Of a stretch of 64,000 nucleotides of DNA, positions 1 to 64,000 are shown piece after piece. Source of the DNA: Gammaproteobacteria bacterium (lineage in GTDB: Bacteria; Pseudomonadota; Gammaproteobacteria; CAJXQU01); assembly GCA_045110495.1 (NCBI GenBank), contig JBGCGE010000010.1, positions 2,392-66,391 of the forward strand. Direction: 5' to 3'. The notes beneath the pieces are model-generated. The model had not been told where the DNA came from. It worked only from the letters and a program-made list of their open reading frames with translations, and ran no database searches. Each line of letters starts with the position of its first letter. Within the stretch, counting starts at the first letter, position 1. The translations under genes and the position numbers were made by a program.

Positions 1-609
1 CAACATGTTGGTAATCCTGTTCGGGCATCGATTGTAGATCTAAAAAAACAAACAAAAAATAATGATCAAATCAGGATTCTGATCGTTGGTGGAAGTCTTG
101 GTGCAAGTTCGTTAAATACAATTGTTCCGCACGCTCTATCTCAAATCACAAACAAAAAAGAGTATGAATTAAACATCTGGCATCAAACAGGACAAGGCGG
201 TTTTGATCAAACACAAAAACAATATAAAGCGTTAAAAATCAAAGCGCGTGTAGAACCATTTTTAGATGATATTGATCAAGCTTATGGATGGGCGGATTTT
301 GTGATCTGTCGCTCAGGAGCATTGACCGTTTCAGAATTGGCCGCAGCTGGATTACCTTCAATTCTCGTTCCCTACCCACACGCGGTTGATGATCATCAAA
401 CAATGAACGCGGGCTACCTTGTTGATGCAGATGCTGCAGTGATTATTCCAGATTCTGATCTAACGAAAGAAAAACTAGCTTCGATTATTAATGATTGGAT
501 CGATAATCCAGGTAAGTTGATTGATATGTCTAATAACGCAAAAAAAGTAGCGATGACTGGTGCGACAGAACGAGTTTCAAATGCGTTACTGGAGGTGGCA
601 TATGGATAA
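1..609 (+). CDS. murG: MurG glycosyltransferase, 5' end outside window
   Basis: Frame 1 from base 1 reads QHVGNPVR, then GGSLGA, HQTG and RSGALTVSE..PYP..DDHQ..NA; first gene of the dcw run. Confidence 0.95.
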   Translation, partial: QHVGNPVRASIVDLKKQTKNNDQIRILIVGGSLGASSLNTIVPHALSQITNKKEYELNIWHQTGQGGFDQTQKQYKALKIKARVEPFLDDIDQAYGWADFVICRSGALTVSELAAAGLPSILVPYPHAVDDHQTMNAGYLVDADAAVIIPDSDLTKEKLASIINDWIDNPGKLIDMSNNAKKVAMTGATERVSNALLEVAYG

Positions 610-2053
610 AAATAATATCGATTCGATAGATCCAGGCATGGGTTCAAGCATGGGTATGGGGCGTGCGCATTATATCCATTTCGTTGGTATCGGCGGCGTC
701 GGTATGAGTGGTATTGCCGAAGTATTACATAACTTGGGGTACGAAGTTTCAGGCTCTGATCTTGCACAAAACCGTGTTACGAAACGACTTGCAGAAATAG
801 GGATTAAAATTTCTATCGGACATGATTCCGCTCATGTTGGAAAAAGTGATGCAGTCGTTGTATCAAGCGCAATTGATATTGAAAACCCTGAAATCTCATA
901 CGCCAAAGAGCATCGAATCCCCGTTATTCCACGCGCAGAAATGTTGGCTGAATTAATGCGTTTTCGGTATGGAATTGCGATTGCAGGTACACATGGAAAA
1001 ACTACCACGACAAGTTTAGTTGCCAGTTTACTTGCTGAAGGTGATCTAGATCCGACGTACGTAATCGGTGGCCGTTTGAATAGTTCTGGTACACACGCCC
1101 GTCTTGGTGATAGTCGTTACCTGGTTGCGGAAGCTGATGAAAGTGATGCGTCATTTCTACATTTGCAGCCGGTTATTGGTGTACTTACAAATATCGATCT
1201 TGATCATATGGAAACTTATGGTGGAGAAGTAGAAAAATTACGTGAAGCCTTTTTAGAATTTATGGCTAGATTACCTTTTTATGGCTTGGCTGTAGTTTGC
1301 TATGACGATCCAATGGCACGAGGTCTATTGTCTGATTTAACCAAACCAGTTCTCACCTTTGGGACAGATAAACAAGCAGATGTCAGAGCAACGAATGTTA
1401 AATTTTTTGAAGGTACTAGCAGCTTCGAGGTGAAACTTCCAAAGAATGAAAAAACATTTCCGATTAAATTAAATATGCCTGGACTTCACAATGTTTTGAA
1501 TTCATTAGCAGCGATTTCTGTCGCTTATGAACTAGGTGTTTCTGAAGATGCAATTTGCAGAGGTTTAGAAAACTTTCAAGGAATCGGACGACGATTTCAG
1601 ATCCATGGTTCGGTACAAATTGATCAAAGTAACGCATTGGTTGTCGATGATTACGGACATCACCCAAGTGAGATTGCTGCAACCATTTCAGCTGTCCGTG
1701 AAGGTTGGGCTAAGCGTCGCCTGGTAATGGTTTTTCAACCGCATCGATATACACGTACACGAGATCTGTTTGAAGATTTTGTTCAGATCCTTTCAAAGGT
1801 AGATGTGTTGATCTTGTTAGATATTTATTCTGCTGGAGAAAAATTGATCAAGGATGCCGACAGTAAAGCGCTTAGTCGGGCAATCAGATTGCGCGGACAA
1901 ATTGATCCAATCTTTGTCGATCATCCAGATGAAATTGTTTCTGTGATTCCTGGTTTTATTGAAGATGATGACATCGTATTGGTGATGGGTGCAGGAAGTA
2001 TAGGTCACGTAGCAGAACAGTTAATTGAAAGTTATGGGGGCAAAGCCGCGTGA
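602..2053 (+). CDS. murC: UDP-N-acetylmuramate--L-alanine ligase
   Basis: HFVGIGGVGMSG, GTHGKTTT, EADESD, DDYGHHP; start placed at ATG 602 behind GGAGG. Confidence 0.97.
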   Translation: MDKNNIDSIDPGMGSSMGMGRAHYIHFVGIGGVGMSGIAEVLHNLGYEVSGSDLAQNRVTKRLAEIGIKISIGHDSAHVGKSDAVVVSSAIDIENPEISYAKEHRIPVIPRAEMLAELMRFRYGIAIAGTHGKTTTTSLVASLLAEGDLDPTYVIGGRLNSSGTHARLGDSRYLVAEADESDASFLHLQPVIGVLTNIDLDHMETYGGEVEKLREAFLEFMARLPFYGLAVVCYDDPMARGLLSDLTKPVLTFGTDKQADVRATNVKFFEGTSSFEVKLPKNEKTFPIKLNMPGLHNVLNSLAAISVAYELGVSEDAICRGLENFQGIGRRFQIHGSVQIDQSNALVVDDYGHHPSEIAATISAVREGWAKRRLVMVFQPHRYTRTRDLFEDFVQILSKVDVLILLDIYSAGEKLIKDADSKALSRAIRLRGQIDPIFVDHPDEIVSVIPGFIEDDDIVLVMGAGSIGHVAEQLIESYGGKAA

Positions 2054-2973
2054 TGGCTGCGATGGATATGACATCCGATTTAAGAGGAACTTTAAAGCTT
2101 GATGAGCCAATGTCGAAGCACACGACATGGCGTGTGGGTGGAAGTGCTGATCGTTATTATGAACCGGCTGATATTGAAGATATGGCAAATTATTTACGCC
2201 AGCTTCCTGAGAAAGAACAGGTCACATTAGTTGGTTTGGGTAGCAATTTGTTGATCCGAGATAAAGGTATTCGCGGCAGTGTGATCTGTCCAACAGGATT
2301 GCTGAATGGATTTGAATTTTTGGATGATAACAAGTTGCGTGTGGAAGCGGGTGTGCCATGTGCAATTGTTGCAAAACGATGTGCAAAAGATGGATTTTCT
2401 GGACTCGAATTTTTAGCGGGAATTCCTGGAACGATTGGTGGCGCACTAGCGATGAATGCGGGTGCATTTGGTGGTGAAACCTGGCCGAACATTCAGAAAG
2501 TTGAAGTTTTAGATCGAGAAGGACAATTTCATGTTAGAAGTCCAGATCAATATTTAATTGGGTATCGATCTGTGATTGGCCCGATGGATGGGTTGCTCGA
2601 AGAATGGTTTGTTTCAGCACACTTTACTTTGAAGAGTTACGGCAATTCGAATGAGATAGAAGAAGGGACAAGTAAGATTAAAAAATTGTTAGCAAAAAGA
2701 TCAGAAACACAACCCACAGGTGTGGCAAGTTGCGGTTCTGTTTTTCGTAACCCACACGGTGATTTTGCAGCGAGATTAATCGAGGCATGTGGTTTAAAAG
2801 GCCATCAGATTGGAGGTGCGCAAGTTTCAGAAAAGCATGCGAATTTTATTATTAATTTAGGAAACTCAAGTGCTGCAGATATAGAAAACTTGATCTTGTT
2901 GGTCGCCGAAGAAGTAAAGAAAAAACAAGGCGTCACACTAGAATCTGAAGTGAGGATTGTTGGAGATGTCTAA
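2050..2973 (+). CDS. murB: UDP-N-acetylenolpyruvoylglucosamine reductase
   Basis: HTTWRVGG, GLGSNLL, GIPGTIGGALAMNAGA, GSVFRNP, HANFIIN. Confidence 0.97.
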   Translation: MMAAMDMTSDLRGTLKLDEPMSKHTTWRVGGSADRYYEPADIEDMANYLRQLPEKEQVTLVGLGSNLLIRDKGIRGSVICPTGLLNGFEFLDDNKLRVEAGVPCAIVAKRCAKDGFSGLEFLAGIPGTIGGALAMNAGAFGGETWPNIQKVEVLDREGQFHVRSPDQYLIGYRSVIGPMDGLLEEWFVSAHFTLKSYGNSNEIEEGTSKIKKLLAKRSETQPTGVASCGSVFRNPHGDFAARLIEACGLKGHQIGGAQVSEKHANFIINLGNSSAADIENLILLVAEEVKKKQGVTLESEVRIVGDV

Positions 2974-3895
2974 AGTGATAGAAACAATTCAATCTTTTGG
3001 GAAAGTCGCTGTGTTAATGGGCGGTACATCTGCTGAGCGTGATATTTCATTAGAGAGTGGACAAGCCATTCTGGCTGCCTTATTAAGAGCAGGTGTTGAT
3101 GCTGAAGGCATTGATTGGAAAGGCGGAATACCTTCGGAATTAGAACAAAAAAAAGTTGATCGAGTCTTTAATGCTTTGCATGGTCGAGGTGGTGAAGATG
3201 GAACAATCCAGGCGGTACTTGAAACACTAGAACTACCGTATACCGGGAGTGGTATTTTAGGTTCAGCGTTAGCAATGGATAAAGAAAGAACCAAACGAGT
3301 TTGGGCTGGATTAGGAATACCGACACCTGAATTTGTCGCGCCAATGGAACGACCAAATGCGAAAGAAGTAGTTAAAAAATTAGGACTGCCATTGATGGTT
3401 AAACCAGCAAGAGAAGGTTCGAGTTTTGGTGCTAATAAAGTTGAAAAAATTGATCAATTAATACCTGCCTGGGAGCAAGCAAAAAAGTTTGATGACAGTG
3501 TATTGATCGAGCAGTGGATCACCGGCGGAGAGTATACGGTTGGTATTTTACAAGGTGCAGCTTTACCTGCGATCAAATTAGAAACGCCACGCGATTTTTA
3601 TGATTTTCAAGCCAAGTATGAAGAAGAAACGACGCAATATATTTGTCCGTGTGGATTAGAAGCACACGATGAAATTGAGATTCAAAAGATTGCATTACAA
3701 GCTTTTGGCGCAGTGGCTTGTTCTGGATGGGGCCGTGTTGATTTGATGCTTAATGAAGCGGGAAATCCTTTCTTTATTGAGGTGAATACGGTTCCTGGAA
3801 TGACAAGCCATTCATTAGTACCGATGGGTGCTAAGCAGCAAGGAATCGAGTTTGATCAATTAGTGATCAAAATTTTAGAGACGAGTTTGTCATGA
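2966..3895 (+). CDS. ddl: D-alanine--D-alanine ligase
   Basis: GGTSAER, LHGRGGEDG, EGSS, YDFQAKY, EVNTVPG. Confidence 0.96.
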   Translation: MSKVIETIQSFGKVAVLMGGTSAERDISLESGQAILAALLRAGVDAEGIDWKGGIPSELEQKKVDRVFNALHGRGGEDGTIQAVLETLELPYTGSGILGSALAMDKERTKRVWAGLGIPTPEFVAPMERPNAKEVVKKLGLPLMVKPAREGSSFGANKVEKIDQLIPAWEQAKKFDDSVLIEQWITGGEYTVGILQGAALPAIKLETPRDFYDFQAKYEEETTQYICPCGLEAHDEIEIQKIALQAFGAVACSGWGRVDLMLNEAGNPFFIEVNTVPGMTSHSLVPMGAKQQGIEFDQLVIKILETSLS

Positions 3896-4776
3896 ATCGT
3901 ATAAACAATAAATCGAATAAAAAAAATCGATTGGTTAAAGGCCGAAGAAAACAAAATCGACGTGTGGTATCAGAGGGCTCTGAAAAGACAAATCGCCAAG
4001 TGGTGCGTGGTGGTCTGACACTTTTAGGTTTCTTTGCAATCTTTGTTTGTTTTTTATTGGCGACATGGGTGGCTGGAAAAATAGCTGATCCACGAACACT
4101 ACCGATAAAGATGGTGAAAGTGGTGAAAGAAGGAGAAGGAGAATTCCGATATTTAGCAACAAAAAATTTAAAAGCTTTAGTGAAGAACAATGCAAAAGGC
4201 GGCTTTTTTTCTCTGGATATTGAACAGATCAGAAACGCAGTTTTGAGTGCCCCGTGGGCAAGAGAAGTTACGGTAAGAAAATTATGGCCGGAGACTTTGT
4301 TCGTAAAAATCAAAGAACAAAATGCAGTTGTTCGTTGGGGAACTACAGGGTTCTTGAATCATAGAGGTGAGTTATTTGAACCTGAAGATACCAGTAAACC
4401 AGAGGGGTTAATCACGTTGAATGGACCTGTTGGAACAGAACAATTGGTGTTTCAGAAATACAAAATTTTGATGGGTTTGCTTAGCCCCAAAAACAGAACT
4501 GTTGCATGGCTCGAGCTGAATGAGAGACGTGGTTGGAGTTTTGAAATTAAACAAGGGCCAATGGTAATTGTAGGGCGTAAGGAAGTAGATAAACGCTTAT
4601 GGAAATATGTAAAGAGTGTTGAGCTGTCACTCGGGGATAACATAAAAAATATCGTTCAAGTCGACCTGAGGTATACGAATGGTTTTACCGTACGTGAACA
4701 TGACTTAAATGAGAGTGAACAAGGTGCAGAAAAATTGACCGGCACAGTTAGAAAGAAAGACATGAGAGGGACGTGA
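3892..4776 (+). CDS. ftsQ: Cell division protein FtsQ
   Basis: Basic N-tail, one TM helix, POTRA-like segment, VDLRYTNG; lies between ddl and ftsA. Confidence 0.92.
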   Translation: MNRINNKSNKKNRLVKGRRKQNRRVVSEGSEKTNRQVVRGGLTLLGFFAIFVCFLLATWVAGKIADPRTLPIKMVKVVKEGEGEFRYLATKNLKALVKNNAKGGFFSLDIEQIRNAVLSAPWAREVTVRKLWPETLFVKIKEQNAVVRWGTTGFLNHRGELFEPEDTSKPEGLITLNGPVGTEQLVFQKYKILMGLLSPKNRTVAWLELNERRGWSFEIKQGPMVIVGRKEVDKRLWKYVKSVELSLGDNIKNIVQVDLRYTNGFTVREHDLNESEQGAEKLTGTVRKKDMRGT

Positions 4777-6008
4777 TGGTAATGAAAAAAACGGATAAAA
4801 AATTGATCGTAGGCCTGGATATAGGGACTTCTAAAGTCGTCGCGATTGTTGGCGAGGTCGATGAGACGGGTGAAATTGAAGTCATCGGTATTGGGTCGCA
4901 TGCGTCGAGAGGTTTAAAAAAAGGCGTGGTGGTCAATATTGAATCGACGGTGCAATCCATCCAACGTGCGATACAAGAAGCTGAGCTAATGGCCGGTTGT
5001 GAAATCCGATCAGTTTTCACTGGTATTGCAGGAAGTCATATAAGTAGCCTGAATTCGCATGGCATCGTGGCCATTAAAGATAGTGAAGTCGTCCAGGGTG
5101 ATGTTGATCGTGTGTTAGATGCGGCCAGAGCTGTGGCGATTCCATCCGATCAAAAAATAATTCACGTGCTGCCTCAGGAATTCATTATTGATAAGCAAGA
5201 AGATATCCGCGAGCCAATCGGAATGTCTGGAGTTCGTCTCGAAGCGAAGGTACATATGGTTACTGGAGCAGTCAGTGCTGCACAAAATATTGAGAAGTGT
5301 ATTCGACGTTGTGGACTAGAAGTAGACGAGATCATTTTGCAACAGTTGGCATCCAGTTATGCAGTGCTAACCGAAGATGAAAAAGAACTGGGCGTGTGTC
5401 TGGTTGATATTGGTGGCGGGACGACAGATATTGCTGTTTTCTTGAATGGTGCAATTCAACACACAGCTGTGATTCCAATTGCGGGTGATCAGGTTACTAA
5501 TGATATTGCAGTGGCTCTTCGTACACCAACCCAGCATGCTGAGGAGATCAAAATTAAATATGCCTGTGCATTAACGCAGTTAGCAAACCCTGATGAATCT
5601 ATTGAAGTTCAGGGAGTTGGTGAGCGGGTTTCAAGAAGATTGGCGCGTCAAACCTTAGCAGAGGTGGTTGAACCAAGGTATGAAGAACTATTTATTTTCA
5701 TCCACTCTGAATTGAAAAAAAGTGGTTTTGAAGAGTTGATGGCGGCAGGCGTCGTGCTGACGGGGGGTAGTTCAAAAATGGAAGGAGCTATCGATCTGGC
5801 GGAAGAAATTTTTCATATGCCAGTCCGGTCAGGAGTTCCAAAAGGAGTAACAGGGCTAGTAGATGTAGTGAGTAATCCGATTTATGCCACTGGTGTAGGT
5901 TTATTGCTTTTTGGGAGTACATTTTCCAGGAGAAGCTCATCAGTGTCAGAATCGGGTAATGGAAGTATGTGGAAAAAAATGAAGAGTTGGTTTCAAGGGA
6001 ATTTTTGA
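4773..6008 (+). CDS. ftsA: Cell division protein FtsA
   Basis: GLDIGTSKV, VDIGGGTTD, C-terminal amphipathic WKKMKSWFQGNF. Confidence 0.98.
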   Translation: MMVMKKTDKKLIVGLDIGTSKVVAIVGEVDETGEIEVIGIGSHASRGLKKGVVVNIESTVQSIQRAIQEAELMAGCEIRSVFTGIAGSHISSLNSHGIVAIKDSEVVQGDVDRVLDAARAVAIPSDQKIIHVLPQEFIIDKQEDIREPIGMSGVRLEAKVHMVTGAVSAAQNIEKCIRRCGLEVDEIILQQLASSYAVLTEDEKELGVCLVDIGGGTTDIAVFLNGAIQHTAVIPIAGDQVTNDIAVALRTPTQHAEEIKIKYACALTQLANPDESIEVQGVGERVSRRLARQTLAEVVEPRYEELFIFIHSELKKSGFEELMAAGVVLTGGSSKMEGAIDLAEEIFHMPVRSGVPKGVTGLVDVVSNPIYATGVGLLLFGSTFSRRSSSVSESGNGSMWKKMKSWFQGNF

Positions 6009-6078
6009 GATCACTCGTCTGAATTATAAATAGATAACGTAAAAATTAAACCAAGGGTAACAATGGAGGATAAAAGCG

Positions 6079-7224
6079 ATGTTCGAATTAATGGATTCAT
6101 TCAGTCAGAATGCGGTAATTAAAGTAATAGGTGTTGGCGGTGGTGGTGGTAATGCGGTTGAACACATGGTTAGTGCAAGTTTGGAAGGTGTGGATTTCCT
6201 ATGTGCAAATACAGATGCACAAGCATTAGGTCACTCTACAGCTAAGACCACTTTGCAAATGGGCACTGAAGTAACAAAAGGTCTTGGTGCTGGTGCCAAC
6301 CCTGAGATTGGTCGACAAGCTGCGCTTGAAGATCGAGATCGAATTATGGATGTTTTAGAAGGTGCCGACATGGTCTTTATTACCGCGGGTATGGGCGGTG
6401 GTACAGGAACAGGTGCAGCACCCGTAGTTGCACAAGTAGCAAAAGAGATGGGAATTTTAACGGTTGCAGTTGTAACTCGACCATTTCCTTTTGAAGGTAA
6501 AAAACGATCAGAAATAGCTAACGATGGGATTAGTGATCTTCGTCAATATGTTGATTCCTTGATCACAATACCGAATGAAAAATTGTTGAGTGTACTTGGC
6601 CGTGATATCAGTTTGTTAAACGCATTTAAGGCTGCTAATGATGTTTTGTTAGGTGCCGTTCAGGGTATTTCGGAACTTATCATCCGTCCAGGACTCATAA
6701 ACGTAGATTTCGCAGACGTGCGAACAGTAATGTCAGAAATGGGAATGGCTATGATGGGCACTGGAACTGGGAAAGGTGAAAATCGAGCAAGAATTGCAGC
6801 AGAAGCAGCCGTTGCTAGCCCATTATTAGAAGATGTAAATCTAGCCGGTGCAAGAGGTATTCTGGTTAATATTACTTCTGGAATGGATCTGAGTATGGGC
6901 GAGTTTGAAGAAGTGGGTAACACAATCAAACAGTTTGCTGCTGATAGCGCTACAGTTGTTGTTGGAACTGTCATTGAGCCAGATATGACTGATGAAGTTC
7001 GCGTGACGATGGTTGCGACAGGTCTAGGTATGGTTGAATCAGGAAAATCAGAACCTTTGTCTATCGTAGATACAAGTCCCCGACCGACTGAAGTTGTGGA
7101 TTGGGGCAAGCTTGATCGCCCTACTATTATTCGGAATGGAGCGGATGGAGGAAATGAGGTGGACTCAACACGAGACTCAGATTATCTAGATATTCCTGCA
7201 TTTCTGAGAAGACAGGCTGACTGA
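6079..7224 (+). CDS. ftsZ: Cell division protein FtsZ
   Basis: GGGTGTG tubulin signature, C-terminal [12 protein letters not shown]. Confidence 0.99.
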
Positions 7225-7261
7225 TATACTTTAAGTACGATCATAGTTCGAACAATCGCTG

Positions 7262-7299
7262 CCCTGTTTTTAAACTCATGGACGAGTCTAAAAACAGGG
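7262..7299. terminator. Stem-loop after ftsZ (terminator or RNA-processing hairpin)
   Basis: CCCTGTTTTTAAACTC-ATGGAC-GAGTCTAAAAACAGGG, 15/16 complementary; no U-tract. Confidence 0.5.
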
Positions 7300-7304
7300 T
7301 GAAC

Positions 7305-7332
7305 TTGTCGAAGTTGACGTCTGTGGTATCAT
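7305..7332 (+). promoter_or_regulatory. Putative sigma70 promoter of lpxC
   Basis: TTGTCG-N16-TATCAT with extended TG motif. Confidence 0.45.
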
Positions 7333-7402
7333 TCCTGAAAAAGAAATGTGAAAAACGGTCAAAGAATTGGCTGTATATTAAGGAATTGTTTCAGGTGTTT
7401 CT

Positions 7403-8314
7403 ATGATAAGACAATGTACTCTAAAAAATGTTATCCGTGCTACGGGAGTAGGGCTACATACAGGTAAGAAAGTCTATCTAAAACTACTGCCCGCAGAAAC
7501 AAATACAGGGATCATATTTCGTCGTGTTGATTTAGATCCAGTTGTTGAAATTTCTGCCCATGCCGAAAATGTCGGCGACACGTTGATGTCTACTAGCCTT
7601 GCAAAAGGTGATGTTACTATTTCAACTGTCGAACATTTATTATCAGCATTTGCAGGATTAGGAATCGATAATGCATACGTTGATGTGAGTGCACCTGAAG
7701 TGCCAATTATGGATGGTAGTGCCGGGCCATTTGTATTTTTGATCCAATCTGCTGGTATTCAAGAACAAGATGCACCGAAAGAGTTTATCCGAATCAAAAA
7801 ACCAATCATGGTTGAAGATGAAAACAAGTGGGCAAAATTCACTCCTTTCGAAGGATTCAAAGTTTCTTTTGCAATTGAATTCGATCACCCGTTTTTCGAA
7901 GAAAGTAGCAAGTTTGCATCTATCGATTTTTCATCAACTTCTTTTGTTAAAGAAGTGAGCAGAGCCAGAACATTTGGTTTCTTAAAAGATACAGAAGCAT
8001 TGCGCGAAAAAAATCTGGTCTTAGGCGGTAGTTTGAATAATGCTGTGGTTGTCGATGACTATAGAGTTTTAAATGAAGATGGTTTACGTTATGACGATGA
8101 ATTTGTTAAGCATAAAATACTGGATGCAATTGGTGATCTGTATTTGTTAGGGCATAGCTTAATCGGTGCATTTGAAGGAAATAAATCGGGTCATGCACTT
8201 AATAACAAGTTGTTAAGAGCCTTATTGGCTAATGAAGATGCGTGGGAGCTGGTTTCATTTACAGAAAAAGAGAAAAGCCCAATCTCGTTTTTACAATCCT
8301 TACCCGCTGGTTAA
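7403..8314 (+). CDS. lpxC: UDP-3-O-acyl-GlcNAc deacetylase
   Basis: [21 protein letters not shown]. Confidence 0.98.
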
Positions 8315-8322
8315 TTATTGAT

Positions 8323-8781
8323 TCAGTCACCTCCATCTAAGCCAGTATGATGCTGCGATAAATTTTTTAACGCCTCAGAAAGATCATCATTTTTTATTCC
8401 TGTAGCAACAAAATTAAGTAATTCAGATGTTCCTTTAGACATTGGACGAACACCTCTTTTAGGTAGCTCAGTTTGCGATCTTGAAGGCACAACTTTAACT
8501 TTTAGTTTTTCAATCATCGCCAAACCCGTCACATTTCGCATATAATTAATAATCTCTGTCGCAATGAAATGAGTACGCGTTGACCACACCGGTGAATTTG
8601 CCTGTAAAATCAATGTGTTGCCTTTAATATTGCTAACAATAATATGATCAGATAATGGCAAAGGCAGGCAACGTTTTAAATGAAGGTTAGCGTTTTCGAT
8701 TTTTTTTGCTTGATCGATTAACGGTTTCAGACTCTGATGCTGAATTATTGAAGTGAGTTTTTTACCATGAGTTTTATACAT
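8323..8781 (-). CDS. dciA: DUF721/DciA-family protein
   Basis: Size, L.L.A.SPVW motif and conserved position opposite lpxC, before the M23/secA genes. Confidence 0.75.
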   Translation of the reverse strand: MYKTHGKKLTSIIQHQSLKPLIDQAKKIENANLHLKRCLPLPLSDHIIVSNIKGNTLILQANSPVWSTRTHFIATEIINYMRNVTGLAMIEKLKVKVVPSRSQTELPKRGVRPMSKGTSELLNFVATGIKNDDLSEALKNLSQHHTGLDGGD

Positions 8782-8817
8782 AACGATAATACTATTTTGA
8801 CATAGCTGGGGAAAATA

Positions 8818-9774
8818 ATGCAGATTTTGATCACAGATAGTTCAAATGGGCGTCTATCACAACTAAAAGCCGGTTGGATAATAATTTCATTGGTCACGTT
8901 GGCTGTGACTTGTTTAATTGGAACGGCGGGATATGTTGGTTATTACCTTGGAACACGAGGTTCCGAACAAGAAGTTGAACTAAAAAACCTGGCCCAAGAG
9001 CAACTTTTCACCAGCCAGTCACTTACCCTGAGTGAAGAAGCTGACGAACAAAAATTACAGATCAATACTGCTGTTTACGAGGCACAAGAAAATTTAAATG
9101 CATTAGCGATGAAGTTAGGTGGTATCCAGGCAAAGGTTACTCGGCTAGAAGCCGCAAGCATACGCTTGACTTCACTTGCGGGTGTCAAAACGGGAGAGTT
9201 TAATTATGAAGAATCTCCTGCGATTGGGGGTATTTTAGATCCAGTTAACCAGCGAGAATTTAGTGTCCCAGATTTTATTCAGTCACTAGAGAACTTGTCA
9301 GACAAAGTGGATGTACATAAACATAAACTCAACATGCTGGAATCGATCATACTTGTTGGTCAGCTCGAAAATGCGTCTGTACCGTCGGGTAACCCTGTTG
9401 CAGATGGTTGGATATCATCTGGATTCGGAGAACGTACAGATCCACTTTCAGGTAAACATGACTTGCACCGTGGCCTTGATTTTGCTGGACAAGAAGGAAC
9501 GCATATTTATGCGGTAGCGGATGGCGTTGTGACTTGGTCTGGTAAGCAAACAGGTTTTGGAAATGTTGTAGAAATTGATCATGGTTATGGCTATGTGACC
9601 AGGTATGCGCACAATAAAGAGAATATTGTCTCAGTTGGAGATAAAGTTATAAAAGGAAACACAATTGCATTAATGGGATCAACAGGCCGTTCAACAGGAA
9701 CTCATGTTCACTTTGAAGTTGAACATAATGGAAAGTTGGTCAATCCTAGACACTATTTGAAGCCACAAGGATAA
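8818..9774 (+). CDS. M23 family peptidoglycan metallopeptidase
   Basis: TM helix, coiled coil, HRGLD (HxxxD) and GRSTGTHVHFE (HxH). Confidence 0.93.
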   Translation: MQILITDSSNGRLSQLKAGWIIISLVTLAVTCLIGTAGYVGYYLGTRGSEQEVELKNLAQEQLFTSQSLTLSEEADEQKLQINTAVYEAQENLNALAMKLGGIQAKVTRLEAASIRLTSLAGVKTGEFNYEESPAIGGILDPVNQREFSVPDFIQSLENLSDKVDVHKHKLNMLESIILVGQLENASVPSGNPVADGWISSGFGERTDPLSGKHDLHRGLDFAGQEGTHIYAVADGVVTWSGKQTGFGNVVEIDHGYGYVTRYAHNKENIVSVGDKVIKGNTIALMGSTGRSTGTHVHFEVEHNGKLVNPRHYLKPQG

Positions 9775-9906
9775 TTCAAAAATTCACTAAAGTTGGGTTG
9801 AAAACTGATCCGACCGTGTATATATAGTTGTAACTATAGTAATCTACACTTTTTTAATAAACATATTTTGTAAACTCCCTACCATCAGGATTTAAACCAA
9901 AAGCAG

Positions 9907-12657
9907 ATGTCAAATAACCGTTCTTCATTCGGTGGCCTAATGGGTCGCATTTTCGGTAGTCGTAACAATCGTGTTCTGAAAAAGATGAATCGTGTCGTTA
10001 CAAAGATCAATACTTTGGAAGACGATATATCAGTCTTAAGTGATGCAGATTTAAAAAACAAGACTGAGGAGTTTCGTACACGGATTAAAGAAGGTGAATC
10101 GCTTGATGCTTTAATCCCAGAAGCTTTTTCTGTTGTACGTGAGGCCGGCAAACGAGTTTTGGGAATGCGCCATTTTGACTGTCAGATGATAGGTGGCATG
10201 GTCTTAAATGATGGAAAAATTGCTGAAATGCGCACGGGTGAAGGTAAAACGCTGGTTGCAACGCTAGCAACTTATCTAAACGCACTCTCTGGAGAAGGCG
10301 TACACGTCATTACTGTAAATGATTATCTTGCTCGTCGTGATGCCGACTGGATGTCAAAACTATATGGGTTTTTAGGGTTAAGCACCGGCGTTATTGTCGC
10401 AAATATTGACAAAGAAGAACGTAAAGCAGCTTACGCTGCAGATATAACCTATGGAACCAACAACGAGTTTGGTTTTGATTACCTGCGCGACAACATGGCT
10501 TTTTCTGCCGAAGATCGTGTGCAACGGGGCTTAAATTTTGCGGTGATCGATGAAGTCGATTCTATACTAATCGACGAAGCTCGAACGCCATTGATCATTT
10601 CTGGACCGACCAATGATAAGACTGACGTCTACCAAAGTATCGATAAATTAATACCTCAACTGACCAAGCAAGAAGAAGAGGATGGGCCTGGTGATTACTC
10701 GCTGGATGAAAAAGCTAAGCAAGTTTATTTGACAGAACAAGGGCATGAAACAGTTGAAGGTTTATTGGTAGAAGCGGAATTACTCGCGGAAGATCAAAGT
10801 CTTTATGAGGCTGCAAATATTGGGCTTATGCACCACATTAATGCCGGATTAAGGGCGCACACTTTATTCCAGAAAGATGTCGAATATATTGTCCAAGACG
10901 ATCAGATTGTTATCGTAGATGAATTTACTGGTCGAACAATGCCAGGACGGCGCTGGTCTGAAGGTTTGCACCAGGCGGTAGAAGCAAAAGAAGATGTTTC
11001 TATTCAAAATGAAAACCAGACATTGGCTTCGATCACATTTCAGAACTACTTCCGTTTATATAACAAGCTTTCTGGAATGACAGGAACTGCTGATACGGAA
11101 GCTTTTGAATTCCAACAAATTTATGGGTTAGAAGTTATTGTCATTCCTACCAATAAACCAATGTTGCGGGATGATAGGGGTGATTTGGTTTATCTCACAC
11201 AGAAAGAAAAATTTGATGCAATTATAGAAGACATCAAAGAATGTATTGAACGAAAACAACCTGTTTTAGTGGGTACGGCTTCTATTGAAACCTCGGAATA
11301 TTTATCAGATTTACTAAACAAAGCGGAAATTGAGCATAGTGTTTTAAACGCTAAATTCCATGAAAAAGAAGCGCAAATTGTTGCACAAGCAGGGAGTCCC
11401 GGCAGTATTACAATCGCAACCAATATGGCCGGTCGTGGTACTGATATTGTGTTGGGTGGAAACCTTGATTCGGAGTTGCAAGAGCGTGAGTCAGAAGGCC
11501 TGGCTGATCAAATTAGAGAAGAATGGAAGTTACGACATCAGGCAGTTCTTGATTCAGGCGGTGTGCACATTATTGGTACGGAACGGCATGAGTCTCGACG
11601 TATTGATAATCAGCTGCGTGGTCGGTCAGGCCGACAAGGTGATCCAGGTTCGAGTCGTTTCTTCTTATCATTGGAAGATAGCCTCATGCGTATTTTTGCT
11701 TCTGAACGTGTTTCAGGTCTTATGCAAAAAATGGGTATGGAAGAAGGAGAGGCGATCGAGCATCCGTGGGTTTCTCGTGCGATCGAAAATGCCCAGCGTA
11801 AAGTCGAGGGTCGTAACTTCGACACGCGTAAGCAATTACTTGATTATGATGATGTGGCGAACGATCAACGTAAGGTCATTTATGAACAGCGAAATGATCT
11901 GATGGATGTTGATGATATTTCTGAGAATATCGAGGGCATTCGTCACGATGTCATTAATGAAATTATTGATGAACATATCACACCAAATAGTGTCGATGAA
12001 ACGTGGGATATAGAAGGACTTACAAAAGCGGTTGAAGAAGAGTTGGCCTTACAACTCCCAATTCAGCAGCTTTTGGATGAAGATGAATCTCTACATGAAG
12101 AAACATTGCGAGAAAAAATTCTCAAGGAGCACAAAAATGCATATCAACAAAAAGAAGCTGATGCTGGAGCAGAAACACTGCGTCACTTTGAAAAAGCATT
12201 AATGTTACAAGTGCTTGATAATCATTGGAAAGAGCATTTGTCTGCAATGGATTATTTACGTCAGAGTATTAACTTACGTGCGATGGCGCAGAAAAATCCT
12301 AAGCAAGAATATAAGCGTGAATCTTTCGATATGTTTACGGAGCTGCTCGACAACATTAAACGAGAAGTGATCAAAATGTTGTCTCATGTACAAGTGCGAG
12401 CTGAAGAAGATGTCGAAGCGATGGAGCAACAACGTCAGCAAGAAGCGGAAGCCGCTGCTGAAGCTGTTCAGTACCAGCATCAGGAAGCTGAAAATCAATT
12501 AGCTGAAGAAGAGTCATTGCCAACAGCGCCGCAAAATCAGAATCCGCCTGTCAGACAAACTCCATTTACAAGATCGGATAAAAAGGTTGGCCGTAATGAG
12601 CCTTGTCCTTGTGGTTCCGGAAAGAAATTCAAGCAGTGCCACGGTAAGGTTAATTGA
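9907..12657 (+). CDS. secA: Preprotein translocase ATPase SecA
   Basis: [40 protein letters not shown]. Confidence 0.99.
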
Positions 12658-13826
12658 TAGAAGGGATAAGGCTTGGAACGACGAGTGCAGGAATACGTCA
12701 AACCGAGCGCGATGATCTGGCGGTAATAGAAATAAGTGAAGGCAGCAATGTTGTCAGTGTTTTTACTTTGAACGCATTTTGTGCAGCTCCAGTTACCATT
12801 GCGAAACAACATCTATCAGCAACAACACCTAAATATTTACTGATAAATTCTGGTAATGCGAATGCTGGAACAGGTGCTTCCGGTCATCGAGATTGCCTGG
12901 ATACCTGTCAAATGCTGGCGGATAAAACTTCATCTGATCTAAACTCCATTTTACCTTTCTCGACAGGTGTTATTGGCGAGCGGCTTCCGATCAAACTATT
13001 TAATACGGCCATTACAGCGGCATTAAAAAACCTTACCGCCAATGGATGGAAAGCTGCTTCTAGAGCCATTATGACCACAGATACATGTGAAAAAAGAGCC
13101 AGTTTGGAATGCGAGATTAATGGAAAGAAAATCAAAATTGAAGGTATGGCAAAAGGATCGGGAATGATTCGGCCTAACATGGCGACAATGTTGGCCTATG
13201 TCGCTACAGATGCAAGTGTTGAAACAGAATTATTGCAGCACTGTTTACAAGAATCGGTAGACAAGAGTTTTAATCGTATAACGGTTGATGGTGACACTTC
13301 GACCAATGATGCTTGCGTTTTGATCGCAACTGGAAAATCGAATATTGAAGTTAAGCGTAATGATCGCGAACAGTTTCAAAAAGCGGTAGACGAGGTTTTT
13401 ATTAAGCTTGCACATGCCATAGTAAAAGATGGTGAAGGTGCTACAAAGTTTATTTCCATTGAAGTTTTTGGTGGAAAGACTGATAAAGAGTGTCGTGAAA
13501 TAGGCTACTGCATTGCACATTCGCCACTGGTTAAAACAGCTTTTTTCGCTTCCGATCCTAACTGGGGAAGATTGCTTGCCGCAATAGGACGAGCAGATGT
13601 AGAACAGTTAGACGTCAGTAAAATTTCGATAATGCTTGGTGATGTGCATTTAATTGAAAATGGTGAGCCAGCAGAAACCTATACTGAAGAACAGGGCGCT
13701 TCGGTGATGAAAAAAGATGAGATCGCAATCAAAGTTGATCTCGGTAGAGGAGCTGCGGTCGATACGGTTTGGACCTGTGATTTGTCCTATGATTATGTCC
13801 GGATCAACGCTGAATATCGAACCTGA
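12654..13826 (+). CDS. argJ: Ornithine acetyltransferase
   Basis: [37 protein letters not shown]. Confidence 0.96.
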
Positions 13827-14760
13827 AGTTACACACGTAGCTGTCGCCTGTGTGATCAATTCCGAAGGCGAAGTTTTAGTTTCTCGTCGCCCTGAAGGTG
13901 TCCACCTTGAAGGTTTATGGGAATTCCCCGGAGGTAAATTAGAAAAAGGTGAGTCAGTCTTCGCTGCACTACAGCGAGAACTGAAAGAAGAGGTTGGCAT
14001 ACAGGTAGAGTCCGCTCGTCAATTGATCAAAATCACTCATGATTATCCCGAAAAAACCGTCAAGCTCGATACCTGGTTAATTAACGAATGGTCCGGTGAT
14101 GCGGCTGGATTGGAAGGGCAAGAAATTAAGTGGCTTGATCAGAAAGAGCTGATTGAGTATCAATTTCCGGAAGCAGATCTGCCAATTATGACGGCATTGA
14201 GTTTGCCTTCTGTCTACCAAATCAGTCCTGAACCAGGACAAAATATTGAAGGTTTTCTAAACAAGGTCGAAGTTTGTCTTGCTGATGGTGTAAAACTTTT
14301 TCAGCTTCGAGCAAAAGAAAGTAGTTCAGAAGAAATTGATCAGATTTCTAAAAATCTAAAAATGCTTTGCGAGAAATATCAGGCTAAATGGCTAATTAAT
14401 GGTGAGCCTAAAGATGTTTTAAAGTACAGCGCTGATGGCGTTCATATTACAAGTAAGCGTTTACTTTCAATGAAAGAAAGGCCATTAAACACAGATTTTT
14501 TGATGGGCGCTTCTTGTCATAATTTAGAAGAACTAACACATGCTGATAAATTAGATCTGGATTTTGCTGTTTTAGCTCCAGTGAAGAAGACACTTTCGCA
14601 TCCAGAAGTTAAACCGCTCGGCTTTGATCAGTTTGAAGAATTGATCGAGAAAATTAATATTCCCGTTTATGCATTGGGTGGATTGAGTATTACCGATCTG
14701 GAAACCGCATGGGAGCATGGGGCACAAGGTGTTGCTATGATAAGAGCTGGTTGGGATTAA
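13795..14760 (+). CDS. mutT: MutT Nudix hydrolase fused to a thiamine-phosphate-synthase-like barrel (start uncertain)
   Basis: WEFPGGK..RELKEEVG Nudix box; C-terminal QLRAK, ASCH, PVYALGG. Confidence 0.9.
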   Translation: MSGSTLNIEPEVTHVAVACVINSEGEVLVSRRPEGVHLEGLWEFPGGKLEKGESVFAALQRELKEEVGIQVESARQLIKITHDYPEKTVKLDTWLINEWSGDAAGLEGQEIKWLDQKELIEYQFPEADLPIMTALSLPSVYQISPEPGQNIEGFLNKVEVCLADGVKLFQLRAKESSSEEIDQISKNLKMLCEKYQAKWLINGEPKDVLKYSADGVHITSKRLLSMKERPLNTDFLMGASCHNLEELTHADKLDLDFAVLAPVKKTLSHPEVKPLGFDQFEELIEKINIPVYALGGLSITDLETAWEHGAQGVAMIRAGWD

Positions 14761-14779
14761 AAAATTTAAGTTGTATGAA

Positions 14780-14977
14780 TTAGTGTTGAAGCATGTCATC
14801 TTCGTCTGGAATGATGATCACTTCTTCTCCAGGAATGGCGTGACTTCCATTCATCCAACCTCCAAAATCGATCAACTTACATCGTTCGCTGCAAAAGGGA
14901 AGAGCTTGGTTATCTTCAAGATTATTTGTTGGTTTTTTGCAGGTTGGGCATTGACTACTTTTACTCATAACACTCAT
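14780..14977 (-). CDS. yacG: DNA gyrase inhibitor YacG
   Basis: CPTC...PFCSERCKLIDFGGW. Confidence 0.93.
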   Translation of the reverse strand: MSVMSKSSQCPTCKKPTNNLEDNQALPFCSERCKLIDFGGWMNGSHAIPGEEVIIIPDEDDMLQH

Positions 14978-14980
14978 ACA

Positions 14981-15817
14981 TTAGTTACAGCACTGTAATT
15001 CAAAATCGATATTATGCCCTATCTGGATTGGTCGTTCACGTGTCGAATTTTGCTCAAGAAAACGAACGGAGAAACGATGTTTACCACCACTGATCTCTGG
15101 GAATGACGAGTTCCCAACAGGTAACAATATTCTGATTAATTGGATTGGTTTATTTTGATCCAACGAGTATTGAAAAAAGCCTTCCGGCGCCGTCTCTTTT
15201 GTTGCTTCGCTACCCGATCTTAATATTTTTAATACAAGGTTTATCGCATTTTTCATATATTTCAAATCATCAAACCATTGATTCAATTGAAATTTTCTCT
15301 CACTTGAGTTCTTGCTTAGCCAGTGGTGATAAGAGGGTAGATCAAAATTACATGCACCACCGGCAATAGATGAACGCTGTTTAATCGAAGAGATCAATTC
15401 ATCTTCGTTTATGTTTTGTCCTGGGTGATATGCGGGATTTGTTAATTGGTTATGAGAATCCTGGAGTCTGTTAAGCATCTCATTCAGAACTTCACCATCT
15501 ACCTGAGGATTCTTTTTTAAGGTTTGTAGAAGACTGATGTGTTTATCCAATTCTTTATAGAGTTCTGCTTTTATATCTGTCCGGTTAAGCAACTCACTAA
15601 TATCAATTAGATTTGAGACACACTGACGATTATCCCATTCTTCCGGCTTAGAAATGGAATAGCTAACAAGTTGAAATAAAAACTCAAGTCGTAAAAAATT
15701 TCTGATCCGTTCATTGAGAGGCAATTCGTAAATTGCTTTATCTTGAATATCTGAAAACAGTCCAAATTGTGATTCGGTATTGTTTTTGTCTTGATCCTTA
15801 TCCATTTGTAGAGTCAC
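14981..15817 (-). CDS. zapD: Cell division protein ZapD
   Basis: YELPLNERIRNFLRLE, GGACNFDLP, PEISGGKHRF. Confidence 0.94.
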   Translation of the reverse strand: MTLQMDKDQDKNNTESQFGLFSDIQDKAIYELPLNERIRNFLRLEFLFQLVSYSISKPEEWDNRQCVSNLIDISELLNRTDIKAELYKELDKHISLLQTLKKNPQVDGEVLNEMLNRLQDSHNQLTNPAYHPGQNINEDELISSIKQRSSIAGGACNFDLPSYHHWLSKNSSERKFQLNQWFDDLKYMKNAINLVLKILRSGSEATKETAPEGFFQYSLDQNKPIQLIRILLPVGNSSFPEISGGKHRFSVRFLEQNSTRERPIQIGHNIDFELQCCN

Positions 15818-16436
15818 GAAGTGAGGATAACGCTAAATACTTGTCGTGTAAGTTATTTACTTTTGATGCGAGCTCCAACAACTCTCCTCCGTTTTTGATC
15901 ACATCCTCGGCATTTAAAAGCCGTTTTTCTCTTGTTATTTGCTGCTTTATGATCTTTTCCACCTCCTTTTGGCTGATATTATCCCGGCTCGAGACACGTT
16001 GGTTTTGTATGTCGGTTGGGATATCCACGACTAGAATTCGATCAACTTCATTTTCAAGCCCTTTTTCAAACAATAAAGGAATACTCAGGATGCAATAAGG
16101 GGATGTTGCTTGAGAAACTTGATCACGCATACGACTAATAATACGGGGATGAGTGATTTTTTCCAGTTGATCTAATTTATTTTGATCATTAAAAACAAGC
16201 TGGCGGAGTTTTTTGCGATCAATTTCTCTATTTGTAGATAGAATTGTTGATCCAAAAGCTTTCAGAATTTCTTTGTAGGCTGGTTGATCCGGTTGAACAA
16301 TTTCATGGGCTATGACATCCGCATCTATAATGCTAATGCCAAACTCGGCAAACAAATTACTTACTGTCGTTTTACCAGAACCAATCCCACCTGTTAATCC
16401 AATTCGCAAAGGTTGGGAAGTTTCTGTTTGAGTCAC
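15798..16436 (-). CDS. coaE: Dephospho-CoA kinase
   Basis: IGLTGGIGSGKT, DAD, IPLLFE. Confidence 0.96.
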   Translation of the reverse strand: MTQTETSQPLRIGLTGGIGSGKTTVSNLFAEFGISIIDADVIAHEIVQPDQPAYKEILKAFGSTILSTNREIDRKKLRQLVFNDQNKLDQLEKITHPRIISRMRDQVSQATSPYCILSIPLLFEKGLENEVDRILVVDIPTDIQNQRVSSRDNISQKEVEKIIKQQITREKRLLNAEDVIKNGGELLELASKVNNLHDKYLALSSLRDSTNG

Positions 16437-17308
16437 TAATAGAGCGTCCTTAGATAGATATCAATTAAATCTTGTCCCCAGCATAAAGCAATCCACCCAG
16501 CGATCGCAAGGTAAGGACCAAATGGAATCGGTTGTTGACGACCATGTGACTTAAATAATATGAGAGAAATTCCGACTGCGGTACCTGCTACCGATGAGAG
16601 AATGATCGTAAGTGGTAGAACTTGCCAGCCCAACCAGGCGCCTATCATCCCTAAGAGTTTAAAGTCACCAAACCCCATCCCTTCCTTTCCGGTTACGAGT
16701 TTGAATAACCAGTAGACTGACCAGAGTGCCAGGTAGCCTGCCATTGCGCCGATAATACTGGATTGTAGATCGGTAAACGTACCGAACATATTAAAAGCAA
16801 TCCCAAGCCACAAAAACGGTAAGGTGATTGAGTCGGGTAATAACTGTGTATCAAGATCAATTCCGCTGAGTACGATTAATGCCCAGGTGAATAAAATTCC
16901 ACCCAAAGCCGCCCAGCCGAAGCCAAAACGCCAGGCAACAACGGCGGTCAGAACGGCAGTTAAAATTTCGACGAGCGGATATCGAGCTGAAATTTTGTCG
17001 CCACAACCTTTGCACTTTCCACCTTGGATTAAATAACTGAGAACAGGAATGTTTTCGATAGCGGTTATGGCGTGGTCACATTTGGGACATTTTGATCTTG
17101 GTTTTGAAAGATTGAATACATCTTGTTTTTCAGCGTCAGGACATTGTTGATCGAGTAATTCTCGGCATTGAGATTTCCAGTCGCGTTCCATCATGAGTGG
17201 TAAACGATAGATTACAACGTTAAGAAAACTACCAACAATTAATCCGATCAATCCTGCGAATAGGATGAATATGGTTGGATTCGTCTGTAAAAGGCTGATA
17301 AAAGACAT
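16436..17308 (-). CDS. pilD: Prepilin peptidase/N-methyltransferase
   Basis: GSFLNVVIYRLP, two CxxC, GMGFGDFKL, PFGPYL. Confidence 0.97.
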   Translation of the reverse strand: MSFISLLQTNPTIFILFAGLIGLIVGSFLNVVIYRLPLMMERDWKSQCRELLDQQCPDAEKQDVFNLSKPRSKCPKCDHAITAIENIPVLSYLIQGGKCKGCGDKISARYPLVEILTAVLTAVVAWRFGFGWAALGGILFTWALIVLSGIDLDTQLLPDSITLPFLWLGIAFNMFGTFTDLQSSIIGAMAGYLALWSVYWLFKLVTGKEGMGFGDFKLLGMIGAWLGWQVLPLTIILSSVAGTAVGISLILFKSHGRQQPIPFGPYLAIAGWIALCWGQDLIDIYLRTLY

Positions 17309-17386
17309 AGCAGAATTATAAGTAGTTCCTTCACCCTTGTCAGGGTTGGAGGATTATAGGATTTGTATGAGTTTAGACAAGATGAA

Positions 17387-18607
17387 TTATACGACTTGTC
17401 CCATTTTGAAAATGGGTAAGTACATTGCGACTACCATACCACCGATTAACACCCCTAACACTGCCATAATGACAGGTTCCAAAAGGCTGGTGAGGGCTTC
17501 TACGGCATCGTCGACTTCTTGTTCATACCAGTCTGCGACTTTGCCGAGCATTTGATCAACCGATCCAGATTCTTCACCAATGGCTACCATTTGTATAACC
17601 ATGCTAGGAAATAATTCAGAATCGCGCATCGCAAGTTGAAGCTGTGTTCCGGTTGCCACTTCATCACGCATTTTCATAGTTGCATCATAGAATAATATAT
17701 TGCCACAAGCCCCGGCGACAGATTCCATCGCCTCGACCAAAGGGGTTCCTGCTGAGAACATGGTTGCAAGCGTTCTTGAGAATCGAGCGATAGCGGACTT
17801 TTCTAAAATCTCTCCGATTACGGGGATTTTCAAGGAAGCTCGATCTAAAAAGTGCGCAAATTTTGGAGAGCGTTTTTTCGCTTGAATAATGCCATAGATC
17901 ACGGCTCCAATTGCTGCAAACATCAAATACCAGTTTGCCTGAAAGAACTCAGACATATTGATAACCATCGAAGTTAAAGCGGGTAGATCAGCGCCAAAAC
18001 TGCCGAATAGATCCTGAAATTGCGGAATTACAAAAATCATCAATATGGTGGTGATAATGAATGCCATAACTATAACGGCAGTAGGGTAAAAGAGTGCTGA
18101 TTTGATTTTTGATCTTAATGCCTCAGTTTTTTCTTGGTAGTCCGCAATCTCATTCAACATATTTTCAAGATTACCGGATTGCTCACCAGCATTGACCAAA
18201 TTTACATATAGCTCATTGAATTGTAATGGGTGTTTAGCCAAAGCATCGGTTAAGGCACCACCTGATTCAACATCACCTTTGATAGACATAAGCAAATCTT
18301 GCATTTTAGGATTAGCATGTCCCCGACCAGCAATATCAATCGATTGCATAAGAGGCACACCTGATGCCATCATTGTCGAAAGCTGGCGACTGAAAATAGC
18401 AATATCTTTAGTAACAATTTTTTTACCCGCTTTCTCAAAAAGTGGTTTAGATTTTTTTCTGACTTTTAGAGGATTAACGCCTTGTCGCCGCAAGGTTGCA
18501 TTGATCAGCGCAACGCTGGTGCCATTCATTTCACCTTTGACACGCTTGCCGTTTTTGTCCATTCCTTCCCAGGTGAACATGAATTTTTTAATTGTATCTG
18601 TAGCCAT
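17387..18607 (-). CDS. pilC: Type IV pilus platform protein
   Basis: Two GspF domains: FSRQLSTM..SGVPL, GEQSG, GEESG. Confidence 0.96.
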   Translation of the reverse strand: MATDTIKKFMFTWEGMDKNGKRVKGEMNGTSVALINATLRRQGVNPLKVRKKSKPLFEKAGKKIVTKDIAIFSRQLSTMMASGVPLMQSIDIAGRGHANPKMQDLLMSIKGDVESGGALTDALAKHPLQFNELYVNLVNAGEQSGNLENMLNEIADYQEKTEALRSKIKSALFYPTAVIVMAFIITTILMIFVIPQFQDLFGSFGADLPALTSMVINMSEFFQANWYLMFAAIGAVIYGIIQAKKRSPKFAHFLDRASLKIPVIGEILEKSAIARFSRTLATMFSAGTPLVEAMESVAGACGNILFYDATMKMRDEVATGTQLQLAMRDSELFPSMVIQMVAIGEESGSVDQMLGKVADWYEQEVDDAVEALTSLLEPVIMAVLGVLIGGMVVAMYLPIFKMGQVV

Positions 18608-18621
18608 ATAGTTACCTGCTT

Positions 18622-20337
18622 CTATTCCACAGTGACTCGATTAATTTCTTGCATGCTGGTGACGCCATCTTGTACCTTCCTAAGCCCTGATTGACGAATA
18701 TCTGGAATCCCTTCACTATCTGCTTGATCGGCCAGATCCACGGCATTCGCTTCGTCCATTATTAATCTCTTCATAGCGTCCGAAATGGGCATAACTTGAT
18801 AGATACCGGTTCTTCCCTTGTAACCATTGCTACATTGATCACAACCTATGGCTTCAAAAGGCGTAAATCCTTCATCAATAGCTTGTGTTGAGAACCCTTC
18901 AGAGACTAAAGCATCCTTAGATATCTCCATCGGTTGTTTACAATGAGGGCAGAGTCGTCTTGCAAGTCGTTGAGCTACAATGAGATTAATAGTTGTGGCA
19001 ACAGCAAACGGAGGTATACCCATGTCTTTTAAACGCGTTAGCGTTTGGGGGCCATCATTTGTATGCAAGGTCGACATAACCATATGTCCCGTTTGGGCTG
19101 CTTTGACAGCAATGCTGCCTGTTTCAAGATCTCGAATTTCTCCGACAAGAATAATGTCAGGATCTTGTCGCAAAAAAGCTTTCAGCGCTTTTGGAAAAGT
19201 CATTCCGGTTTTTTCATCAACTTGAACCTGGTTTACTCCAGGAAGATTTATCTCTACAGGATCTTCTGCGGTGGAAATATTGACATCTTCCGTGTTGAGG
19301 ATATTAATCCCAGTGTACAGCGAAACAGTCTTACCACTACCTGTTGGCCCAGTAACCAAAAACATCCCGTAAGGTTTGTGCAAATTTTCGAGGAAAATTT
19401 CTTTCTGAAAATCTTCGTAACCCAGAACGTCGATGCCCAATTTTGCACTATCAGAATCAAGGATACGTAGAACAATTTTTTCACCATAGAGAGTCGGACA
19501 GGTACTCACCCTGAAATCAATGGATTTCTTTTTCGAGATATTAAGTTTTATCCGACCATCTTGAGGGACGCGTCGTTCGGAGACATCCAGTCTGGACATT
19601 ACTTTTATCCGTGCAGAGATTTTCCCAGCAAGACTATTTGGTGGATGTGCAAATTCATGTAAAACCCCATCAATACGAAAACGGACACGGAATACTTTTT
19701 CATAAGGTTCAAAATGAAGATCTGATGCGCCTTTTTTGATCGCATCAAGAAGCATTTTGTTAACAAAGCGCACAACGGGTGCATCGTCAACGTCGGAATC
19801 TGCATCATCTTGATTTGGAGCTTCTGCAACCTCCAGATTATCAAGGTCAAGCAATTCCTCGTCTTCCATATCACCAAAAACGGAGCCCGAATTATCAACC
19901 GTATCTTCAATAAGTCGCGTGAGCTTATCTTCCTCAACAACGACCATTTCCGTATTCGCACCAACGTGAAACTTGATCTCATCGAGAGCTTGAATATTTG
20001 TAGGATCAGATCCGGCTAGGTAAACACGGTTGCCACGTTTGAATATAGGGAGTACATGGTGCTTTTCAATAAGATCGTTGGATACTAAAGATATTATTTC
20101 TGGGTTTAGTTCGATGGCAGATAAGTCAAGAAGCGGAACACCAAACTCCTCGGATGCGGCTTTTGCCACACTTTTAGGGTCAGCAAGTTTTTGTTCCACA
20201 AGATAGGCGACAAAGGGCTTACCTTCACTCAATGCCTTTGTATGAGCTTCTATCGCTTTTTCTTCGTCAAGGAGATTTTCCAGAATCAATTTTCTGGCAA
20301 GACCACCTAAATTTCTTCTACTGTTTGTAACTGCCAT
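18622..20337 (-). CDS. pilB: Type IV-A pilus assembly ATPase
   Basis: GPTGSGKT, EDPVE, LRQDPD, CPHC/CDQC zinc motif. Confidence 0.97.
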   Translation of the reverse strand: MAVTNSRRNLGGLARKLILENLLDEEKAIEAHTKALSEGKPFVAYLVEQKLADPKSVAKAASEEFGVPLLDLSAIELNPEIISLVSNDLIEKHHVLPIFKRGNRVYLAGSDPTNIQALDEIKFHVGANTEMVVVEEDKLTRLIEDTVDNSGSVFGDMEDEELLDLDNLEVAEAPNQDDADSDVDDAPVVRFVNKMLLDAIKKGASDLHFEPYEKVFRVRFRIDGVLHEFAHPPNSLAGKISARIKVMSRLDVSERRVPQDGRIKLNISKKKSIDFRVSTCPTLYGEKIVLRILDSDSAKLGIDVLGYEDFQKEIFLENLHKPYGMFLVTGPTGSGKTVSLYTGINILNTEDVNISTAEDPVEINLPGVNQVQVDEKTGMTFPKALKAFLRQDPDIILVGEIRDLETGSIAVKAAQTGHMVMSTLHTNDGPQTLTRLKDMGIPPFAVATTINLIVAQRLARRLCPHCKQPMEISKDALVSEGFSTQAIDEGFTPFEAIGCDQCSNGYKGRTGIYQVMPISDAMKRLIMDEANAVDLADQADSEGIPDIRQSGLRKVQDGVTSMQEINRVTVE

Positions 20338-20556
20338 CTAGTCTAGAATTTCCGTTCCCAGTTCATTGTTTGAGCTTTTTTTTCTCGAAAATGATAAATG
20401 TTTATATCAATCAATAAGATAATGTTAGCTATGTTATTAACTAACGACTGTTTGTGTTTTTGGAACCAAATCTTCACGAATCATCAGTGCGTGAGGATTT
20501 CTCTATATGTGCAAGTTATAGCAAGGATCGTTCCAAAAATTGAATATAGTGCGGTT

Positions 20557-21402
20557 TTAAATACTGACTTTAACGGGAAGAGATAATTTTCTAAGACGTT
20601 CAGCAAAACTTTCTAGCCAGGCCGGTTCTAGCGTGGTGAGTTCGGGGGCTTCAGGTTGTAGCGATGGTCTAGCGAGTCCGTAGAGCAGAATGCCTTTTAG
20701 AGGCGTGTTATTGGAAAGTATTTGTTGCACAAAACTAATATATGCATCTTGCTCTTTTTCTGAGGGAGGTTGGCCATTTTTTTTGAATACACACGTCTGA
20801 AGCCAGGTTGGACATAGTCGGCAGGCACGGTCGAGATTTGACATTACGCTATTGATACTGCGGTTAATGCTGTTGATATTTTTCATACCGGTTTCCGTTG
20901 CACTATCGAGTTTAAACCAGACTTCACCATTCAGTTCAGCCATGGTTTGTAAGCCTTTTTGTACGTGCGATCGTTGGATGTAGCTACCATTTGTGATCAG
21001 TACTAACTTGATATTTCCAACCAGATCAAACTCACGCATAACCTTACCGATCAGAATAATGATTTGATCAAATTCTGTTGCGCTGGTGGATTCTCCATTT
21101 CCTGACAGTGCGATGTCTTTGATATTCCGTAGCGTGGGCTCTACATTTTCTCGATCAAAAAAAGTGCCATTTACAACGTCTTGTAAAAACGGGTGTAATT
21201 CAGATTCTAATTTTCCCAGATCAATTTCAGGCGCAGAACCGCGCTTAAGGTTAGGTACCTGGCAATAAATGCAGCGCCAATTGCACTTGTTATTTGGGTT
21301 AAGGTTTATGCCTACAGACAGGCCACCTGCACGACGCGAAAGCACTGGGTAAACGTAGGTCATTCCGATACTATCACGACTATGATCTTCTACAGTAAGC
21401 AT
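20557..21402 (-). CDS. Radical SAM protein, substrate unknown
   Basis: CNWRCIYC (CxxxCxxC), YPVLSRRAGGLSVGINL, SGNGE. Confidence 0.88.
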   Translation of the reverse strand: MLTVEDHSRDSIGMTYVYPVLSRRAGGLSVGINLNPNNKCNWRCIYCQVPNLKRGSAPEIDLGKLESELHPFLQDVVNGTFFDRENVEPTLRNIKDIALSGNGESTSATEFDQIIILIGKVMREFDLVGNIKLVLITNGSYIQRSHVQKGLQTMAELNGEVWFKLDSATETGMKNINSINRSINSVMSNLDRACRLCPTWLQTCVFKKNGQPPSEKEQDAYISFVQQILSNNTPLKGILLYGLARPSLQPEAPELTTLEPAWLESFAERLRKLSLPVKVSI

Positions 21403-21531
21403 AAGTTTTTTTGGCTTGAAACGAAGGCCAATATTATGGATGATGTTTCTTATTGGTCAAATCGTTTAATTAAGGAATTCGGAAATGCAATTCATTAAGC
21501 TACAACTATCTAAGAATTTTGGAGTTGGTAA

Positions 21532-21984
21532 GTGAGCTCAGATGATCAAAAAAGCCAGCAAGGTCGAGACACTTCTAGAAGATATTTTGTAGATGTCTGG
21601 CAAAAATATAGAGCAGGATCAATTTTGCAACCATTAGAGAATCTGATCGCTGGTGTGATTATTCAACATCCCGAATACCATGATCTGTTGGAAGATCACA
21701 AATCTGTAGTTGAAGCAGATTTTGATTCGGAATCTGGTGCACCTAATCCGTTTCTGCATATGGGATTACATATCACTCTACAAGAACAGTATGGTGCTGA
21801 TCGTCCGGCGGGGATTCGAGAGTTGTACGATCTTGGTTTGGAAAAGTTGGCTGATCCTCACTTACTCGAACATCGAATGATGGAAAGTCTTGGTGAAGTA
21901 CTGTGGAGAGCACAGCGAGATCAAACTATGCCGAATGAAGAGGCTTATCTTGAAGGACTCAGGCAGATAGTTGGTTCTTGTTAG
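21532..21984 (+). CDS. DUF1841-family protein
   Basis: HPEYH, NPFLHMGLHI..EQ...DRP.GI. Confidence 0.85.
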   Translation: MSSDDQKSQQGRDTSRRYFVDVWQKYRAGSILQPLENLIAGVIIQHPEYHDLLEDHKSVVEADFDSESGAPNPFLHMGLHITLQEQYGADRPAGIRELYDLGLEKLADPHLLEHRMMESLGEVLWRAQRDQTMPNEEAYLEGLRQIVGSC

Positions 21985-22023
21985 AAGTTATTAGTATTGC
22001 TTAGTTTATAGCGATCTGTAATG

Positions 22024-22719
22024 TTATGGTTCAAGTATGAATTGCATTTTGATACCCGCTAATTCCAGAATGTCATTGTCTTCAATGGCGTGAGCTTTAG
22101 GACCAATAGAAGCGCCGTTTACTATAGGATAAAAAGCTTCCCCATCTTTTTTACCTTCGATATAGGAAACAAAGTAACCCTGCGGTCTTTTAGAAATCAC
22201 AGCAACTTGAACACCAGGCTTCCCTAGTGTGATCAAAGCCTTCGTTAAATTTAGTTCGGTGCCAGCTTTTGGACCATTCAGTAAATGTAGAACACCTTTG
22301 GGCATGGCCATCGCGGACGGATTACTTGCTGCCGAGGTAGCTTTAATTTCGTTGGCAGATGCGGGAGGAGAGCTTGTATTTATCGAGGAGTTATTTGTGG
22401 TAGCGACAATCTTTTCCTCTGTTTTAATTTTTTGATCGTCTACGAACTTAAGGTCATGTTTGCCGACACTAATAATGTCTTCATTTTTAAGGATCTGTTT
22501 CTTGACCAATCTTCCATTGACGTATGTGCCGTTAGTGCTACCGAGATCTTCAACAAAGGAACCATCTAAGGTTGTTAGGATGACCGCGTGTATTCCACTG
22601 ATTGCCAGGTTATCGACAGGGATATCATTTTCGTTTTTACGGCCAATCGTCATTCGTTCTTTTGCAAGTTCAAATTCACCTTGTGGTTTGTCGTTTAGAC
22701 TAAGAATTATTTTTGCCAT
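22024..22719 (-). CDS. FHA domain protein with a second FHA-like C-terminal domain
   Basis: IGR..ND...S..HA...DLGSTNGT.VNG. Confidence 0.92.
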   Translation of the reverse strand: MAKIILSLNDKPQGEFELAKERMTIGRKNENDIPVDNLAISGIHAVILTTLDGSFVEDLGSTNGTYVNGRLVKKQILKNEDIISVGKHDLKFVDDQKIKTEEKIVATTNNSSINTSSPPASANEIKATSAASNPSAMAMPKGVLHLLNGPKAGTELNLTKALITLGKPGVQVAVISKRPQGYFVSYIEGKKDGEAFYPIVNGASIGPKAHAIEDNDILELAGIKMQFILEP

Positions 22720-22737
22720 GGCTATAAGCGATAACGT

Positions 22738-23559
22738 TTAACTCGTACCAAAAATTTTATTGTACCAGCTGTTTGACGATGGAAAAGGTATTGTTGGTCG
22801 GCCTAACACAGCAGTTATATTATCTTTGCCCCCACGTTTGTTTGCTAGATCAATTAGTTTTTGAGCTGTCAGGTTCAGATTATCACCATACTTATTCAAA
22901 ATTAATAGAATTTCATCATCACTGACCATATCTGTCAGACCGTCGGTACAAAGTAAAAATAAATCATCCGGAAGTACTGAACCTTCAGATATATCGACAT
23001 TTACAGATTCATTAATTCCTAAAGCTCTAGTAACAAGATTACGTGGTGTTTTAGCTTCCGCTTCTTCTTTTGTATAAAGGCCTCGATCAATTAATTCTTG
23101 AATCAATGAATGATCATTTGTTATTTTTTCAAGCTTTTCGTCTCGTAAGCGATACAGCCGAGAGTCTCCAACGTGAGCCACGGTAAATCGATTGTCGTAG
23201 AGTAATAAGACGACGACCGTTGTGCCCATACCCTCAAATTGAGAATAGTCCTGAGCAGATCGAAAGACTTCATAATTAGCCTCACGAATAGCGGCTTTTG
23301 CGACAAGAGATTCATGGGAAAACTCGTTTTCTTGATCTGGTTCCAAAGATTCTACATTTGGTAGTCGACGTTGGATATGTTTAACAATGGTGGAAATGGC
23401 TACCGCACTCGCAACTTCGCCTGCCGCATACCCACCCATTCCATCAGCAACAATCAACAAGCCATGTTGTGCTTCAATTGCACTGGTATCTTCGTTGTGA
23501 CCACGCCTGCGCCCAACATCAGAGTTACTCGCTAATTCAAGGACTTTAGTTAAATTCAT
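22738..23559 (-). CDS. PP2C (Stp1-type) Ser/Thr phosphatase
   Basis: NED, VADGMGG, GMGTT, HVGDSR, CTDGL, GGKDNIT. Confidence 0.95.
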   Translation of the reverse strand: MNLTKVLELASNSDVGRRRGHNEDTSAIEAQHGLLIVADGMGGYAAGEVASAVAISTIVKHIQRRLPNVESLEPDQENEFSHESLVAKAAIREANYEVFRSAQDYSQFEGMGTTVVVLLLYDNRFTVAHVGDSRLYRLRDEKLEKITNDHSLIQELIDRGLYTKEEAEAKTPRNLVTRALGINESVNVDISEGSVLPDDLFLLCTDGLTDMVSDDEILLILNKYGDNLNLTAQKLIDLANKRGGKDNITAVLGRPTIPFPSSNSWYNKIFGTS

Positions 23560-23562
23560 AAA

Positions 23563-24711
23563 TTATCTGCGCGCACATAGTTTGATTGCTGTTGCCATTT
23601 CAAGGCCAGTTTGAAAACGGTCAACGGGATTTTTTTCCAAAGCTTTGTCGAGTATAGCGACAATTCCCGGATGAGATTTAATCAATTCAGGTTTTATGGA
23701 CAAAATATCACGATGTGGTTCGCTGCTAATCTTATACATTAACATCGCCAGAGATTCACCTTTGAATGGCAGCTCACCGCAAAGTAGTTGAAAAAGCATT
23801 ACGCCAAGTGAAAACAGATCGGAACGCCCATCAATTTTTGATCCTTCTAACTGCTCTGGAGACATATAAGCAGGAGTTCCTAAAATGATACCTGCGTGTG
23901 TTCGGCTGGCATCCACAAAACGGGCGATACCAAAATCGGTCACTTTTATCTTTCTAAGTTCCGGATCAAACATAATATTTGCCGGTTTAAGATCGCGATG
24001 AATGACGTGATTTGCATGGGCATAATCAATGGCTTTTGCTGCTTTGTAAACTATGCCCATAGCCATTGTTGGAGAGAGTAAATTGTCTTTTCGTGTATGT
24101 GGTATTAAATCACCACCGGATAATAATTCCATTGCAATATAGGCAAGGCCTCGCTCTTCACCAACATCATGAATTTTGACAATATTCGGATGGTTAAGTT
24201 GCCCAGCAGTTTCTGCTTCTCGATAAAAACGTTGTTTTACCGACTCAATTTCAGAAGGATCGAATTCATCGGCTAACGGCAAGGTTTTAATCGCAACCCT
24301 GGTATTTTTTTCAAGATCATGAGCTTGATAGACTAGGCCCATAGCGCCTTTTCCTATTTCTTTATCGAGTTGATAATGGCCCAGAATAGAGTTTGATCGG
24401 TGATTTTTTTGTTTAGAGTAAGAAGCTCTTTGTATCGGCAATGTGGTTGATAGTTCAGATGTTGTGTGATCGCTTATAGCCGAAGTTTTTCGCTGGGAGA
24501 CATCAACATTTGTGAGTGTATCGTTGGAATGAACTTTTTTAATGTTATTTCGATTATAAAAAATGTAGATAATTAAAATCATGCCACATACAACGACCGG
24601 TAAAATTAACAAGCTCCAGTGATATTGCAGTGAGAATAACAAGATTTCTACTGCGATCAGAAAGATAATCAGAGTAAAAAGTAACCAAATTTTATCGAGG
24701 TTGAAGTTCAC
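23563..24711 (-). CDS. Membrane-anchored Hanks-type Ser/Thr kinase (start may be 24762)
   Basis: Two N-terminal TM helices; GKGAMG, AIK, HRDLKPAN, DFG, GTPAYMSPEQ. Confidence 0.93.
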   Translation of the reverse strand: MNFNLDKIWLLFTLIIFLIAVEILLFSLQYHWSLLILPVVVCGMILIIYIFYNRNNIKKVHSNDTLTNVDVSQRKTSAISDHTTSELSTTLPIQRASYSKQKNHRSNSILGHYQLDKEIGKGAMGLVYQAHDLEKNTRVAIKTLPLADEFDPSEIESVKQRFYREAETAGQLNHPNIVKIHDVGEERGLAYIAMELLSGGDLIPHTRKDNLLSPTMAMGIVYKAAKAIDYAHANHVIHRDLKPANIMFDPELRKIKVTDFGIARFVDASRTHAGIILGTPAYMSPEQLEGSKIDGRSDLFSLGVMLFQLLCGELPFKGESLAMLMYKISSEPHRDILSIKPELIKSHPGIVAILDKALEKNPVDRFQTGLEMATAIKLCARR

Positions 24712-24818
24712 ACTTTTCCCTGTAATTTGATCATCGCTAAAGTGAACCAGTAAAATCATCAATGCTACACTGATTATTTTCTCTTCGGAAGTATCGGGCT
24801 ATATCTAACATAGAGCAT

Positions 24819-25268
24819 TCAGCTACAGTATTGCTCGACGGCATGTTCAGCCGATTTTACGGCAATGGCATGTTCTTTATCATCAAGTATGACGCGTTCA
24901 CCTTCCTTATCTAATTTGTACAAATAACCCGCGGTTTGATATTGCTGAAAAGATTTTTTTGCTTCAGAGCACTTTTCCTTTTGGGCTATCTTTTCTGCTC
25001 TTGCAGATGCTTTTTTTGAACTTTTTTCCTGACGATCTTCTTTGTAGACTTCTAAAAAGCGATCACGCTTTTGACTGCTCGCTAAATTTTCTTTATGGGA
25101 TTTATGCTGTTGTTGTACCTTAATTTTTTTAGCCGTGTTCTGAGGATGATCACTGTAATGTATATTTCCGTCAGAATCTGTCCACTTGTAGATCTCACCG
25201 CTACATAAGATATTGGAAACTAAGAGTAGAAGTATGCTGGTGAAAATTTCAGTTAGTATTTTTTGCAT
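24819..25268 (-). CDS. DUF4124 secreted protein
   Basis: Signal peptide, then IYKWTDSDGNIHYSDHP; ATG 25268 has a GAGG RBS. Confidence 0.87.
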   Translation of the reverse strand: MQKILTEIFTSILLLLVSNILCSGEIYKWTDSDGNIHYSDHPQNTAKKIKVQQQHKSHKENLASSQKRDRFLEVYKEDRQEKSSKKASARAEKIAQKEKCSEAKKSFQQYQTAGYLYKLDKEGERVILDDKEHAIAVKSAEHAVEQYCS

Positions 25269-26700
25269 TTGTATTAACCTCTTCGAACGCAACCTTGGTC
25301 GTTTTACAGACCAAAATAAATTGTTTGTGAATTTGAGTTGTAATGGGAGAACTATTACTGCCTTCAAAATAGAAAATACCGATTGGTTTTTCATGCACAA
25401 AAAGTGAGAAAGCGATAAAGTCATGATTACGAATATCTACTGCTAAATTTTCAGGTAATAACGAGTCATATTTTTTTCTGTTTTCGGAATTAATATAAAT
25501 AGAACCTGGTTTTTTTATTAAGGATTTGTAAATATTATTTTTATCAAGAGATATTAAAATTGATTTTTTTTGTTTAGAAAAATTTGCAGAATAACGTGAT
25601 TTTAAAACTGACTTATTTCTATCCAGTAAAAAAAATACGATCGGGTTTTTACCAGAAATTTCAGAAACAAGCTCAAAACTTAAATCCAGAATATCGTGAG
25701 CTGATGCTTTATTTTCACCTGGTAATGACAGTTTTTTTAACTTAGTCTGGAATTTTGATACGGTTTTTTTCTTTGGAACTGTTGTCGTTTTTTTTGCAAC
25801 CTTTTTGATCTCATCACGTTCAGTGTTAAGTAAGCGACATGCGGTGGGCTTAACTGGGTAAAAAGTAGTTTCTCGCGCAGCAATAACCGCATTACGATGA
25901 GTTAGCTTGATCAGTACATCTTCTGGTAGATCTAAAATTGATGATGAATGACTGAATAAGTCCTCAATTGGCTTTGAATACCATCCGTTCTCTGAAAGAC
26001 TCGCTACACTATTTGCGAATCTAACAACATTAACGAGCCGGATTGCATCGGTACTTTGATCCAGGCTTTCTTGTAGAAAATCAGAAAAGTGCCACTGTTT
26101 TGCCAAGGATTTTCCTACTTCAGGTAGCAGGGTATTTTGTGAGTTTGATTTGATCAATTCTGACATTTTATCTGGAGCGTAGAACCAAAGGCTAGCCAAA
26201 TAGAGGTGACTCATTTGTGCTGTAATAAAAGCGGTTTCGGTAGAAGATTTGCTGTATTCAATCATCCACGCTTTAGCTTGAATTCCAGCATGATAAGAAC
26301 GTGAAAGTATTTGATGGAACCTGGCTTTAATTACCGTATCTTTTTGATCAGAAACCAAAGGAAGCTCTTTACCGAGGTTAAGCACGTAGGGAATACCTAA
26401 AACGAGTATGGCATGATTTAGTGTTGCCGCTGGTGCTCGTCCACTTTTCGCTAAACCTGTATTCGCGCTGACAAAAATTTTATGTGCATAACATGGATCT
26501 AAACGTAATATTTCTACGATGCGGGGGATTGATGGGCTAGATCTGTTATCGAATTTTTTCAGTTTTTCTAGTGTCTGCTCAAAAATGGGTAAGGGTTTGT
26601 CTTGGATGAGTTTAGTCAGGAATTTGATCTGATCGGAAGGAGCAGAGCTTGCCGTTTTTTTTGTTCGAGATATTTGAAATTTTTCCGCAGCAACGCCCAT
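25249..26700 (-). CDS. HDOD domain protein with C-terminal GAF-like domain
   Basis: LP...DP..A...AN...AI.VLG and VG..LAKQWHF HDOD pattern; C-terminal FSLFVHEKPIGIFY. Confidence 0.75.
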   Translation of the reverse strand: MGVAAEKFQISRTKKTASSAPSDQIKFLTKLIQDKPLPIFEQTLEKLKKFDNRSSPSIPRIVEILRLDPCYAHKIFVSANTGLAKSGRAPAATLNHAILVLGIPYVLNLGKELPLVSDQKDTVIKARFHQILSRSYHAGIQAKAWMIEYSKSSTETAFITAQMSHLYLASLWFYAPDKMSELIKSNSQNTLLPEVGKSLAKQWHFSDFLQESLDQSTDAIRLVNVVRFANSVASLSENGWYSKPIEDLFSHSSSILDLPEDVLIKLTHRNAVIAARETTFYPVKPTACRLLNTERDEIKKVAKKTTTVPKKKTVSKFQTKLKKLSLPGENKASAHDILDLSFELVSEISGKNPIVFFLLDRNKSVLKSRYSANFSKQKKSILISLDKNNIYKSLIKKPGSIYINSENRKKYDSLLPENLAVDIRNHDFIAFSLFVHEKPIGIFYFEGSNSSPITTQIHKQFILVCKTTKVAFEEVNTNAKNTN

Positions 26701-26757
26701 TTGAGATCCTTTCCGTAGTGTGACGAAACAGGGACAGACAAACTTTAGATATTGAAG

Positions 26758-26784
26758 TTATCGGTAACCCTTTGAACTAATTTA
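26758..26784 (-). promoter_or_regulatory. sigma28 (FliA)-type promoter, proximal
   Basis: Minus strand TAAA-N15-ACCGATAA. Confidence 0.6.
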
Positions 26785-26817
26785 GATCAATGTTAGATCC
26801 AAGTAAATATATCTAGG

Positions 26818-26844
26818 TTATCGGTCAAAAAGAGGCAAACTTGA
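26818..26844 (-). promoter_or_regulatory. sigma28 (FliA)-type promoter, distal
   Basis: Minus strand TCAAGTTT-N11-ACCGATAA. Confidence 0.7.
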
Positions 26845-26858
26845 TTAGAAAATTAAAG

Positions 26859-26885
26859 TATAGCCTGACCGGAAGTCAGGCTATA
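26859..26885 (-). terminator. Intrinsic terminator after amtB
   Basis: TATAGCCTGAC-CGGAA-GTCAGGCTATA, perfect 11-bp stem just past the stop codon. Confidence 0.75.
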
Positions 26886-26901
26886 AAGTAGATGAGTTTG
26901 G

Positions 26902-28191
26902 TTAAATAATATAACCACGTTCTTCGTGTTCAGATATATCTAGTCCATCAGATTCCTGTTCTGGGGTGACACGAATACCAATTATTGCATCAAGGACTTT
27001 TAGCAAAATCCAGGTGATTGCACCGGACCAAACCAGAGTCGCAATAGCCCCTAATGCTTGAACACCAACTTGAGAAAACATAGTCATGCCCTCAGCATAC
27101 CCAACTCCACCTAGCTCTTTGGCAACAAAGACACCGGCTAAAAGCGTACCGAGTATACCGCCAACACCATGAACTGGAAAAACGTCTAAGGAGTCGTCTA
27201 TCTCCAACTTACGTTTGATAAACTGTGTTGAGTAATAACAGACAATACCAGCACTGATACCAATGATTAGTGCACCTGTGGGACCTACAAAACCTGATGC
27301 TGGCGTTATTGTGCCTAATCCTGCAACCATCCCAGTGATAATACCGAGTGCGCTGGGTTTACCATATTTGATCCACTCAATAGCAATCCAGGTTAATGCA
27401 CCGGCGGATGAAGATATATGAGTGACTAACATTGCCATCCCGGCATCTCCATTGGCTGCAAGCGCACTACCGGCATTAAAACCAAACCAGCCAACCCAAA
27501 GCATGCCTGCTCCAGTAATAGCTAATGTCATATTGTGAGGAGGCATAGCTTTTGTAGGGAAGCCTTTACGTTTGCCTAAAACAATTGCAGCAACGAGCGC
27601 GGCTACCCCGGCATTCACATGAACAACGGTTCCGCCAGCAAAATCAAGGAGACCCTTTTGAGCCAACCAGCCTCCCCCCCAAACCCAATGACAAACGGGT
27701 GCATAAACGAGTAACAACCAGGCTGCGCTAAAGATAAGTACTGCTGAAAACTTCATGCGCTCAGCAAAACCACCGACGATTAAAGCGGGGGTAATGATTG
27801 CAAAAGTCATTTGAAACATCAGAAAAACACTTTCAGGAATATCGCCACTCATGGAGTTCCAACCGACGCCTTCGAGCATAATCTTGCCACTGCCCATATA
27901 AGCATTCATGGTTTCAGATTCCCCGAATGCAATGCCATAACCAGCGACCATCCATAACAATGAGGCCAGGCAAGCAATTGCAAAGCACTGCATTAAGACC
28001 GACAAGACGTTTTTACTTCGAACGAGGCCGCTGTAAAACAAAGCAAGTCCTGGCAATGTCATAAACAAAACCAATGCTGTTGAGGTAAGTACCCAAGCTG
28101 TATTAGCGGAATTTAGCTCGTCGGCGAAGCATAAACTGGGTACAACAAGCATTAAAAAAGAGAGTGTTTTAAAAATTAATTTTGTATTCAT
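26902..28191 (-). CDS. amtB: Ammonium transporter
   Basis: FQMTFAIIT, DFAGGTVVH, WFGFNAGS, DDSLDVFPVHG. Confidence 0.97.
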   Translation of the reverse strand: MNTKLIFKTLSFLMLVVPSLCFADELNSANTAWVLTSTALVLFMTLPGLALFYSGLVRSKNVLSVLMQCFAIACLASLLWMVAGYGIAFGESETMNAYMGSGKIMLEGVGWNSMSGDIPESVFLMFQMTFAIITPALIVGGFAERMKFSAVLIFSAAWLLLVYAPVCHWVWGGGWLAQKGLLDFAGGTVVHVNAGVAALVAAIVLGKRKGFPTKAMPPHNMTLAITGAGMLWVGWFGFNAGSALAANGDAGMAMLVTHISSSAGALTWIAIEWIKYGKPSALGIITGMVAGLGTITPASGFVGPTGALIIGISAGIVCYYSTQFIKRKLEIDDSLDVFPVHGVGGILGTLLAGVFVAKELGGVGYAEGMTMFSQVGVQALGAIATLVWSGAITWILLKVLDAIIGIRVTPEQESDGLDISEHEERGYII

Positions 28192-28225
28192 TTACCAAAC
28201 CAAAAAGTTATTATTTTTATTGAGT

Positions 28226-28576
<351 letters not shown>

Positions 28577-28812
28577 TTAATATATTATCTCAGTCGGCAA
28601 TGGTCATTGTCTACTATTGAGTTTTTATCAATCTATTTTGAGCAAAATTGCTGTTAATGTCTAATGAATTTAGAAGGAGGGAGTAAAAGTTGACTTCCAT
28701 TCTATAGAATACATTTAAGATTTTCTGGAGCTAAGTATTGTCTGCCTGAGCTGAATGCGAAATTATAGTTAGAATTTAGTTACTAAATCAATAATATTTC
28801 GATGATCAAATT

Positions 28813-29136
28813 TTATCGCTCCAGCATATCGCGTTTATCCTTGATATCTTTCCAATCGTCCGCATCGGCTGGGGCTTCTTTGGCTTCATTGATCACTGGC
28901 CACTCTTTAGAGAGTTCCTCGTTGAGTGCAATGAAGGGTATTTCTGCATCAGTGAGATCGTCCTCAGATTTTATGGCATCGACCGGACATTCCGGCTCGC
29001 ACAACGTACAGTCAATACACTCATCGGGATCTATGACTAGCATGTTTGGACCTTCGTGGAAGCAGTCTACAGGACAGACTTCAACACAATCGGTGTATTT
29101 GCATTTAATGCATTCTTCAGTTATTACAAATGTCAT
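28813..29136 (-). CDS. fdxA: 7Fe ferredoxin I
   Basis: [26 protein letters not shown]...[12 protein letters not shown]. Confidence 0.95.
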
Positions 29137-29320
29137 TTGACGATTTACCTGCCAGATCAAAAAAACGGCATTATAACGTTGATTGCACACTATTTTCGAC
29201 AATAATTTCAAAATTTACACTTATAAGCATATAAGTTGATTTAGAACACAAGCTACTTTGTCTGAACAAAAAATATCCTGATAGACTCTAATTTGAATCC
29301 TGAAATGCGAAATAGATAAA

Positions 29321-30019
29321 ATGAATAATGAATTATCTTCCAAAAATGACTCGCAATATTGGTCAAGTTTTTGGAAAGAACGTTGGCAAAAAAACGAAAC
29401 TGGATTCCATCAAGAAGAGATCAACAAAAATCTTACCTCTTGGTGGCGAAAATTAAAGATCCAACCAGGTACTCAGGTTTTTGTCCCACTGTGTGGGAAG
29501 AGCAATGATATGTTGTGGCTGCTCCAACAAGGTCACAAAGTCTTAGGAATTGAACTCAGTAATAAAGCTGTGGAGGAATTCTTCATTGAAAACCAACTTG
29601 AGCCTGAGGTTACTGAAAAGCATACAAAGAATGGATCATTTATGAGCTACAGACTTTCTGATATCACTATACTTTGTGGCGATATTTTTTCGCTGACAAG
29701 CACTGATCTAAAAGAGGTATCCGCAGTTTATGATCGCGCATCATTAATCGCTTTGCCACCTGAATTAAGAAAGCAATATAGCGATCACTTAAAAGAAGTT
29801 TTGCCTCTAGACGCGCAAACACTGTTGGTTACCTTGGAATATCCTCAACAAGAAATGAGCGGCCCTCCTTTCTCTGTATCTGATCAAGAAATAAAAGACT
29901 TGTATGGCAGCAAGTACCAGATAGAAAAACTAAACGAACAAGAAATTTTGCAAGAAAATGATCGGTTTAAACAAAGGGGTTTAACGAGTTTGAAAGAGAC
30001 GGTTTACCGGCTATATTAA
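29321..30019 (+). CDS. tpm: Thiopurine S-methyltransferase (Se/Te methylation family)
   Basis: W..RW...GFH, VFVPLCGKS.DM, YDRASLIALP, GPPFSV. Confidence 0.93.
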   Translation: MNNELSSKNDSQYWSSFWKERWQKNETGFHQEEINKNLTSWWRKLKIQPGTQVFVPLCGKSNDMLWLLQQGHKVLGIELSNKAVEEFFIENQLEPEVTEKHTKNGSFMSYRLSDITILCGDIFSLTSTDLKEVSAVYDRASLIALPPELRKQYSDHLKEVLPLDAQTLLVTLEYPQQEMSGPPFSVSDQEIKDLYGSKYQIEKLNEQEILQENDRFKQRGLTSLKETVYRLY

Positions 30020-30251
30020 AAAACAGTTTCAAATCAGAAGCCGCAATTTATCTGGATCTGCGAGTGAAAAATAATATCGCTACAAACTATAGGGTTATTA
30101 CGTAGATTCAAATATTCAATATTTAGTTAGAATGCGCAAAAGCAGGTTAAGGATATGAAACTAAAGTCTACATGTTGATAGATACTATCCTAATTTAATT
30201 TAAAAAATGATCAGAATAATATTTATTTGATAACTAAGCGGGGTATTAAAA

Positions 30252-30887
30252 ATGGGTTTATTTAGCAGGAAGAAAAAGGAACCAAGCATACAGAAAATGG
30301 ATTTACTTGGTGTGAGTGGTCAGACAGCGACACTGTCATGTCTAATACTTGCTGGCCTTAAAGAAGTCTCATTACAGACTACATTTGATACGACAGATGC
30401 AAAAGCGGTTAATACATCAAGTTATCAGAAAATATCTTCCTCTGAGAGCACACCTACACTTACACATGGCGAATTTTCAACATCAGGCGTGCGTGCAATC
30501 CAGTCATATATTGACTTTAGAGGGAAAGGCAACTCATTAAATCCTAAAAAAGCTCGATTACTAGGTGAGCAAAATTCCTGGTTGGATATCTGTTATCAAA
30601 CAATCGGTCCGGTTTTGCACGAACTCGCTGATGGAAACACCAGTGAAGAAGGTAAAGCATCTTGCGCTGCATTTCTTTCAAACATTAATAATGCACTAGA
30701 AAAGAATTCTTATATTTTAGGACAACTGTCATTTACTGATCCAAATATTGCGGCATTTATCATTGCTTTAAAAAAACACGGAGTAGATACAGCCTCATAT
30801 TCGAACATTGAAGCCTGGCTTAGTCGGCTAATGGAGCAAATGTCAGATGATTCGAAAGCTAATTACTCAGCAATGCTGTCGGCATAA
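30252..30887 (+). CDS. Divergent glutathione S-transferase-fold protein A
   Basis: cis-Pro loop TPTL, AI.SYI, N-capping SFTD, W..R. Confidence 0.7.
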   Translation: MGLFSRKKKEPSIQKMDLLGVSGQTATLSCLILAGLKEVSLQTTFDTTDAKAVNTSSYQKISSSESTPTLTHGEFSTSGVRAIQSYIDFRGKGNSLNPKKARLLGEQNSWLDICYQTIGPVLHELADGNTSEEGKASCAAFLSNINNALEKNSYILGQLSFTDPNIAAFIIALKKHGVDTASYSNIEAWLSRLMEQMSDDSKANYSAMLSA

Positions 30888-30923
30888 TTAACAAAACAAC
30901 AAAAATTAAGAGGTACAAACAAG

Positions 30924-31712
30924 ATGGACTTATTTGATCAACGTGCGCCTGTTGGGCTTGCTGAAGGGGAAACTCAAGGTGGATCCGGCGACATGAAAAA
31001 AAATCAATATGTGTTGCAGTTATTGGGAACACCCTGGAATGCAGATACCTTAACATGCATCCTTACCGCTGCGGAGCAAGGGATGGAAATGGAAAGTGGG
31101 TTTTTGAACACACTCGAAGGTGAACAAAATTCACCAGACTATAAGGGGATTTTCGAATTCGGTACTTATCCAAGTATAAAAGAAAATGATTATTTTCTGG
31201 CGGGAGCAACGGGTGTTACTTCATTCATCAATGCGAGAGGACTTGGTAATTCACTTGTTCCTAAAAATGTCGAGAAAGCTGCGGAACATGCTTACTGGAT
31301 AGATGTGGCGATTACTGAAGTTCAACCGAATGTTGATGTGATTGTGCAAGAACAACTTGTCGGGCCAATGTTTGATTCTGGATACGCATCAAATGAAGCA
31401 TCTTTGTCAGAAGCAAAGACACAACTTGCGTCATCACTTGCCATGCTTGAAAAACAAGTTGGTGGCAAAGACTGCATTTTAGATAAATATTCTGTTGCAG
31501 ATGTACATTGGGTTACTGCTATTCACTTGTTATCACTGGCAGATGATAGTGCTGATTTATTGAATAATTATCCTGGAGTTCAACGTTGGTATAAATCCCA
31601 CGAAAGTCGTAAAGGCAATAGTGGTCATGTACCTAATCCTTTCTCTTTATTACCTGGTGTCGATGACATCCGCAACAAGAAACTTTCAAGTGTGAAGATT
31701 TCTGATTTCTAA
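30924..31712 (+). CDS. Divergent glutathione S-transferase-fold protein B
   Basis: EQNSPDY..GTYP, N-capping SVAD, YPGVQRW. Confidence 0.75.
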   Translation: MDLFDQRAPVGLAEGETQGGSGDMKKNQYVLQLLGTPWNADTLTCILTAAEQGMEMESGFLNTLEGEQNSPDYKGIFEFGTYPSIKENDYFLAGATGVTSFINARGLGNSLVPKNVEKAAEHAYWIDVAITEVQPNVDVIVQEQLVGPMFDSGYASNEASLSEAKTQLASSLAMLEKQVGGKDCILDKYSVADVHWVTAIHLLSLADDSADLLNNYPGVQRWYKSHESRKGNSGHVPNPFSLLPGVDDIRNKKLSSVKISDF

Positions 31713-31731
31713 TTTGATAGTCAACAGTTTA

Positions 31732-31759
31732 TCGACTATTTGCGAAAGCTTATAGTCGA
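31732..31759. terminator. Hairpin between convergent genes
   Basis: TCGACTAT...ATAGTCGA inverted repeat. Confidence 0.45.
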
Positions 31760-31791
31760 GAAACATTTCTGAATGATATTTTATTTCAGGC

Positions 31792-32916
31792 TTAAAAAAG
31801 TAATGTATTTCTCGTCGTATTTTCCCACATTTCATCTCTAGTTAATTCCAATCCTTCGTAAATCACCTTCCCAAAAGTATCGTTGATGATGCATTTATCC
31901 TTGTCGTAAACATGGACATGTAAGCCTTTTTTTTGTGGTTGATTTGCAGTCCATACTATAGCGGGGGTTGAAACCCAAAGATCAAATTTATGGTTTTCAT
32001 ATTGATCTAAACAAAGTTCAGTGTCCGGAATTATAGAGTTACTTTTGTTAAATTGATCGTGCAATGGCTTCAAAGGTGTAGAGATGGCTTTATCTTTCGT
32101 CCAAACATTATCGTTTCCACAATTCCCACAGAAATGTTTCCGGTGTGGTTTTTCTGCATAATCTCCCAGATCGAGATGGGCGTGGTTACATTTTTTACAA
32201 GTCACACAAGATAGTTCTCTGCCTTCATCAACAGCGCGAACAAATTCAAATGCAGTTATTGAAGTTACTTGTATCTTTGTGATTTGTGGATTTGGAAGTG
32301 AAGTTGTTTGATCGTAATAAGAGCATATAAGTGCATCAAAATTAAGATCAATTTTTTGATCATTTTTAACTCGTTTTTCGACATGAATTTGTGGAGGTCT
32401 TTTTGGAATTTTGTCTGATGAAAGTGCGGGTGGGAGAGTGCACCGGATAATAATTTCCTTAAAATTTTTGAATTCTAAATCGTAGGGATTAATCACATAA
32501 CTCATCCGTTTCAGATGATTTTTACAACATAACTCACCAGACTCAAAAGCAGTCATAAAATCAGCTTTGGTTCCCCAGTGAGTTTGGTGTGTTTTGCAAT
32601 ACCAACGTTTCACACCATGTCTAAACTTACCAGCCGGAATGAACTGGCACGGAAGCACCACATCGACAGCTGATTTTTTACTTGTTGGATCAAAAATTTC
32701 CTCAGAACATAAAGCAATATTTCCGATCGTGTTGTTTTTCGACCAGCAGATTGCATCTGTTAGATGGTAGTCATCGTGTGAGAAATCTATTTCTTCTTCA
32801 TTACCGAGTATACGGATATATTTTTTTGTGGCTTTTTTCTGATCTTGACTGGACCATTTGCATTCCCAAACTTCGACTTGTTGGTTACGAGAATTAACTC
32901 TTCGAGATTGAAACAT
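31792..32916 (-). CDS. Hypothetical Cys/His-rich, probably multi-zinc-binding protein
   Basis: 374-aa ORF with CKTH, CKNH, CKKCNHAH, HFCGNC, HVH. Confidence 0.8.
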   Translation of the reverse strand: MFQSRRVNSRNQQVEVWECKWSSQDQKKATKKYIRILGNEEEIDFSHDDYHLTDAICWSKNNTIGNIALCSEEIFDPTSKKSAVDVVLPCQFIPAGKFRHGVKRWYCKTHQTHWGTKADFMTAFESGELCCKNHLKRMSYVINPYDLEFKNFKEIIIRCTLPPALSSDKIPKRPPQIHVEKRVKNDQKIDLNFDALICSYYDQTTSLPNPQITKIQVTSITAFEFVRAVDEGRELSCVTCKKCNHAHLDLGDYAEKPHRKHFCGNCGNDNVWTKDKAISTPLKPLHDQFNKSNSIIPDTELCLDQYENHKFDLWVSTPAIVWTANQPQKKGLHVHVYDKDKCIINDTFGKVIYEGLELTRDEMWENTTRNTLLF

Positions 32917-32964
32917 AGACGTGATGATTAGATCTTTTCATTACAGAAAATTTATTTATTGTTT

Positions 32965-34095
32965 TTAGCCAAACGAATTTGTTTCTCGATGCCAATTTAT
33001 TATATGAGAACCAGTGATATAGGTTGCGTTAATACTGGCTTGTTTTTGTAACTCTAAAGTGTCAGTTGCAATCAGTCCTAAGCTTGCCTGTGAGCCATAA
33101 GAGACGATGAAATATTTTCCATCAGTTGTAGCTGTGATCCCTCGAGGTCTTGGCAAGTTGATGTGCTTTTTAAACTGATTATTTTTCGTATCCCAAAAAC
33201 TAACTATGTCACCTTTTGGTGTTGTAACTGCAAAAGTTTTAGATGTTTCGTGGATCGCTGCACTTAATGTTTCACCTACGTAGCGATTTTTGATCTCTTC
33301 TGGAGCTTGCAGATTAATTATTTCACTTCCCATTTTTCGAAAGCTAACGCCACCAAGATCTGATCCAGGAAGTCCAGAGCGAGGAGCAGAAACTACGCCA
33401 AGATCCTGATTTTTTGAAAGGACTAAATGACCGGCATTAATACGTTGATCTGGCAGTTCTATTTTTTCAATTAACATGCCGCTTTCGACATCAACATAAC
33501 AGACGGAAGGTGAGTCAGTACTGTCTAATGTTCCGCCGCCATTTGTGATGGCTAATAATTTACCGTTATTAAAAAGATGACAGTCGTGAGGACTTTTACC
33601 ATAACTCGGAATTTCGCCAAGAATGTCTAATGATTTTGTATCTCTGATTGAAATTATTCCATCGTGATTATTCAGGTATGATTCCACAGCAAACAATAGT
33701 GATCCATCTTTAGAATAAGATCCATGTCCATAAAAATGACAGCCATTTGTGGGACTCATATAGCGAATGACTTGCTTAGTTTTTATATTTACTTCGCAAG
33801 CACCCGAACCTTTTTTTTGAAAAAGGAATAAGGTATTTTTGGATCGAGGATTAATACTTATACCATGCGCAAAAAAGTTTACCGAAATTTGTTCTGCAAC
33901 TGACTTTTTGAAATCATATAACGCCAAAACATACTTAGTTTTTTTCGTTTTAAGATCAATATACTGGCCACCACCTAAAATTAAATCAGTGCTTTTAGGG
34001 CGGCTTCCCGAAGAACATGACGAACCGAGATAAGCCAACGAAAGAAAAGATGTTTTGCTTAAATTTTTTAAAAATTCTCTTCTGTTAAATGGCAT
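32965..34095 (-). CDS. DUF1513-family Tat-exported beta-propeller (lipo)protein
   Basis: RREFLK Tat motif, FYGHG..S.DG..L, G..PH, A.TNGG. Confidence 0.8.
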   Translation of the reverse strand: MPFNRREFLKNLSKTSFLSLAYLGSSCSSGSRPKSTDLILGGGQYIDLKTKKTKYVLALYDFKKSVAEQISVNFFAHGISINPRSKNTLFLFQKKGSGACEVNIKTKQVIRYMSPTNGCHFYGHGSYSKDGSLLFAVESYLNNHDGIISIRDTKSLDILGEIPSYGKSPHDCHLFNNGKLLAITNGGGTLDSTDSPSVCYVDVESGMLIEKIELPDQRINAGHLVLSKNQDLGVVSAPRSGLPGSDLGGVSFRKMGSEIINLQAPEEIKNRYVGETLSAAIHETSKTFAVTTPKGDIVSFWDTKNNQFKKHINLPRPRGITATTDGKYFIVSYGSQASLGLIATDTLELQKQASINATYITGSHIINWHRETNSFG

Positions 34096-34133
34096 GATAG
34101 TTTATGAAACTTTTGAAATTTATTTTTAAATAT

Positions 34134-34565
34134 TTAGATTTTTTGTTTCTTCCAGATCTCAGTTCGTCCAAATAATGAGAAACCAATATAACCTCTAATC
34201 TCAAGAGTGTTGCTATCAGTAAGTTTCATTTTGCAATTATACTTTTTGCCATTATTTGGATCGTAAATCCAACCATCGAGCCAGTAATTTGGATGTTGAT
34301 AAGTAAAGTCACCCAGCACAACAACGTTTAATAATGAGCGGGTTTTTAAAGTTGGATCTGGGTTGTTGACATCCAACCTGTCTTTACCGTCAGTACTGCC
34401 AACAATTGCACCGCGGTAGAGGTTTTGTGTTTTAGTAATTTCTATCAGACCATCACCAGCTTGATTTACCCAGACACCGAGGATATCTGCCTCTGTTACA
34501 GCGCGAGCGGCGCTCATTGTGAGCTGGCCCAGGATGATGAGTGAAATATAAATTAGCCGCTTCAT
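34134..34565 (-). CDS. DUF2147 secreted protein
   Basis: Signal peptide, D.NNPD, G.IYDP.NGK.Y, L.IRGYIG...FGRT..W. Confidence 0.9.
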   Translation of the reverse strand: MKRLIYISLIILGQLTMSAARAVTEADILGVWVNQAGDGLIEITKTQNLYRGAIVGSTDGKDRLDVNNPDPTLKTRSLLNVVVLGDFTYQHPNYWLDGWIYDPNNGKKYNCKMKLTDSNTLEIRGYIGFSLFGRTEIWKKQKI

Positions 34566-34620
34566 TTATTATGCTCTCTGATTTTTTGTTTAAGGCCAAT
34601 GGAAATATGCCTGGTTTGTT

Positions 34621-34643
34621 ATCACAGATAAAAAATCTGTGAT
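34621..34643. promoter_or_regulatory. Perfect palindrome upstream of the DUF2147 gene (candidate operator)
   Basis: ATCACAGAT-AAAAA-ATCTGTGAT. Confidence 0.4.
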
Positions 34644-34787
34644 GTTTGTACTTGGAATCATAACTTACATAATGTCTCGAACATATAGTTCAATACATTT
34701 ATCCATTTTAAAAACTGATCGGTATCTAAGATTATTACTAATGTGAGTGGATTACGTCTTAAAAGAGAAAATGAAAGAATCGAGCAC

Positions 34788-34823
34788 AAAAAAGCCTCAT
34801 CTGATTTATTCCAGATGAGGCTT
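34788..34823 (-). terminator. Intrinsic terminator of the PEP-CTERM-like gene
   Basis: AAGCCTCATCTG-N8-CAGATGAGGCTT, followed by a T-run on the minus strand. Confidence 0.85.
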
Positions 34824-34847
34824 AGTGTTTATTAATTAATCAGTGGT

Positions 34848-35633
34848 TTATTTGTCAGATTGTTTTTTAAATCGACGTCTTGCTACCATACCGAACAGGC
34901 CGATACTTGCTAAAGCTAAAGTGCCTGACTCTGAAACGTTAACTGGCGGTACGGGTGGTGTCAGAGGTGGGTTAGAAACCTGTGCCCTTAGGCCATTCAT
35001 TCGGCTGTCATAAGTACTCCAACCAGAATTACTATACCCAAAAGAAGCAAGTGATCCGTTTGCGTTATAGGTTGGGTCGCCATCTGTTTTTACCGCATAA
35101 AGCCATATGCCCATAGTTTCACCAAAACCCAGGCCAGTCCAATCTCCACCTGCAAAATTGTTAATCTTGCTTGCATCAATATCAAAGCTGAAGGTGGTTT
35201 GATTAGCAATAGATGTATCCGTTTCGAATTTACCACCGAAAGATTCAATGAAAGCACTGTTAGCGTAACTATTTTTACCAGCGTATTTATAAGCTGAAAT
35301 GTTGCCACTCTTTGAATCAGCGTAGAGCATGGCAAAATTACTACCAGAATTTCCACTTCCTAAAACGAGAGTCATACCGTTTGCAAGCGCACTTCCGTTA
35401 GAATTCACGGTATATTTCATCGAAAACGCATTGGTATCTGAATCAAAGCTTGTATTCACAGCTGAGATATCCCCAGCATTTTTATGTAGTACTAGTGGTG
35501 TAGTGTTTTTTGTAACAGCAGAATTTTTATCGTCATAAGTATATGTCGTGGCTTGTGCTGTTGAAGCAAGTGTAAGACCAGTTAATACAGAAACGGTAAA
35601 AATAGTTTTTGTGAAAGATTTTGAAAGATTCAT
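34848..35633 (-). CDS. Secreted Ser/Thr/Asn-rich protein with PEP-CTERM-like sorting signal
   Basis: Signal peptide (AQA), Pro-rich linker, VSESGT-hydrophobic helix-RRR. Confidence 0.8.
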   Translation of the reverse strand: MNLSKSFTKTIFTVSVLTGLTLASTAQATTYTYDDKNSAVTKNTTPLVLHKNAGDISAVNTSFDSDTNAFSMKYTVNSNGSALANGMTLVLGSGNSGSNFAMLYADSKSGNISAYKYAGKNSYANSAFIESFGGKFETDTSIANQTTFSFDIDASKINNFAGGDWTGLGFGETMGIWLYAVKTDGDPTYNANGSLASFGYSNSGWSTYDSRMNGLRAQVSNPPLTPPVPPVNVSESGTLALASIGLFGMVARRRFKKQSDK

Positions 35634-35637
35634 TTTT

Positions 35638-35688
35638 TACTCCTCCTTGAGTAATGAAATGTGTATAGCTTTGTAGTGCATCCTTGCA
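35638..35688 (-). promoter_or_regulatory. Two CsrA/RsmA-type GGA-loop hairpins in the 5' leader
   Basis: Minus strand TGCA-AGGA-TGCA (35688-35677) and TACTC-AAGGAG-GAGTA (35653-35638) covering the SD. Confidence 0.55.
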
Positions 35689-35944
35689 ACAGGGTCAAAG
35701 CATAAACGAAATATTCGCTTGGTCAACTAATTGACAGTAATGCTTTGTTAAGCCTTGTCACATAAAATTAATGACGCTATTAAAAGAAAGATCAGGTTTA
35801 GTGAGCTTGTTACTTATATCGGCTTGCTTAGACCCTATCTTTACGTCAATTTTAGATGACTGGGTATCACTTTAGATAGAAAAACTGTATCGATTAGCTA
35901 TTTCGTAGCTCATTTAGGTACCACAGATAGTTCAATTTAATTTT

Positions 35945-37627
35945 CTAAGACATATATTGATCTTTATGAGCTGCTAGTTGTTGTTGAATAAGTTCACCAT
36001 CGATTTTTAATAATGTTAAAACTTGCCTGCTGATCAACATACTTGATTCAAGCATTTCGAGGAAAACATGATTTGCACCAAGAGAAAGTAGTTCCTGAAA
36101 ATTTGCATTTTCTGAGCAACGAACAATGACCGGTATATCAGGATTATTCTTACGGATTTTAGAAATGGTAGTTTTTGCATGCTCCAGCGATTTAAAAGTG
36201 AGAACAGCAAGGCGTGCCTCAGTTAAGTGACAACGCATCAGGAGGTCTATATTAGTACAATCGCCATACTGTAGATTTTTCCCTAGCTTCAGACTTTGAT
36301 TGACTTGTTCGATATTATTATCGATAGCGATGTAAGGGATCTCGTTCTGCTCGAGTAATTCGGCAATTGTCATTCCAACCCGACCAAACCCACCAATAAT
36401 GACGTGATCTGAATGATGTTTGTCACTCAGTTTAATTGTATGACCCTCCTTTTTAATGGTGAGAAATCTAAAGAATTTATCTGTTAACAGATCAGCATTG
36501 CGTATCAAAACTGGACTTAATGCCATGGTGAAAATGGCAATTAGAATAATGAATGAACTCTGATCTAATGGGATAACACCATTTAAATAAGCTAGTGACA
36601 TTAGCGCTAGACAAAACTCACCAGCTTGCGCTAACGTTAATCCGACTCTAATTGCATCCTCATCACCGAATCCCATCGCTTTTACAACTAGCGTGACCAC
36701 GACAGTTTTGATCAAAATTAACAATAGCGTAAACAAAATGATCCGTGGCCAATATTCGATCAGCAAACCAAGATCCAGACTCATACCAATCGTGACAAAA
36801 AATAAGCCAAGTAAAATATCTTTAAAAGGGCGAATATCATTTTCTATTTGGTATTTAAATGAACCTTCTCCCAGCATCATACCGGTAACAAACCCACCCA
36901 ATGCCATAGAAAGATGAAAGCTATGTGTTAACCAGGCGGCTAATAAAACGATCACTAATGTACTGAGAACAAAAATTTCTTCTGATTTACTCAAGGCAAC
37001 TTCTTTGTAAATCAGCGGCAATACCCATTTGCCTAAAACCATCAAAATACTGAACAAGACAACCCCACGCAAAATGGCGGAAGCTAACTCCATGGCCAAT
37101 GAGTTTTCACCTTGGTTTGCAAGCACAGGAACCATGATCAAAAAGATTACCGCTACCAGGTCCTGAAATAACAGAACGCCTATAGCGAGTTTACCGTGTT
37201 GATTGTGGAGCTGGTGGGTATTTACTAACTCTCTGGTCACAATTGCCGTTGAAGAAAGTGCAAGAGCTCCAGCAATAAGAACCGCAGAAGAAGGTGTACT
37301 TCCCCAAAAATAGACTGTTGTACCAAAAACGATTGTACAGGCTAATACCTGGACGCCACCGACACCAAAAACCAGAAACTTTAGAGACAACATTTTCGGC
37401 AGACTGAATTCCAGACCCAGCGAAAACAATAAAAAAACAACACCGAACTCAGCGATCAAAGAAAAGCTTTCAGGTGTAGAGACAAAATTAAATGCTTGAG
37501 GCCCAATAGCTGCGCCAACCGCCATATAGGCAATAATCGTCGACATTTTTAGCCGTTGGAAAAAAATTGCAGCCAGCAGTGAAAATGTCATTATGACAAT
37601 GAGTTGTTGGAAAAAACCTTCAGTCAT
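35945..37627 (-). CDS. CPA2/Kef-type cation:proton antiporter with TrkA-N domain
   Basis: AEFGVVFLLFSLGLE, LSSTAIV, LLFQD, GFGRVG. Confidence 0.92.
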   Translation of the reverse strand: MTEGFFQQLIVIMTFSLLAAIFFQRLKMSTIIAYMAVGAAIGPQAFNFVSTPESFSLIAEFGVVFLLFSLGLEFSLPKMLSLKFLVFGVGGVQVLACTIVFGTTVYFWGSTPSSAVLIAGALALSSTAIVTRELVNTHQLHNQHGKLAIGVLLFQDLVAVIFLIMVPVLANQGENSLAMELASAILRGVVLFSILMVLGKWVLPLIYKEVALSKSEEIFVLSTLVIVLLAAWLTHSFHLSMALGGFVTGMMLGEGSFKYQIENDIRPFKDILLGLFFVTIGMSLDLGLLIEYWPRIILFTLLLILIKTVVVTLVVKAMGFGDEDAIRVGLTLAQAGEFCLALMSLAYLNGVIPLDQSSFIILIAIFTMALSPVLIRNADLLTDKFFRFLTIKKEGHTIKLSDKHHSDHVIIGGFGRVGMTIAELLEQNEIPYIAIDNNIEQVNQSLKLGKNLQYGDCTNIDLLMRCHLTEARLAVLTFKSLEHAKTTISKIRKNNPDIPVIVRCSENANFQELLSLGANHVFLEMLESSMLISRQVLTLLKIDGELIQQQLAAHKDQYMS

Positions 37628-37771
37628 AAGTTTTCAAATTCCATAATCTTGGAATCAAATTTGTAGTCCTAGTCTGTTCTCATGAAGTGCCAAGCCTACC
37701 TGAAAAGATCATTGTATAAATGCAAATTGAATGTACTTAAGAATAAGGATAGCGCCTCAGATATTACCCCT

Positions 37772-38392
37772 TTATTTAAGCCATTCCAAAGCAAGCCCCG
37801 GTGTATCCTTCAAGTTATGTGGCGACTGTTTATTCTGCATAAACTGAATCCATTGCTGCCAGAGTTTCGCGATCGAAATACTTTTCGATAGTCTTTCAGT
37901 TAAGATAATCTCATCACCCGCTTGAACTATCCCTTCTTGAACGACTCGATAATACCAACCAGTAATGTGATGTTGCATGAGAAGGTTAACCAAATGACCA
38001 TTGCCATATTTGTGATTGACTTTCCAACATGGGCGTCGGGGTTGAGAGACCTGGATGATCGCGGAACCAACAGAAAAAGTATCACCAATATGAACATTCT
38101 TTTCTGAAAAATTCTCGGACGAAAAATTTTCACCAATCGTACCCGGTAGAAACTTCTCGGCTAGATGTGGGAGAGCTTCCTTAAGTAGTTCATAATTTTC
38201 CACAGCGTAATGATGTACTGCTTTATCCAGGCCACCATGAACTTGTTGATCAGCCTGAAAGTCACCTTCCAAACCCAGATCTGTTAATCGTATTGGATCC
38301 GATACCGGAGTTTTGAAAATACCAGTGGGTACATCGTCTGGCCCTATGACATTTGTTTCTGCGATGAGAATTTTATTGATGATGGATTGCAT
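37772..38392 (-). CDS. MOSC domain protein (YiiM-like)
   Basis: GD.QAD...HGG.DKA, GENF, SQPR.PCWK, TGWYYRV. Confidence 0.9.
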   Translation of the reverse strand: MQSIINKILIAETNVIGPDDVPTGIFKTPVSDPIRLTDLGLEGDFQADQQVHGGLDKAVHHYAVENYELLKEALPHLAEKFLPGTIGENFSSENFSEKNVHIGDTFSVGSAIIQVSQPRRPCWKVNHKYGNGHLVNLLMQHHITGWYYRVVQEGIVQAGDEIILTERLSKSISIAKLWQQWIQFMQNKQSPHNLKDTPGLALEWLK

Positions 38393-38512
38393 TATCTGAT
38401 CCAGATATAAAGATATGTAATATTGTAACTAACCCTTTAAGCTAAAGATATTACAGGTAAAAAGATCAGTAATGAATCAAATAGATGCACTGCAAAATTA
38501 CATAAAGTAGAG

Positions 38513-39028
38513 TCAATTTTTTACAGCTGTAATTTGAGGATTCCCCAAAAAAATGTGAGGGCATTTAGTGGTTACTAACTTTACTTTTTGAATATCTATT
38601 GTAATTTGACCCAGTTTGGTTAATGCATTCAAGCCGATCAAATTACGTGTAGCTCCATTCACGACAGCGATTTCAACTGGACCCACATCACATCCATTTG
38701 CTAAGACGAGAGAAGGAAGAATATAAGTCGGAATTGTTTTCATACTGCCGCTAGCCATTCTCGCCATAATTTTACCATTAGAAATTGGCTTCTGAAATTT
38801 ACTAATTTGTTTGAAAAGTTTTTTCCCTATCATCACCATCGAAGCTCCTGTATCGAATAGAAATTCTGCTTCGAGAGAAGGTGTTATGTTTGCAGAAAGA
38901 GTGTACGTGCCAGACGAAGTCGCATGCAACTCAACATCATATTGGAGTGTTGGCTCTGCAAAAACATTACTTGCTAATAATAGCATTAGTAAAGTGGTGA
39001 GTATTTGTTTCAGTATGGTAATTTTCAT
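38513..39028 (-). CDS. Secreted retropepsin-like (clan AA) aspartyl protease
   Basis: Signal peptide (VFA), FLFDTGAS, LIGLNAL. Confidence 0.88.
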   Translation of the reverse strand: MKITILKQILTTLLMLLLASNVFAEPTLQYDVELHATSSGTYTLSANITPSLEAEFLFDTGASMVMIGKKLFKQISKFQKPISNGKIMARMASGSMKTIPTYILPSLVLANGCDVGPVEIAVVNGATRNLIGLNALTKLGQITIDIQKVKLVTTKCPHIFLGNPQITAVKN

Positions 39029-39058
39029 AGTAGCTGATGAGTAATTTACAGTGAACAA

Positions 39059-39074
39059 TGCAGTTATCAGGCCA
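39059..39074 (-). promoter_or_regulatory. sigma54 (-24/-12) promoter facing the protease gene
   Basis: Minus strand TGGCCTGATAACTGCA (GG-N10-GC). Confidence 0.65.
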
Positions 39075-39137
39075 ACTAACAGGTGCGATAAATATCGTTA
39101 TAAAACAATAGCATATAAATTATTATCTTGGATTGCA

Positions 39138-39189
39138 CGCACTCTAATAGTGCATTGTATTTAATAACGCACTAATGAAGTGCGTTATT
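39138..39189. promoter_or_regulatory. Tandem NtrC-type enhancer sites
   Basis: Two GCAC-N7-GTGC sites (39139-39153, 39169-39183), 30 bp apart; the second lies within an 11-bp perfect palindrome. Confidence 0.7.
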
Positions 39190-39258
39190 GATTGAAAATT
39201 AGAATGTTTTTGGTATTATTTAATCTACAGATAATTAAAACTAATCAGGAGAGGAATA

Positions 39259-39609
39259 ATGAAAATTATAAAAGTGTTCGTTGCAATTCTCAGTCTGGGT
39301 TATTTTATCCCAGCGAGTGCGGATAATAATCAGGAAATGACTCGCGTATGGCAAACAGATATTTCTGGCAAGCCACCATATAAGCGCAAGATGGTACAAG
39401 TCCCTGTCGTGGATTTAGCTAGCTTTGAAACAAAGAAAACCAAGGCGGTCAATAGTGCAGATTTTAGCGGAAAACCTCCGTACAAACGCAACAAGGAAAC
39501 AGTTCGTATAGTCGATCTGGCTCAATTTGAAGCGATAAACGAGAAAGTTGAATCTGCCACCAGCAAGAAAAAATTTGTTCCAGCACCGCGGCGGATGAAA
39601 CAAAGGTAA
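39259..39609 (+). CDS. Small secreted protein with a duplicated D.SGKPPYKR motif
   Basis: Signal peptide (ASA), GGAGAGG RBS, two ~31-aa repeats. Confidence 0.8.
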   Translation: MKIIKVFVAILSLGYFIPASADNNQEMTRVWQTDISGKPPYKRKMVQVPVVDLASFETKKTKAVNSADFSGKPPYKRNKETVRIVDLAQFEAINEKVESATSKKKFVPAPRRMKQR

Positions 39610-39627
39610 CTTTTTTTGAAAAAGGTG

Positions 39628-39674
39628 ATGGGGTCAGGTGCAATAACGCATTAGAGATAAGCACCTGATCCCAT
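39628..39674. repeat. GGGGTCAG-type inverted repeat (hairpin)
   Basis: ATGGGGTCAGGTGC-N19-GCACCTGATCCCAT, 13/14 complementary. Confidence 0.7.
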
Positions 39675-39708
39675 ACAGAACGTACGGGGGGGGGTATTCG
39701 GGTTTTTT

Positions 39709-40842
39709 TTAACCACCTAACACCGATAGTAATATACCAGCAGCAACAGCAGACCCAATGACACCGGCCAAATTTGGCCCAATTGCATGCATCAATAAGA
39801 AGTTATGTGGATTAGCTTCAAGTCCTACTTTATTAGCAACACGGGCAGCCATTGGTACAGCTGAAACACCTGCGGCTCCAATCAAAGGATTAATTGGGTT
39901 TTTAGAAAGTTTGTTCAGCAATTTAGCCATTAACACGCCGGTTGCTGTGCCTATACAAAATGCCACTGCGCCAAGTGCTAAAATGCCGAGTGTCTCAACA
40001 TTCAAAAATTTGTCAGCTGACATTTTTGAACCAACCGCTAAGCCCAAGAAAATCGTAACGATATTCATGAGTTCGTTTTGCGCCGCGTTGCTTAAACGTT
40101 CAACTACACCACTGACTTTAAGAATGTTACCAAAGCACAGCATACCGATGAGTGGCAATGATGCTGGGATGAACAATGCGGTGACGGCCAATACAATAAA
40201 TGGAAACAATAATTGTTCAAGCTTGCTGACTTCGCGCAATTGCTCCATTTTAATTTCACGCTCTTTTTGGGTAGTTAGGGCGCGCATGATTGGTGGTTGA
40301 ATGATCGGCACAAGTGCCATATATGAATATGCGGCTACTGCGATGGCGCCGAGCAACTCGGGTGCTAGTCGACTAGCAAGAAAAATAGCAGTAGGACCAT
40401 CTGCGCCACCAATAATGGCAATAGCCGCAGCGTCTTGCATAGTGAAATCAAAGCCTGGTATAGCATTGAGTGCAATTGCGCCAATCAGGGTCGCAAAAAT
40501 ACCCACTTGTGCTGCTGCACCAAGTAACAATGTTCTGGGGTTGGCTATCAGAGCACTAAAATCAGTCATTGCACCAACGCCCATGAAAATCAATAGTGGA
40601 AATACACCGGTTTCGATACCGACTTTATAAATCAGATAGAGCAAACCGTTTATTTCGGCCATGCCAGCAATGGGGATATTGCTCAAGATGGTACCAAAAC
40701 CAATGGGCAACAATAATAAGGGTTCAAACTTTCTCTTAATAGCGAGGTAAATCAGGACAACACCAACAACAACCATAATTAGTTGTTGCCATTCCCAGTT
40801 AACGAAACCGGATTGTCCCCAGAGTTTTAAAATACCATCCAT
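39709..40842 (-). CDS. oadB: Na+-translocating oxaloacetate decarboxylase beta subunit
   Basis: [39 protein letters not shown]. Confidence 0.96.
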
Positions 40843-40914
40843 ATTTATTCTCGTGTAATGTTTTCTGTTCCTTAACGTGAGTTCTGGATACTGATTAGTT
40901 TGGCGTAAAAAGGA

Positions 40915-42696
40915 TTAACCTAGTGTGATGATGGTTTGACCTGCGGTCACGACATCACCTTCTTTAACATGAATTTGAGCAACTAAACCATTACTGGAAG
41001 AACGTATTTCAGTCTCCATCTTCATGGCTTCCATAATGATGATGACATCACCTTCTTGTACTTGCTGGTTAGACTCAACGCAGACTTTAAAGATGTTGCC
41101 ACTCAAAGGTGCAGTGATCGGTACGCTTTCTCCGGTGCTAACAGTAGCCACAGCGAGTGCTTCGGAAGCTACATCAGGATTCATCACAGGTGCTCCTGCA
41201 ACACCGACCTGGATGTCTGCACCACCATCAGTGACAACAGCATTGAATTGCCTGCCATCAACTTCAACGGTGTATGTCTCTGGGCCATCTGAGATAGTGT
41301 CATTTTTCGCCACAGGTACCGGTTCAAATGCCGATGGATCGTTGCGATGTTTCAAGAACTTTAGACCAATCTGTTGAAATAATGCATAGATCAACGCATC
41401 ATCTTCAGCATTTTCGGCAAGGTCAAAATCTTCATCTTTGGATAGTTGTCGGATTTCAGCAATCATTTTGTCTATTTCAGGATCAATAGTGTCTGCTGGA
41501 CGATGTGTAATTACTTCGCCACCATCTTCTATAACGCGAGCCTGCAAGTCTTTGTCGACCGGAGCTGGTGTTGCGCCATACTCACCTAAAAGTACACCAC
41601 GAGTCTCTTTTGTGATGTTTTTATAGCGTTCACCTAAGACAACATTTAGTACTGCCTGGGTGCCGACAATTTGTGAGGTAGGTGTAACCAATGGCAAATA
41701 GCCCAAGTCTGCACGTACACGAGGCACTTCTAAAAGAACCTCAGCAAATTTATCACCAAAACCTTGTTCCTTGAGCTGGTTTTCCATATTGGTGAGCATA
41801 CCGCCAGGTACTTGAGCATTAAGAATTCGAGCATCAACACCTTTAAGTTCGCCTTCAAACTTCCAATATTTTTTGCGCACTTCGCGGAAATGATCGGCAA
41901 TCGGCTCAAACGCCATCAAGTCTAAGCCCGTATCACGTTTGCTGCCTTGCATAATCGAGACAATGGTTTCTGTAGGCGTGTGACCGTAGGTCAAACTCAT
42001 TGTTGAAATAGACGTATCAATAATATCAATGCCCGCATCAATCACTTTCATAGTGGTTGCTGTACTGAGGCCCGTTGTTGCATGTGCATGCAAGTTCAGT
42101 GGTATGTCACAAACTTTTTTGATCCCTTTAACCAATTTTTCAGCTACGTAGGGTTGTAATAATCCGGCCATGTCTTTGATGCAAATTGAATCACAACCAA
42201 GATCTTCAAGTTGTTTGGCCATATTGATCCAGCCATTTAAAGAGTGCACGTCGCTGATGGTATATGACATCGTCCCTTGTGCATGCTTGCCGTTTTCTTT
42301 GACAGCTTTGATCGCGGTTTCAAGGTTACGCACATCATTCATGGCGTCAAAGATACGAAACACGTCCATACCATTGGTTGTGGCTCGCTCAACGAATTTA
42401 TACACAACATCGTCTGCATAATGTCGATAGCCAAGTAAATTCTGACCACGCAACAACATCATTTGTGGTGTTTTCTTAAAAACACTGCTTAGTTCACGTA
42501 GGCGAACCCAGGGGTCTTCACCGAGGAAACGAATACAGGAATCAAATGTTGCGCCACCCCATGTTTCTAAAGCCCAATAGCCGATATCATCAAGTTGTTC
42601 AGCAATAGGCAGCATATCGTCTAAACGTAGACGAGTTGCAAAAAGAGATTGGTGCGCATCGCGCAAGACGACATCGTTTAGGAATAGTTTGCTCAT
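40915..42696 (-). CDS. oadA: Oxaloacetate decarboxylase alpha subunit
   Basis: LRDAHQSL, WGGATFD, KDMAG, biotinylation motif EAMKM. Confidence 0.96.
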   Translation of the reverse strand: MSKLFLNDVVLRDAHQSLFATRLRLDDMLPIAEQLDDIGYWALETWGGATFDSCIRFLGEDPWVRLRELSSVFKKTPQMMLLRGQNLLGYRHYADDVVYKFVERATTNGMDVFRIFDAMNDVRNLETAIKAVKENGKHAQGTMSYTISDVHSLNGWINMAKQLEDLGCDSICIKDMAGLLQPYVAEKLVKGIKKVCDIPLNLHAHATTGLSTATTMKVIDAGIDIIDTSISTMSLTYGHTPTETIVSIMQGSKRDTGLDLMAFEPIADHFREVRKKYWKFEGELKGVDARILNAQVPGGMLTNMENQLKEQGFGDKFAEVLLEVPRVRADLGYLPLVTPTSQIVGTQAVLNVVLGERYKNITKETRGVLLGEYGATPAPVDKDLQARVIEDGGEVITHRPADTIDPEIDKMIAEIRQLSKDEDFDLAENAEDDALIYALFQQIGLKFLKHRNDPSAFEPVPVAKNDTISDGPETYTVEVDGRQFNAVVTDGGADIQVGVAGAPVMNPDVASEALAVATVSTGESVPITAPLSGNIFKVCVESNQQVQEGDVIIIMEAMKMETEIRSSSNGLVAQIHVKEGDVVTAGQTIITLG

Positions 42697-42774
42697 GATA
42701 ATTTAACGGTTTTATCTCGCTAGGTTTTTAACTACAACTAATGGGAGGCATGTCAGGAAATTTGCCATGATGTT

Positions 42775-43044
42775 TTAAAGGCCTTTAGCCTGTCGGTGTG
42801 CTTGCACCGCTGCAATAACAATGGACTTTTCTTGCTCAGAAATACTGGATTGACTAGCTGAGGCTTTTCTTGATGGTGCTGTAATACCGATATCTGGAAC
42901 AGCATGAACTGGATTCTTTTCAAATTTTAAACAAGCAGCCGACAAAAGACTGATACAAGTAATAAGCAATGACAACAGTAAAAATACTGTCCCCATACCC
43001 AAACCAAATAAAGTCGCAGCTTGTGTTAACTGATCTATTAGCAT
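42775..43044 (-). CDS. oadG: Oxaloacetate decarboxylase gamma subunit
   Basis: GMGTVF.LL TM helix, Pro/Ala linker, IAAVQAH; upstream of oadA. Confidence 0.88.
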   Translation of the reverse strand: MLIDQLTQAATLFGLGMGTVFLLLSLLITCISLLSAACLKFEKNPVHAVPDIGITAPSRKASASQSSISEQEKSIVIAAVQAHRQAKGL

Positions 43045-43308
43045 GTGGTTCTCGGTGATATTTGAAAAAAAATCGTATATCAGTAAATTATTATTATTTT
43101 AAAGACCAATGAAAATATGTTTATAGAAAACAGTCATTCTGACTCATTTTCATAATAGATAATACTTTTTTATGCTTCTTATTCTGTAACTTAACTTAAA
43201 TAATGAAAATAAGAGCATAACACGGATGATCTGCATCATGCACAACGACACTTGCAAGATCATTTGCTCTACTAGCAATTGAAGAGCTTTTATCTATTTA
43301 ATCTCTCT

Positions 43309-43569
43309 TCATTTGCATTCAACAATAAGCGACCTGTCCGCGGCAATAAGGAAGCCATGAGATTCATTTTTTTGATCAATAATGCTATAGCCTCGAACGC
43401 CACACATCTCACCAGCTTTTTGATAGCAATGAGCAATCGTAACAGCTGTACAATTAATGGCATAACCTGATTTTCCATTGGGAGAAGTTATAGGTGTTGT
43501 GATGGCACAGCCCGTCATAGTTACGGTCGTTAACAGACAAAAAAATACCAGTATTTTAGTTTTGATCAT
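43309..43569 (-). CDS. Small Cys-rich lipoprotein
   Basis: Lipobox MTGC; P.GK.GYAINC...CYQKAGEMC. Confidence 0.75.
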   Translation of the reverse strand: MIKTKILVFFCLLTTVTMTGCAITTPITSPNGKSGYAINCTAVTIAHCYQKAGEMCGVRGYSIIDQKNESHGFLIAADRSLIVECK

Positions 43570-43724
43570 AAGCCTTAACCTGCTTTTAGAAAATGTGTAT
43601 TTATTGTTTAGAAAATTTTAAAAGAGAAAATTTATGATTATTGTCTTTCAGCCATTAGTTATTTATATTTAAAATTCATAAATATTTGTAACTGCTGAAC
43701 CTCTTTTTTTATTACCAACACTAG

Positions 43725-44366
43725 TCAACCAATGGTGTTCTTTTTTTGCTTACCAACACACCATTCACCGAAAATAATGTTAATTATCCAGGCTGCTGTC
43801 ATTAGAATATCCCGCGTTACTCCACTTGGTTCTCCAACAGTTAACAACCATGGAATTACGATCAATACTTGCGTTCCAGCTCCCTGACCTAAAGCATAAG
43901 CACGAATCATCCATGCTCGATGTTGTGCAATTCTCATATCTAAAACTGTGGCTAATCCAAGTAAGATGTAAGCCGTCATTAAGGAGCCAACAAAAATACG
44001 AATAAAATAAAGATGGTCGCCCTGTAGATGCTCAGGAAAGTGATAATAGTGAGTCATCCATAAACCTGAAATTGCCGATACAATACCTGCAATAACCAGT
44101 AAACGACCCATTACCCGATGCCATTGAGGAAAGTTTTTTCTTATACTCGAGAGAAATTGAAAAGCACCCAAAAAGCAAAAAATGATAGAGCTAATAATGT
44201 GAAATATTGCGGGTATTGGTAAAAATTTTATTCTGGGATTTTCAGGCAAAAATTCTAAACTAGTGTTGAGATCTATCAACCGAAACACTCCTCCAATACA
44301 AGGCACAAAGCTTAATAAAAGCAACCCAATTAAGAGATACCATTCTGACTTTTTCAGGAATAACAT
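43725..44366 (-). CDS. DUF2306 membrane protein
   Basis: H.....LGAFQF, HR.MGR, HRAWMIRAYA. Confidence 0.85.
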   Translation of the reverse strand: MLFLKKSEWYLLIGLLLLSFVPCIGGVFRLIDLNTSLEFLPENPRIKFLPIPAIFHIISSIIFCFLGAFQFLSSIRKNFPQWHRVMGRLLVIAGIVSAISGLWMTHYYHFPEHLQGDHLYFIRIFVGSLMTAYILLGLATVLDMRIAQHRAWMIRAYALGQGAGTQVLIVIPWLLTVGEPSGVTRDILMTAAWIINIIFGEWCVGKQKKNTIG

Positions 44367-44472
44367 GCCGAATTCGATCCAATTATTTTTGATCTGATCA
44401 TTATCTTTCTACACCTGTTAGTTGCTTCTTGAAGGATTAAAAAAATATCAACGTAGATACTTTTTTACTTTC

Positions 44473-44516
44473 TTGACACCAGTATATTGAGACGCATAGG
44501 ATGTTCAATAACATCC
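44473..44516 (+). promoter_or_regulatory. sigma70 promoter overlapped by a palindromic operator upstream of the tetR gene
   Basis: TTGACA-N18-TAGGAT; GGATGTT-CAAT-AACATCC at 44499-44516. Confidence 0.65.
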
Positions 44517-44540
44517 AACTAAAACAGGAATATTAAGTGA

Positions 44541-45095
44541 ATGAGATATCCGCCAAATCAAAAAAGTGACTCTCGAAAAAAAATAATTAAGGCCGCAAGA
44601 TCAGTTTTTGCCAATGTAGGCTTTGATAAAGGAACCATCGATCAAATCATGTCAGAAGCAGGTATGACACGTGGTGGATTCAATAAACACTTTAGTAATA
44701 AAACAGAGCTACTAATTGAAGTTGTTCGTGAAGGACAAGTGGATTTACCAGAAGATATTTCGTGCCATGTTGGGGATATTCTTCGTCGTTATCTTGATGA
44801 TACACATATCGAAGACAAGGCCAACGCATGTCCACTTTTCACATTTCCAAATGACGTTGCACACCATGGAGACGATGTAAAAACAGCATATGAAGATGTG
44901 GCGAAATCTATTGTCGATGTCCTGACTCTAGCTCAGCCAGAAAAGAATAAAGAACTCGCAATGGCTTTGATGGCAATGTGCGTGGGTTGTATGGTCGTTC
45001 TGAATAGCTGTGCTGACGCCAATTTCAAACAGTCATTACGTAAAGCGACGTTAATGCAAATTTCGGAACTGACAGGAATTAAACTTTCCATGTGA
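44541..45095 (+). CDS. TetR/AcrR family regulator
   Basis: II.AA...F...GF...TI..IM.EAGMTRGGF..HF..K. Confidence 0.93.
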   Translation: MRYPPNQKSDSRKKIIKAARSVFANVGFDKGTIDQIMSEAGMTRGGFNKHFSNKTELLIEVVREGQVDLPEDISCHVGDILRRYLDDTHIEDKANACPLFTFPNDVAHHGDDVKTAYEDVAKSIVDVLTLAQPEKNKELAMALMAMCVGCMVVLNSCADANFKQSLRKATLMQISELTGIKLSM

Positions 45096-45103
45096 GCTTA
45101 ATT

Positions 45104-45122
45104 AAAGGGGTCTGACCCCTTT
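45104..45122. repeat. AAAGGGGTC-T-GACCCCTTT palindrome
   Basis: Perfect 9-bp arms around a 1-nt centre. Confidence 0.8.
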
Positions 45123-45157
45123 TAAGTTCTAGTTTTCATATTGCTTTCCATTTTGAA

Positions 45158-45256
45158 ACATAACGCTTACATAAGCGGAAAATTATAGTTGGCTATAATG
45201 TTTGAGGAACGAAAAACAGCCAACTGTAATTTTTCCGTTTGATGTTCTTGTTATGT
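45158..45256 (-). mobile_element. Integron attC site (99 bp)
   Basis: Minus strand ACATAAC-aagaacatcaaacgg...ccgcttatgtaagc-GTTATGT with a long internal inverted repeat; begins right after the stop codon of the upstream gene. Confidence 0.9.
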
Positions 45257-46198
45257 TCAATTTCTATTAGGCTTAATGTACCCTGAAATTAGGTAACAAT
45301 AAACTTCAATTAAATCATCAGCTAAATCATAAGAATCATCTGCCATAAGAGGAGCATGAGGAAAGATACCAAAGCGAGATTCAGGATGAAATGACATAAT
45401 TCGACTTTCGTAATACTCACTAAAATATTTCTCGGAAGCTTCGGAACTAAACACTTTACCTATGAATTCAGCAGCATCTTTTGAACTTGGGTTCTTAATA
45501 CCAAGCTGATGTAGCCTTTTTAACACCAGTCGAAAAGACGCTTCAAGAGATATAAATGTAGTATTGATTGATTCTTCTAGAAAATTAGAGAGAGCACCAA
45601 GCATTATGCTTCTAAACAATGTTGAAACCGCACGAACCATTAAATGATCTTTGGTATCGAAAGCTTCGTACAGGTGTTTTTGTAATTTAAGGTCATACCC
45701 ACTTTCACTTAAACCGTATTCAATGTCACTTTGAACCGTTGGCAGTTCAATACCTCTCATATTCTTATATTGATTTTCAACGGTAAGTTTATTTCCTCTA
45801 AAGTTACGTGCCATTGATGGCTCTTCTAGTACTTTTATTAGAGCAGAAGCAACACATTCTAAATATTCAATATTAATAATAGAATTTCCAATATTTACTC
45901 TGTGAGAAATTGAAAATGGAAATAAACGACAATAACCAAAGTCTCGGTCAATACAGAGTAATATTGATGCAAAAAGTTTAACCTCATTCAGAGTAGCCCA
46001 CTCGACCTCTGAGTAATAGTTTTCTATTTCTAATTTCACATCATCTATAGGAGCAATTGAAAAGCAGATCTGGTTACTTATATAAAGAGCAGAATCTTCA
46101 TTGATAATACTATGACTTGGGTACATCCCCATTGGTGACATCATTCTCACAGTATGGCTAGCATTTAAATCACGATACTCTAAAAATGAAATACTCAC
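45257..46198 (-). CDS. Cassette-borne HEPN-like protein (RxxxxH); ORF is open to 46216
   Basis: FISLEAS helix followed by YESRIMSFH; GTG 46198 lies behind AAGGAG. Confidence 0.75.
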   Translation of the reverse strand: MSISFLEYRDLNASHTVRMMSPMGMYPSHSIINEDSALYISNQICFSIAPIDDVKLEIENYYSEVEWATLNEVKLFASILLCIDRDFGYCRLFPFSISHRVNIGNSIINIEYLECVASALIKVLEEPSMARNFRGNKLTVENQYKNMRGIELPTVQSDIEYGLSESGYDLKLQKHLYEAFDTKDHLMVRAVSTLFRSIMLGALSNFLEESINTTFISLEASFRLVLKRLHQLGIKNPSSKDAAEFIGKVFSSEASEKYFSEYYESRIMSFHPESRFGIFPHAPLMADDSYDLADDLIEVYCYLISGYIKPNRN

Positions 46199-46212
46199 GG
46201 ACACTCCTTTGA

Positions 46213-46272
46213 ACATAACGCCTTTAGCACCGGGCGCGCGTTAGCGCGTCCGAGTGCCTAAACTTGTTAGGC
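46213..46272 (-). mobile_element. Integron attC site (60 bp)
   Basis: Minus strand GCCTAAC-aagtttaggcactcggacgcgc..gcgcgcccggtgctaaaggc-GTTATGT; the upstream gene's TAA lies inside GCCTAAC. Confidence 0.9.
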
Positions 46273-47430
46273 TGCACTTGGTTCGGATTTAAGGCGAGTG
46301 AGTATCTCTTGATTTTTTTGATACGTATTTTTCATTGACTCAACCAGCTTGGCTTTACCTAGCCCCTCGTCACTCATGTATCTGCTGGATATACTGCCTA
46401 GAACACCGAGCCACCACGTATTTGTGAGGGCCGCAATTCCTCCACCCACCAAATAGGCGAAGTATGTTTTTCCACTACGGTCTCCAGCAGCCTTTGCTTT
46501 TTCATATAGAGTCAGACTCTCTTCGCGATATGACGTAAATGCGATGAAAGCGAGCGTAAAAACAGGAGGCGCTAAACTAAAGTCTATATCGGCCGCTGAA
46601 GCGCCAGCCTCAACCTGCTCAGCTAGTTCAATGTTGGATATTTCACCGTTTTCAATATTTTCGCTAACGCCGGACATTACAAGATGCGAATAGACTTCAT
46701 CCGTAGTAACAACATCAATAGAAGGATATTTTGCCAGCGCCTCTTGAACGTAAGCCACAGAGTCGGTTGCCTTTGCTTGTAGAAGCTGAACAATTTCTTC
46801 ATTCGGGCCTACAACCTGAATATCCCAACCAGGCTGTGTAGACAACATGGCAAGATCGGCAGTGTAGCCATCTGGCAGGTTCTCATTCAGATAATCAACG
46901 TATTTTTGCTCAAATAGCTTTCCTTTCACGCCGCTGTGGAAGCCGGCCGTGGCCTCTTCGCCATCCAGAGAAATTAGCTTCTCGAGGAATGACGAGTCTT
47001 CTGCCATCTTTGGATATGCCGCCGCATAGGCTGCTTCGATTTCTGGCGCAACCGAAGTTGCTACAAGAAGCGTAGCTAGCGACTCACCCCCTACGAAGAC
47101 TGAGTCAGCAAACTTCTTGTTCCTAAGCAACTCACGATACAGGGCCCCTTGAGCTTCTACCCGATGTTCTAAATCCGCCAGCTTCTCCTTTGAGTAAACT
47201 GACTGGATGTAAAGACCTTTAGCATGCTCTTGAACTGAATCACTACCTTCGCGAATATACTCTGTCGCAATGTTTTTAGCTCGCTCGGTATAACCAGATG
47301 CCTGTTCAGTCCAATCGTCTTTATTTTCATCGATGTGATCTTTTACCTCTTTGGCAATATCAGCTGACTTTTCACCCAAACCAGCCGATATCGCTTTGGC
47401 TTTTTCCCATGCGGACCTAAATTTACTCAT
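46267..47430 (-). CDS. Cassette-borne protein with a PD-(D/E)xK-like core and C-terminal hydrophobic helices
   Basis: KGKLFE...PGWD...LQAK; hydrophobic segments PPVFTLAFIAF and FAYLVGGGIAALTNTWWLGVLG. Confidence 0.75.
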   Translation of the reverse strand: MSKFRSAWEKAKAISAGLGEKSADIAKEVKDHIDENKDDWTEQASGYTERAKNIATEYIREGSDSVQEHAKGLYIQSVYSKEKLADLEHRVEAQGALYRELLRNKKFADSVFVGGESLATLLVATSVAPEIEAAYAAAYPKMAEDSSFLEKLISLDGEEATAGFHSGVKGKLFEQKYVDYLNENLPDGYTADLAMLSTQPGWDIQVVGPNEEIVQLLQAKATDSVAYVQEALAKYPSIDVVTTDEVYSHLVMSGVSENIENGEISNIELAEQVEAGASAADIDFSLAPPVFTLAFIAFTSYREESLTLYEKAKAAGDRSGKTYFAYLVGGGIAALTNTWWLGVLGSISSRYMSDEGLGKAKLVESMKNTYQKNQEILTRLKSEPSAA

Positions 47431-47444
47431 AACATCTCCGTGTG

Positions 47445-47506
47445 GCCTAACAGTCTGTTATACGGGAATGCTTCCCGCATAACATTATTATGAGGAACGT
47501 TTCCCT
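47445..47506 (-). mobile_element. attI-like site with no adjacent intI
   Basis: Minus strand GTATAAC-AGACT-GTTAGGC simple site, preceded by a degenerate direct repeat ending in GTTATGC. Confidence 0.65.
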
Positions 47507-47674
47507 GAAGTTAGAATTTGTGAAAGTCACGATCCTGTAACCATCTGATTTATATTACCTTTTAAATTTTCCATTATTCTTTTTCCTAAAACAAGGGAAC
47601 GATTCGTGGATAATGTAGCTTACTTTATCTGGTGCGTCAGTAGATTTTTCAACCAAACGTGACTTTGTTATATA

Positions 47675-50254
47675 TCATAACCACCCCTTCAACTCATACA
47701 ACTTCTCCAACGCTTCTTTCGGACTCAACTCATCTGGATTGAGATCATTGATCTTATCTGCAAGTTCAAGCATAGCTGTAGAAGGCAGTAGTTCAAGTTG
47801 TTCGTTTTGATCTACAGGATGAATATTAGTTTCACGACTCTCTAATTGTTTTAATCGAATACGTGCTTGTTTGATTACGTCTTTTGGAACGCCAGCGAGT
47901 TGGGCGACTTGTAATCCATAGCTGCGATTCGCGGGGCCATCTTTTACCGTGTGCATGAAAACTAATTTATCTTTGTGTTCGATCGCATCAAGTCGCACAT
48001 TGATCGCGGTAGGATGCTTTTCTGGAATTGCAGTCATTTCAAAATAATGCGTGGCGAACAATGTCCATGCACCGATATTTTCGAGTAAATGGATCGCGCT
48101 TGCCCACGCCAATGACAGCCCATCGAAGGTGCTGGTGCCGCGTCCGATTTCGTCCATTAAAACTAACGAGTTTTGTGTTGCATTATTAAGAATATTCGCT
48201 GTTTCGATCATTTCTACCATGAAGGTTGAACGGCCAGAAGCTAAATCATCGCTGGCGCCAATGCGGGTAAAAATACGATCAATATTTCCTATGCTGGCAG
48301 ATTTTGCCGGAACAAAACTACCGCAGTGTGCGAGCAAAACGATCAGCGCGATTTGTCGCATGTAGGTGGATTTTCCACCCATGTTGGGTCCGGTGATGAT
48401 CAACATTTTCCGATCTTCATTCATGATCAAATCATTTGGAATAAAACTTTCTTCTTGAATTTTTTCAACCACAGGATGACGACCGGCTTCAATATTGATC
48501 TGGTTCGTCTGACTTAGATCTGGTTGAGCGAAATCTAATGTCACCGCACGTTCGGCAAAACTTCCGAGTACATCGAGTTCTGCGATTGCCGCTCCGGTTG
48601 ATTGAAGATCTGGCGTGTGTTCGGTTAATTGATCGAGCAGATCGGCATAAAGTGCTTTTTCCAGCTTCAGAGCTTTTTCACCCGCGCTGAGAACCTTGTC
48701 TTCATATTCTTTTAATTCAGGCGTGATGAAACGTTCGGTGGCTTTGAGTGTTTGTCGACGATGATAATGAGTTGGAACGTCATTGCTTTGCAAACGGCTG
48801 ATCTCAATGTAATAGCCGTGAACACGATTGTAGCCAACTTTCAGCGTTTGTATGCCGGTGCTTTCGCGTTCGCGGATCTCAATTTGATCAAGATAGTCGC
48901 TGGCATTTTTGCTCAGTTTTCGTAGTTCATCCAACTCGGCGTGATAGCCTTCAGCGATCATTCCGCCATCACGAATTAAAGCTGGTGGCATTTCGATAAT
49001 CGCATTGGTGAGTAGAGAAAGCATGTCGGGAAATTGATTAATCTGATCAGAAAGTTGTTGCAGTCTTGGGCTATCCAGATCGGCCAGTTGTTCTTTAATA
49101 TCAGGCAACGCGCCTATCGAAGAACGAAGTTGAGCGAGATCTCGTGGCCGAGCAGATTTAAGTGCAATACGTGTGGTGATGCGTTCCATATCGCCAATGG
49201 CGCGCAGTGTTTCTTGTAGATCAGAATAATGTTGATTTTCGATCAAGGTTGCTACAGCGTGATGGCGAAATTTGATTGCTGCATGATCGCGCAAAGGCGC
49301 TTGCAACCAGCGGCATAACATACGACTGCCCATGCCGGTTACCGCAGAGTCAATCAAATGTGCAAGACTATGGCGGCGTTCGCCCGACAAGCTGTTGAGA
49401 ATTTCCAGGTTACGACGGCTAGCAGCATCAATCGTGATCGTGTCGCTCAAAGTTTCCAGTTTTAATTCGGTCAGGTGCGGCAGCGAAGTACGTTGTGTTT
49501 CACGCGTGTATTGCAAAAGACATCCGGCGGCTGAGATGGTTGAGGGTAATTGATCACAACCGTAACCTTTTAAATCCGTTACTCCGAAATGTTCTTTAAG
49601 CTGACGCGTGCTGCTATCGAGATCAAAATACCACGGCGACATAGTTGAAATCGATTTATGATTTTTTAACGCCGCTAGCAATGGCGAATCTTCACTGATC
49701 AAAATTTCAGCGGGTTGTAATCTTTCCAGTTCTGCGATCAATTCGTCGTGTTTGTTGTCTTTATTTGTGTTGCGATCAGAGTGCTGAGAAATCTCCATCA
49801 CATGAAAGCGCCCACCGCTGAGATCTAACCAGGCCAGGCCAATTTTTTGATCAAGCTCATGGATGGCTAATAGCAGATTATCCTGTCGTTCTTTTAATAA
49901 GGCTTCGTCGGTGACGGTTCCCGGCGTAAGAATGCGGGTGATTTTACGTTCGACCGGACCTTTGCTCGTTGCAGGATCTCCAACTTGATCACAAATGACA
50001 ATTGACTCACCCATGTCGACTAATTTAGCCAGATAATTTTCTGACGCATGCATCGGCATGCCCGCCATTGGAATAGGCTCACCAGCCGAGTTTCCACGTT
50101 TGGTTAATGCCAGCCCTAACAGTTCATTTGCGCGTCGTGCATCTTCAAAAAAGAATTCATAAAAATCCCCCATTTGAAAAAACAACAACTTGTCAGGATA
50201 CTCAGCTTTAAAGCCAAGATACTGCTGCATTGCTGGGGTATGTTCAGTCGCCAT
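47675..50254 (-). CDS. mutS: DNA mismatch repair protein MutS
   Basis: [36 protein letters not shown]. Confidence 0.99.
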
Positions 50255-50272
50255 AAAGTTCTAAAAATTCGA

Positions 50273-50677
50273 TTATTTAAACTGTGAAAGGCCATCAAGC
50301 ACTAGCGAAATAGGACTGACCATGCCGATGATGTCACGGTGTTCTATAACGGGAGCACGCATCAGATTATATTGTGCAAAGAGCCTCGAACAATGACGAA
50401 TATCCATATCTGGATGAACTGAGATTACTGGCTTGTGCATAATTTCATAAACATTAACTCGGCCAGCTGGACGATCTTTACTGAGTACATGACGGGCAAT
50501 TTCGCCAGCCAGAATCAATCCATACTCATCGTCAGGATGACGTTTGTTGACGACTAAAACAGAGGTTTTGTTTTCCTTCATCATTGATACAGCTTCTGCC
50601 ACAGTGGCTATACCATCAATGGTAATGAAGGCGGTTTTCATTACATCGCGGACGCGAACTATCGGGTTTTCGTTCAT
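50273..50677 (-). CDS. Stand-alone CBS-pair protein
   Basis: VRDVM, two CBS repeats, IM.KPVISV. Confidence 0.88.
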   Translation of the reverse strand: MNENPIVRVRDVMKTAFITIDGIATVAEAVSMMKENKTSVLVVNKRHPDDEYGLILAGEIARHVLSKDRPAGRVNVYEIMHKPVISVHPDMDIRHCSRLFAQYNLMRAPVIEHRDIIGMVSPISLVLDGLSQFK

Positions 50678-51024
50678 AACTCCTCCTTAATAACTTTGGT
50701 GAGATCGCGGACTTGATGGCGTACACCAATCGCATCCTCGACATCAATTTGAAAGGCGATACCGGTGCCTGGTTTTTCATCAAACTCGGCGATATCAGAA
50801 ATTTTTTCCAGAATTTGTCTGGCCATATGTTCTTCAACTAAAAGCAGCACAACATCACGTTGTGTTTCTAGTGTCAGGCCGAAAAAAGTTTTCGATTGTT
50901 TGATGCCTTCACCTCTGGCATTACTGATCACCGTTGCGCCAGTCGCGCCGGCTTCTCGTGAGGTGTCTAGCACCAGATCCGTTTTGTCGTCTTCGACAAA
51001 CACGATGATTAATTTAAAGCGCAT
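50674..51024 (-). CDS. Non-canonical PII-family protein
   Basis: GATGATV...RGEG, PGTGIAF; lacks the Tyr51 T-loop motif. Confidence 0.85.
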   Translation of the reverse strand: MRFKLIIVFVEDDKTDLVLDTSREAGATGATVISNARGEGIKQSKTFFGLTLETQRDVVLLLVEEHMARQILEKISDIAEFDEKPGTGIAFQIDVEDAIGVRHQVRDLTKVIKEEL

Positions 51025-51037
51025 AAGTAAACCCTCT

Positions 51038-51808
51038 TTATGATTTTTTATGTTTTGCTAGCATGTCGGCGAGCAAGGCATAAGATAAAACTGCAATAAT
51101 TGCGAACAGACCCGCAAAGGCGATTAAGCCAAAGCCATCGAGTAAAGGATTGCGGTCTGGAACATTTGAAGCCAAACCTAAACCAAGTGCCGTAACCAGC
51201 GGAACCGTCACGGTTGAGGTTGTCACTCCGCCGGAGTCAAACGCTAAACCAAGTATTGTTTTTGAAGAAAACATCGTCAGGATAATGACGACAATATATC
51301 CGGCAACAATATAATGATAAAGATCGGTTCCACTGACGATTCTGAAAGAGCCAAGCGCAATCCCGAATGCGACACCAAATGAGACAGTAAGTCGCAGTGG
51401 CCAGGATTTGATCGCGCCACCTGAAATCTCCTGAGCTTTTATCGCAACAGCCAGCAGCGAAGGTTCGGCCAGGGTTGTCGAAAAACCAATACAAAAAGCA
51501 AAAATATAAACCCAGGTGTAATCCTTCCAACTTAAGACATCACCGGCTTGAATAAATTCTGGATTGGTTAGCTGAGCAGCCATTAGCTTTCCAAGCGGAA
51601 AAAGCGCCAGTTCGAGACCTTCGAGGAATAGTGCAATTCCAACGATAACGTAGAAAAAACCAATCGCAATTTTTTTTGGGTTTTTGATCGGCTTTCGAAT
51701 AACCAGAATTTGAAAACCAATAATGGTCGCAACAATCGGCAGAATATCTCGGGTTGTTGCCAGCATCGAGTGGCTGAACAGCATCCAGATTTCAATCAAA
51801 CGATCCAT
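51038..51808 (-). CDS. DUF1538 membrane protein B
   Basis: [29 protein letters not shown]; start overlaps the upstream stop (TAATG). Confidence 0.88.
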   Translation of the reverse strand: MDRLIEIWMLFSHSMLATTRDILPIVATIIGFQILVIRKPIKNPKKIAIGFFYVIVGIALFLEGLELALFPLGKLMAAQLTNPEFIQAGDVLSWKDYTWVYIFAFCIGFSTTLAEPSLLAVAIKAQEISGGAIKSWPLRLTVSFGVAFGIALGSFRIVSGTDLYHYIVAGYIVVIILTMFSSKTILGLAFDSGGVTTSTVTVPLVTALGLGLASNVPDRNPLLDGFGLIAFAGLFAIIAVLSYALLADMLAKHKKS

Positions 51809-52542
51809 TATATAATCAACCCGTAGCACATAACGAAGATGATTGGTGTCAAAGAAGCAATGGCAATCAGGCCGAAACCATCGGTCATGGGATTGCGGCC
51901 CTTGATGGATGAAGCGAGTCCGACACCTAATGCGGTGACTAATGGAACGGTGATGGTCGACGTCGTTACACCGCCAGAATCGTAAGCAATCCCAATAATT
52001 TCGGCTGGTGCGAAAGATGTCATTACTAATATGCCTGCATAACCCGGAATGATCAGGTTTTGTAGTGGCCAGCCTTTTAAAATACGTAAAACACCAAGCA
52101 GGATTGCGAAACCAACTGAGAAGGCGACGGTAATTCGTAAACCAAAAGCATAGTCGATCCGTGATTGTTCGGTGTTGTCGATCATGCCACCTTCCGCTGC
52201 GACTTTAGCAGCTTCTTCACCGACGGCAATGAGTGCAGGTTCAGCTACGGTGGTTGCGAAACCAAGTGAGAAAGCAAACACCAATAACCAGATGATGCTG
52301 CCTTTTTTTGCAAAGGCGTAAGCCATCGCTTCACCAATCGGAAAGAGGCCTTGTTCCAATCCCTGCACAAAAAAAGTTAAACCAATAATAACGAGCAAAG
52401 TACCTGACAAAAGATTGACTAGATCAGGAATCGGCTGGCGGATCACGAGTAGTTGAAATGCGGAAACCACCAGTAAAATTGGTAATAGATCAAAAAAACT
52501 ACTGATCAACTGTTTAAGAAAAGGATTACGAGCCAGACTCAT
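51808..52542 (-). CDS. DUF1538 membrane protein A
   Basis: [28 protein letters not shown]. Confidence 0.88.
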
Positions 52543-52607
52543 TTTTTTTAATTGGTTTTAAGTAAGACTCAATGTAACCAACTTGTGAAGAAATTGCCAT
52601 TGACAGC

Positions 52608-52636
52608 CTTGAAATCATAAGGTTTGATCCCCATCT
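52608..52636 (+). promoter_or_regulatory. sigma32 heat-shock promoter of htpG
   Basis: CTTGAA-N15-CCCCATCT. Confidence 0.85.
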
Positions 52637-52658
52637 TAAATTTTTTATTTGAGAGAAT

Positions 52659-54566
52659 GTGTTTGATATGGCTGCTAATGAAAATAAAGAAACGCTGGGC
52701 TTCCAGTCTGAGGTTAAACAATTACTGGATCTGATGATCCATTCCTTATACAGCAACCGTGAGATATTTCTGCGCGAGCTAATTTCCAATGCCTCCGATG
52801 CTTGTGACAAGCTACGTTTTGAAGCGTTGTCAAACGATGCTTTGTTTGAAGGAGATTCTGATCTAAATGTTCATGTTGATTTTGATGAGAAAGCAAAGAC
52901 CATTACGATTACCGATAATGGGATTGGAATGACCCGTGAAGAGGTAATAGATCACATCGGTACAATTGCGAAATCTGGAACTAAAGAATTTTTTAGCGCG
53001 ATCACCGGCGATGAAAAGAAAGACTCGCAATTGATCGGTCAATTTGGTGTTGGTTTTTACTCTGCATTTATCGTTGCTGACTCTGTAACACTTACAACGC
53101 GTAAGGCTGGTGCAAATGAGGCTGAAGGTGTTCGTTGGGAATCTGAAGGGCAAGGCGAATATACGATTGAGTCTGTCGACAAGAAAACGCGTGGTACAGA
53201 AATCGTTTTGCATATGCGCAAAGACGCGAAAGAATTTATCAACAGCTACAAGCTTCGTGAAGTTATCCGTAAATATTCTGATCATCTAAATTTACCGATC
53301 ATCATGTTGAAAGAAAATTTTGATGAAGAAGGTGAAGAGAAAAAAGAGATCGAATATGAAACGATCAATTCTGCAAAAGCGTTATGGACGAGATCGAAAA
53401 AAGAAATTTCCGACGAAGAATATAACGAACTCTATAAACATATAGGCCACGATTACGAAGATCCAATGGCACGAATTCATAGTCAGGTCGAAGGTAATCT
53501 TGAATATAGCACCTTATTTTATATTCCTAATCGGGCACCATTTGACTTATTTGATCGTAATCAAAAACACGGCGTAAAACTTTACGTTCGACGTGTTTTT
53601 ATTATGGACGACGCGGAACAACTAATTCCTACTTATCTACGTTTTATCCGCGGGATTGTGGATACCAATGATCTACCGTTAAATGTTTCGCGTGAGATTT
53701 TGCAACACAACAAAGTCATCGATAAAATCCGTGCTGCCTCGGTGAAAAAAATTCTTGGCATGATCGGCAGACTTGCTAAGAAAGACGATTACAGCAAGTT
53801 CTGGAAAGAGTTTGGTCGAGTCATCAAAGAAGGTGTTATCGATGATGATAAAAACAAAGATCAAATCGCTAAACTATTACGTTTTGCTTCGACCAATGAT
53901 GATAATGAAAAACAAAATGTTTCATTAGAAGATTATGTTGGTCGTATGCAAGAAGGGCAGAAAAATATTTTCTACGTGGTCGGCGAAAGTCATACTACGA
54001 TCAAAAATAGTCCACATCTTGAGATCTTCCGTAACAAAGGAATTGAAGTTCTATTGTTATCCGATCATGTTGATGAGTGGTTAGTCAATCATCTAACCGA
54101 GTTTGACGGCAAAGAATTACAATCGATCACTAAAGGCGAACTTGATCTAGGTGAGCTTGATGACAAAGAAGGTAAAGAAGAATCTGAAAAGAAAACCGGT
54201 GAATATAAAGATGTTCTAAAACGCCTTGAAACCTTGTTGGAAGAGAAAGTGAAAGAAGTACGTGTCACTAATAGATTAACAACATCACCGGCTTGTCTTG
54301 TAGCAGGTGATCAAGATATGGAAGCCAGTTTACAACGGATTCTGGAAGCTTCTGGTCAACAAATTCCAAGTTCAAAACGTGTTCTGGAAATTAATCCGAA
54401 TCACCCAATTTTGATCAAACTAAAAGCTGAAAAAGAAGATGAACGCTTCAACGACTGGGGTAATATATTATTTGATCAAGCCTTGCTTAGCGAAGGCGGA
54501 AAGTTGGAAGATCCAGCTGGGTTTGTACATCGTTTGAATGAAATGTTTATGGAAATGAGTACTTAG
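52659..54566 (+). CDS. htpG: Hsp90 chaperone
   Basis: YSNREIFLRELISNA, IGQFGVGFYSAF, LPLNVSRE. Confidence 0.98.
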   Translation: MFDMAANENKETLGFQSEVKQLLDLMIHSLYSNREIFLRELISNASDACDKLRFEALSNDALFEGDSDLNVHVDFDEKAKTITITDNGIGMTREEVIDHIGTIAKSGTKEFFSAITGDEKKDSQLIGQFGVGFYSAFIVADSVTLTTRKAGANEAEGVRWESEGQGEYTIESVDKKTRGTEIVLHMRKDAKEFINSYKLREVIRKYSDHLNLPIIMLKENFDEEGEEKKEIEYETINSAKALWTRSKKEISDEEYNELYKHIGHDYEDPMARIHSQVEGNLEYSTLFYIPNRAPFDLFDRNQKHGVKLYVRRVFIMDDAEQLIPTYLRFIRGIVDTNDLPLNVSREILQHNKVIDKIRAASVKKILGMIGRLAKKDDYSKFWKEFGRVIKEGVIDDDKNKDQIAKLLRFASTNDDNEKQNVSLEDYVGRMQEGQKNIFYVVGESHTTIKNSPHLEIFRNKGIEVLLLSDHVDEWLVNHLTEFDGKELQSITKGELDLGELDDKEGKEESEKKTGEYKDVLKRLETLLEEKVKEVRVTNRLTTSPACLVAGDQDMEASLQRILEASGQQIPSSKRVLEINPNHPILIKLKAEKEDERFNDWGNILFDQALLSEGGKLEDPAGFVHRLNEMFMEMST

Positions 54567-54588
54567 ATTAAAAAATTAACGGGCTGGG

Positions 54589-54999
54589 TTAAACGATCTT
54601 TTTTCTAAGATCTTTAACCTGGCCCCGTTTATTCTTTTTGTCTAAACGTTTCATTTTTGATCCATAAGAGGGTTTGGTTTTCTTTCTTTTTTTCTGAGTA
54701 ATTCCCGCGGCTTTAATTATTCCGATCAGTCGATCTATCGCTTCTTTTTTATTCTTCTCCTGGCTACGATGTTGTTGTGCTTTGAGAATAATTACGCCTT
54801 CTTTGGTTATTCGTTGGTCACCATTAGACAGCAGTTTTAACTTATAAGATTCAGGTAAAGAAGAAGTGTGAATATCAAACCGTAAATGGATCGCAGTAGA
54901 CACTTTATTGACGTTTTGACCGCCTGAACCTTGAGCACGGATCGCCGTGATCACGATCTCATCTTCAGAAATTGAAACATTATTAGAAATAATAAACAT
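54589..54999 (-). CDS. arfB: Alternative ribosome rescue factor B
   Basis: GSGGQNVNK, RSQ..N, basic C-terminal tail; start placed at ATG 54999. Confidence 0.95.
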   Translation of the reverse strand: MFIISNNVSISEDEIVITAIRAQGSGGQNVNKVSTAIHLRFDIHTSSLPESYKLKLLSNGDQRITKEGVIILKAQQHRSQEKNKKEAIDRLIGIIKAAGITQKKRKKTKPSYGSKMKRLDKKNKRGQVKDLRKKIV

Positions 55000-55271
55000 G
55001 ATTTTTTTATTGTAACGAGTTCTTTCAGATGCAGTAAGATTTTTTTTCAATAATTTCAAGGCTATCTATTCGAAGGAGTTCTGTTACAATGCGACGCATT
55101 CCAACACACTTCGGTCTGTGTTGATAGAAAACCAAGTGTTTTCTAAGTATTAGAAAGTCACCTTTCATTGGTCACTATTTTTTATATCTAAGAATAAATT
55201 ATTTCTTAGATAACTCGCCTAAGACCGTCCCATCGTTATTTTGGGTAGGCTCTAATTGGAACACTATTTTT

Positions 55272-56612
55272 ATGTCATTTGATGATCTCGGCCTTTCGGC
55301 TGAATTACTTCGTGCTGTCTCAGAACAGGGATACACAGAACCTACACCTGTCCAAAAACAAGCAATTCCTGTTGTGTTGCAGGGAAAAGATTTACTCGCG
55401 GGAGCCCAAACAGGAACAGGTAAAACAGCCGGCTTCACACTGCCATTATTACAACGCTTAAGCCAGCAAAAATTTGAAACTGCAAAAAGGCCAATACGTG
55501 CATTGGTTTTAACACCAACTAGAGAACTCGCCGCACAAGTAGAAGAAAGTATTAAAACCTATGGAAAGTATGTCTCTTTAAGATCTAACGTTATTTTTGG
55601 TGGTGTAAAAATCGGACCACAGATTGCTAAGTTGCGTCGTAACCCCGATATTATTGTTGCCACTCCTGGTCGTTTGCTTGATCACTTACAACAAAAAAAT
55701 ATTGATCTTTCTAAGATTGAAATACTTGTTCTCGATGAAGCTGATCGAATGCTAGATATGGGATTCATTCGCGATATTCAAAAGATTATGGCGATGCTTC
55801 CTAAACAACGACAAACATTATTATTCTCCGCAACATTTTCTAAAGAGATAAAAAAATTATCAGAAACTTTGTTGAAATCACCAGCTTTGATCGAGGTAGC
55901 TCGGCAGAATACGACGTCTGAAATCATTGAACAGATTGTCTACCCAGTTGATAAATCGCGTAAGCGAGAGTTGCTTTCGACGTTGATCAAGAAAGAAAAA
56001 TGGTATCAAGTATTGGTTTTTACACGAACAAAACATGGAGCTGATCGTTTATCTCAACAATTGAATCGTGAGCGAATTCCTTCCGTTGCAATACACGGAA
56101 ACAAAAGCCAGAATCAGCGTACTAACGCTTTGGCTTCTTTTAAAGATAATAAAGTTCAGGTGTTAGTTGCAACTGATGTTGCGGCTCGTGGATTAGATAT
56201 CGATCAATTACCTCACGTCGTTAATTATGAATTACCGAATGTGCCTGAAGATTATGTTCATCGAATTGGTCGAACTGGTCGTGCTGGAAATGAAGGTATT
56301 GCTGTTTCGCTAGTTTGTATTGATGAAAAAAAATCATTAATTGATATTGAAAAATTAATTAACCGTCAGATCACAAAAGTCATTATCGATGGTTTTGAAC
56401 CTGATCCAACGATTAAAGCTGAGCCTGTAAAGAAAAAATCTTCACAGGGACGAGGGCGATCACAAAAGCCAAGATCAAGCGCAGCTAAAACATCTGATCG
56501 AAATTCTAAGCCTGGCAAACCTCGTAGACGCAGAAATAAAAGATCGACGGGCAGTGAGGGTGATGGAAGTTCTGCTCCGCGTAAGAATCCCTGGAGAAAG
56601 AGTAAATCTTAA
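55272..56612 (+). CDS. rhlE: DEAD-box RNA helicase, RhlE-like
   Basis: [31 protein letters not shown], basic tail. Confidence 0.92.
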
Positions 56613-56634
56613 AAGGTTAAGCAGAAAATCTTTT

Positions 56635-57399
56635 TTAAAACAGTATCAGTTTTAGTGTGATAGCAAGTGAAGTGATCACAAGGAAAGGTTTTATTAACGG
56701 AGCACCGTGGTGAATTACCATGTGTGCTCCAAAATAAGCTCCAATAATTTGACCTATAGCCATTACCAATCCAATCGTCCAAATTACTTTTCCACCAACA
56801 ATAAAGAAAATTAATGCAGCAAGATTGCTAACAAAGTTCAGGAGTTTTGCATGAGCTGTAGCTTCCGTCAGGTTGTACCCAAGCAGGATAACAAAAGCCA
56901 CCGCGAAGAAAGATCCGGTTCCTGGTCCAAAAAAACCATCATAAAATCCGATCAAAAACGCGGCAGTAAAAGCAAAGGTATTCTGACTGATTCTTGGATT
57001 AGTATTTAGATCTCCGACGCGAGGGGAAAATAAAAAATAGACCGCAAAACCGATCAAAAGAAAAGGAATTATTTTTTCTAAAGAAGCATTATCAAATTGC
57101 TGGATCAAAAGTGTTCCGCAAGCTGCACCAAAAAATGACATGACGATGGGAAGTCGCATGGACTTCAGGTTGATTTTTCCTTGTCGAATAAAATGTAGTG
57201 TCGCCGTGAAGGAACCGAAAACGGCTTGAAGTTTATTAGTCGCAAGCGCTTGTGCTGGTGTTAAACCCGCCCAGAGCAAGACAGGTAGAACAAGCAGCCC
57301 GCCGCCGCCCGCAATGGCATCTATAAAACCCGCAATGCATGCGACGCCTGCAAGTAGTACCAGTAGTTCTAGTGTCAGGTTATCTGGAGTGAATAGCAT
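56635..57399 (-). CDS. TSUP/TauE (YfcA-like) transporter
   Basis: AGFIDAIAGGGGL, ATNK, GFYDGFFGPGTG. Confidence 0.92.
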   Translation of the reverse strand: MLFTPDNLTLELLVLLAGVACIAGFIDAIAGGGGLLVLPVLLWAGLTPAQALATNKLQAVFGSFTATLHFIRQGKINLKSMRLPIVMSFFGAACGTLLIQQFDNASLEKIIPFLLIGFAVYFLFSPRVGDLNTNPRISQNTFAFTAAFLIGFYDGFFGPGTGSFFAVAFVILLGYNLTEATAHAKLLNFVSNLAALIFFIVGGKVIWTIGLVMAIGQIIGAYFGAHMVIHHGAPLIKPFLVITSLAITLKLILF

Positions 57400-57805
57400 A
57401 GTGAATTTTGATCATAACTAACGATGCTGATTAAAAAAACAGCAGGCTTTTACTAGTTTTCTAATTAGTTTAAAAACTTTAGTAATGATCTGTTAAAAGC
57501 CTTAAATGATTATCTTAGAGTATTAACTTGATTTGTTGTTTTGAACTTATCAGACATTTTTCAATTTCTATTTTTAGTTATTCCAAAATGAAGTTCAGAA
57601 TTTTCTAGTGAATAATACTTTCATCAGAATGATCAAGATTACATTAAATTTAAGTTATTATCAGGCTCGTAACCATAAAGTATTTTAAATCATAATTATT
57701 TTAAACATCTATACATTCTCTAAGCAGGCAAAACAGTGTTTCTTATCTAAAGAGTTAATGAGTACGTTATACTTATGAATTCCAGCCAAATAGAGAGTCT
57801 CATAC

Positions 57806-58570
57806 ATGCCTAGTCAACAACATCATTTAAACCTTTGTAGTCAAGGAACGTCTATCAAAATGTTATTCACCGGTTATCTTGTTGTTGTTGCAGTAGGCTA
57901 TATGATGGCATTGGCTCAAATCATGTTTACTCATGGTATGGCAGATGGTGAATTTGGTTTGTCGATTGATGACATCGTTTACAGTTACTACGGAAAAAGA
58001 TCAGGATCTGTTTTAGAAAGTAAGCTAAATGGTTCTATGAAAGTAATGGCTCCGGATGAAGAACGTCTTAAAATTATTCAATGGGTAAAAAAAGGCGCGG
58101 ATCACGACACTTTTAAAACTGAAATAAGACCTATCATCGATCAACGTTGTATTACGTGTCATAGTCCTGCTTCTGGCATGACGGTTCCAGATTTCACGGT
58201 TGATCAGAATCTTTTTGAAAGAGCGGATGTTGATACTGGCGCCACATTTTCTGCACTTACTCGTGTTTCTCATATCCATTTATTTGGTATTTCATTTATC
58301 TTTATGTTCGTGGGTTTGATATTTAGTCTCGCTGCGGGTGTACCCAAAACGCTCAAATCTACCGCTATTGTTATGCCTTATATCTTTTTGATCGTCGATA
58401 TTGCTTCCTGGTGGTTGACTAAGTTCAGTCCGGGTTTTGCATGGCTGACTATTATTGGCGGCGGCATGATGGCATTGGCTTTTGGGTTTATGTGGATTGT
58501 TTCAATGTACGAAATGTGGATTATGCCTAAGATTCATGAAGATGATAGAGATGCACTACTTGATGAATAA
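57806..58570 (+). CDS. Membrane protein with a periplasmic CxxCH heme-c motif
   Basis: TM helix, soluble domain with CITCH, SHIHLFG, three further TM helices. Confidence 0.8.
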   Translation: MPSQQHHLNLCSQGTSIKMLFTGYLVVVAVGYMMALAQIMFTHGMADGEFGLSIDDIVYSYYGKRSGSVLESKLNGSMKVMAPDEERLKIIQWVKKGADHDTFKTEIRPIIDQRCITCHSPASGMTVPDFTVDQNLFERADVDTGATFSALTRVSHIHLFGISFIFMFVGLIFSLAAGVPKTLKSTAIVMPYIFLIVDIASWWLTKFSPGFAWLTIIGGGMMALAFGFMWIVSMYEMWIMPKIHEDDRDALLDE

Positions 58571-58586
58571 TATTCATTGAAGCAAT

Positions 58587-58614
58587 AAAAAAGGCCGCAA
58601 TAGCGGCCTTTTTT
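58587..58614. terminator. Bidirectional intrinsic terminator
   Basis: AAAAAAGGCCGC-AATA-GCGGCCTTTTTT between convergent genes. Confidence 0.92.
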
Positions 58615-58633
58615 AAAGTTAAATTGGGACAGA

Positions 58634-61600
58634 TTAATCCGTTTTTTGCTCAGGCAAAGGTAACTTTTCTTTTTTAGAACGGATGTTAAATGAGTTCCAT
58701 AATCCATTCTTAGAAAAACACTCCCAGCCCCAGCGTAACCATCTAAGGAGCGCGAAAGCGAGCCATAATGACCACAATAGCATTAGCACCCGATAGACAA
58801 TGAGTGGTACGGAAAATATCCATGCCTGCGGTGGAATATTAGCAATTCTATCCTGGTACCAATTGAGGCCATATGCATTCGATCCATTACCGGAAATTTG
58901 CATTTCAGGGCTGCCTAATAATCCCTGTTGAATTGCTCCAAATAAGACGCCAAGTGCAATAAAGGTCAGCGCACCTAAACCAAGCTGGATCAGATTAAAC
59001 TTCCATTTACTTAAGTCCGTATCAAGTTTTTCTCTAATGCTAAATGCTAATAACCAGGCAACGACAAGCACGGCTGAAAAAATAGGTGCCTGACTCAAAC
59101 CGATCGCGAGTAATAACCACTGCAAGGTCGTGAGTGGTGTATTTTTGATCCTGCCCAGTGCAATGGCGACTAAAAGTATGACAATCAGGATGCCCCAAAA
59201 TAATACTGCGGGCCCCCATTGCGGACCACCGGCTAAAAGTACCCAACGATCTCGTCCGGGCATAAGTTTGATTGCATGGTTAACACTTGCCGTTGCAAGA
59301 TCAATTTCAGGTGTTTTTTGAAAACTGACAATGCCTTCTGATTCACGCCAGCGTAGGTTGATGATTTGTTTTCCAGGGCGAACTGGTAGAGTCACAGATT
59401 GGCCATCTTGCCTGATAGGTTGAGATTTCCCATCAATGGTGACGGACTGTAATCTGGCTAACTCTGGTAAATTGATCGTATGTTGGCCACCCTGACTACT
59501 GCGTAGCGAAAGTCGTAGATCAACGTCTGTTGCACGCTGGCCTGGCGTGACAGTCATCTCAGAACTGTCAATGGTAAGCGTTTGGCCATCAATACCTTGA
59601 GGGCGGGTGATGTTTAAAGTAACAGATTCACCCGGCCAAGGTCGCCAGTTGGGTAGCCAGCGACCATCCGGGTTTTGATGATGTACAACGGCAATTCCTT
59701 CGGTTTCCATATGCCAGATCGGGCTGATATCGGCATACCAGAATTCTGTCCAGTTAGTGGTTTCAGCTGCACTGAGCTTGATCTGCTCGCTCGCTTTAAG
59801 ACTGGATTCCCATTGAATAGTGGATTGGTTAGCCGACATATTAATCAGTACATAATTGTCCTTAATATTTATGCCATCACTTAAAATTGACTCTCCCTCT
59901 ACCATGGGTACTTTGAGCACAATAGCGGTGCCCGTTGGCGATGTCCGGACAACTCGGGTTTCGATCCGCCAGTCAAGTCCAAGTCTTAAAGTGCGATGTA
60001 TTTGTACAAAGGGAGGTAAGGTTGCCGCTTCAAGTATTGTTGATTTTTGTTCGCCCCGTTTTTTTACTCGATTTAGTTTGAGTTGATTGTCTGGACGCCC
60101 GTTTTCATGCAGCCCTACAATGTCCCAACCATCGGCACTGAACGTCACGCGGGCAGGTTTTAAAGGTAAAGCCAGATCCACACTGTTTTGAGCAGGGAGT
60201 TGTCCAAACAAGATCAATTGATGAACGCCTTTTTTGAGAGAAATCCACAGTTGGCCTTTTTTATCTTTGTGTAAACCACTTGCTGGTTCGCCATTAACCG
60301 CAATTTGAGTGGGCACCCACTTACCTGACATTCCAGGTATAGGAATGATCACATCATCAATAGTATGAATTTCCATTCTTAATTGCAGGCTGTCAGGTTT
60401 GACTTCTATTTTCATCCGCGGTGCGTTTGCACAAACAGGCAAACATTCTGCGGGTGCGAGTAGTCTTGTTTTTAATTCCTGTAATAATTCTGGCGTAGGA
60501 ATTTCGGCATAGCTGTCTTGTGGTTGAATCGTGAACAGGATCGGTAATAACAAAATAGCGGCGATTTTGTCAGCTTTTAAACTGGGTAAGTTTTCTTTGA
60601 GCTTTTTAGGATCGATGATTAAGAATGCCAGACCAGCGAGCAACAAGACCCGAAAGATGTTCAGTAATAAGTTAACTCGTGGAGAGAGTAATGTGAACTC
60701 GATCTGCTGGTTTTTTTCAACCGGGCCATTCCAGCTAAGCGGTGTAGCATTCCATTGCCAGAAGGGTAAACCAGGGCCAGTTTGGATATTTGTCTTGGCA
60801 TCATATTGGACAGGAAATTTTGATCTGTTTTGTGATACATATTCATTAGAACTACCTGACATTTGTTTTCTTGGTGCAGATTTTCTTTCTTGCCTGATCA
60901 TACTTTCTTCCATTTCGATCATATCTGCTTCAACCACCATTGGTTCAGCTTGTGTAACTTGGCTTTGATTACGAATAGAAGCCGAATCGCGAACATTGAC
61001 ACTTTGCCAGGCTCTTTCAACTTGTGGGTAAAGTCCAATCCGGATTTCATTTATCATGAAAGGAATAGAAATCAGGATCAAAACCAATATGGAAAGGTTG
61101 CGATAACTACTGACCAGCGCTTTAAACTTACCTTCAGGTATAACCCGAACTAATGCGATGGCCGCAATAATATGTAGCCAGATATATTTTGGTGACCCAG
61201 GCTCATGCCAGAGCAAAGCTAAGCTGATTAAAGCTAGAATTCCAATACGCCAATTGTACAAATTACTAATCGCAATTGCAGTGATCAAAACCAGAAATAG
61301 ATCCAGTAATGTCCAGCGTTGCAGCCAGGTATCAGGAACTTGATCAACACCACTGGCCGAAAATAATTTCCATCCTGGTGGAAGATGTAACGTTGCGCGG
61401 ACTTGCTGAAAATCGTGATCCCAACCAACCGCATTTATCTGGCTGACGTCTCCCTCGTAGCGACTATCTGCGGCAAGATTTACTGTACCGCGTCGAACCT
61501 CAACGCCTTTTTTGTCAATAAATTTAGTGATGAACTGCGGTTCTCCATCAAGAATTACACGGCCCAAATCCAAATTTTGTGTGGCTTCAAGACGCCAACC

Positions 61601-62716
61601 TTTGGTCATGCGACCGTTGATTGTGTCGCTTATAGTAAAACCTTCACCGGTTTGATCAAGCCATAAGTTTCGGTTTAATGTCAGCGTATCTGGTTCGGGT
61701 TCCGGATCGCCTCGTCGAATGACGTTGAATGAAAGTGCATCATTTGTATTCATGCGAAATGCAGGGAGTTGACGCCATTGTTCTGGCATTTGTGTTTGTT
61801 GAGGATCAATGCTTGTTCCTCCACTCACTTCGACTAAGCGGAGTTGGTTTTGCGCAGAAAAAGACCAAATCTCTTGCGTTGGCCAAGGTGTTTTTTGTTC
61901 TGGTAAAGAGAGTTCGGTAATTTGATTAGGCAGACGCATGGTGAGATCAATCGTCCAACGACCTGGGCGGAGTTGCACACGTAAGCTTCCGTCAGGCTCC
62001 AGGCGAGCAGGTAGGCTACTGACCAGCTGTAATGGGATGGCTCCTGTAAGTAAAGGCTTACCTATTACCATTTCACGCTGTTTACCCGACACCTGAATAT
62101 CTATTCGGGTAGTAATTTGCATTGGGATTTCATCTACAATTTGACGATAAACATCTAGATGAATTTTCTCCCCAACACCATTAGCGAGTTTTTTTTGTTT
62201 GATCCAGAGCTGGCCATTCTGGAAATCTGGAAAATCGATAGTTTTATGATTAACAGAAAGCGATACAAGTCCGGTATCTTGTGGAATGGTCAGCGCTTTT
62301 GGCATATTTTGCCATTCAAATTTCCCGGCTATTTCATGCTCGCCCGCGGTTAACAAAGCGGCAGGCTTTCCGTTGCGGTTCGTAATACTGATGATAGAAC
62401 CATTATCAGTGACATCAACAGGCCAATGTTTTTGATCACCCGGCAAGGTCACCCAACTCTTTTTATAAACATGCCATGTAATCGAGAATTCACCAGATCG
62501 TGACTGTAGAGACAGATCAAGTCTTGTCGGCCATGCGCAACGATGCTGATTTGGGTTGTTGTAGATGAACGGACAGGTTTTTTGTTTTTGATCCTGGAGC
62601 ACCCAGTCGATCCAGGGTCCTAATGGATCAGGAATCTCACTTTTTGAAATGGGGGCTGCATTAACTGGAAGGGTGAAATTGAGTAGAACGAAAAGCAGGA
62701 AAAATAGGCGAGTCAT
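58634..62716 (-). CDS. Large hypothetical envelope protein (1360 aa) with duplicated architecture
   Basis: Signal peptide; two beta-rich modules, each followed by TM helices. Confidence 0.85.
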   Translation of the reverse strand: MTRLFFLLFVLLNFTLPVNAAPISKSEIPDPLGPWIDWVLQDQKQKTCPFIYNNPNQHRCAWPTRLDLSLQSRSGEFSITWHVYKKSWVTLPGDQKHWPVDVTDNGSIISITNRNGKPAALLTAGEHEIAGKFEWQNMPKALTIPQDTGLVSLSVNHKTIDFPDFQNGQLWIKQKKLANGVGEKIHLDVYRQIVDEIPMQITTRIDIQVSGKQREMVIGKPLLTGAIPLQLVSSLPARLEPDGSLRVQLRPGRWTIDLTMRLPNQITELSLPEQKTPWPTQEIWSFSAQNQLRLVEVSGGTSIDPQQTQMPEQWRQLPAFRMNTNDALSFNVIRRGDPEPEPDTLTLNRNLWLDQTGEGFTISDTINGRMTKGWRLEATQNLDLGRVILDGEPQFITKFIDKKGVEVRRGTVNLAADSRYEGDVSQINAVGWDHDFQQVRATLHLPPGWKLFSASGVDQVPDTWLQRWTLLDLFLVLITAIAISNLYNWRIGILALISLALLWHEPGSPKYIWLHIIAAIALVRVIPEGKFKALVSSYRNLSILVLILISIPFMINEIRIGLYPQVERAWQSVNVRDSASIRNQSQVTQAEPMVVEADMIEMEESMIRQERKSAPRKQMSGSSNEYVSQNRSKFPVQYDAKTNIQTGPGLPFWQWNATPLSWNGPVEKNQQIEFTLLSPRVNLLLNIFRVLLLAGLAFLIIDPKKLKENLPSLKADKIAAILLLPILFTIQPQDSYAEIPTPELLQELKTRLLAPAECLPVCANAPRMKIEVKPDSLQLRMEIHTIDDVIIPIPGMSGKWVPTQIAVNGEPASGLHKDKKGQLWISLKKGVHQLILFGQLPAQNSVDLALPLKPARVTFSADGWDIVGLHENGRPDNQLKLNRVKKRGEQKSTILEAATLPPFVQIHRTLRLGLDWRIETRVVRTSPTGTAIVLKVPMVEGESILSDGINIKDNYVLINMSANQSTIQWESSLKASEQIKLSAAETTNWTEFWYADISPIWHMETEGIAVVHHQNPDGRWLPNWRPWPGESVTLNITRPQGIDGQTLTIDSSEMTVTPGQRATDVDLRLSLRSSQGGQHTINLPELARLQSVTIDGKSQPIRQDGQSVTLPVRPGKQIINLRWRESEGIVSFQKTPEIDLATASVNHAIKLMPGRDRWVLLAGGPQWGPAVLFWGILIVILLVAIALGRIKNTPLTTLQWLLLAIGLSQAPIFSAVLVVAWLLAFSIREKLDTDLSKWKFNLIQLGLGALTFIALGVLFGAIQQGLLGSPEMQISGNGSNAYGLNWYQDRIANIPPQAWIFSVPLIVYRVLMLLWSLWLAFALLRWLRWGWECFSKNGLWNSFNIRSKKEKLPLPEQKTD

Positions 62717-63031
62717 CTGACTTCCTCAAGTAGGCATTTTCTATTTATGGCTAAAACTTAGTAGCAGTATAAAACTAATTATTGTTATTTTCAGGGTTAG
62801 CAAGATTTGTTCCGATCAAATGTGACACATGTAGTAAACTTTTTTTAGTGATAGAAGCAGTAACCAGACAAAATAAGTTTTGGATCTTGTTGGCCAACTA
62901 AATAATTTTTATAAAAAAAAGAATACATCGGCCGTCCAAAACGATTGATGTTTCTGATCACTACTATTGAGAATTAGATTTTAAAGAGAGGTTCTAAAAG
63001 ACTTCCAATGATCAAATTATTACAAGCTAAT

Positions 63032-64000
63032 TTAGCCATGAACACGGTTTGTTGGTAAGCCTCTAGAAGCTGAATAAAATAGTAATTTTAATAACTGATC
63101 ATTGCTTACAAAAAGATTCGTTAACGCAATTGTTCTTTTAACTTCTTTGCGGCTGATTTTGACTTGAGCGCTGTGTATGAAGGCTCTGTTTTTGTTTATT
63201 TTATTTAACGTTAAAATTGCCATTCCTATAGCCCACAAACAAAATTTTCTTATCCCTTTCTCATGCCTTGGAATAAGCAATGTGTATTGCAATGCATTTT
63301 CTAGATGGTTGCGAGCTAGCCCAAGTAGTTCACCGAGGCCTTGCTGGAATGCCGGACTATTGTTACCACTGCCACTACTGCTAAGGTCAGAAAGATCAAA
63401 CCCATATTTCGAAAATGTTTCCTGTGGTAACCAACATGCCCCTCGTTTTTGGTCATCCCATATATCTTTTAGTATATTAGTCATTTGTAAGCCTTGACCA
63501 AATGAGACCGACAATTTCATTAAAATGTCGTGGTTGGTATTAATCTCATCACTGTAATCACAGAATAGCTTTGCCAACATTTCTCCGACTACACCTGCAA
63601 CGTAGTAACAATAATCATCCAGTGCTTCGAGATTTAGAAGACCGTTAAGTGTTTCTTTTTCTTGATAATCAGCCATACCTTTAGCCATGATTCTGACACA
63701 GGTTGTCAGGGCATTTTTTTGATTTAGATTGTAACTCTGCGTGATTCTAATAATACGATCGGTGTTTTTGATCAGATCTCGCTCACTGGCTAGCGTTTTG
63801 TCGGAAAGTAGAGGGGACAGTTTATTTGCAAAGACTTTGGCGGTTTCTTTACCATCAACAACATTGATGAACTGATCGGTAAAAAAGCGTTTTTGATTTG
63901 TTGAGAGAGTAACTTCGTCCTCTATTGTGTCTGCTATACGACAGAGTAAATAAGCATTGCCAACCACGGATCGAAGTTGTTCTGGTAATTGTGGAATAGT
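63032..64000 (-). CDS. Squalene/phytoene synthase family enzyme (SQS-like), 5' end outside window
   Basis: YLLCRIADTIED, YCYYVAGVVG, GLQMTNILKD; frame open to the window edge (TIPQLP). Confidence 0.9.
   Translation of the reverse strand, partial: TIPQLPEQLRSVVGNAYLLCRIADTIEDEVTLSTNQKRFFTDQFINVVDGKETAKVFANKLSPLLSDKTLASERDLIKNTDRIIRITQSYNLNQKNALTTCVRIMAKGMADYQEKETLNGLLNLEALDDYCYYVAGVVGEMLAKLFCDYSDEINTNHDILMKLSVSFGQGLQMTNILKDIWDDQKRGACWLPQETFSKYGFDLSDLSSSGSGNNSPAFQQGLGELLGLARNHLENALQYTLLIPRHEKGIRKFCLWAIGMAILTLNKINKNRAFIHSAQVKISRKEVKRTIALTNLFVSNDQLLKLLFYSASRGLPTNRVHG

Follow-up and report, generated by a model that had tools for sequence, protein, structure and literature searches.

How two gene cassettes came to stand behind mutS, without an integrase gene beside them, is the question raised by this locus, which was analysed within a window of 64,000 nucleotides (the whole stretch of DNA under study). 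A preliminary description of the same DNA had seen there an integron array deprived of its integrase, and the array coordinates, core sites and ORFs that it gave on the minus strand proved exact to the base. The locus is, with high confidence, the remnant of a chromosomal integron, made of an attI region and two intact single-gene cassettes, from which the integrase gene intI has been deleted. Its features are as follows:

47675..50254, minus strand: mutS, complete, with five MutS Pfam domains, reading towards the array
47667..47685: junction of the mutS 3' end with the putative intI 5' stub, from the switch in homology and the alignment
47445..47674, minus strand: putative attI region (intI-proximal leader and attI core), from homology to the attI/intI locus of genus-mate G005
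46219..47450, minus strand: cassette 1, 1232 bp, with ORF387 (47430-46267) and attC1
46213..46272, minus strand: attC1, 60 nt, from covariance model R1 and the bottom-strand fold
45164..46218, minus strand: cassette 2, 1055 bp, with ORF319 and attC2, from DNA homology to Oceanisphaera ostreae
45158..45256, minus strand: attC2, 99 nt, from covariance model R1 and the bottom-strand fold
45102..45125: perfect palindrome, a terminator-like site closing the array

The cassettes follow a strict grammar. On the minus strand, the core boxes are GTTAGGC (47451-47445), GCCTAAC (46272-46266) and GTTATGT (46219-46213), then ACATAAC (45256-45250) and GTTATGT (45164-45158) in attC2. The leading site of each cassette had been described as the reverse complement of its own R'' box, which holds for both: TTAGGC of cassette 1 is complementary to GCCTAAC, and TTATGT of cassette 2 to ACATAAC. 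In the G005 array, 23 of the 25 pairs of consecutive sites show the same complementarity (site lists read by eye), as do the cassettes of contigs C40, C69 and C5 of the present genome. One stop codon was said to lie inside R'' and the other to abut it, and these are the TAA of ORF387 (46269-46267, in attC1) and the TGA of ORF319 (45259-45257, beside attC2), respectively. The two ORFs also differ in base composition as described, with GC contents of 46.3% (ORF387) and 34.1% (ORF319) in a genome of 39.9%. The ATG of ORF387 is preceded by GGAG at 6 nt. In the frame as first read (46216-45257), the ATG of ORF319 at 46216 sits within the R' box of attC1; judged from the local sequence, a GTG at 46198, seven bases 3' of AGGAG, is the likelier start and would give a product of 313 residues (46198-45257), a form identical to entry P0122 of the protein collection.

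The attC sites were assessed with a genus-derived covariance model, R1, built solely from the 24 attC sites of the G005 array. Its 17-pair structure was written by hand from column pair counts; RNAalifold, applied to a MAFFT alignment of the 24 sites, predicted no pairs. Searching the whole 64-kb window on both strands with filters off gave 11 matches at E<=10, of which two are significant, namely attC2 (63.5 bits, E 2.7e-13) and attC1 (53.0 bits, E 1.1e-10), the third-best match having an E-value of 2.5. Both scores fall inside the range of the training sites (36.2-69.1 bits), all 24 of which were recovered. The bottom strand of each site folds as a hairpin in which the R boxes pair and the spacer stays unpaired, and outfolds 200 of 200 shuffled sequences. 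Two single extrahelical bases bulge from the 3' arm of each, A and C in attC1 (-17.7 kcal/mol, z -3.5), G and T in attC2 (-21.0 kcal/mol, z -6.8). The R'' boxes GCCTAAC and ACATAAC fit RYYYAAC. The R' box is GTTATGT in both sites, with T in place of R at position 5 of GTTRRRY. Boxes of the GTTAT type are common at R' among the G005 training sites. As a whole, attC2 is 73% like one attC of the G005 array.

Comparison with other genomes points to mobility as well. Cassette 2 is 84.2% identical in DNA, over 1063 bp, to a stretch of Oceanisphaera ostreae (L056 2980-4042); this homology is confined to positions 46219-45161 of the window, and thus begins and ends at the predicted crossover points of the cassette. 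Together with the R1 matches and the bottom-strand folds, it bears out the claim that both units are integron cassettes and that their attC sites are genuine. ORF387 and ORF319 were not found in the 40 relatives searched, 6 genus-mates among them, and the mutS flanks of 5 genus-mates (58,204 bases in all) gave no attC match. The two ORFs thus look accessory, and the refuting condition set in the preliminary description does not overturn its claim. Neither was matched in 72,556 plasmid records. Among family members, an attC-like match lies just 3' of the gene at three of the six genomic loci for ORF319, and at only one of 21 for ORF387.

An ordinary explanation, which takes the hairpins for terminators or for repeats of the REP type and ORF387 and ORF319 for a native operon, could draw on the position of both hairpins 3' of stop codons and on the true palindromic repeat that lies nearby at 45102-45125. 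Its probability looks negligible given the R1 scores (the model comes from a real array), the complementarity of leading sites and R'', the cassette-bounded homology to another genus and the absence of the ORFs from the relatives searched; moreover, no Rfam family or tRNA was detected at the locus. The palindrome itself has nine copies in the genome with at most two mismatches, several of them adjoining other cassette loci. Beyond it, a TetR gene convergent to the array ends at 45095. Since this gene has no match in 5 genus-mates (E<=1e-20), synteny could not place the far end of the array.

The main clue about the origin of the array lies at its other end. The distance from mutS, announced as about 220 bp, is 223 bp from the end of the gene to GTTAGGC, and no ORF with similarity to an integrase lies between them, as had been noted. 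The view of an integrase-less array holds for the cassettes, the attC sites and the lack of intI at the locus and in the assembly; what it overlooked is the nature of the spacer. Judged from homology, the roughly 225 bp between mutS and cassette 1 are an attI region with a putative 5' stub of intI. Homology to the G005 mutS locus stops at 47678, and homology to the G005 attI/intI locus spans 47452-47677, at 78% identity to G005:C3:2174734-2174960, a segment that abuts the G005 intI gene. This homology extends a few codons into the start of intI and breaks off at the stop codon of mutS. The position of the G005 intI start codon is occupied in the window by ATA (plus strand, about 47670-47672); in a complete integron intI is adjacent to and divergent from attI, and here a stub of a few codons, at 47670-47685, takes its place. 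The mutS product ends in ..WL* in the window and in ..(W/S)LG* in G005 and G006, and is therefore one codon shorter here.

The attI core has three boxes: GTTATGC (47483-47477), GTATAAC (47463-47457) and, beyond a spacer of 5 nt, the R box GTTAGGC (47451-47445). The crossover point follows G47451. There are three copies of the attI region in this genome, and these copies and that of G005 lose similarity at the same column, G|TTA. Between copies, identity amounts to 90-95% in the cores, 78-86% just upstream and 9-34% past the crossover.

Since the attI homology enters the first intI codons and ends at the mutS stop, intI appears to have been deleted at this locus: the deletion would have removed the gene down to its first few codons, with its breakpoint on the mutS stop codon. 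A spacer of this composition speaks for a decapitated integron rather than for cassettes delivered to a secondary site. According to that second scenario, an integrase acting in trans placed the cassettes at the mutS 3' end, where no integron ever stood. Integrases can insert cassettes outside att sites (10.1101/2022.09.11.507474), and insertion at secondary sites is listed by Cury et al. as one origin of such arrays (PMC4889954); in G005 and G006, mutS has a GTTAGGG motif at its 3' end, and the window diverges from them right after GTTA. A simple cassette insertion, however, would not bring along some 225 bp whose homologue in G005 lies next to intI, the remains of the intI start among them; this makes the scenario very improbable. 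A misjoin of mutS and the array at a repeat during assembly is less credible still: the attI element does recur, three other copies lying at or near contig ends, but the copies are only about 85% identical overall, the junction is embedded in a contig of 153 kb and flanked on either side by unique sequence, and the join falls exactly at a usable mutS stop codon. Readings of the position at a gene 3' end as Xer/dif-type or Tn7-type were also considered and set aside, attI homology being present and no room being left for transposon ends.

The missing integrase was searched for beyond the locus. No match to the TIGR02249 profile exceeded its cut-off anywhere in the assembly, but one did in all six genus-mates; a tblastn search of the assembly with four IntI proteins of the genus returned only XerC/D-like genes, at 27-33% identity. 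As the genome is a metagenome bin, absence of intI from the bin is not absence from the organism. A Logan contig of the source run X1, 1245 bp long and with a depth of 21.8, has matches to the G005 attI core and to both the 5' and the 3' end of G005 intI, with spacings that fit a collinear full-length gene. Its DNA is about 78% identical to the G005 type, which would suit the attI type of this genome, since IntI proteins of the genus are mutually only 50-66% identical. An integrase acting in trans therefore stays conceivable.

The array may accordingly not be stranded at all, being instead one of several platforms of attI plus cassettes served in trans by a single retained intI that escaped binning, an alternative with a serious chance of being right, if somewhat short of even. 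Besides the run X1 contig, it is favoured by the size of the smallest binned contig (2837 bp), by contig C69, which begins within an attI core, and by the higher conservation of the attI cores relative to the sequence just upstream. On the other side, the sample is a metagenome, so the run X1 contig is not assignable to an organism; the middle 607 bases of intI are unaligned in it at 80% likeness, and in the source reads most of the middle of G005 intI (L023 1549-2064) has little or no cover at that likeness. Decay of intI is also common in the genus, with an in-frame stop in G005, interruptions in both copies of G004 and a partial copy beside a full-length intI in G003. The integron remnant that we favour differs from this alternative solely in whether the system is live.

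At least four further loci of attI plus cassettes without intI were found in this genome (the whole-genome R1 search scored 150 of 324 candidates, and suspect contigs were then searched with filters off). At the C24 attI copy, the next cassette has no recognisable attC and was treated as decayed. Three attI pads, by mutS, a Na+/alanine symporter gene and a WD40 gene, lie 0-60 bp from the 3' end of a gene that is conserved in the genus and reads into the array; on C5, a fourth pad lies about 340 bp 3' of an unannotated ORF. Cassettes placed at the 3' ends of such inward-reading genes could use housekeeping read-through instead of a Pc promoter. A broader model, which we consider rather unlikely, would make of all this a distributed integron, where one integrase on an unbinned contig serves four or five attI landing pads, attI modules spread through recombination by the integrase at GTT-type secondary sites, and expression relies on read-through; one such secondary site would then be the GTTA of the mutS stop, at the junction.

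For the integron remnant itself, an integron integrase supplied in trans would still be able to recombine the cassettes, attC with attC or attI with attC, on the folded bottom strand. From mutS to ORF387, a search of the minus strand gave no sigma-70-like promoter; with intI gone, transcription may run on from mutS into the cassettes, or start at a promoter of the attI leader that escaped recognition. The cassette products are possibly stand-alone effectors of a toxic or defence type.

ORF387 belongs to a family of 288 relatives, none of them named, with no conserved neighbour across 21 loci, and no partner gene was seen for it here. Its residues 147-274 match positions 25-143 of the 193 of the PADLOC profile PDC-M72B (PDLC04784, E 5.4e-17), that is, just the middle part of this candidate family, and no paper mentioning PDC-M72 was found in a literature search. 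Across 33 sequences, residues E174, D203, Q218 and K220 do not vary. Checking this core for a PD-(D/E)xK nuclease, the hallmark of which is an E...D...(E/Q)xK pattern on an alpha-beta-beta-beta-alpha-beta core, gave a match to the NucC effector model at E 0.013 only, and the structure model is poor (pLDDT 58); VIA-align returned only coiled-coil-type rows for it, with Z at most 7.1, and a profile search of PDB sequences gave coiled-coil noise only. ORF387 may thus be a membrane-anchored protein of the PDC-M72B candidate family. Its identification as YeeR_C, a lead from a protein atlas, was not confirmed, none of 33 members matching in Pfam.

For ORF319, neither PADLOC, Pfam nor the PDB sequence profiles gave any match, and NCBIfam gave nothing for either protein, nor did Foldseek searches of the two models against the PDB at E<=0.001. 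The C-terminal part (residues about 181-307) may have a HEPN-like fold: HEPN structures make up seven of the eight top VIA-align rows, with Z 10.4 against both 8xdj_A (rmsd 3.0, 115 residues aligned) and 1jog_A, values that helical bundles can reach by chance. The Rx4-6H motif defines HEPN domains, and in ORF319 R266-x4-H271 is invariant in 33 aligned sequences, none of which matches a HEPN family. The N-terminal alpha/beta domain (about 165 residues), searched as part of the whole protein, has no clear match. ORF319 could accordingly combine an alpha/beta domain with a HEPN-like one, and may be an RNase. A second atlas lead, to MauJ, was likewise not confirmed in Pfam (0 of 33 members). A defence role of the cassette genes is only suggested, by the PADLOC candidate match of ORF387 and by the HEPN-like fold and Rx4H motif of ORF319. 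Two widespread unnamed protein families are thereby added to the candidate phage-defence or toxin genes, one HEPN-like and recurring on cassettes (ORF319), the other a PADLOC candidate (ORF387).

Clusters of attC sites lacking an integron-integrase (CALIN) are common, and their origin is usually unreadable. Here, the attI region and the putative intI stub point to an origin by deletion of the integrase, and CALIN-type arrays appear able to retain a complete, conserved attI. Surveys that annotate attI for classes 1-3 only would miss such sites, and with them several platforms beside core genes of one small genome.

Among the known systems, the CALIN is the closest. As defined by Cury et al. [quoted passage not shown] Cury et al. 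report intI pseudogenes near only 15 of 279 CALIN, in a search that needed half of the profile. The locus differs from the CALIN described there by the survival of the attI region and a few intI codons, which makes the loss of intI directly readable, and by the presence of several such loci in one genome. The attG cassettes at non-classical sites, described by Loot et al. (10.1101/2022.09.11.507474), likewise stand outside a complete integron and may be expressed from host promoters, but the attI region found here puts the cassettes at a classical site.

The sedentary chromosomal integron of G005 (intI-attI and about 27 cassettes) shares with the window its attI type, attC families and cassette grammar, and its ORFs also read away from attI, whereas the window has only two cassettes, no intI and mutS in its place. 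Xanthomonas chromosomal integrons, found downstream of ilvD, show a decayed intI beside a core gene. In both cases the array is fixed beside a housekeeping gene and the integrase inactivated, yet at the present locus intI has been removed almost entirely instead of being mutated, and the neighbouring gene is read towards the array. As for the gene products, HEPN/MNT toxins and abortive-infection HEPN proteins (8xdj, 5yep, 7ae2, 9bj5) superpose on the C-terminal four-helix domain of ORF319 with Z of 10.4-6.2, with the invariant Rx4H in common; unlike them, ORF319 has no sequence-family match and no MNT-type partner in its cassette, and carries an extra N-terminal alpha/beta domain. The element as a whole is of a known kind, of which it is a well-documented member.

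All the motifs and ORF boundaries named in the preliminary description were found in place on sequence read-out, and the gap of about 220 bp claimed between mutS and the array was measured at 223 bp.

Features of the mutS-cassette locus
50254-47675, minus strand: mutS, with five MutS Pfam domains
223 bp, minus strand: spacer between mutS and the first core site, read as the attI region
47451-47445, minus strand: GTTAGGC, leading core site of cassette 1 (sequence)
47430-46267, minus strand: ORF387, its TAA stop inside GCCTAAC
46272-46213, minus strand: attC1, 60 nt, with GTTATGT at its end (sequence, covariance model, folding)
46216-45257, minus strand: ORF319, its TGA stop directly adjoining ACATAAC
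45256-45158, minus strand: attC2, 99 nt, with GTTATGT at its end (sequence, covariance model, folding)

The two ORFs are indeed unlike in base composition, with a GC content of 46.3% for ORF387 and 34.1% for ORF319, the genome being at 39.9%. For ORF319, GTG 46198 looks a likelier start than ATG 46216, since this ATG lies within the R' end box of attC1 and an AGGAG motif is found seven bases before the GTG. The resulting protein of 313 aa has the same form as the protein-collection entry.

The spacer between mutS and cassette 1, whose nature had been missed at first, appears to be an attI region. Window positions 47448-47641 are repeated in the source genome (G000, a metagenome bin) at C40:5892-6084 and C24:1148-991, with a partial copy at the end of contig C69, and the spacer is 78% identical to the stretch directly adjoining intI in the closest relative, G005 (G005:C3:2174734-2174960). 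The last 61 bp of the attI copies are 90-95% identical and the preceding 92 bp 78-86%; past the crossover column, identity drops to 9-34%, which corresponds to unrelated sequence, and a different cassette lies downstream in each copy. The homology with the G005 attI/intI region extends to 47677, into the stretch forming the first intI codons in G005, where the G005 start codon is aligned with ATA. The homology with the G005 mutS locus stops at 47678, and MutS ends in ..WL* in the window versus ..(W/S)LG* in G005 and its genus-mate G006. Taken together, these homology limits and the MutS terminus place the junction on the mutS stop codon, with intI deleted except for a stub. The parental sequences have a few bases in common at this junction, and the window leaves the mutS of its relatives right after GTTA; the deletion could result either from illegitimate recombination at microhomology or from the action of an integrase on a secondary site.

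Comparison with relatives indicates that both ORFs are accessory, neither being found in the 40 relatives searched (6 genus-mates included), and no attC was detected in 58,204 bases flanking mutS in 5 genus-mates. In G006 and G001, mutS adjoins the orthologue of window 29321-30019 (a thiopurine methyltransferase gene). The 17.6-kb segment 30020-47674, which includes ordinary genes such as those for oxaloacetate decarboxylase and a Na+/H+ exchanger, MOSC and TetR genes and the cassette array, has no counterpart at that place in these two genomes; a search of 5 genus-mates did not detect the TetR gene.

A covariance model (R1), used as a stand-in for the IntegronFinder attC model, was built without any window sequence from 24 attC sites of the classical array that follows the integrase in G005. 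RNAalifold gave no pairs on these training sites, and a 17-pair consensus was thus handwritten from column pair counts. R1 regained 24/24 training sites (36.2-69.1 bits) and scored three other G005 sites at 49.2, 34.9 and 20.5 bits. Applied with filters off to the 64-kb window, both strands included, it gave 11 matches at E<=10, of which two were significant, attC2 (63.5 bits, E 2.7e-13) and attC1 (53.0 bits, E 1.1e-10), exactly at the coordinates initially proposed; the third-ranked match had an E of 2.5. Folding of each bottom strand as single-stranded DNA gave paired R boxes, an unpaired short spacer and a long stem, at -17.7 kcal/mol for attC1 and -21.0 kcal/mol for attC2, and 0/200 shuffles were as good. 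The expected extrahelical bases are present as two single-base bulges per stem, in the 3' arm of each site.

In each of the two window cassettes, the leading bases exactly complement the R'' box of the same cassette, as first described. This complementarity, also observed in 23 of 25 consecutive G005 site pairs (manual reading of site lists), is the trace of the crossover at G|TT. Because the rule is symmetric, the array orientation is not derivable from it; orientation is given by attI and by the ORF direction.

Cassette 2 looks like a discrete mobile unit. The nearest relative of ORF319, at 84% identity, is found in Oceanisphaera ostreae, and the DNA similarity (84.2% over 1063 bp) is confined to window 46219-45161, beginning at the G of the R' that lies upstream and reaching R' of attC2. 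The attC behind the O. ostreae copy scores 61.1 bits with R1. An attC-like match starts within about 70 bp past the gene end in 3/6 genomic loci of the ORF319 family, and is present in 1/21 loci of the ORF387 family, R1 being genus-specific and possibly blind to foreign attC types. In O. ostreae (NZ_JBHTJS010000041.1, 57772-64682), the cassette-2 copy is followed by a second cassette with a 66.8-bit attC and preceded by the stretch ATAATGTTATGT, which resembles the attI box of G000; no intI lies within 3 kb upstream.

At E<=0.001, ORF387 retrieves 288 relatives, all unnamed; neither Pfam nor NCBIfam assigns it to a family, and its neighbours are not conserved across 21 family loci. The segment 147-274 gives a match with the PADLOC candidate PDC-M72B (E 5.4e-17) and, at E 0.013, with the NucC effector model; E174, D203, Q218 and K220 are invariant in the family alignment and are followed by two hydrophobic helices. 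Its predicted model is poor (pLDDT 58) and fold searches were uninformative. ORF319 has 51 relatives, no family match and a good predicted model (pLDDT 85.8, pTM 0.86) for which Foldseek returned no match. In structure comparison, HEPN proteins were the best matches of residues ~181-307, with 8xdj_A and 1jog_A (Z 10.4), 5yep_B (9.2) and 7ae2_A (8.7), although such Z values can be reached by chance for helical bundles; 7/8 top rows are HEPN-type, and R266-x4-H271 is invariant in the family alignment. Integron cassettes are reported to encode phage defence (10.1101/2024.07.02.601719; PMC12614218). Of the 'defence array' first proposed, the integron array stands, and a toxin or defence role of ORF387 and ORF319 is a reasonable guess, prompted by the PDC-M72B match and the HEPN-like model.

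Similar loci occur elsewhere in G000. On C40 (5892-6480), an attI copy lies 3' of a WD40-repeat gene, itself 3' of the rapA end, and its cassette conforms to the complementarity rule, with GTTAAGT leading and ACTTAAC as R'' (attC 29.2 bits); a further cassette begins after this attC, the contig ending about 280 bp later. On C24 (1-1250), attI directly follows a Na+/alanine symporter gene, and the cassette has a short ATCTAAC...GTTACAG remnant instead of a recognisable attC. The WD40 and symporter genes are present in 5/5 genus-mates searched, with no attI or attC behind either. The attI core of a fifth intI-less locus, on C5 (13700-15100), differs from the others and shares 93% identity over 44 bp with the G001 attI; this locus carries a GTTATGT/ACATAAC cassette (attC 31.1 bits) followed by a second small one; the preceding ORF, ending at ~13639, is unannotated. 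Contig C69 starts inside the attI core (locus 9400-9872). Its cassette is joined at the GTTATGC box lying upstream instead of the R box, has GCATAAC as R'' and an attC cut short by a palindromic repeat, and encodes a superinfection-immunity domain (PF14373, E 1.6e-17) plus a zinc ribbon.

A perfect 19-base palindrome has nine G000 copies at <=2 mismatches, several of them at distal ends of cassette loci: a terminator-like one in the window (45102-45125), and C1:244, C4:770, C5:13714, C13:89564 and 90633, C69:5963, 9208 and 9400. A ~95-bp repeat common to C24 and C40, just before the contig ends, opens with the same bases. It could be either a repeat element or the end of a transposon.

TIGR02249 detected no intI in the G000 assembly (smallest contig 2837 bp), where two Xer-like genes fell below the cut-off, and tblastn with four genus IntI proteins retrieved the same two genes (27-33% identity). 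The cut-off was passed by an integron integrase in 6/6 genus-mates. The loss of the integrase proposed initially therefore holds at the mutS locus, with only a stub there and no intI in the bin; an integrase acting in trans on the array is possible. Logan contigs of three runs, the best-matching one labelled plant metagenome, were aligned at 80% likeness to the attI-intI locus of G005. Among them, a contig of 1245 bp (depth 21.8) matches the attI core and both the 5' and 3' ends of intI, with offsets fitting a collinear full-length intI beginning in the attI core, the middle being without alignment at 80%. Given how divergent the IntI proteins of the genus are (mutually 50-66% identical), the contig belongs to the same type as the G000 attI copies; being metagenomic, it is not assignable to the G000 organism. 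Decayed intI copies are common in this genus: that of G005 (G005:C3 about 2174960-2175916) carries an in-frame stop about 44 codons from its start, both G004 copies are interrupted (G004:C1:2856236-2857112 and 2272180-2273056), and G003 has a partial copy (G003:C7:103057-103392). The attI R box of G005 has T in place of G in G|TT, and G006 carries two complete integrons whose intI-attI regions are identical.

Less ordinary is the presence, in a genome of 2.8 Mb, of four or five attI platforms that lack intI and lie beside core genes, possibly served by a trans integrase; this merits further study. The window locus itself is a well-resolved example of a known element type, the CALIN, an attC cluster lacking an integron-integrase. 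The pseudogene search described by Cury et al. (2016, PMC4889954) required half of the profile and would miss the intI stub of the window. Among the origins that they list, the locus documents intI loss, which can be read here thanks to the attI region and the intI stub.

Follow-up and report, generated by a model that had tools for sequence, protein, structure and literature searches.

On the minus strand of the 64,000-nucleotide stretch that was analysed (the window), an open reading frame for a protein of 319 aa at 45257..46216 is confirmed by the ORF listing, and every string that an earlier note on this DNA had quoted is found in its translation: SPMGMYP (residues 27 to 33), YYSEVEW (67 to 73), EESINTTFISLEAS (214 to 227), and YYESRIMSFH (268 to 277), which contains R272-x4-H277. 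The true start is probably the GTG at 46198, which gives a product of 313 aa (CDS 45257..46198, minus strand), because a strong Shine-Dalgarno sequence, AAAGGAG at 46210-46204, lies six bases 5' of this codon and the database forms of the protein have 313 aa; the ATG at 46216 falls within an attC core site. Residues are numbered throughout on the 319-aa form that begins at ATG 46216. The gene is compositionally foreign, with a GC content of 34.1% (GC3 24%) versus 46.3% for the 387-aa gene upstream and 45.2% for mutS. A consensus scan of the gene's strand between 45000 and 47700 retrieved no sigma-70-like promoter. In the RNA runs, the coding part had no coverage, and the sole contig from an RNA library contained just the attC site between foreign flanks.

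The gene is enclosed by the hallmarks of an integron-type cassette. A 99-nt attC site (45158..45256, minus strand) starts directly after its stop codon, with the R'' box ACATAAC at 45256-45250 and the R' box GTTATGT at 45164-45158; its inner L arms are 94% complementary, and it folds with -22.5 kcal/mol on the bottom strand (z -7.0) and -19.9 kcal/mol on the top strand. The attC of the upstream cassette (60 nt, 46213..46272, minus strand; GCCTAAC...GTTATGT, -17.7 kcal/mol, z -3.5) overlaps the stop codon of the 387-aa gene with its R'' GCCTAAC and opens the cassette of the HEPN-like gene with its R' GTTATGT. The consensus of attC boxes is RYYYAAC/GTTRRRY. The complete cassette, which opens with the TT of the upstream R' and closes with the G in the R' of its own attC, comprises 1055 bp (45164..46218, minus strand), and exactly this unit emerges from the comparison with the locus of the closest homologue, that of Oceanisphaera ostreae: blastn of the entire window against this locus gives a match at 45161-46219 only (84%), with the identity opening upstream exactly at GTTATGTTCAAAGGAG and all sequence before it differing. 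Further, the first six bases (TTRRRY) complement the cassette's own R'' (TTATGT/ACATAAC), as they do in the 387-aa cassette (TTAGGC/GCCTAAC) and in the cassette of the neighbouring PDC-S45 gene in O. ostreae (TTAGCC/GGCTAAC), as expected if cassettes are excised and inserted at G|TT. An attC-like hairpin of 72 nt (47445..47516, minus strand), whose R' GTTAGGC begins the 387-aa cassette, belongs to a 190-bp repeat with copies on contigs C40, C24, and C69.

Similar arrangements recur in part of the family. Among the 33 other homologue loci with sufficient downstream sequence, an attC-like site directly follows the stop codon in six (L001, L031, L039, L046, L053, and L058), four of which (L001, L039, L046, and L053) also obey the complement rule at their 5' ends; no attC was found in the remaining 27. 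When contigs of four public sequencing runs were aligned to the window, 96 nt of the attC recurred with unrelated flanks, including one identical copy in the RNA-library contig; the depth reached about 234 in one marine metagenome, and the assemblies branched at 45159 and 47448, the two R' sites. No integron integrase was found in the genome, which is 98% complete, the best match to TIGR02249 being an Xer-like protein with 83 bits against a cut-off of 265. We therefore describe the cluster, directly upstream of which mutS is located, as an attC cluster without an integrase (CALIN-type) rather than a complete integron; the region from about 30.0 kb to 47.67 kb beside mutS is variable relative to a genome of the same genus (G006), and Rfam models found no match in 42500-48500. 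Judged by these sequence features, the HEPN-like gene forms an entire integron-type cassette, attC included. The word "cassette" in the earlier note consequently holds in the strict integron sense, given the attC site, the boundaries, and the unit shared with O. ostreae, and this strengthens the case for a mobile, self-contained unit. Elsewhere in the genome, the 4.9-kb contig C70 displays five regularly spaced attC-like sites of about 100 nt. The genome-wide scan for attC patterns was crude, with 83 hits that are mostly ordinary hairpins, and those on C10 and the five on C70 are the only ones trusted.

The 319-aa protein is matched by no model of Pfam, NCBIfam, or PADLOC. A word-indexed search retrieved 51 homologues, all annotated as hypothetical, of which the O. 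ostreae protein is the closest (84% identity), and a profile search of 1.84 billion representatives recovered 503 members at E<=1e-3, 372 at E<=1e-10, and 169 at E<=1e-30. Comparison with the O. ostreae copy yields a dN/dS of 0.133 (dN 0.079, dS 0.593); the gene is under purifying selection. Its spread is patchy: among 61 related genomes it is present in one, the source genome itself, and it is found in none of six species of the same genus. No match to the family was retrieved from 50,697 phage records or 72,556 plasmid records. The family is undescribed in the literature that was searched; preprint supplements outside the reach of this search, such as the cassette lists of the BRiC and Vibrio libraries, might include a member. 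Taken together, the homologues point to an unnamed and uncharacterised family of two-domain proteins that is real and conserved.

An AlphaFold2 model of the whole protein built from a 45-sequence alignment (pLDDT 87.4, pTM 0.87) divides it, as the earlier note had proposed, into an alpha/beta N-terminal domain (residues 1-186; 45659..46216, minus strand) and a helical C-terminal domain (residues 187-319; 45260..45658, minus strand). The latter is predicted to contain helices H1 (191-206), H2 (210-237), H3 (266-276), and H4 (292-311), with an insert helix at 245-255 and a conserved loop at 278-291. R272 of the RIMSFH motif (45386..45403, minus strand) lies in H3, and H277 is the first residue of the loop; the monomer model is weakest at this motif loop (residues 271-290, mean pLDDT 55 and 48). 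By itself, an R-x4-6-H motif would amount to no more than chance; the protein has four such strings, and R272/H277 is the only one conserved. R272 and H277, which had been put forward as an HEPN RNase motif from the sequence of this one protein, are both invariant in 45 homologues, together with E214 and R195. In a set of 114 members that reaches down to 21% identity, H277 is retained in all, R195 in 113, and R272 in 109, with tryptophan replacing R272 in the other five. E214 and E215 stand at the start of helix 2 (45572..45577, minus strand), where HEPN domains have their conserved acidic residue; glutamate occupies position 214 in 88 of these members and aspartate in 8 (96 in all), and glutamate occupies position 215 in 77. 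In many HEPN families the residue after the arginine of the motif is polar; here, 105 of 114 members have I or V, which we counted against the HEPN reading.

Foldseek retrieved no match to the whole model in the PDB. In an exhaustive VIA search of 48,161 chains, residues 187-314 aligned best to HEPN proteins of several families, with HepT-type toxins of toxin-antitoxin (TA) systems heading the fold matches: HI0074 (1jog; 10.3, rmsd 2.7, 109 aligned), AMPylated HepT (8xdj; 10.2), 1wwp (8.9), SO_3166 (5yep; 8.9), HepT (7ae2; 8.7), Csm6 (8jbc; 8.6), and Las1 (6of2; 8.1). At least 15 of the best 31 matches are HEPN proteins of different families. The profile search against HEPN families that had been suggested in the earlier note gave no significant match, and no sequence profile firmly ties the protein to any of them: Pfam matches none of 45 close and 44 distant family members, a profile search of the PDB gave no hits, and when the C-terminal profile was compared by hhalign with that of 20 HepT proteins (chosen after excluding two loci of unpublished genomes), the match was weak (P 0.0088, probability 2%). 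It nevertheless aligns R272 and H277 to the R and H of HepT, which agrees with the HEPN reading but does not prove it. According to the accessible part of the survey by Anantharaman et al. (2013), helix 2 of HEPN domains carries a conserved acidic residue, when present, and inserts between helices 2 and 3 are common (PMC3710099). The model displays the entire layout described there, namely, an up-down bundle of four helices interrupted by an insert between the second and the third, the motif at its expected location, and the acidic residue in helix 2. The HEPN assignment of the earlier note is in this respect upheld by the AlphaFold2 model, the VIA matches, and the placement of the motif: the C-terminal half is modelled as an HEPN-like fold in which the motif occupies its canonical place, and R272/H277 is a probable RNA-cutting HEPN site.

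The N-terminal domain, which had been reported as unrecognised, has remained so after every comparison. It has no model in Pfam, NCBIfam, or PADLOC; Foldseek at E<=0.001 found nothing in the PDB or BFVD; it was not recognised by VIA against the PDB; and its look-alikes in the Atlas are below chance level. Two leads were rejected. For MauJ (PF17419), which came from the Atlas, hmmsearch against the ORFs of five MauJ loci gave nothing significant and hhalign a probability of 0.2%, and for ApeA_NTD1 the Atlas feature scores of 0.75-0.77 are no better than chance. Folded alone, residues 1-186 reach a pLDDT of 92.9, and the domain has its own set of conserved residues (R24, G30, Y32, P33, Y68, S69, E70, W73, E78, Y99, P100, and Y167). 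Set against the PDB, BFVD, and Atlas, there is a strong possibility that the predicted structure represents a new fold.

Two copies of the protein folded with an alignment of the family are predicted to form a symmetric homodimer. The runs scored 0.59, 0.70, and 0.74 (median 0.70) against 0.33 for the best control, on a calibration that places 20 of 30 homodimers of solved structure, and 1 of 23 such monomers, at or above the mark; they share at least 68% of their contacts, with a partner pLDDT of at least 76. This score may in part echo the model's memory of solved HEPN dimers. The predicted interface is made up of H1 and H2 (191-229), including the acidic pair E214-E215, the motif region (275-279) of both copies, and the conserved loop (284-292). 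The N-terminal domain contributes its most conserved motif, YYSEVEW (67-73), and residues 152-157, which touch helix 2 of the partner. Like elements are used in the primary dimer of DARNA, which, in the part of the report that is available, involves helices alpha2-alpha3 and the loop after the catalytic histidine (10.64898/2026.02.22.705581), and the available text on ApeA likewise describes non-HEPN domains that, in its primary dimer, touch the partner's HEPN domain (10.64898/2026.01.26.701840).

We then consider the genes around the family. The earlier note had stated that the cassette harbours no partner, and this is confirmed by its 1055 bp, which hold a single ORF, with no other of at least 40 aa on either strand of 45164-46218. 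An all-against-all comparison of 123 neighbouring ORFs found no recurring neighbour except in near-identical loci; therefore, the family has no conserved antitoxin or partner. The neighbouring cassette gene (387 aa; 46267..47430, minus strand), which PADLOC assigns to PDC-M72B (E 5.4e-17), was considered as a partner and rejected: it is missing beside all seven genome homologues, the HEPN-like family is found at none of the 10 loci of its own homologues, and the GC contents of the two genes differ (46.3% versus 34.1%). Likewise, the HEPN-like gene is not an analogue of PDC-M72A, which is ankyrin-like and follows the B gene only in locus L096.

The neighbourhoods were compared over 26 distinct loci, comprising the window, 7 genome loci, and 18 metagenome loci. 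The last are what remained of 38 found, of which 27 were processed and the shorter ones set aside, after the removal of three in which the homologue is cut by the contig end and of six duplicates (L024, L030, L035, L036, L040, and L048); L041 and L043 share one common context, as do L056 and L057. A PADLOC match lies within two ORFs of the gene in 13 of the 26 loci, which is a raw count and not a statistical test. Besides PDC-M72B in the window, these matches are PDC-S45 (L001), PDC-S06 (L002), PDC-S52 together with ArdA and a pEK499_p136 HEPN gene (L004), the SIR2 protein PDC-S25 (L007), BovA with TniQ (L029), a NucC-like nuclease with HNH (L032), a PD-T4-6/mad6 kinase with HEPN_AbiV (L034), PDC-S15 (L039), PDC-M68A-like genes (L041 and L047), HEAT-ARM with HEPN_Toprim_N (L043), and a type IIG restriction-modification system (L055). 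Four further loci have HigBA (L037), a phosphatase toxin domain (L046), a caspase (L056), or an insertion sequence (L042) nearby, and nine of the 26 (L003, L005, L006, L023, L027, L033, L038, L051, and L057) have no defence or mobile-element neighbour.

The HEPN core is most like that of HepT of the HEPN/MNT systems (HI0074, 1JOG; SO_3166, 5YEP; HepT, 7AE2 and 8XDJ). However, in contrast to HepT-MntA, there is no gene for an MNT antitoxin, and the motif reads RIMSFHPE, with HP in place of the HxY of RX4HXY; the protein also matches none of the Pfam models HepT, HEPN, and NTase_sub_bind and possesses an additional N-terminal domain of 186 residues. By sequence, it is not a member of the HepT family. 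The earlier note had compared it to ApeA. As far as the available report describes it, ApeA is a stand-alone protein with a C-terminal HEPN domain and noncatalytic N-terminal parts, as here, in which a conserved pocket between the N-terminal and HEPN parts binds an activating ligand and which cleaves tRNA anticodons in abortive infection (10.64898/2026.01.26.701840). The comparison stands for this shared architecture, as an analogy only; ApeA is described as a larger protein (about 580 aa) that assembles into decamers or dodecamers and whose N domain is helical, Mid domain PafA-like, and HEPN domain split, whereas the present protein has 313 aa, an alpha/beta N-terminal domain, and a minimal HEPN domain, and neither the PADLOC nor the Pfam models of ApeA (HEPN_Apea and ApeA_NTD1) match it at E<=1.

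Two other single-gene systems are described, in the accessible parts of their reports, as tRNA anticodon nucleases with an active site that is occluded until a phage cue arrives: HepS, an abortive infection HEPN protein of the Gifsy-1 prophage, is switched on by the tail-tip protein J (PMC13043305), and DARNA/PD-T7-3 by ssDNA that is presented by SSB (10.64898/2026.02.22.705581). No sequence relationship of either to the protein was detected. HepS, as reported, is a bare HEPN tetramer, unlike the present protein with its added N-terminal domain, and DARNA combines an N-terminal HEPN domain with a helical C-terminal domain in dodecamers, so that both the domain order and the sensor fold differ.

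A store of defence genes in integron cassettes is reportedly documented by Kieffer et al. and Darracq et al. Such cassettes are known to hold defence genes (10.1101/2024.07.02.601719; 10.64898/2026.03.17.712381), and the available texts include an "Integron cassette HEPN" family represented by PDB 3JRT (PMC3710099) and an HEPN AbiU2 cassette of V. mimicus (10.64898/2026.03.17.712381). The cassette studied here resembles these integron-borne defence cassettes (BRiCs), as far as they are described there, in consisting of one gene with its own attC that codes for an HEPN protein, in its gammaproteobacterial host, and in moving as one unit, but it differs in that no Pfam model of AbiU2 or any other HEPN family matches the protein and in that the array has no integrase; 3JRT is not among the best 50 VIA matches listed. 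Defence in integrons, HEPN cassettes included, is thus already known, and the novelty here lies in the family, in how compactly its members are built, and in the unmatched N-terminal domain.

On the basis of these observations, we slightly favour the proposal that the protein is a self-contained, trigger-gated HEPN RNase of abortive infection, in which a minimal HEPN domain (187-319) would be controlled by the 186-residue N-terminal domain, and we consider it a good candidate for a new single-gene family of phage defence. The same HEPN RNase, checked in cis by its N-terminal domain, could instead act as an addiction-type toxin that stabilises cassettes by penalising loss of the array, which we judge unlikely. 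TA cassettes do penalise array loss in chromosomal integrons, and such a role would suit an integron-type array devoid of an integrase, at least four further homologues whose cassettes were verified at either end, and the HepT-type TA toxins at the top of the fold matches. However, a single stable protein without a labile antidote offers no obvious route to postsegregational killing, the cassette has no second ORF of at least 40 aa, and 27 of the 33 other homologue loci lack an attC, many of them lying beside defence genes.

It is similarly improbable that the protein is noncatalytic or nonimmune, serving in nucleotide or RNA binding, in RNA processing, or as a factor by which mobile elements counter defences or compete. 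HEPN-like bundles also occur as substrate-binding domains of nucleotidyltransferases (3c18, 2pbe, 3jyy, and 4ebj among the VIA matches), and R272 is missing from 5 of 114 members; yet the near-invariance of R272, H277, the helix-2 acid, and R195 in these 114 is the pattern of a catalytic site, and no nucleotidyltransferase domain or gene accompanies the protein. Plasmid or ICE leading regions typically have ArdA-type company, and at L004 the gene is flanked by the ArdA antirestriction gene and the pEK499_p136 HEPN gene, which would fit a nonimmune role; a housekeeping role is countered by the patchy spread in 1 of 61 related genomes and none of six in the genus. Quite improbable is a chance resemblance of a generic four-helix bundle whose conserved R and H serve another purpose, given that at least 15 of the best 31 VIA matches are HEPN proteins of different families, that independent fits are seen for the place of the motif, the acid of helix 2, the insert that follows this helix, and the dimer geometry, and that even the weak hhalign match (probability 2%) sets the R and H in register.

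The trigger-gated RNase that we favour might operate as follows. Two protomers would build a composite HEPN site from R272 and H277 at which RNA is cut. By analogy with ApeA, HepS, DARNA, and PrrC, the RNA cut would most likely be mRNA or the anticodon loops of tRNA, the latter being our best guess because the published single-protein HEPN systems, as far as their reports are available, all cover their site until a phage cue comes and all cut these loops. In the resting state, the N-terminal domain would clamp the partner's HEPN domain and keep the site shut. The site would open once a conserved pocket of the N-terminal domain is occupied by a protein, nucleic acid, or small molecule that derives from the phage; translation would then be arrested and the infection aborted. 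Gene neighbourhood and analogy are what suggest a phage trigger. Finally, its status as a cassette would let the gene travel between genomes as a 1-kb unit. The interpretation in the earlier note, a phage-triggered RNase with a possibly new sensor domain, is supported in part, through the conservation of R and H and the HEPN-like fold, the two points on which the note had said that it could fail, with ApeA as an analogue only. In the boldest version, the protein would found a new anti-phage system of one gene: a sensor of new fold would clamp a minimal HEPN dimer shut and open it on a phage cue, and the system would spread as a 1-kb integron cassette. We put this version forward tentatively, as rather less likely to be right than wrong.

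ApeA, HepS, and DARNA are the current models of how such RNases are silenced and switched on, each with a different trigger logic. To these the present family adds a far smaller architecture, with a minimal HEPN domain in 313 aa, and a candidate regulatory domain that, having no structural relative in the libraries searched, would be new in its fold and in its cue alike. The exact borders of the cassette, together with the 84%-identical copy in the array of another genome, make it a clean natural case of a defence candidate moved by attC recombination. If the proposal is true, integrons and attC clusters would traffic a compact, self-regulating module of RNase immunity.

The stretch between the TPMT gene (29321-30019) and mutS spans 17.6 kb (about 30020-47674) and holds oxaloacetate decarboxylase genes, an Na/H exchanger, TetR, DUF2306, and two cassettes. 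In another genome of the same genus (G006), mutS and the TPMT homologue are one gene apart, so the region next to mutS seems to be a variable one.

One of the two is the integron-type cassette (45164-46218, minus strand) that encodes the probable HEPN RNase with its unrecognized N-terminal domain. Its attC (45158-45253) was recovered with different flanks in other metagenomes (public sequencing runs X4, X18, and X2), with contig depths adding up to about 234 in a single marine run, and has an identical 96-nt copy in a contig from a marine-sediment RNA library; these foreign contexts, the depth, and the identical copy together indicate that it is a member of a widespread attC family. Just outside this attC, between the cassette and the convergent TetR gene, lies a GC-rich hairpin (45102-45125) with T-runs on either side, which is probably a bidirectional terminator.

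The upstream integron-type cassette (46219-47450) has its own 60-nt attC and carries a 387-aa gene (CDS 46267-47430, minus strand). The N terminus of the product is helical, its C-terminal segments are hydrophobic, and its middle part is matched by the PADLOC model PDC-M72B (E = 5.4e-17). The genes 3' of its homologues vary across 10 loci, being an ankyrin-like PDC-M72A gene at L096, SoFic at L095, and ~330-aa genes of unknown kind at L094 and L100. The start of this cassette coincides exactly with the end of a ~190-bp repeat (47445-47642) that contains a 72-nt attC-like hairpin, and contigs assembled from run X1 branch at 47448. Copies of the repeat with 85 to 96% identity are present on three further contigs of the same genome (C40:5892-6084, C24:991-1148, and C69:9844-9872). 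Another of its contigs, C70 (4,936 bp), has five strongly folding attC-like sites of ~100 nt each (267-369, 1130-1232, 1779-1876, 3738-3837, and 4697-4798), all in the same orientation, spaced 0.6 to 1.9 kb apart and of the form GYCTAAC...GATGTTAGRC, a layout that resembles a further cassette array. The genome, which is 98% complete, yielded no integron integrase.

Within the alignment of 114 members of the HEPN family, tryptophan replaces R272 of the proposed catalytic R-x4-H in five (P0156, P0175, P0181, P0191, and P0193), as KW[IV]xxKHP with H277 retained; this subgroup may represent a branch that has lost its activity or changed its mechanism. An R-x4-H motif is also invariant in the Pfam MauJ (PF17419) proteins of loci L009 to L013 (consensus RNAIAH, followed by IDPDDP). 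Neither hmmsearch nor hhalign detected a relationship between these proteins and the HEPN family of the window. MauJ, a methylamine utilization protein, may itself contain a HEPN-type domain.

Follow-up and report, generated by a model that had tools for sequence, protein, structure and literature searches.

The window analysed, i.e., the whole 64,000-nucleotide stretch of gammaproteobacterial DNA, carries on its minus strand, at 46267..47430, an ORF encoding a protein of 387 aa. The ORF starts with ATG, has the motif GGAG 8 nt upstream, and is a genuine gene. When 8000 candidates were scored, 288 homologs were found with E<=1e-3, and the family, which is large and nameless, comprises about 620 representative clusters. 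The features of the gene and its surroundings are presented in Table 1.

Table 1. Features of the 387-aa ORF, its protein product and the flanking region (window coordinates).
Feature	Position	Strand	Basis
387-aa ORF, sole gene of the cassette (stop codon included)	46267..47430	-	full-length homologs at 44-67% identity
Residues 1-104, variable Lys/Glu/Ala-rich amphipathic helical region	47119..47430	-	predicted helices 2-35, 37-78, 81-102
Residues 105-157, conserved helical subdomain (GGESL..., AYxAAYP)	46960..47118	-	model helices and conservation
Residues 158-255, predicted PD-(D/E)xK nuclease core	46666..46959	-	model secondary structure, conservation, PADLOC PDC-M72B, fold matches
Putative active-site codons E174, D203, Q218, K220	46909-46911, 46822-46824, 46777-46779, 46771-46773	-	
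Residues 283-382, putative membrane anchor	46285..46584	-	105-387 model (pLDDT 88-97 here), hydropathy
attC of first cassette, 60 nt	46213..46272	-	R''/R' boxes, fold, homologous attC in L013
attI-like element	47445..47674	-	77-81% identity to G005 region; R' box GTTAGGC at 47445-47451
Second cassette ORF, 319 aa, nameless family	45257..46216	-	no family match; nearest Atlas cluster has 1298 members, nameless
attC of second cassette, 99 nt	45158..45256	-	R'' ACATAAC, R' GTTATGT, imperfect palindrome
mutS, outside the element	47675..50254	-	stop codon abuts the attI-like element, in the expected place of intI

The ORF makes up a gene cassette of the integron type and is followed by an attC belonging to it. 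The R'' box of this site (GCCTAAC, 46266-46272) overlaps the stop codon of the ORF, while the R' box (GTTATGT, 46213-46219) overlaps the start of the next ORF. The folded site leaves bases unpaired and has an energy of -15.6 to -17.7 kcal/mol, at a z-score of only -1.5 on the gene (minus) strand and -2.6 on the plus strand. It was assigned from its sequence pattern, its folding and the related attC of L013 rather than from a covariance model. The homolog in L013 (57% identity) is likewise carried by a cassette. It sits between two copies of a repeat of about 50 nt ending in GTTAGGC/GTTAGGG and an attC of its own, which starts GCCTAACAAG at the stop codon. The attC of the second cassette folds with z-scores of -5.9 (gene/minus) and -6.6 (plus), none of 200 shuffles folding as well, and is about 73% identical to two sites of the cassette array in G005, a genome of the same genus.

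On the other side of the gene, the attI-like element contains a hairpin with a 13-bp stem at 47456-47484, and the homologous part (47452-47674) corresponds to the interval between first cassette and intI in G005. The element is present three times in the genome, the two further copies starting at the same junction; the homology to G005 and to both copies stops exactly at GTTAGGC (47445-47451), and the 5' junction of the cassette falls between ...CAGACTG and TTAGGC. In the low-depth DNA of run X1, three contigs differ in sequence to the left of 47448. A Logan contig of the same run covers 47508-47900 without difference, and hence bridges the junction between mutS and the element. The adjacency to mutS is not conserved in any of the four same-genus genomes checked.

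An integrase was searched for with TIGR02249, and no integron integrase scored over the cut-off in this genome, where the only matches are XerD (C9) and XerC (C30). The assembly (78 contigs, 98% complete) may still miss a copy located elsewhere, although mutS takes the place at this locus. All five same-genus genomes considered do have intI. A simple scan detected no sigma-70-like promoter on the strand of the gene, and no Rfam family matched in 42000-51000. The preliminary description had placed the gene in the slot next to attI, which holds in that an attI-like site homologous to the intI-adjacent region of G005 is present, yet the genome is without intI. It had also taken the first position to be the best expressed, which cannot be assumed given the missing IntI and the lack of a detected promoter at the site. 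The best explanation is a remnant of two cassettes whose integrase was lost, with the present cassette in first position behind an orphan attI-like site.

The nuclease motifs pointed out in the preliminary description are located at K169-G-K-L-F-E174, P200-G-W-D203 and L217-Q-A-K220. Their residues are invariant across 40 close homologs, and among 147 diverse homologs E174 and K171 are kept in all 147, K220 in 145, D203 in 144 and Q218 in 136, the last being otherwise replaced by S (7), N (2), L (1) or R (1). Residues K169, G170, K171, N182 and E245 are near-invariant in the same set as well, with E245 replaced by D in 13 sequences. As read from these alignments, the conservation of the motifs is far above chance; that of E, D and K had been set beforehand as a test of the proposed site, and it came out as near-invariance.

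The structure of residues 105-387 was predicted with AlphaFold2 from an alignment of 147 sequences (pLDDT 93.5, pTM 0.80). This model (m8e651f4f65bd) presents the canonical alpha-beta-beta-beta-alpha-beta order, with helix 158-184, strands 190-193, 204-207 and 213-220, helix 225-234, strand 239-242 and helix 244-252. Residue E174 lies in the first helix, D203 starts the second strand, and Q218-x-K220 ends the third. Thus the E..PD..(D/E/Q)xK site of a restriction-endonuclease fold that had been proposed from the motifs alone is borne out by the predicted core, where its residues occupy the canonical places. A full-length model built from 40 close homologs had been discarded (pLDDT 53.9), its fold search giving coiled-coil noise only, and was replaced by the 105-387 model.

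In a structural comparison, all 50 matches listed are PD-(D/E)xK nucleases. The best is PaqCI (Z 7.6, rmsd 3.0, 105 residues aligned), followed by influenza PA-N (Z about 7, 118-134 aligned) and by Bax1 and BsaWI (Z 6.8); all these scores are below Z 8, a range that, according to the tool's own note, may stand for no more than a common arrangement. The top Foldseek matches in the PDB are almost all of the same fold, e.g., EcoT38I, BstEII, Ecl18kI, HindIII, NucS, Can2 and NucC, with a best E of 0.02, and matches in BFVD are restriction, Mrr and VRR-NUC proteins. NucC was also matched weakly at the HMM level (E 0.013, residues 164-195). In a profile search against PDB sequences, there was no match in the region of the nuclease core. 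In the model, the core fold and the E / D / (Q)xK placement look the same as in the PaqCI nuclease domain, PA-N, BsaWI, Bax1 and NucC, at scores (Z 6.8-7.6) that by themselves are not decisive; identity is only 6-14%, and the C-terminal hydrophobic hairpin described below is absent from all five. The product is hence predicted, on this model, to be a divergent PD-(D/E)xK nuclease that looks catalytically intact. A homodimer prediction for residues 105-387 scored 0.00, which is no evidence in either direction.

The protein has no assignment in Pfam, NCBIfam or PHROGs. The earlier statement that it could not be assigned to a named family is therefore accurate for these three collections, but not for PADLOC, where the candidate PDC-M72B matches residues 147-274. 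Specifically, two PDC-M72B models match residues 146-274 (E 5.4e-17 and 8.2e-16), the stronger one over profile positions 25-143 of 193; these models have 168-193 positions and describe the core only. PDC-M72 is a phage-defence candidate in PADLOC, derived by "guilt by embedding" according to the available text of Payne et al. (bioRxiv 10.1101/2024.01.29.577857). The nuclease cores are homologous, PDC-M72 being itself a candidate system, whereas the 387-aa protein has an additional amphipathic N-terminus of about 100 aa and is encoded by a stand-alone cassette gene. No PDC-M72A component was found next to the gene: the downstream ORF (45257-46216) has no PADLOC match at E<=1, and the upstream gene is mutS. 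Hence the 387-aa protein is regarded as a relative of the B domain, and not as a PDC-M72 system. In the literature searched, no experimental work on the family or on PDC-M72 was found.

Five short PDC-M72B-like relatives (234-294 aa) were found, with matches at E 8e-19 to 5e-29. Three of them (L039, L045 and L041) keep a layout of DYFPPL helix, basic loop and Gly-rich hydrophobic stretch of 28-30 residues, with a Kyte-Doolittle (KD) hydropathy of 2.0-2.1, and the other two (L044 and L047) reach 1.5-1.6. Three of the five follow the gene of a DUF697 protein (E 8e-7, 1.6e-6 and 4e-3) in an operon of overlapping genes, and none of these DUF697 proteins matches PDC-M72A. Two further relatives, of 532-545 aa, have TM-grade N-termini added. 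A fused DUF697 in the C-terminal helices of the 387-aa protein was considered and dropped, given that hhalign against the DUF697 partners of the short relatives gave a probability of 0.8%. Among the literature entries listed for DUF697, no mechanistic work was found.

In the model, the C-terminal part consists of a hydrophobic helix (287-301) and, after it, a hairpin of two helices (308-336 and 339-382) with a hydrophobic, Gly-rich tip (321-348); P288, R318, W340 and G342 are conserved. The two hydrophobic Gly-rich segments previously noted near the C-terminus do exist, at 283-301 and 320-348, and are rich in Gly, Ala and Ser, yet they are sub-threshold as TM helices in this protein while being TM-grade in relatives. 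The KD maxima of the protein are 1.49 at 110-128, 1.46 at 282-300 and 0.98 near 324, so no 19-residue window reaches the TM-grade threshold of 1.6; among the 147 homologs, 37 attain it in segment 283-301 and 31 in segment 320-348. Since the same layout is TM-grade in the short relatives, often with DUF697 partners or multi-TM N-termini, a membrane association of the 387-aa protein is plausible.

The N-terminal region is the variable part of the family, being replaced in relatives by other N-termini, among them a HEPN_Swt1 domain in homolog P0138. Long helices are predicted for residues 1 to about 100 at low confidence (pLDDT mostly below 60 in the full-length model). This region gave weak apolipoprotein/YtxH-like matches (E 0.15-0.65), and the matches of the whole protein in the PDB profile search were apolipoprotein-like only, all in the N-terminus (E 0.013). 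The subdomain that follows has model helices at 2-20, 25-34, 36-41 and 44-50 (model numbering; adding 104 gives protein numbering).

The occurrence of the family is patchy: it is present in none of six same-genus genomes and in 9 of 401 genomes of the class, a count that takes in the present genome (G000) and the unpublished G300. A tblastn search of 72,556 plasmid and 50,697 phage records gave no homolog. Across 21 loci (20 related loci and the window), no partner gene is conserved, which agrees with the earlier view of a single stand-alone gene. The only clusters common to three loci are an HsdR-like protein (L016, L024, L026) and genes of three related Burkholderiales loci. Association with defence islands, which had been expected, is mixed. 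Known defence genes occur in 3 of the 15 loci scanned (30 neighbour proteins): L018 has Drt4 (E 1.6e-151) and a PDC-S20/PifA-like gene just upstream, L026 a type I restriction enzyme (1124 bits), and L016 an HsdR-like protein and GmrSD. Most relatives, in contrast, have ordinary neighbours, such as a histidine kinase, LeuRS, a sulfatase-modifying enzyme or a glycosyltransferase. A crude attC test downstream of 36 metagenome relatives was positive in none (0/36), which suggests the cassette form may be a minority, yet the test is insensitive and gives no frequency; indeed, GTTAGGC/GTTGGGA boxes are visible by eye just upstream of the gene in L057 and L058.

The best reading of these results, to which we give a probability of roughly 45%, is that the gene encodes a nuclease that works as a one-gene system, is tethered to the membrane and attacks invading DNA. 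Precedents for it are the anti-phage cassettes of chromosomal integrons, Epona among them, and SNIPE, all of which are described below. The core, flanked by variable amphipathic N-terminal helices and by a conserved C-terminal hydrophobic helix and helical hairpin, would be held at the cytoplasmic face of the inner membrane, where it would cut invading nucleic acid, of phage or other foreign origin. Tethering would keep the nuclease away from the chromosome, and the swappable N-terminus may be a regulatory or sensing part. The gene, its family, the conserved motif, the predicted fold and the anatomy of the cassette are established here, whereas nuclease activity, tethering, the part in defence and the trigger are inferred. 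Points against this reading are that no window reaches the TM threshold, that the hydrophobic helices may equally well be the buried core of a bundle, and that the third motif residue is Q. To these are added the structural scores under Z 8, the mostly ordinary neighbourhoods of the relatives, the negative plasmid and phage searches, the negative (insensitive) attC test on metagenome relatives and the negative promoter scan. The gene is nonetheless a reasonable candidate for a new anti-virus gene.

The alternative that survives best, though we consider it somewhat unlikely, is that the protein is soluble, with the C-terminal hydrophobic helices and helix 106-124 forming the buried core of a helical domain, or the contact surface of an oligomer, through which a nuclease in the cytoplasm is regulated. 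This would suit the KD maxima below 1.6, as well as the helical parts aligning with soluble helical bundles (Z 6-7.8). The model is also one compact unit, as its pTM indicates, but AlphaFold packs true TM helices compactly too, and compactness hence decides nothing on solubility. What argues for the membrane instead is that the homologous segments reach KD 2.0-2.1 in relatives, among which DUF697 partners and multi-TM fusions recur.

Less probable is a nuclease with a role other than defence, which might, for instance, act at the membrane to process transforming or conjugative DNA, serve in DNA repair or recombination, or be a selfish addiction or toxin gene stabilising the cassette array. Membrane nucleases active in DNA uptake are known. 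Housekeeping genes surround most relatives, there is no conserved partner or immunity gene, and the gene happens to adjoin mutS here. That neighbourhood is, however, peculiar to this genome when set against the four same-genus genomes checked, and the family's thin, patchy distribution, together with its occurrence in cassettes and defence islands, is more in keeping with accessory conflict genes than with core DNA metabolism. As for the toxin version, a free-standing toxin with no antitoxin would be hard to keep.

A still smaller chance is given to an abortive-infection effector, in which the sensing of phage would lead to DNA degradation, to the C-terminal Gly-rich helices oligomerising into a killing pore, or to both. 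Small residues abound in the C-terminal helices, giving them a Gly-zipper-like composition, and one homolog is fused to HEPN. In the available text of Darracq et al. (bioRxiv 10.1101/2024.07.02.601686), cassettes of sedentary chromosomal integrons (SCI) often encode compact anti-phage systems, some of them causing lysis or growth arrest. One of these, Epona of Vibrio cholerae, couples an Mrr_cat nuclease with a holin domain of two TM helices in one protein (bioRxiv 10.1101/2024.07.02.601686). Compared by its description there, Epona, which is reported as anti-phage, resembles the present gene in that both are single-gene integron cassettes joining a restriction-fold nuclease (predicted here) with hydrophobic helices; the 387-aa protein, however, has no Pfam match to Mrr_cat or holin at E<=1. 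In addition, the hydrophobic arms of the hairpin are short (321-336 and 339-347), there is no sign of oligomeric pores, no holin or pore family was matched, and the conserved P288, R318, W340 and G342 would fit a structural or anchoring role equally well. Nothing specific speaks for the pore-forming helices or the abortive infection of the preliminary description.

It is improbable that the fold is catalytically dead and serves as a nucleic-acid binding or sensing module: Q in place of the acidic residue of (D/E)xK and the weak structural scores would allow it, but E174, D203 and K220 are essentially invariant in the 147 diverse sequences, the conserved acid E245 is nearby, and active superfamily members with QxK exist, as cited for NERD in the available text of Payne et al. 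(bioRxiv 10.1101/2024.01.29.577857).

Returning to the membrane-tethered nuclease, a conceptual parallel is SNIPE (PD-lambda-1), a nuclease that is constitutively anchored in the membrane and distinguishes self from incoming DNA by its location (Saxton et al., Nature 2026, PMC13190303). According to the available text, SNIPE combines a single TM at the N-terminus with DUF4041 and a GIY-YIG nuclease (PMC13190303). The likeness is thus in concept only, since the 387-aa protein has the reversed order, a predicted PD-(D/E)xK fold, and no Pfam match to DUF4041 or GIY-YIG. A broader generalisation, speculative and unlikely as it stands, is that the family of about 620 clusters and its short PDC-M72B-like cousins form a widespread class of membrane-tethered nucleases, which would tell self from non-self by location and cut DNA on its passage through the inner membrane. 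Their hold on the membrane would come either from the same protein (C-terminal hairpin or N-terminal TM bundle) or from a partner in trans (DUF697 proteins), with the trigger tuned by exchangeable sensors at the N-terminus, and integrons would circulate this PD-(D/E)xK counterpart of SNIPE as a one-gene cassette.

If the tethered reading is true, a large family of "hypothetical proteins" would become a compact one-gene immune nuclease, and a second, unrelated case would be added to the principle of a membrane-kept nuclease recently shown for SNIPE. It would also provide a first functional handle on the PDC-M72B domain of PADLOC and on its link with DUF697, and would add a case for chromosomal integron cassettes as stores of streamlined defence genes. 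Should it fail, the family would still be a well-defined, highly conserved (predicted) nuclease family with no assigned role. As a minor observation, the ESM Atlas gave YeeR_C (PF27347) as a lead below threshold, with a score of 0.87 at rank 22.

The E...PD...QxK motif noticed in the target, i.e., the 387-aa ORF proposed as an integron cassette nuclease with a hydrophobic C-terminus, is real and under strong selection, given its near-invariance in 40 close homologs and in a diverse set of 147 homologs reaching down to 29% identity. The close set retains K169, G170, K171, F173, E174, W202, D203, Q218, K220, D239, T242, T243 and E245 without exception. In the diverse set, E174 is kept in all 147 proteins, D203 in 144, Q218 in 136 (otherwise 7 S, 2 N, 1 L and 1 R) and K220 in 145 (2 R); K171 is likewise present in 147, K169 in 144, G170 in 145, N182 in 144 and E245 in 133 (plus 13 D).

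Modelling the whole protein from 40 sequences gave a poor result (pLDDT 53.9); the model of residues 105-387, from 147 sequences, yielded a pLDDT of 93.5 and a pTM of 0.80. Its predicted order of elements, presented in the table, is that of a canonical PD-(D/E)xK core with the residues at the expected places. Foldseek against the PDB returned no match at E ≤ 0.001; its top rows were nearly all PD-(D/E)xK-fold nucleases, with EcoT38I at E = 0.02 and, among the others, BstEII, Ecl18kI, HindIII, a Cas4-family protein, NucS, Bax1, Can2, PaqCI and NucC. When this list was re-scored, such nucleases filled 50 of 50 rows (best Z 7.6). An independent all-against-representatives search mixed PD-(D/E)xK nucleases, namely PaqCI (Z 7.2, rmsd 3.2, 110 aligned), influenza PA-N (Z 6.9, 133 aligned) and, lower, BsaWI (Z 6.8) and a XisH-like protein (Z 6.3), with helical-bundle matches to the target's other helices (top Z 7.8). 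A viral structure library gave restriction, Mrr and VRR-NUC proteins (best E 3.4e-3). By the tools' own guidance, no structural score is decisive by itself; the restriction-endonuclease fold is taken as established because scores, topology, conserved motif and PADLOC homology are combined, and catalysis is taken as likely.

Features of the target, its window and the loci of its relatives (L numbers)
Feature	Position	Strand	Remarks
TetR-family gene (convergent) and DUF2306 membrane protein	43725-45095		beyond the 319-aa ORF, far end of cassette remnant
attC of second ORF	45158-45256		99 nt; ACATAAC...GTTATGT
Second cassette ORF, 319 aa	45257..46216	minus	downstream of target
Target attC, 5' box	46266-46272	gene's strand	GCCTAAC; target stop codon inside box
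Target attC, 3' box			GTTATGT; holds next ORF's ATG; imperfect palindrome between boxes
Target ORF	46267..47430	minus	single ORF, 387 aa; GGAG 5' of ATG
Upstream junction	47445-47451		GTTAGGC; 15 nt before target ATG; 13-bp-stem hairpin precedes
mutS	end at 47675		upstream of target in target's own direction
Core helix (model of residues 105-387)	158-184		carries E174
Core strand (same model)	190-193
Core strand (same model)	204-207		D203 just ahead of strand
Core strand (same model)	213-220		Q218 and K220 at strand end
Core helix (same model)	225-234
Core strand (same model)	239-242
Core helix (same model)	244-252
C-terminal helix after core (same model)	290-301		PPVFTLAFIAFTSY
C-terminal helical hairpin	308-336 and 339-382		tip YFAYLVGGGIAALTNTWWLGVLGSISS hydrophobic, Gly-rich; ends charged
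L016 neighbours			HsdR-like protein, GmrSD
L026 neighbour			type I restriction enzyme
L018 (Opitutia MAG) neighbours	257-3348		Drt4-type reverse transcriptase (E 1.6e-151) and PDC-S20/PifA-like gene, directly upstream
L027 neighbour			HipA-like kinase
L019 neighbour			tyrosine recombinase
L021 neighbours			two dynamin-family GTPases
L030 neighbour			helicase
Other scanned loci			housekeeping genes or no match

The preliminary description had assigned the protein to no named family. This stands for Pfam, NCBIfam and PHROGs, where nothing significant was found, but in PADLOC residues 146-274 match PDC-M72B, component B of the two-gene phage-defence candidate PDC-M72, twice (E 5.4e-17 and 8.2e-16), and residues 164-195 weakly match the NucC effector model (E 0.013). 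Although the core is thus a relative of PDC-M72B, the target locus falls outside the two-gene definition. A word-indexed search found 288 relatives at E ≤ 1e-3 among 8000 candidates scored, all "hypothetical" and many of them full-length with 44-67% identity; their sources are Gammaproteobacteria, Sulfurovum, Opitutae and metagenomes. Exhaustive phmmer over 1.84 billion representatives gave 620 at E ≤ 1e-3, 334 at E ≤ 1e-10 and 132 at E ≤ 1e-30; these relatives span 134-685 aa and match residues ~103-382 nearly always, the first ~100 residues being the variable part. Ten long relatives were scanned: P0138 (533 aa) has a Swt1-like HEPN domain at its N-terminus (E 7.5e-8), and no Pfam domain was found in the remaining nine; their extra sequence is for the most part again amphipathic, with no TM-grade windows. 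In P0138, the HEPN domain stands where the target has its amphipathic N-terminus. It is thereby a fusion of two nucleases, an arrangement typical of conflict systems.

The hydrophobic, Gly-rich C-terminal segments previously read as membrane helices are present, yet no 19-residue window of the target reaches the classical Kyte-Doolittle (KD) threshold of 1.6. Across the 147 homologs, the two segments have KD medians of 1.43 and 1.37, with values of at least 1.6 in 37 (segment 283-301) and 31 (segment 320-348). The target has no signal peptide. A profile search of 401 class genomes returned both short relatives (234-294 aa) and longer forms (532-545 aa), and all seven of these scanned match PDC-M72B (E 3e-14 to 5e-29). 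Three of five short forms (L039, L045 and L041) keep the target's C-terminal layout with KD maxima of 2.0-2.1; L044 and L047 reach 1.5-1.6, and two long forms have extra N-terminal segments at 1.7-2.2. Three of the five also lie in overlapping two-gene operons behind strongly hydrophobic DUF697-matching proteins (E 8e-7, 1.6e-6 and 4e-3). The PDC-M72B-like nuclease domain thus occurs together with membrane-type modules, both in cis and in trans, which is the best argument that the target's tail is an anchor, probably a re-entrant hairpin leaving the nuclease in the cytoplasm; membrane association is rated somewhat better than even. The pairing of short nucleases (285-294 aa) with DUF697 (PF05128) proteins recurs at L039, L041 and L045, in genomes G236, G375 and G384, and no mechanistic work on it was found among the papers listed for DUF697. 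A kinship of the DUF697 partners with the target was rejected, as hhalign shows no similarity.

The gene was not found in six of six same-genus genomes, nor in 34 other class genomes. Profile matches occur in 9 of the 401 class genomes, a count including the window's own genome (G000) and the unpublished G300, and the full-length form (E ≤ 1e-145) in only three of the nine (G000, G124 and G262). No homologs were found in plasmid and phage collections. Across 21 loci (20 from the genome collection and the window), no conserved neighbour was found beyond an HsdR-like protein (three loci) and genes common to three related Burkholderiales. Scanning 30 neighbouring proteins from 15 loci gave a suggestive association with defence, with no measured enrichment. 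Among the relatives' loci, the defence island is clearest at L018.

A defence role is marginally favoured, and the whole reading, i.e., a membrane-tethered nuclease acting on invading nucleic acid, is given a probability of roughly 0.45. The C-terminal hairpin would keep the active site against the membrane's inner face, and the variable amphipathic N-terminus, replaced by HEPN or longer coils in relatives, would be a regulator or sensor. The nuclease might either act directly on entering DNA, as PMC13190303 describes for SNIPE, a membrane-anchored GIY-YIG nuclease, or kill the infected cell. The closest described match in architecture and habitat is Epona, a Vibrio cholerae anti-phage system presented in its preprint (bioRxiv 10.1101/2024.07.02.601686) as a Mrr_cat-plus-holin SCI cassette, although its defining Pfam domains have no match in the target. 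The target belongs to a large and well-conserved family and is a plausible candidate for a defence system of one gene.

The target's attC comprises 60 nt, and its fold, which has bulged bases, reaches -15.6 to -17.7 kcal/mol. In the genome collection, the nearest homolog is that of L013 (57% identity, in a gammaproteobacterial MAG). A ~50-nt palindromic repeat flanks this gene on both sides, the two copies ending in GTTAGGG/GTTAGGC, and the attC after the gene again starts GCCTAACAAG at the stop codon. Given an attC at the stop codon in both cases, the gene travels with its own attC.

Window positions 47452-47674 share 77-81% identity with a region of the same-genus genome G005. That region is bordered on one side by a long array of small ORFs, all in one orientation, of which the first adjoins it, and on the other by a divergent gene scoring 388 bits on the integron-integrase model (cut-off 265). 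This homology is limited by the integrase start codon, where the window has the mutS stop codon, and by the G|TT junction. One or two integrases exceed the cut-off in each of five same-genus genomes searched; none was found in the G000 assembly, whose two tyrosine recombinases are XerC and XerD. Hence the proposed first slot next to attI is upheld by homology, but on an orphan platform. Neither expression from a cassette promoter nor best-expressed status can be assumed for this position: the platform lacks an integrase, and a simple scan found no promoter on the target's strand. Integrase decay seems common in this genus: the reading of the G005 integrase (L033, contig C3, 14954-15926) is split over two frames, with positions 1-40 separate from the rest and a TAG present, and both G004 copies are broken by TAA.

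The attI-like element occurs three times in G000 (window 47445-47674, C24:991-1148 and C40:5892-6084; the latter two are L049 and L048). The two further copies are 85-86% identical and start at the same junction (GTTAACT, GTTAAGT); each copy is fused behind a co-oriented gene that differs from copy to copy (mutS, a 455-aa ORF and a 330-aa ORF), and the small ORFs after it differ too. The pattern resembles a set of decapitated integron platforms, or else unrecognised movement of attI-plus-cassette units. Downstream of mutS, four same-genus genomes have nothing in common with the window in DNA or protein. In sequencing run X1, which may be the assembly's own sample, a contig spans the element-mutS junction with zero differences. 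Summed contig depth is 25.6 on the element (47450-47543) against ~4.4 either side, i.e., about six-fold, and three contigs diverge left of 47448. The raised depth and unlike sequence suggest that sites of this kind also hold other cassettes in this sample, in other copies or strains.

The second attC has fold z-scores of -5.9 (gene/minus strand) and -6.6 (plus strand), with 0 of 200 shuffles folding as well, and is ~73% identical to two sites in the G005 array. The TetR gene's terminator (45102-45125) faces this last attC. The 319-aa protein has no match in Pfam, NCBIfam, PADLOC or PHROGs, and its nearest ESM Atlas cluster holds 1298 unnamed members.
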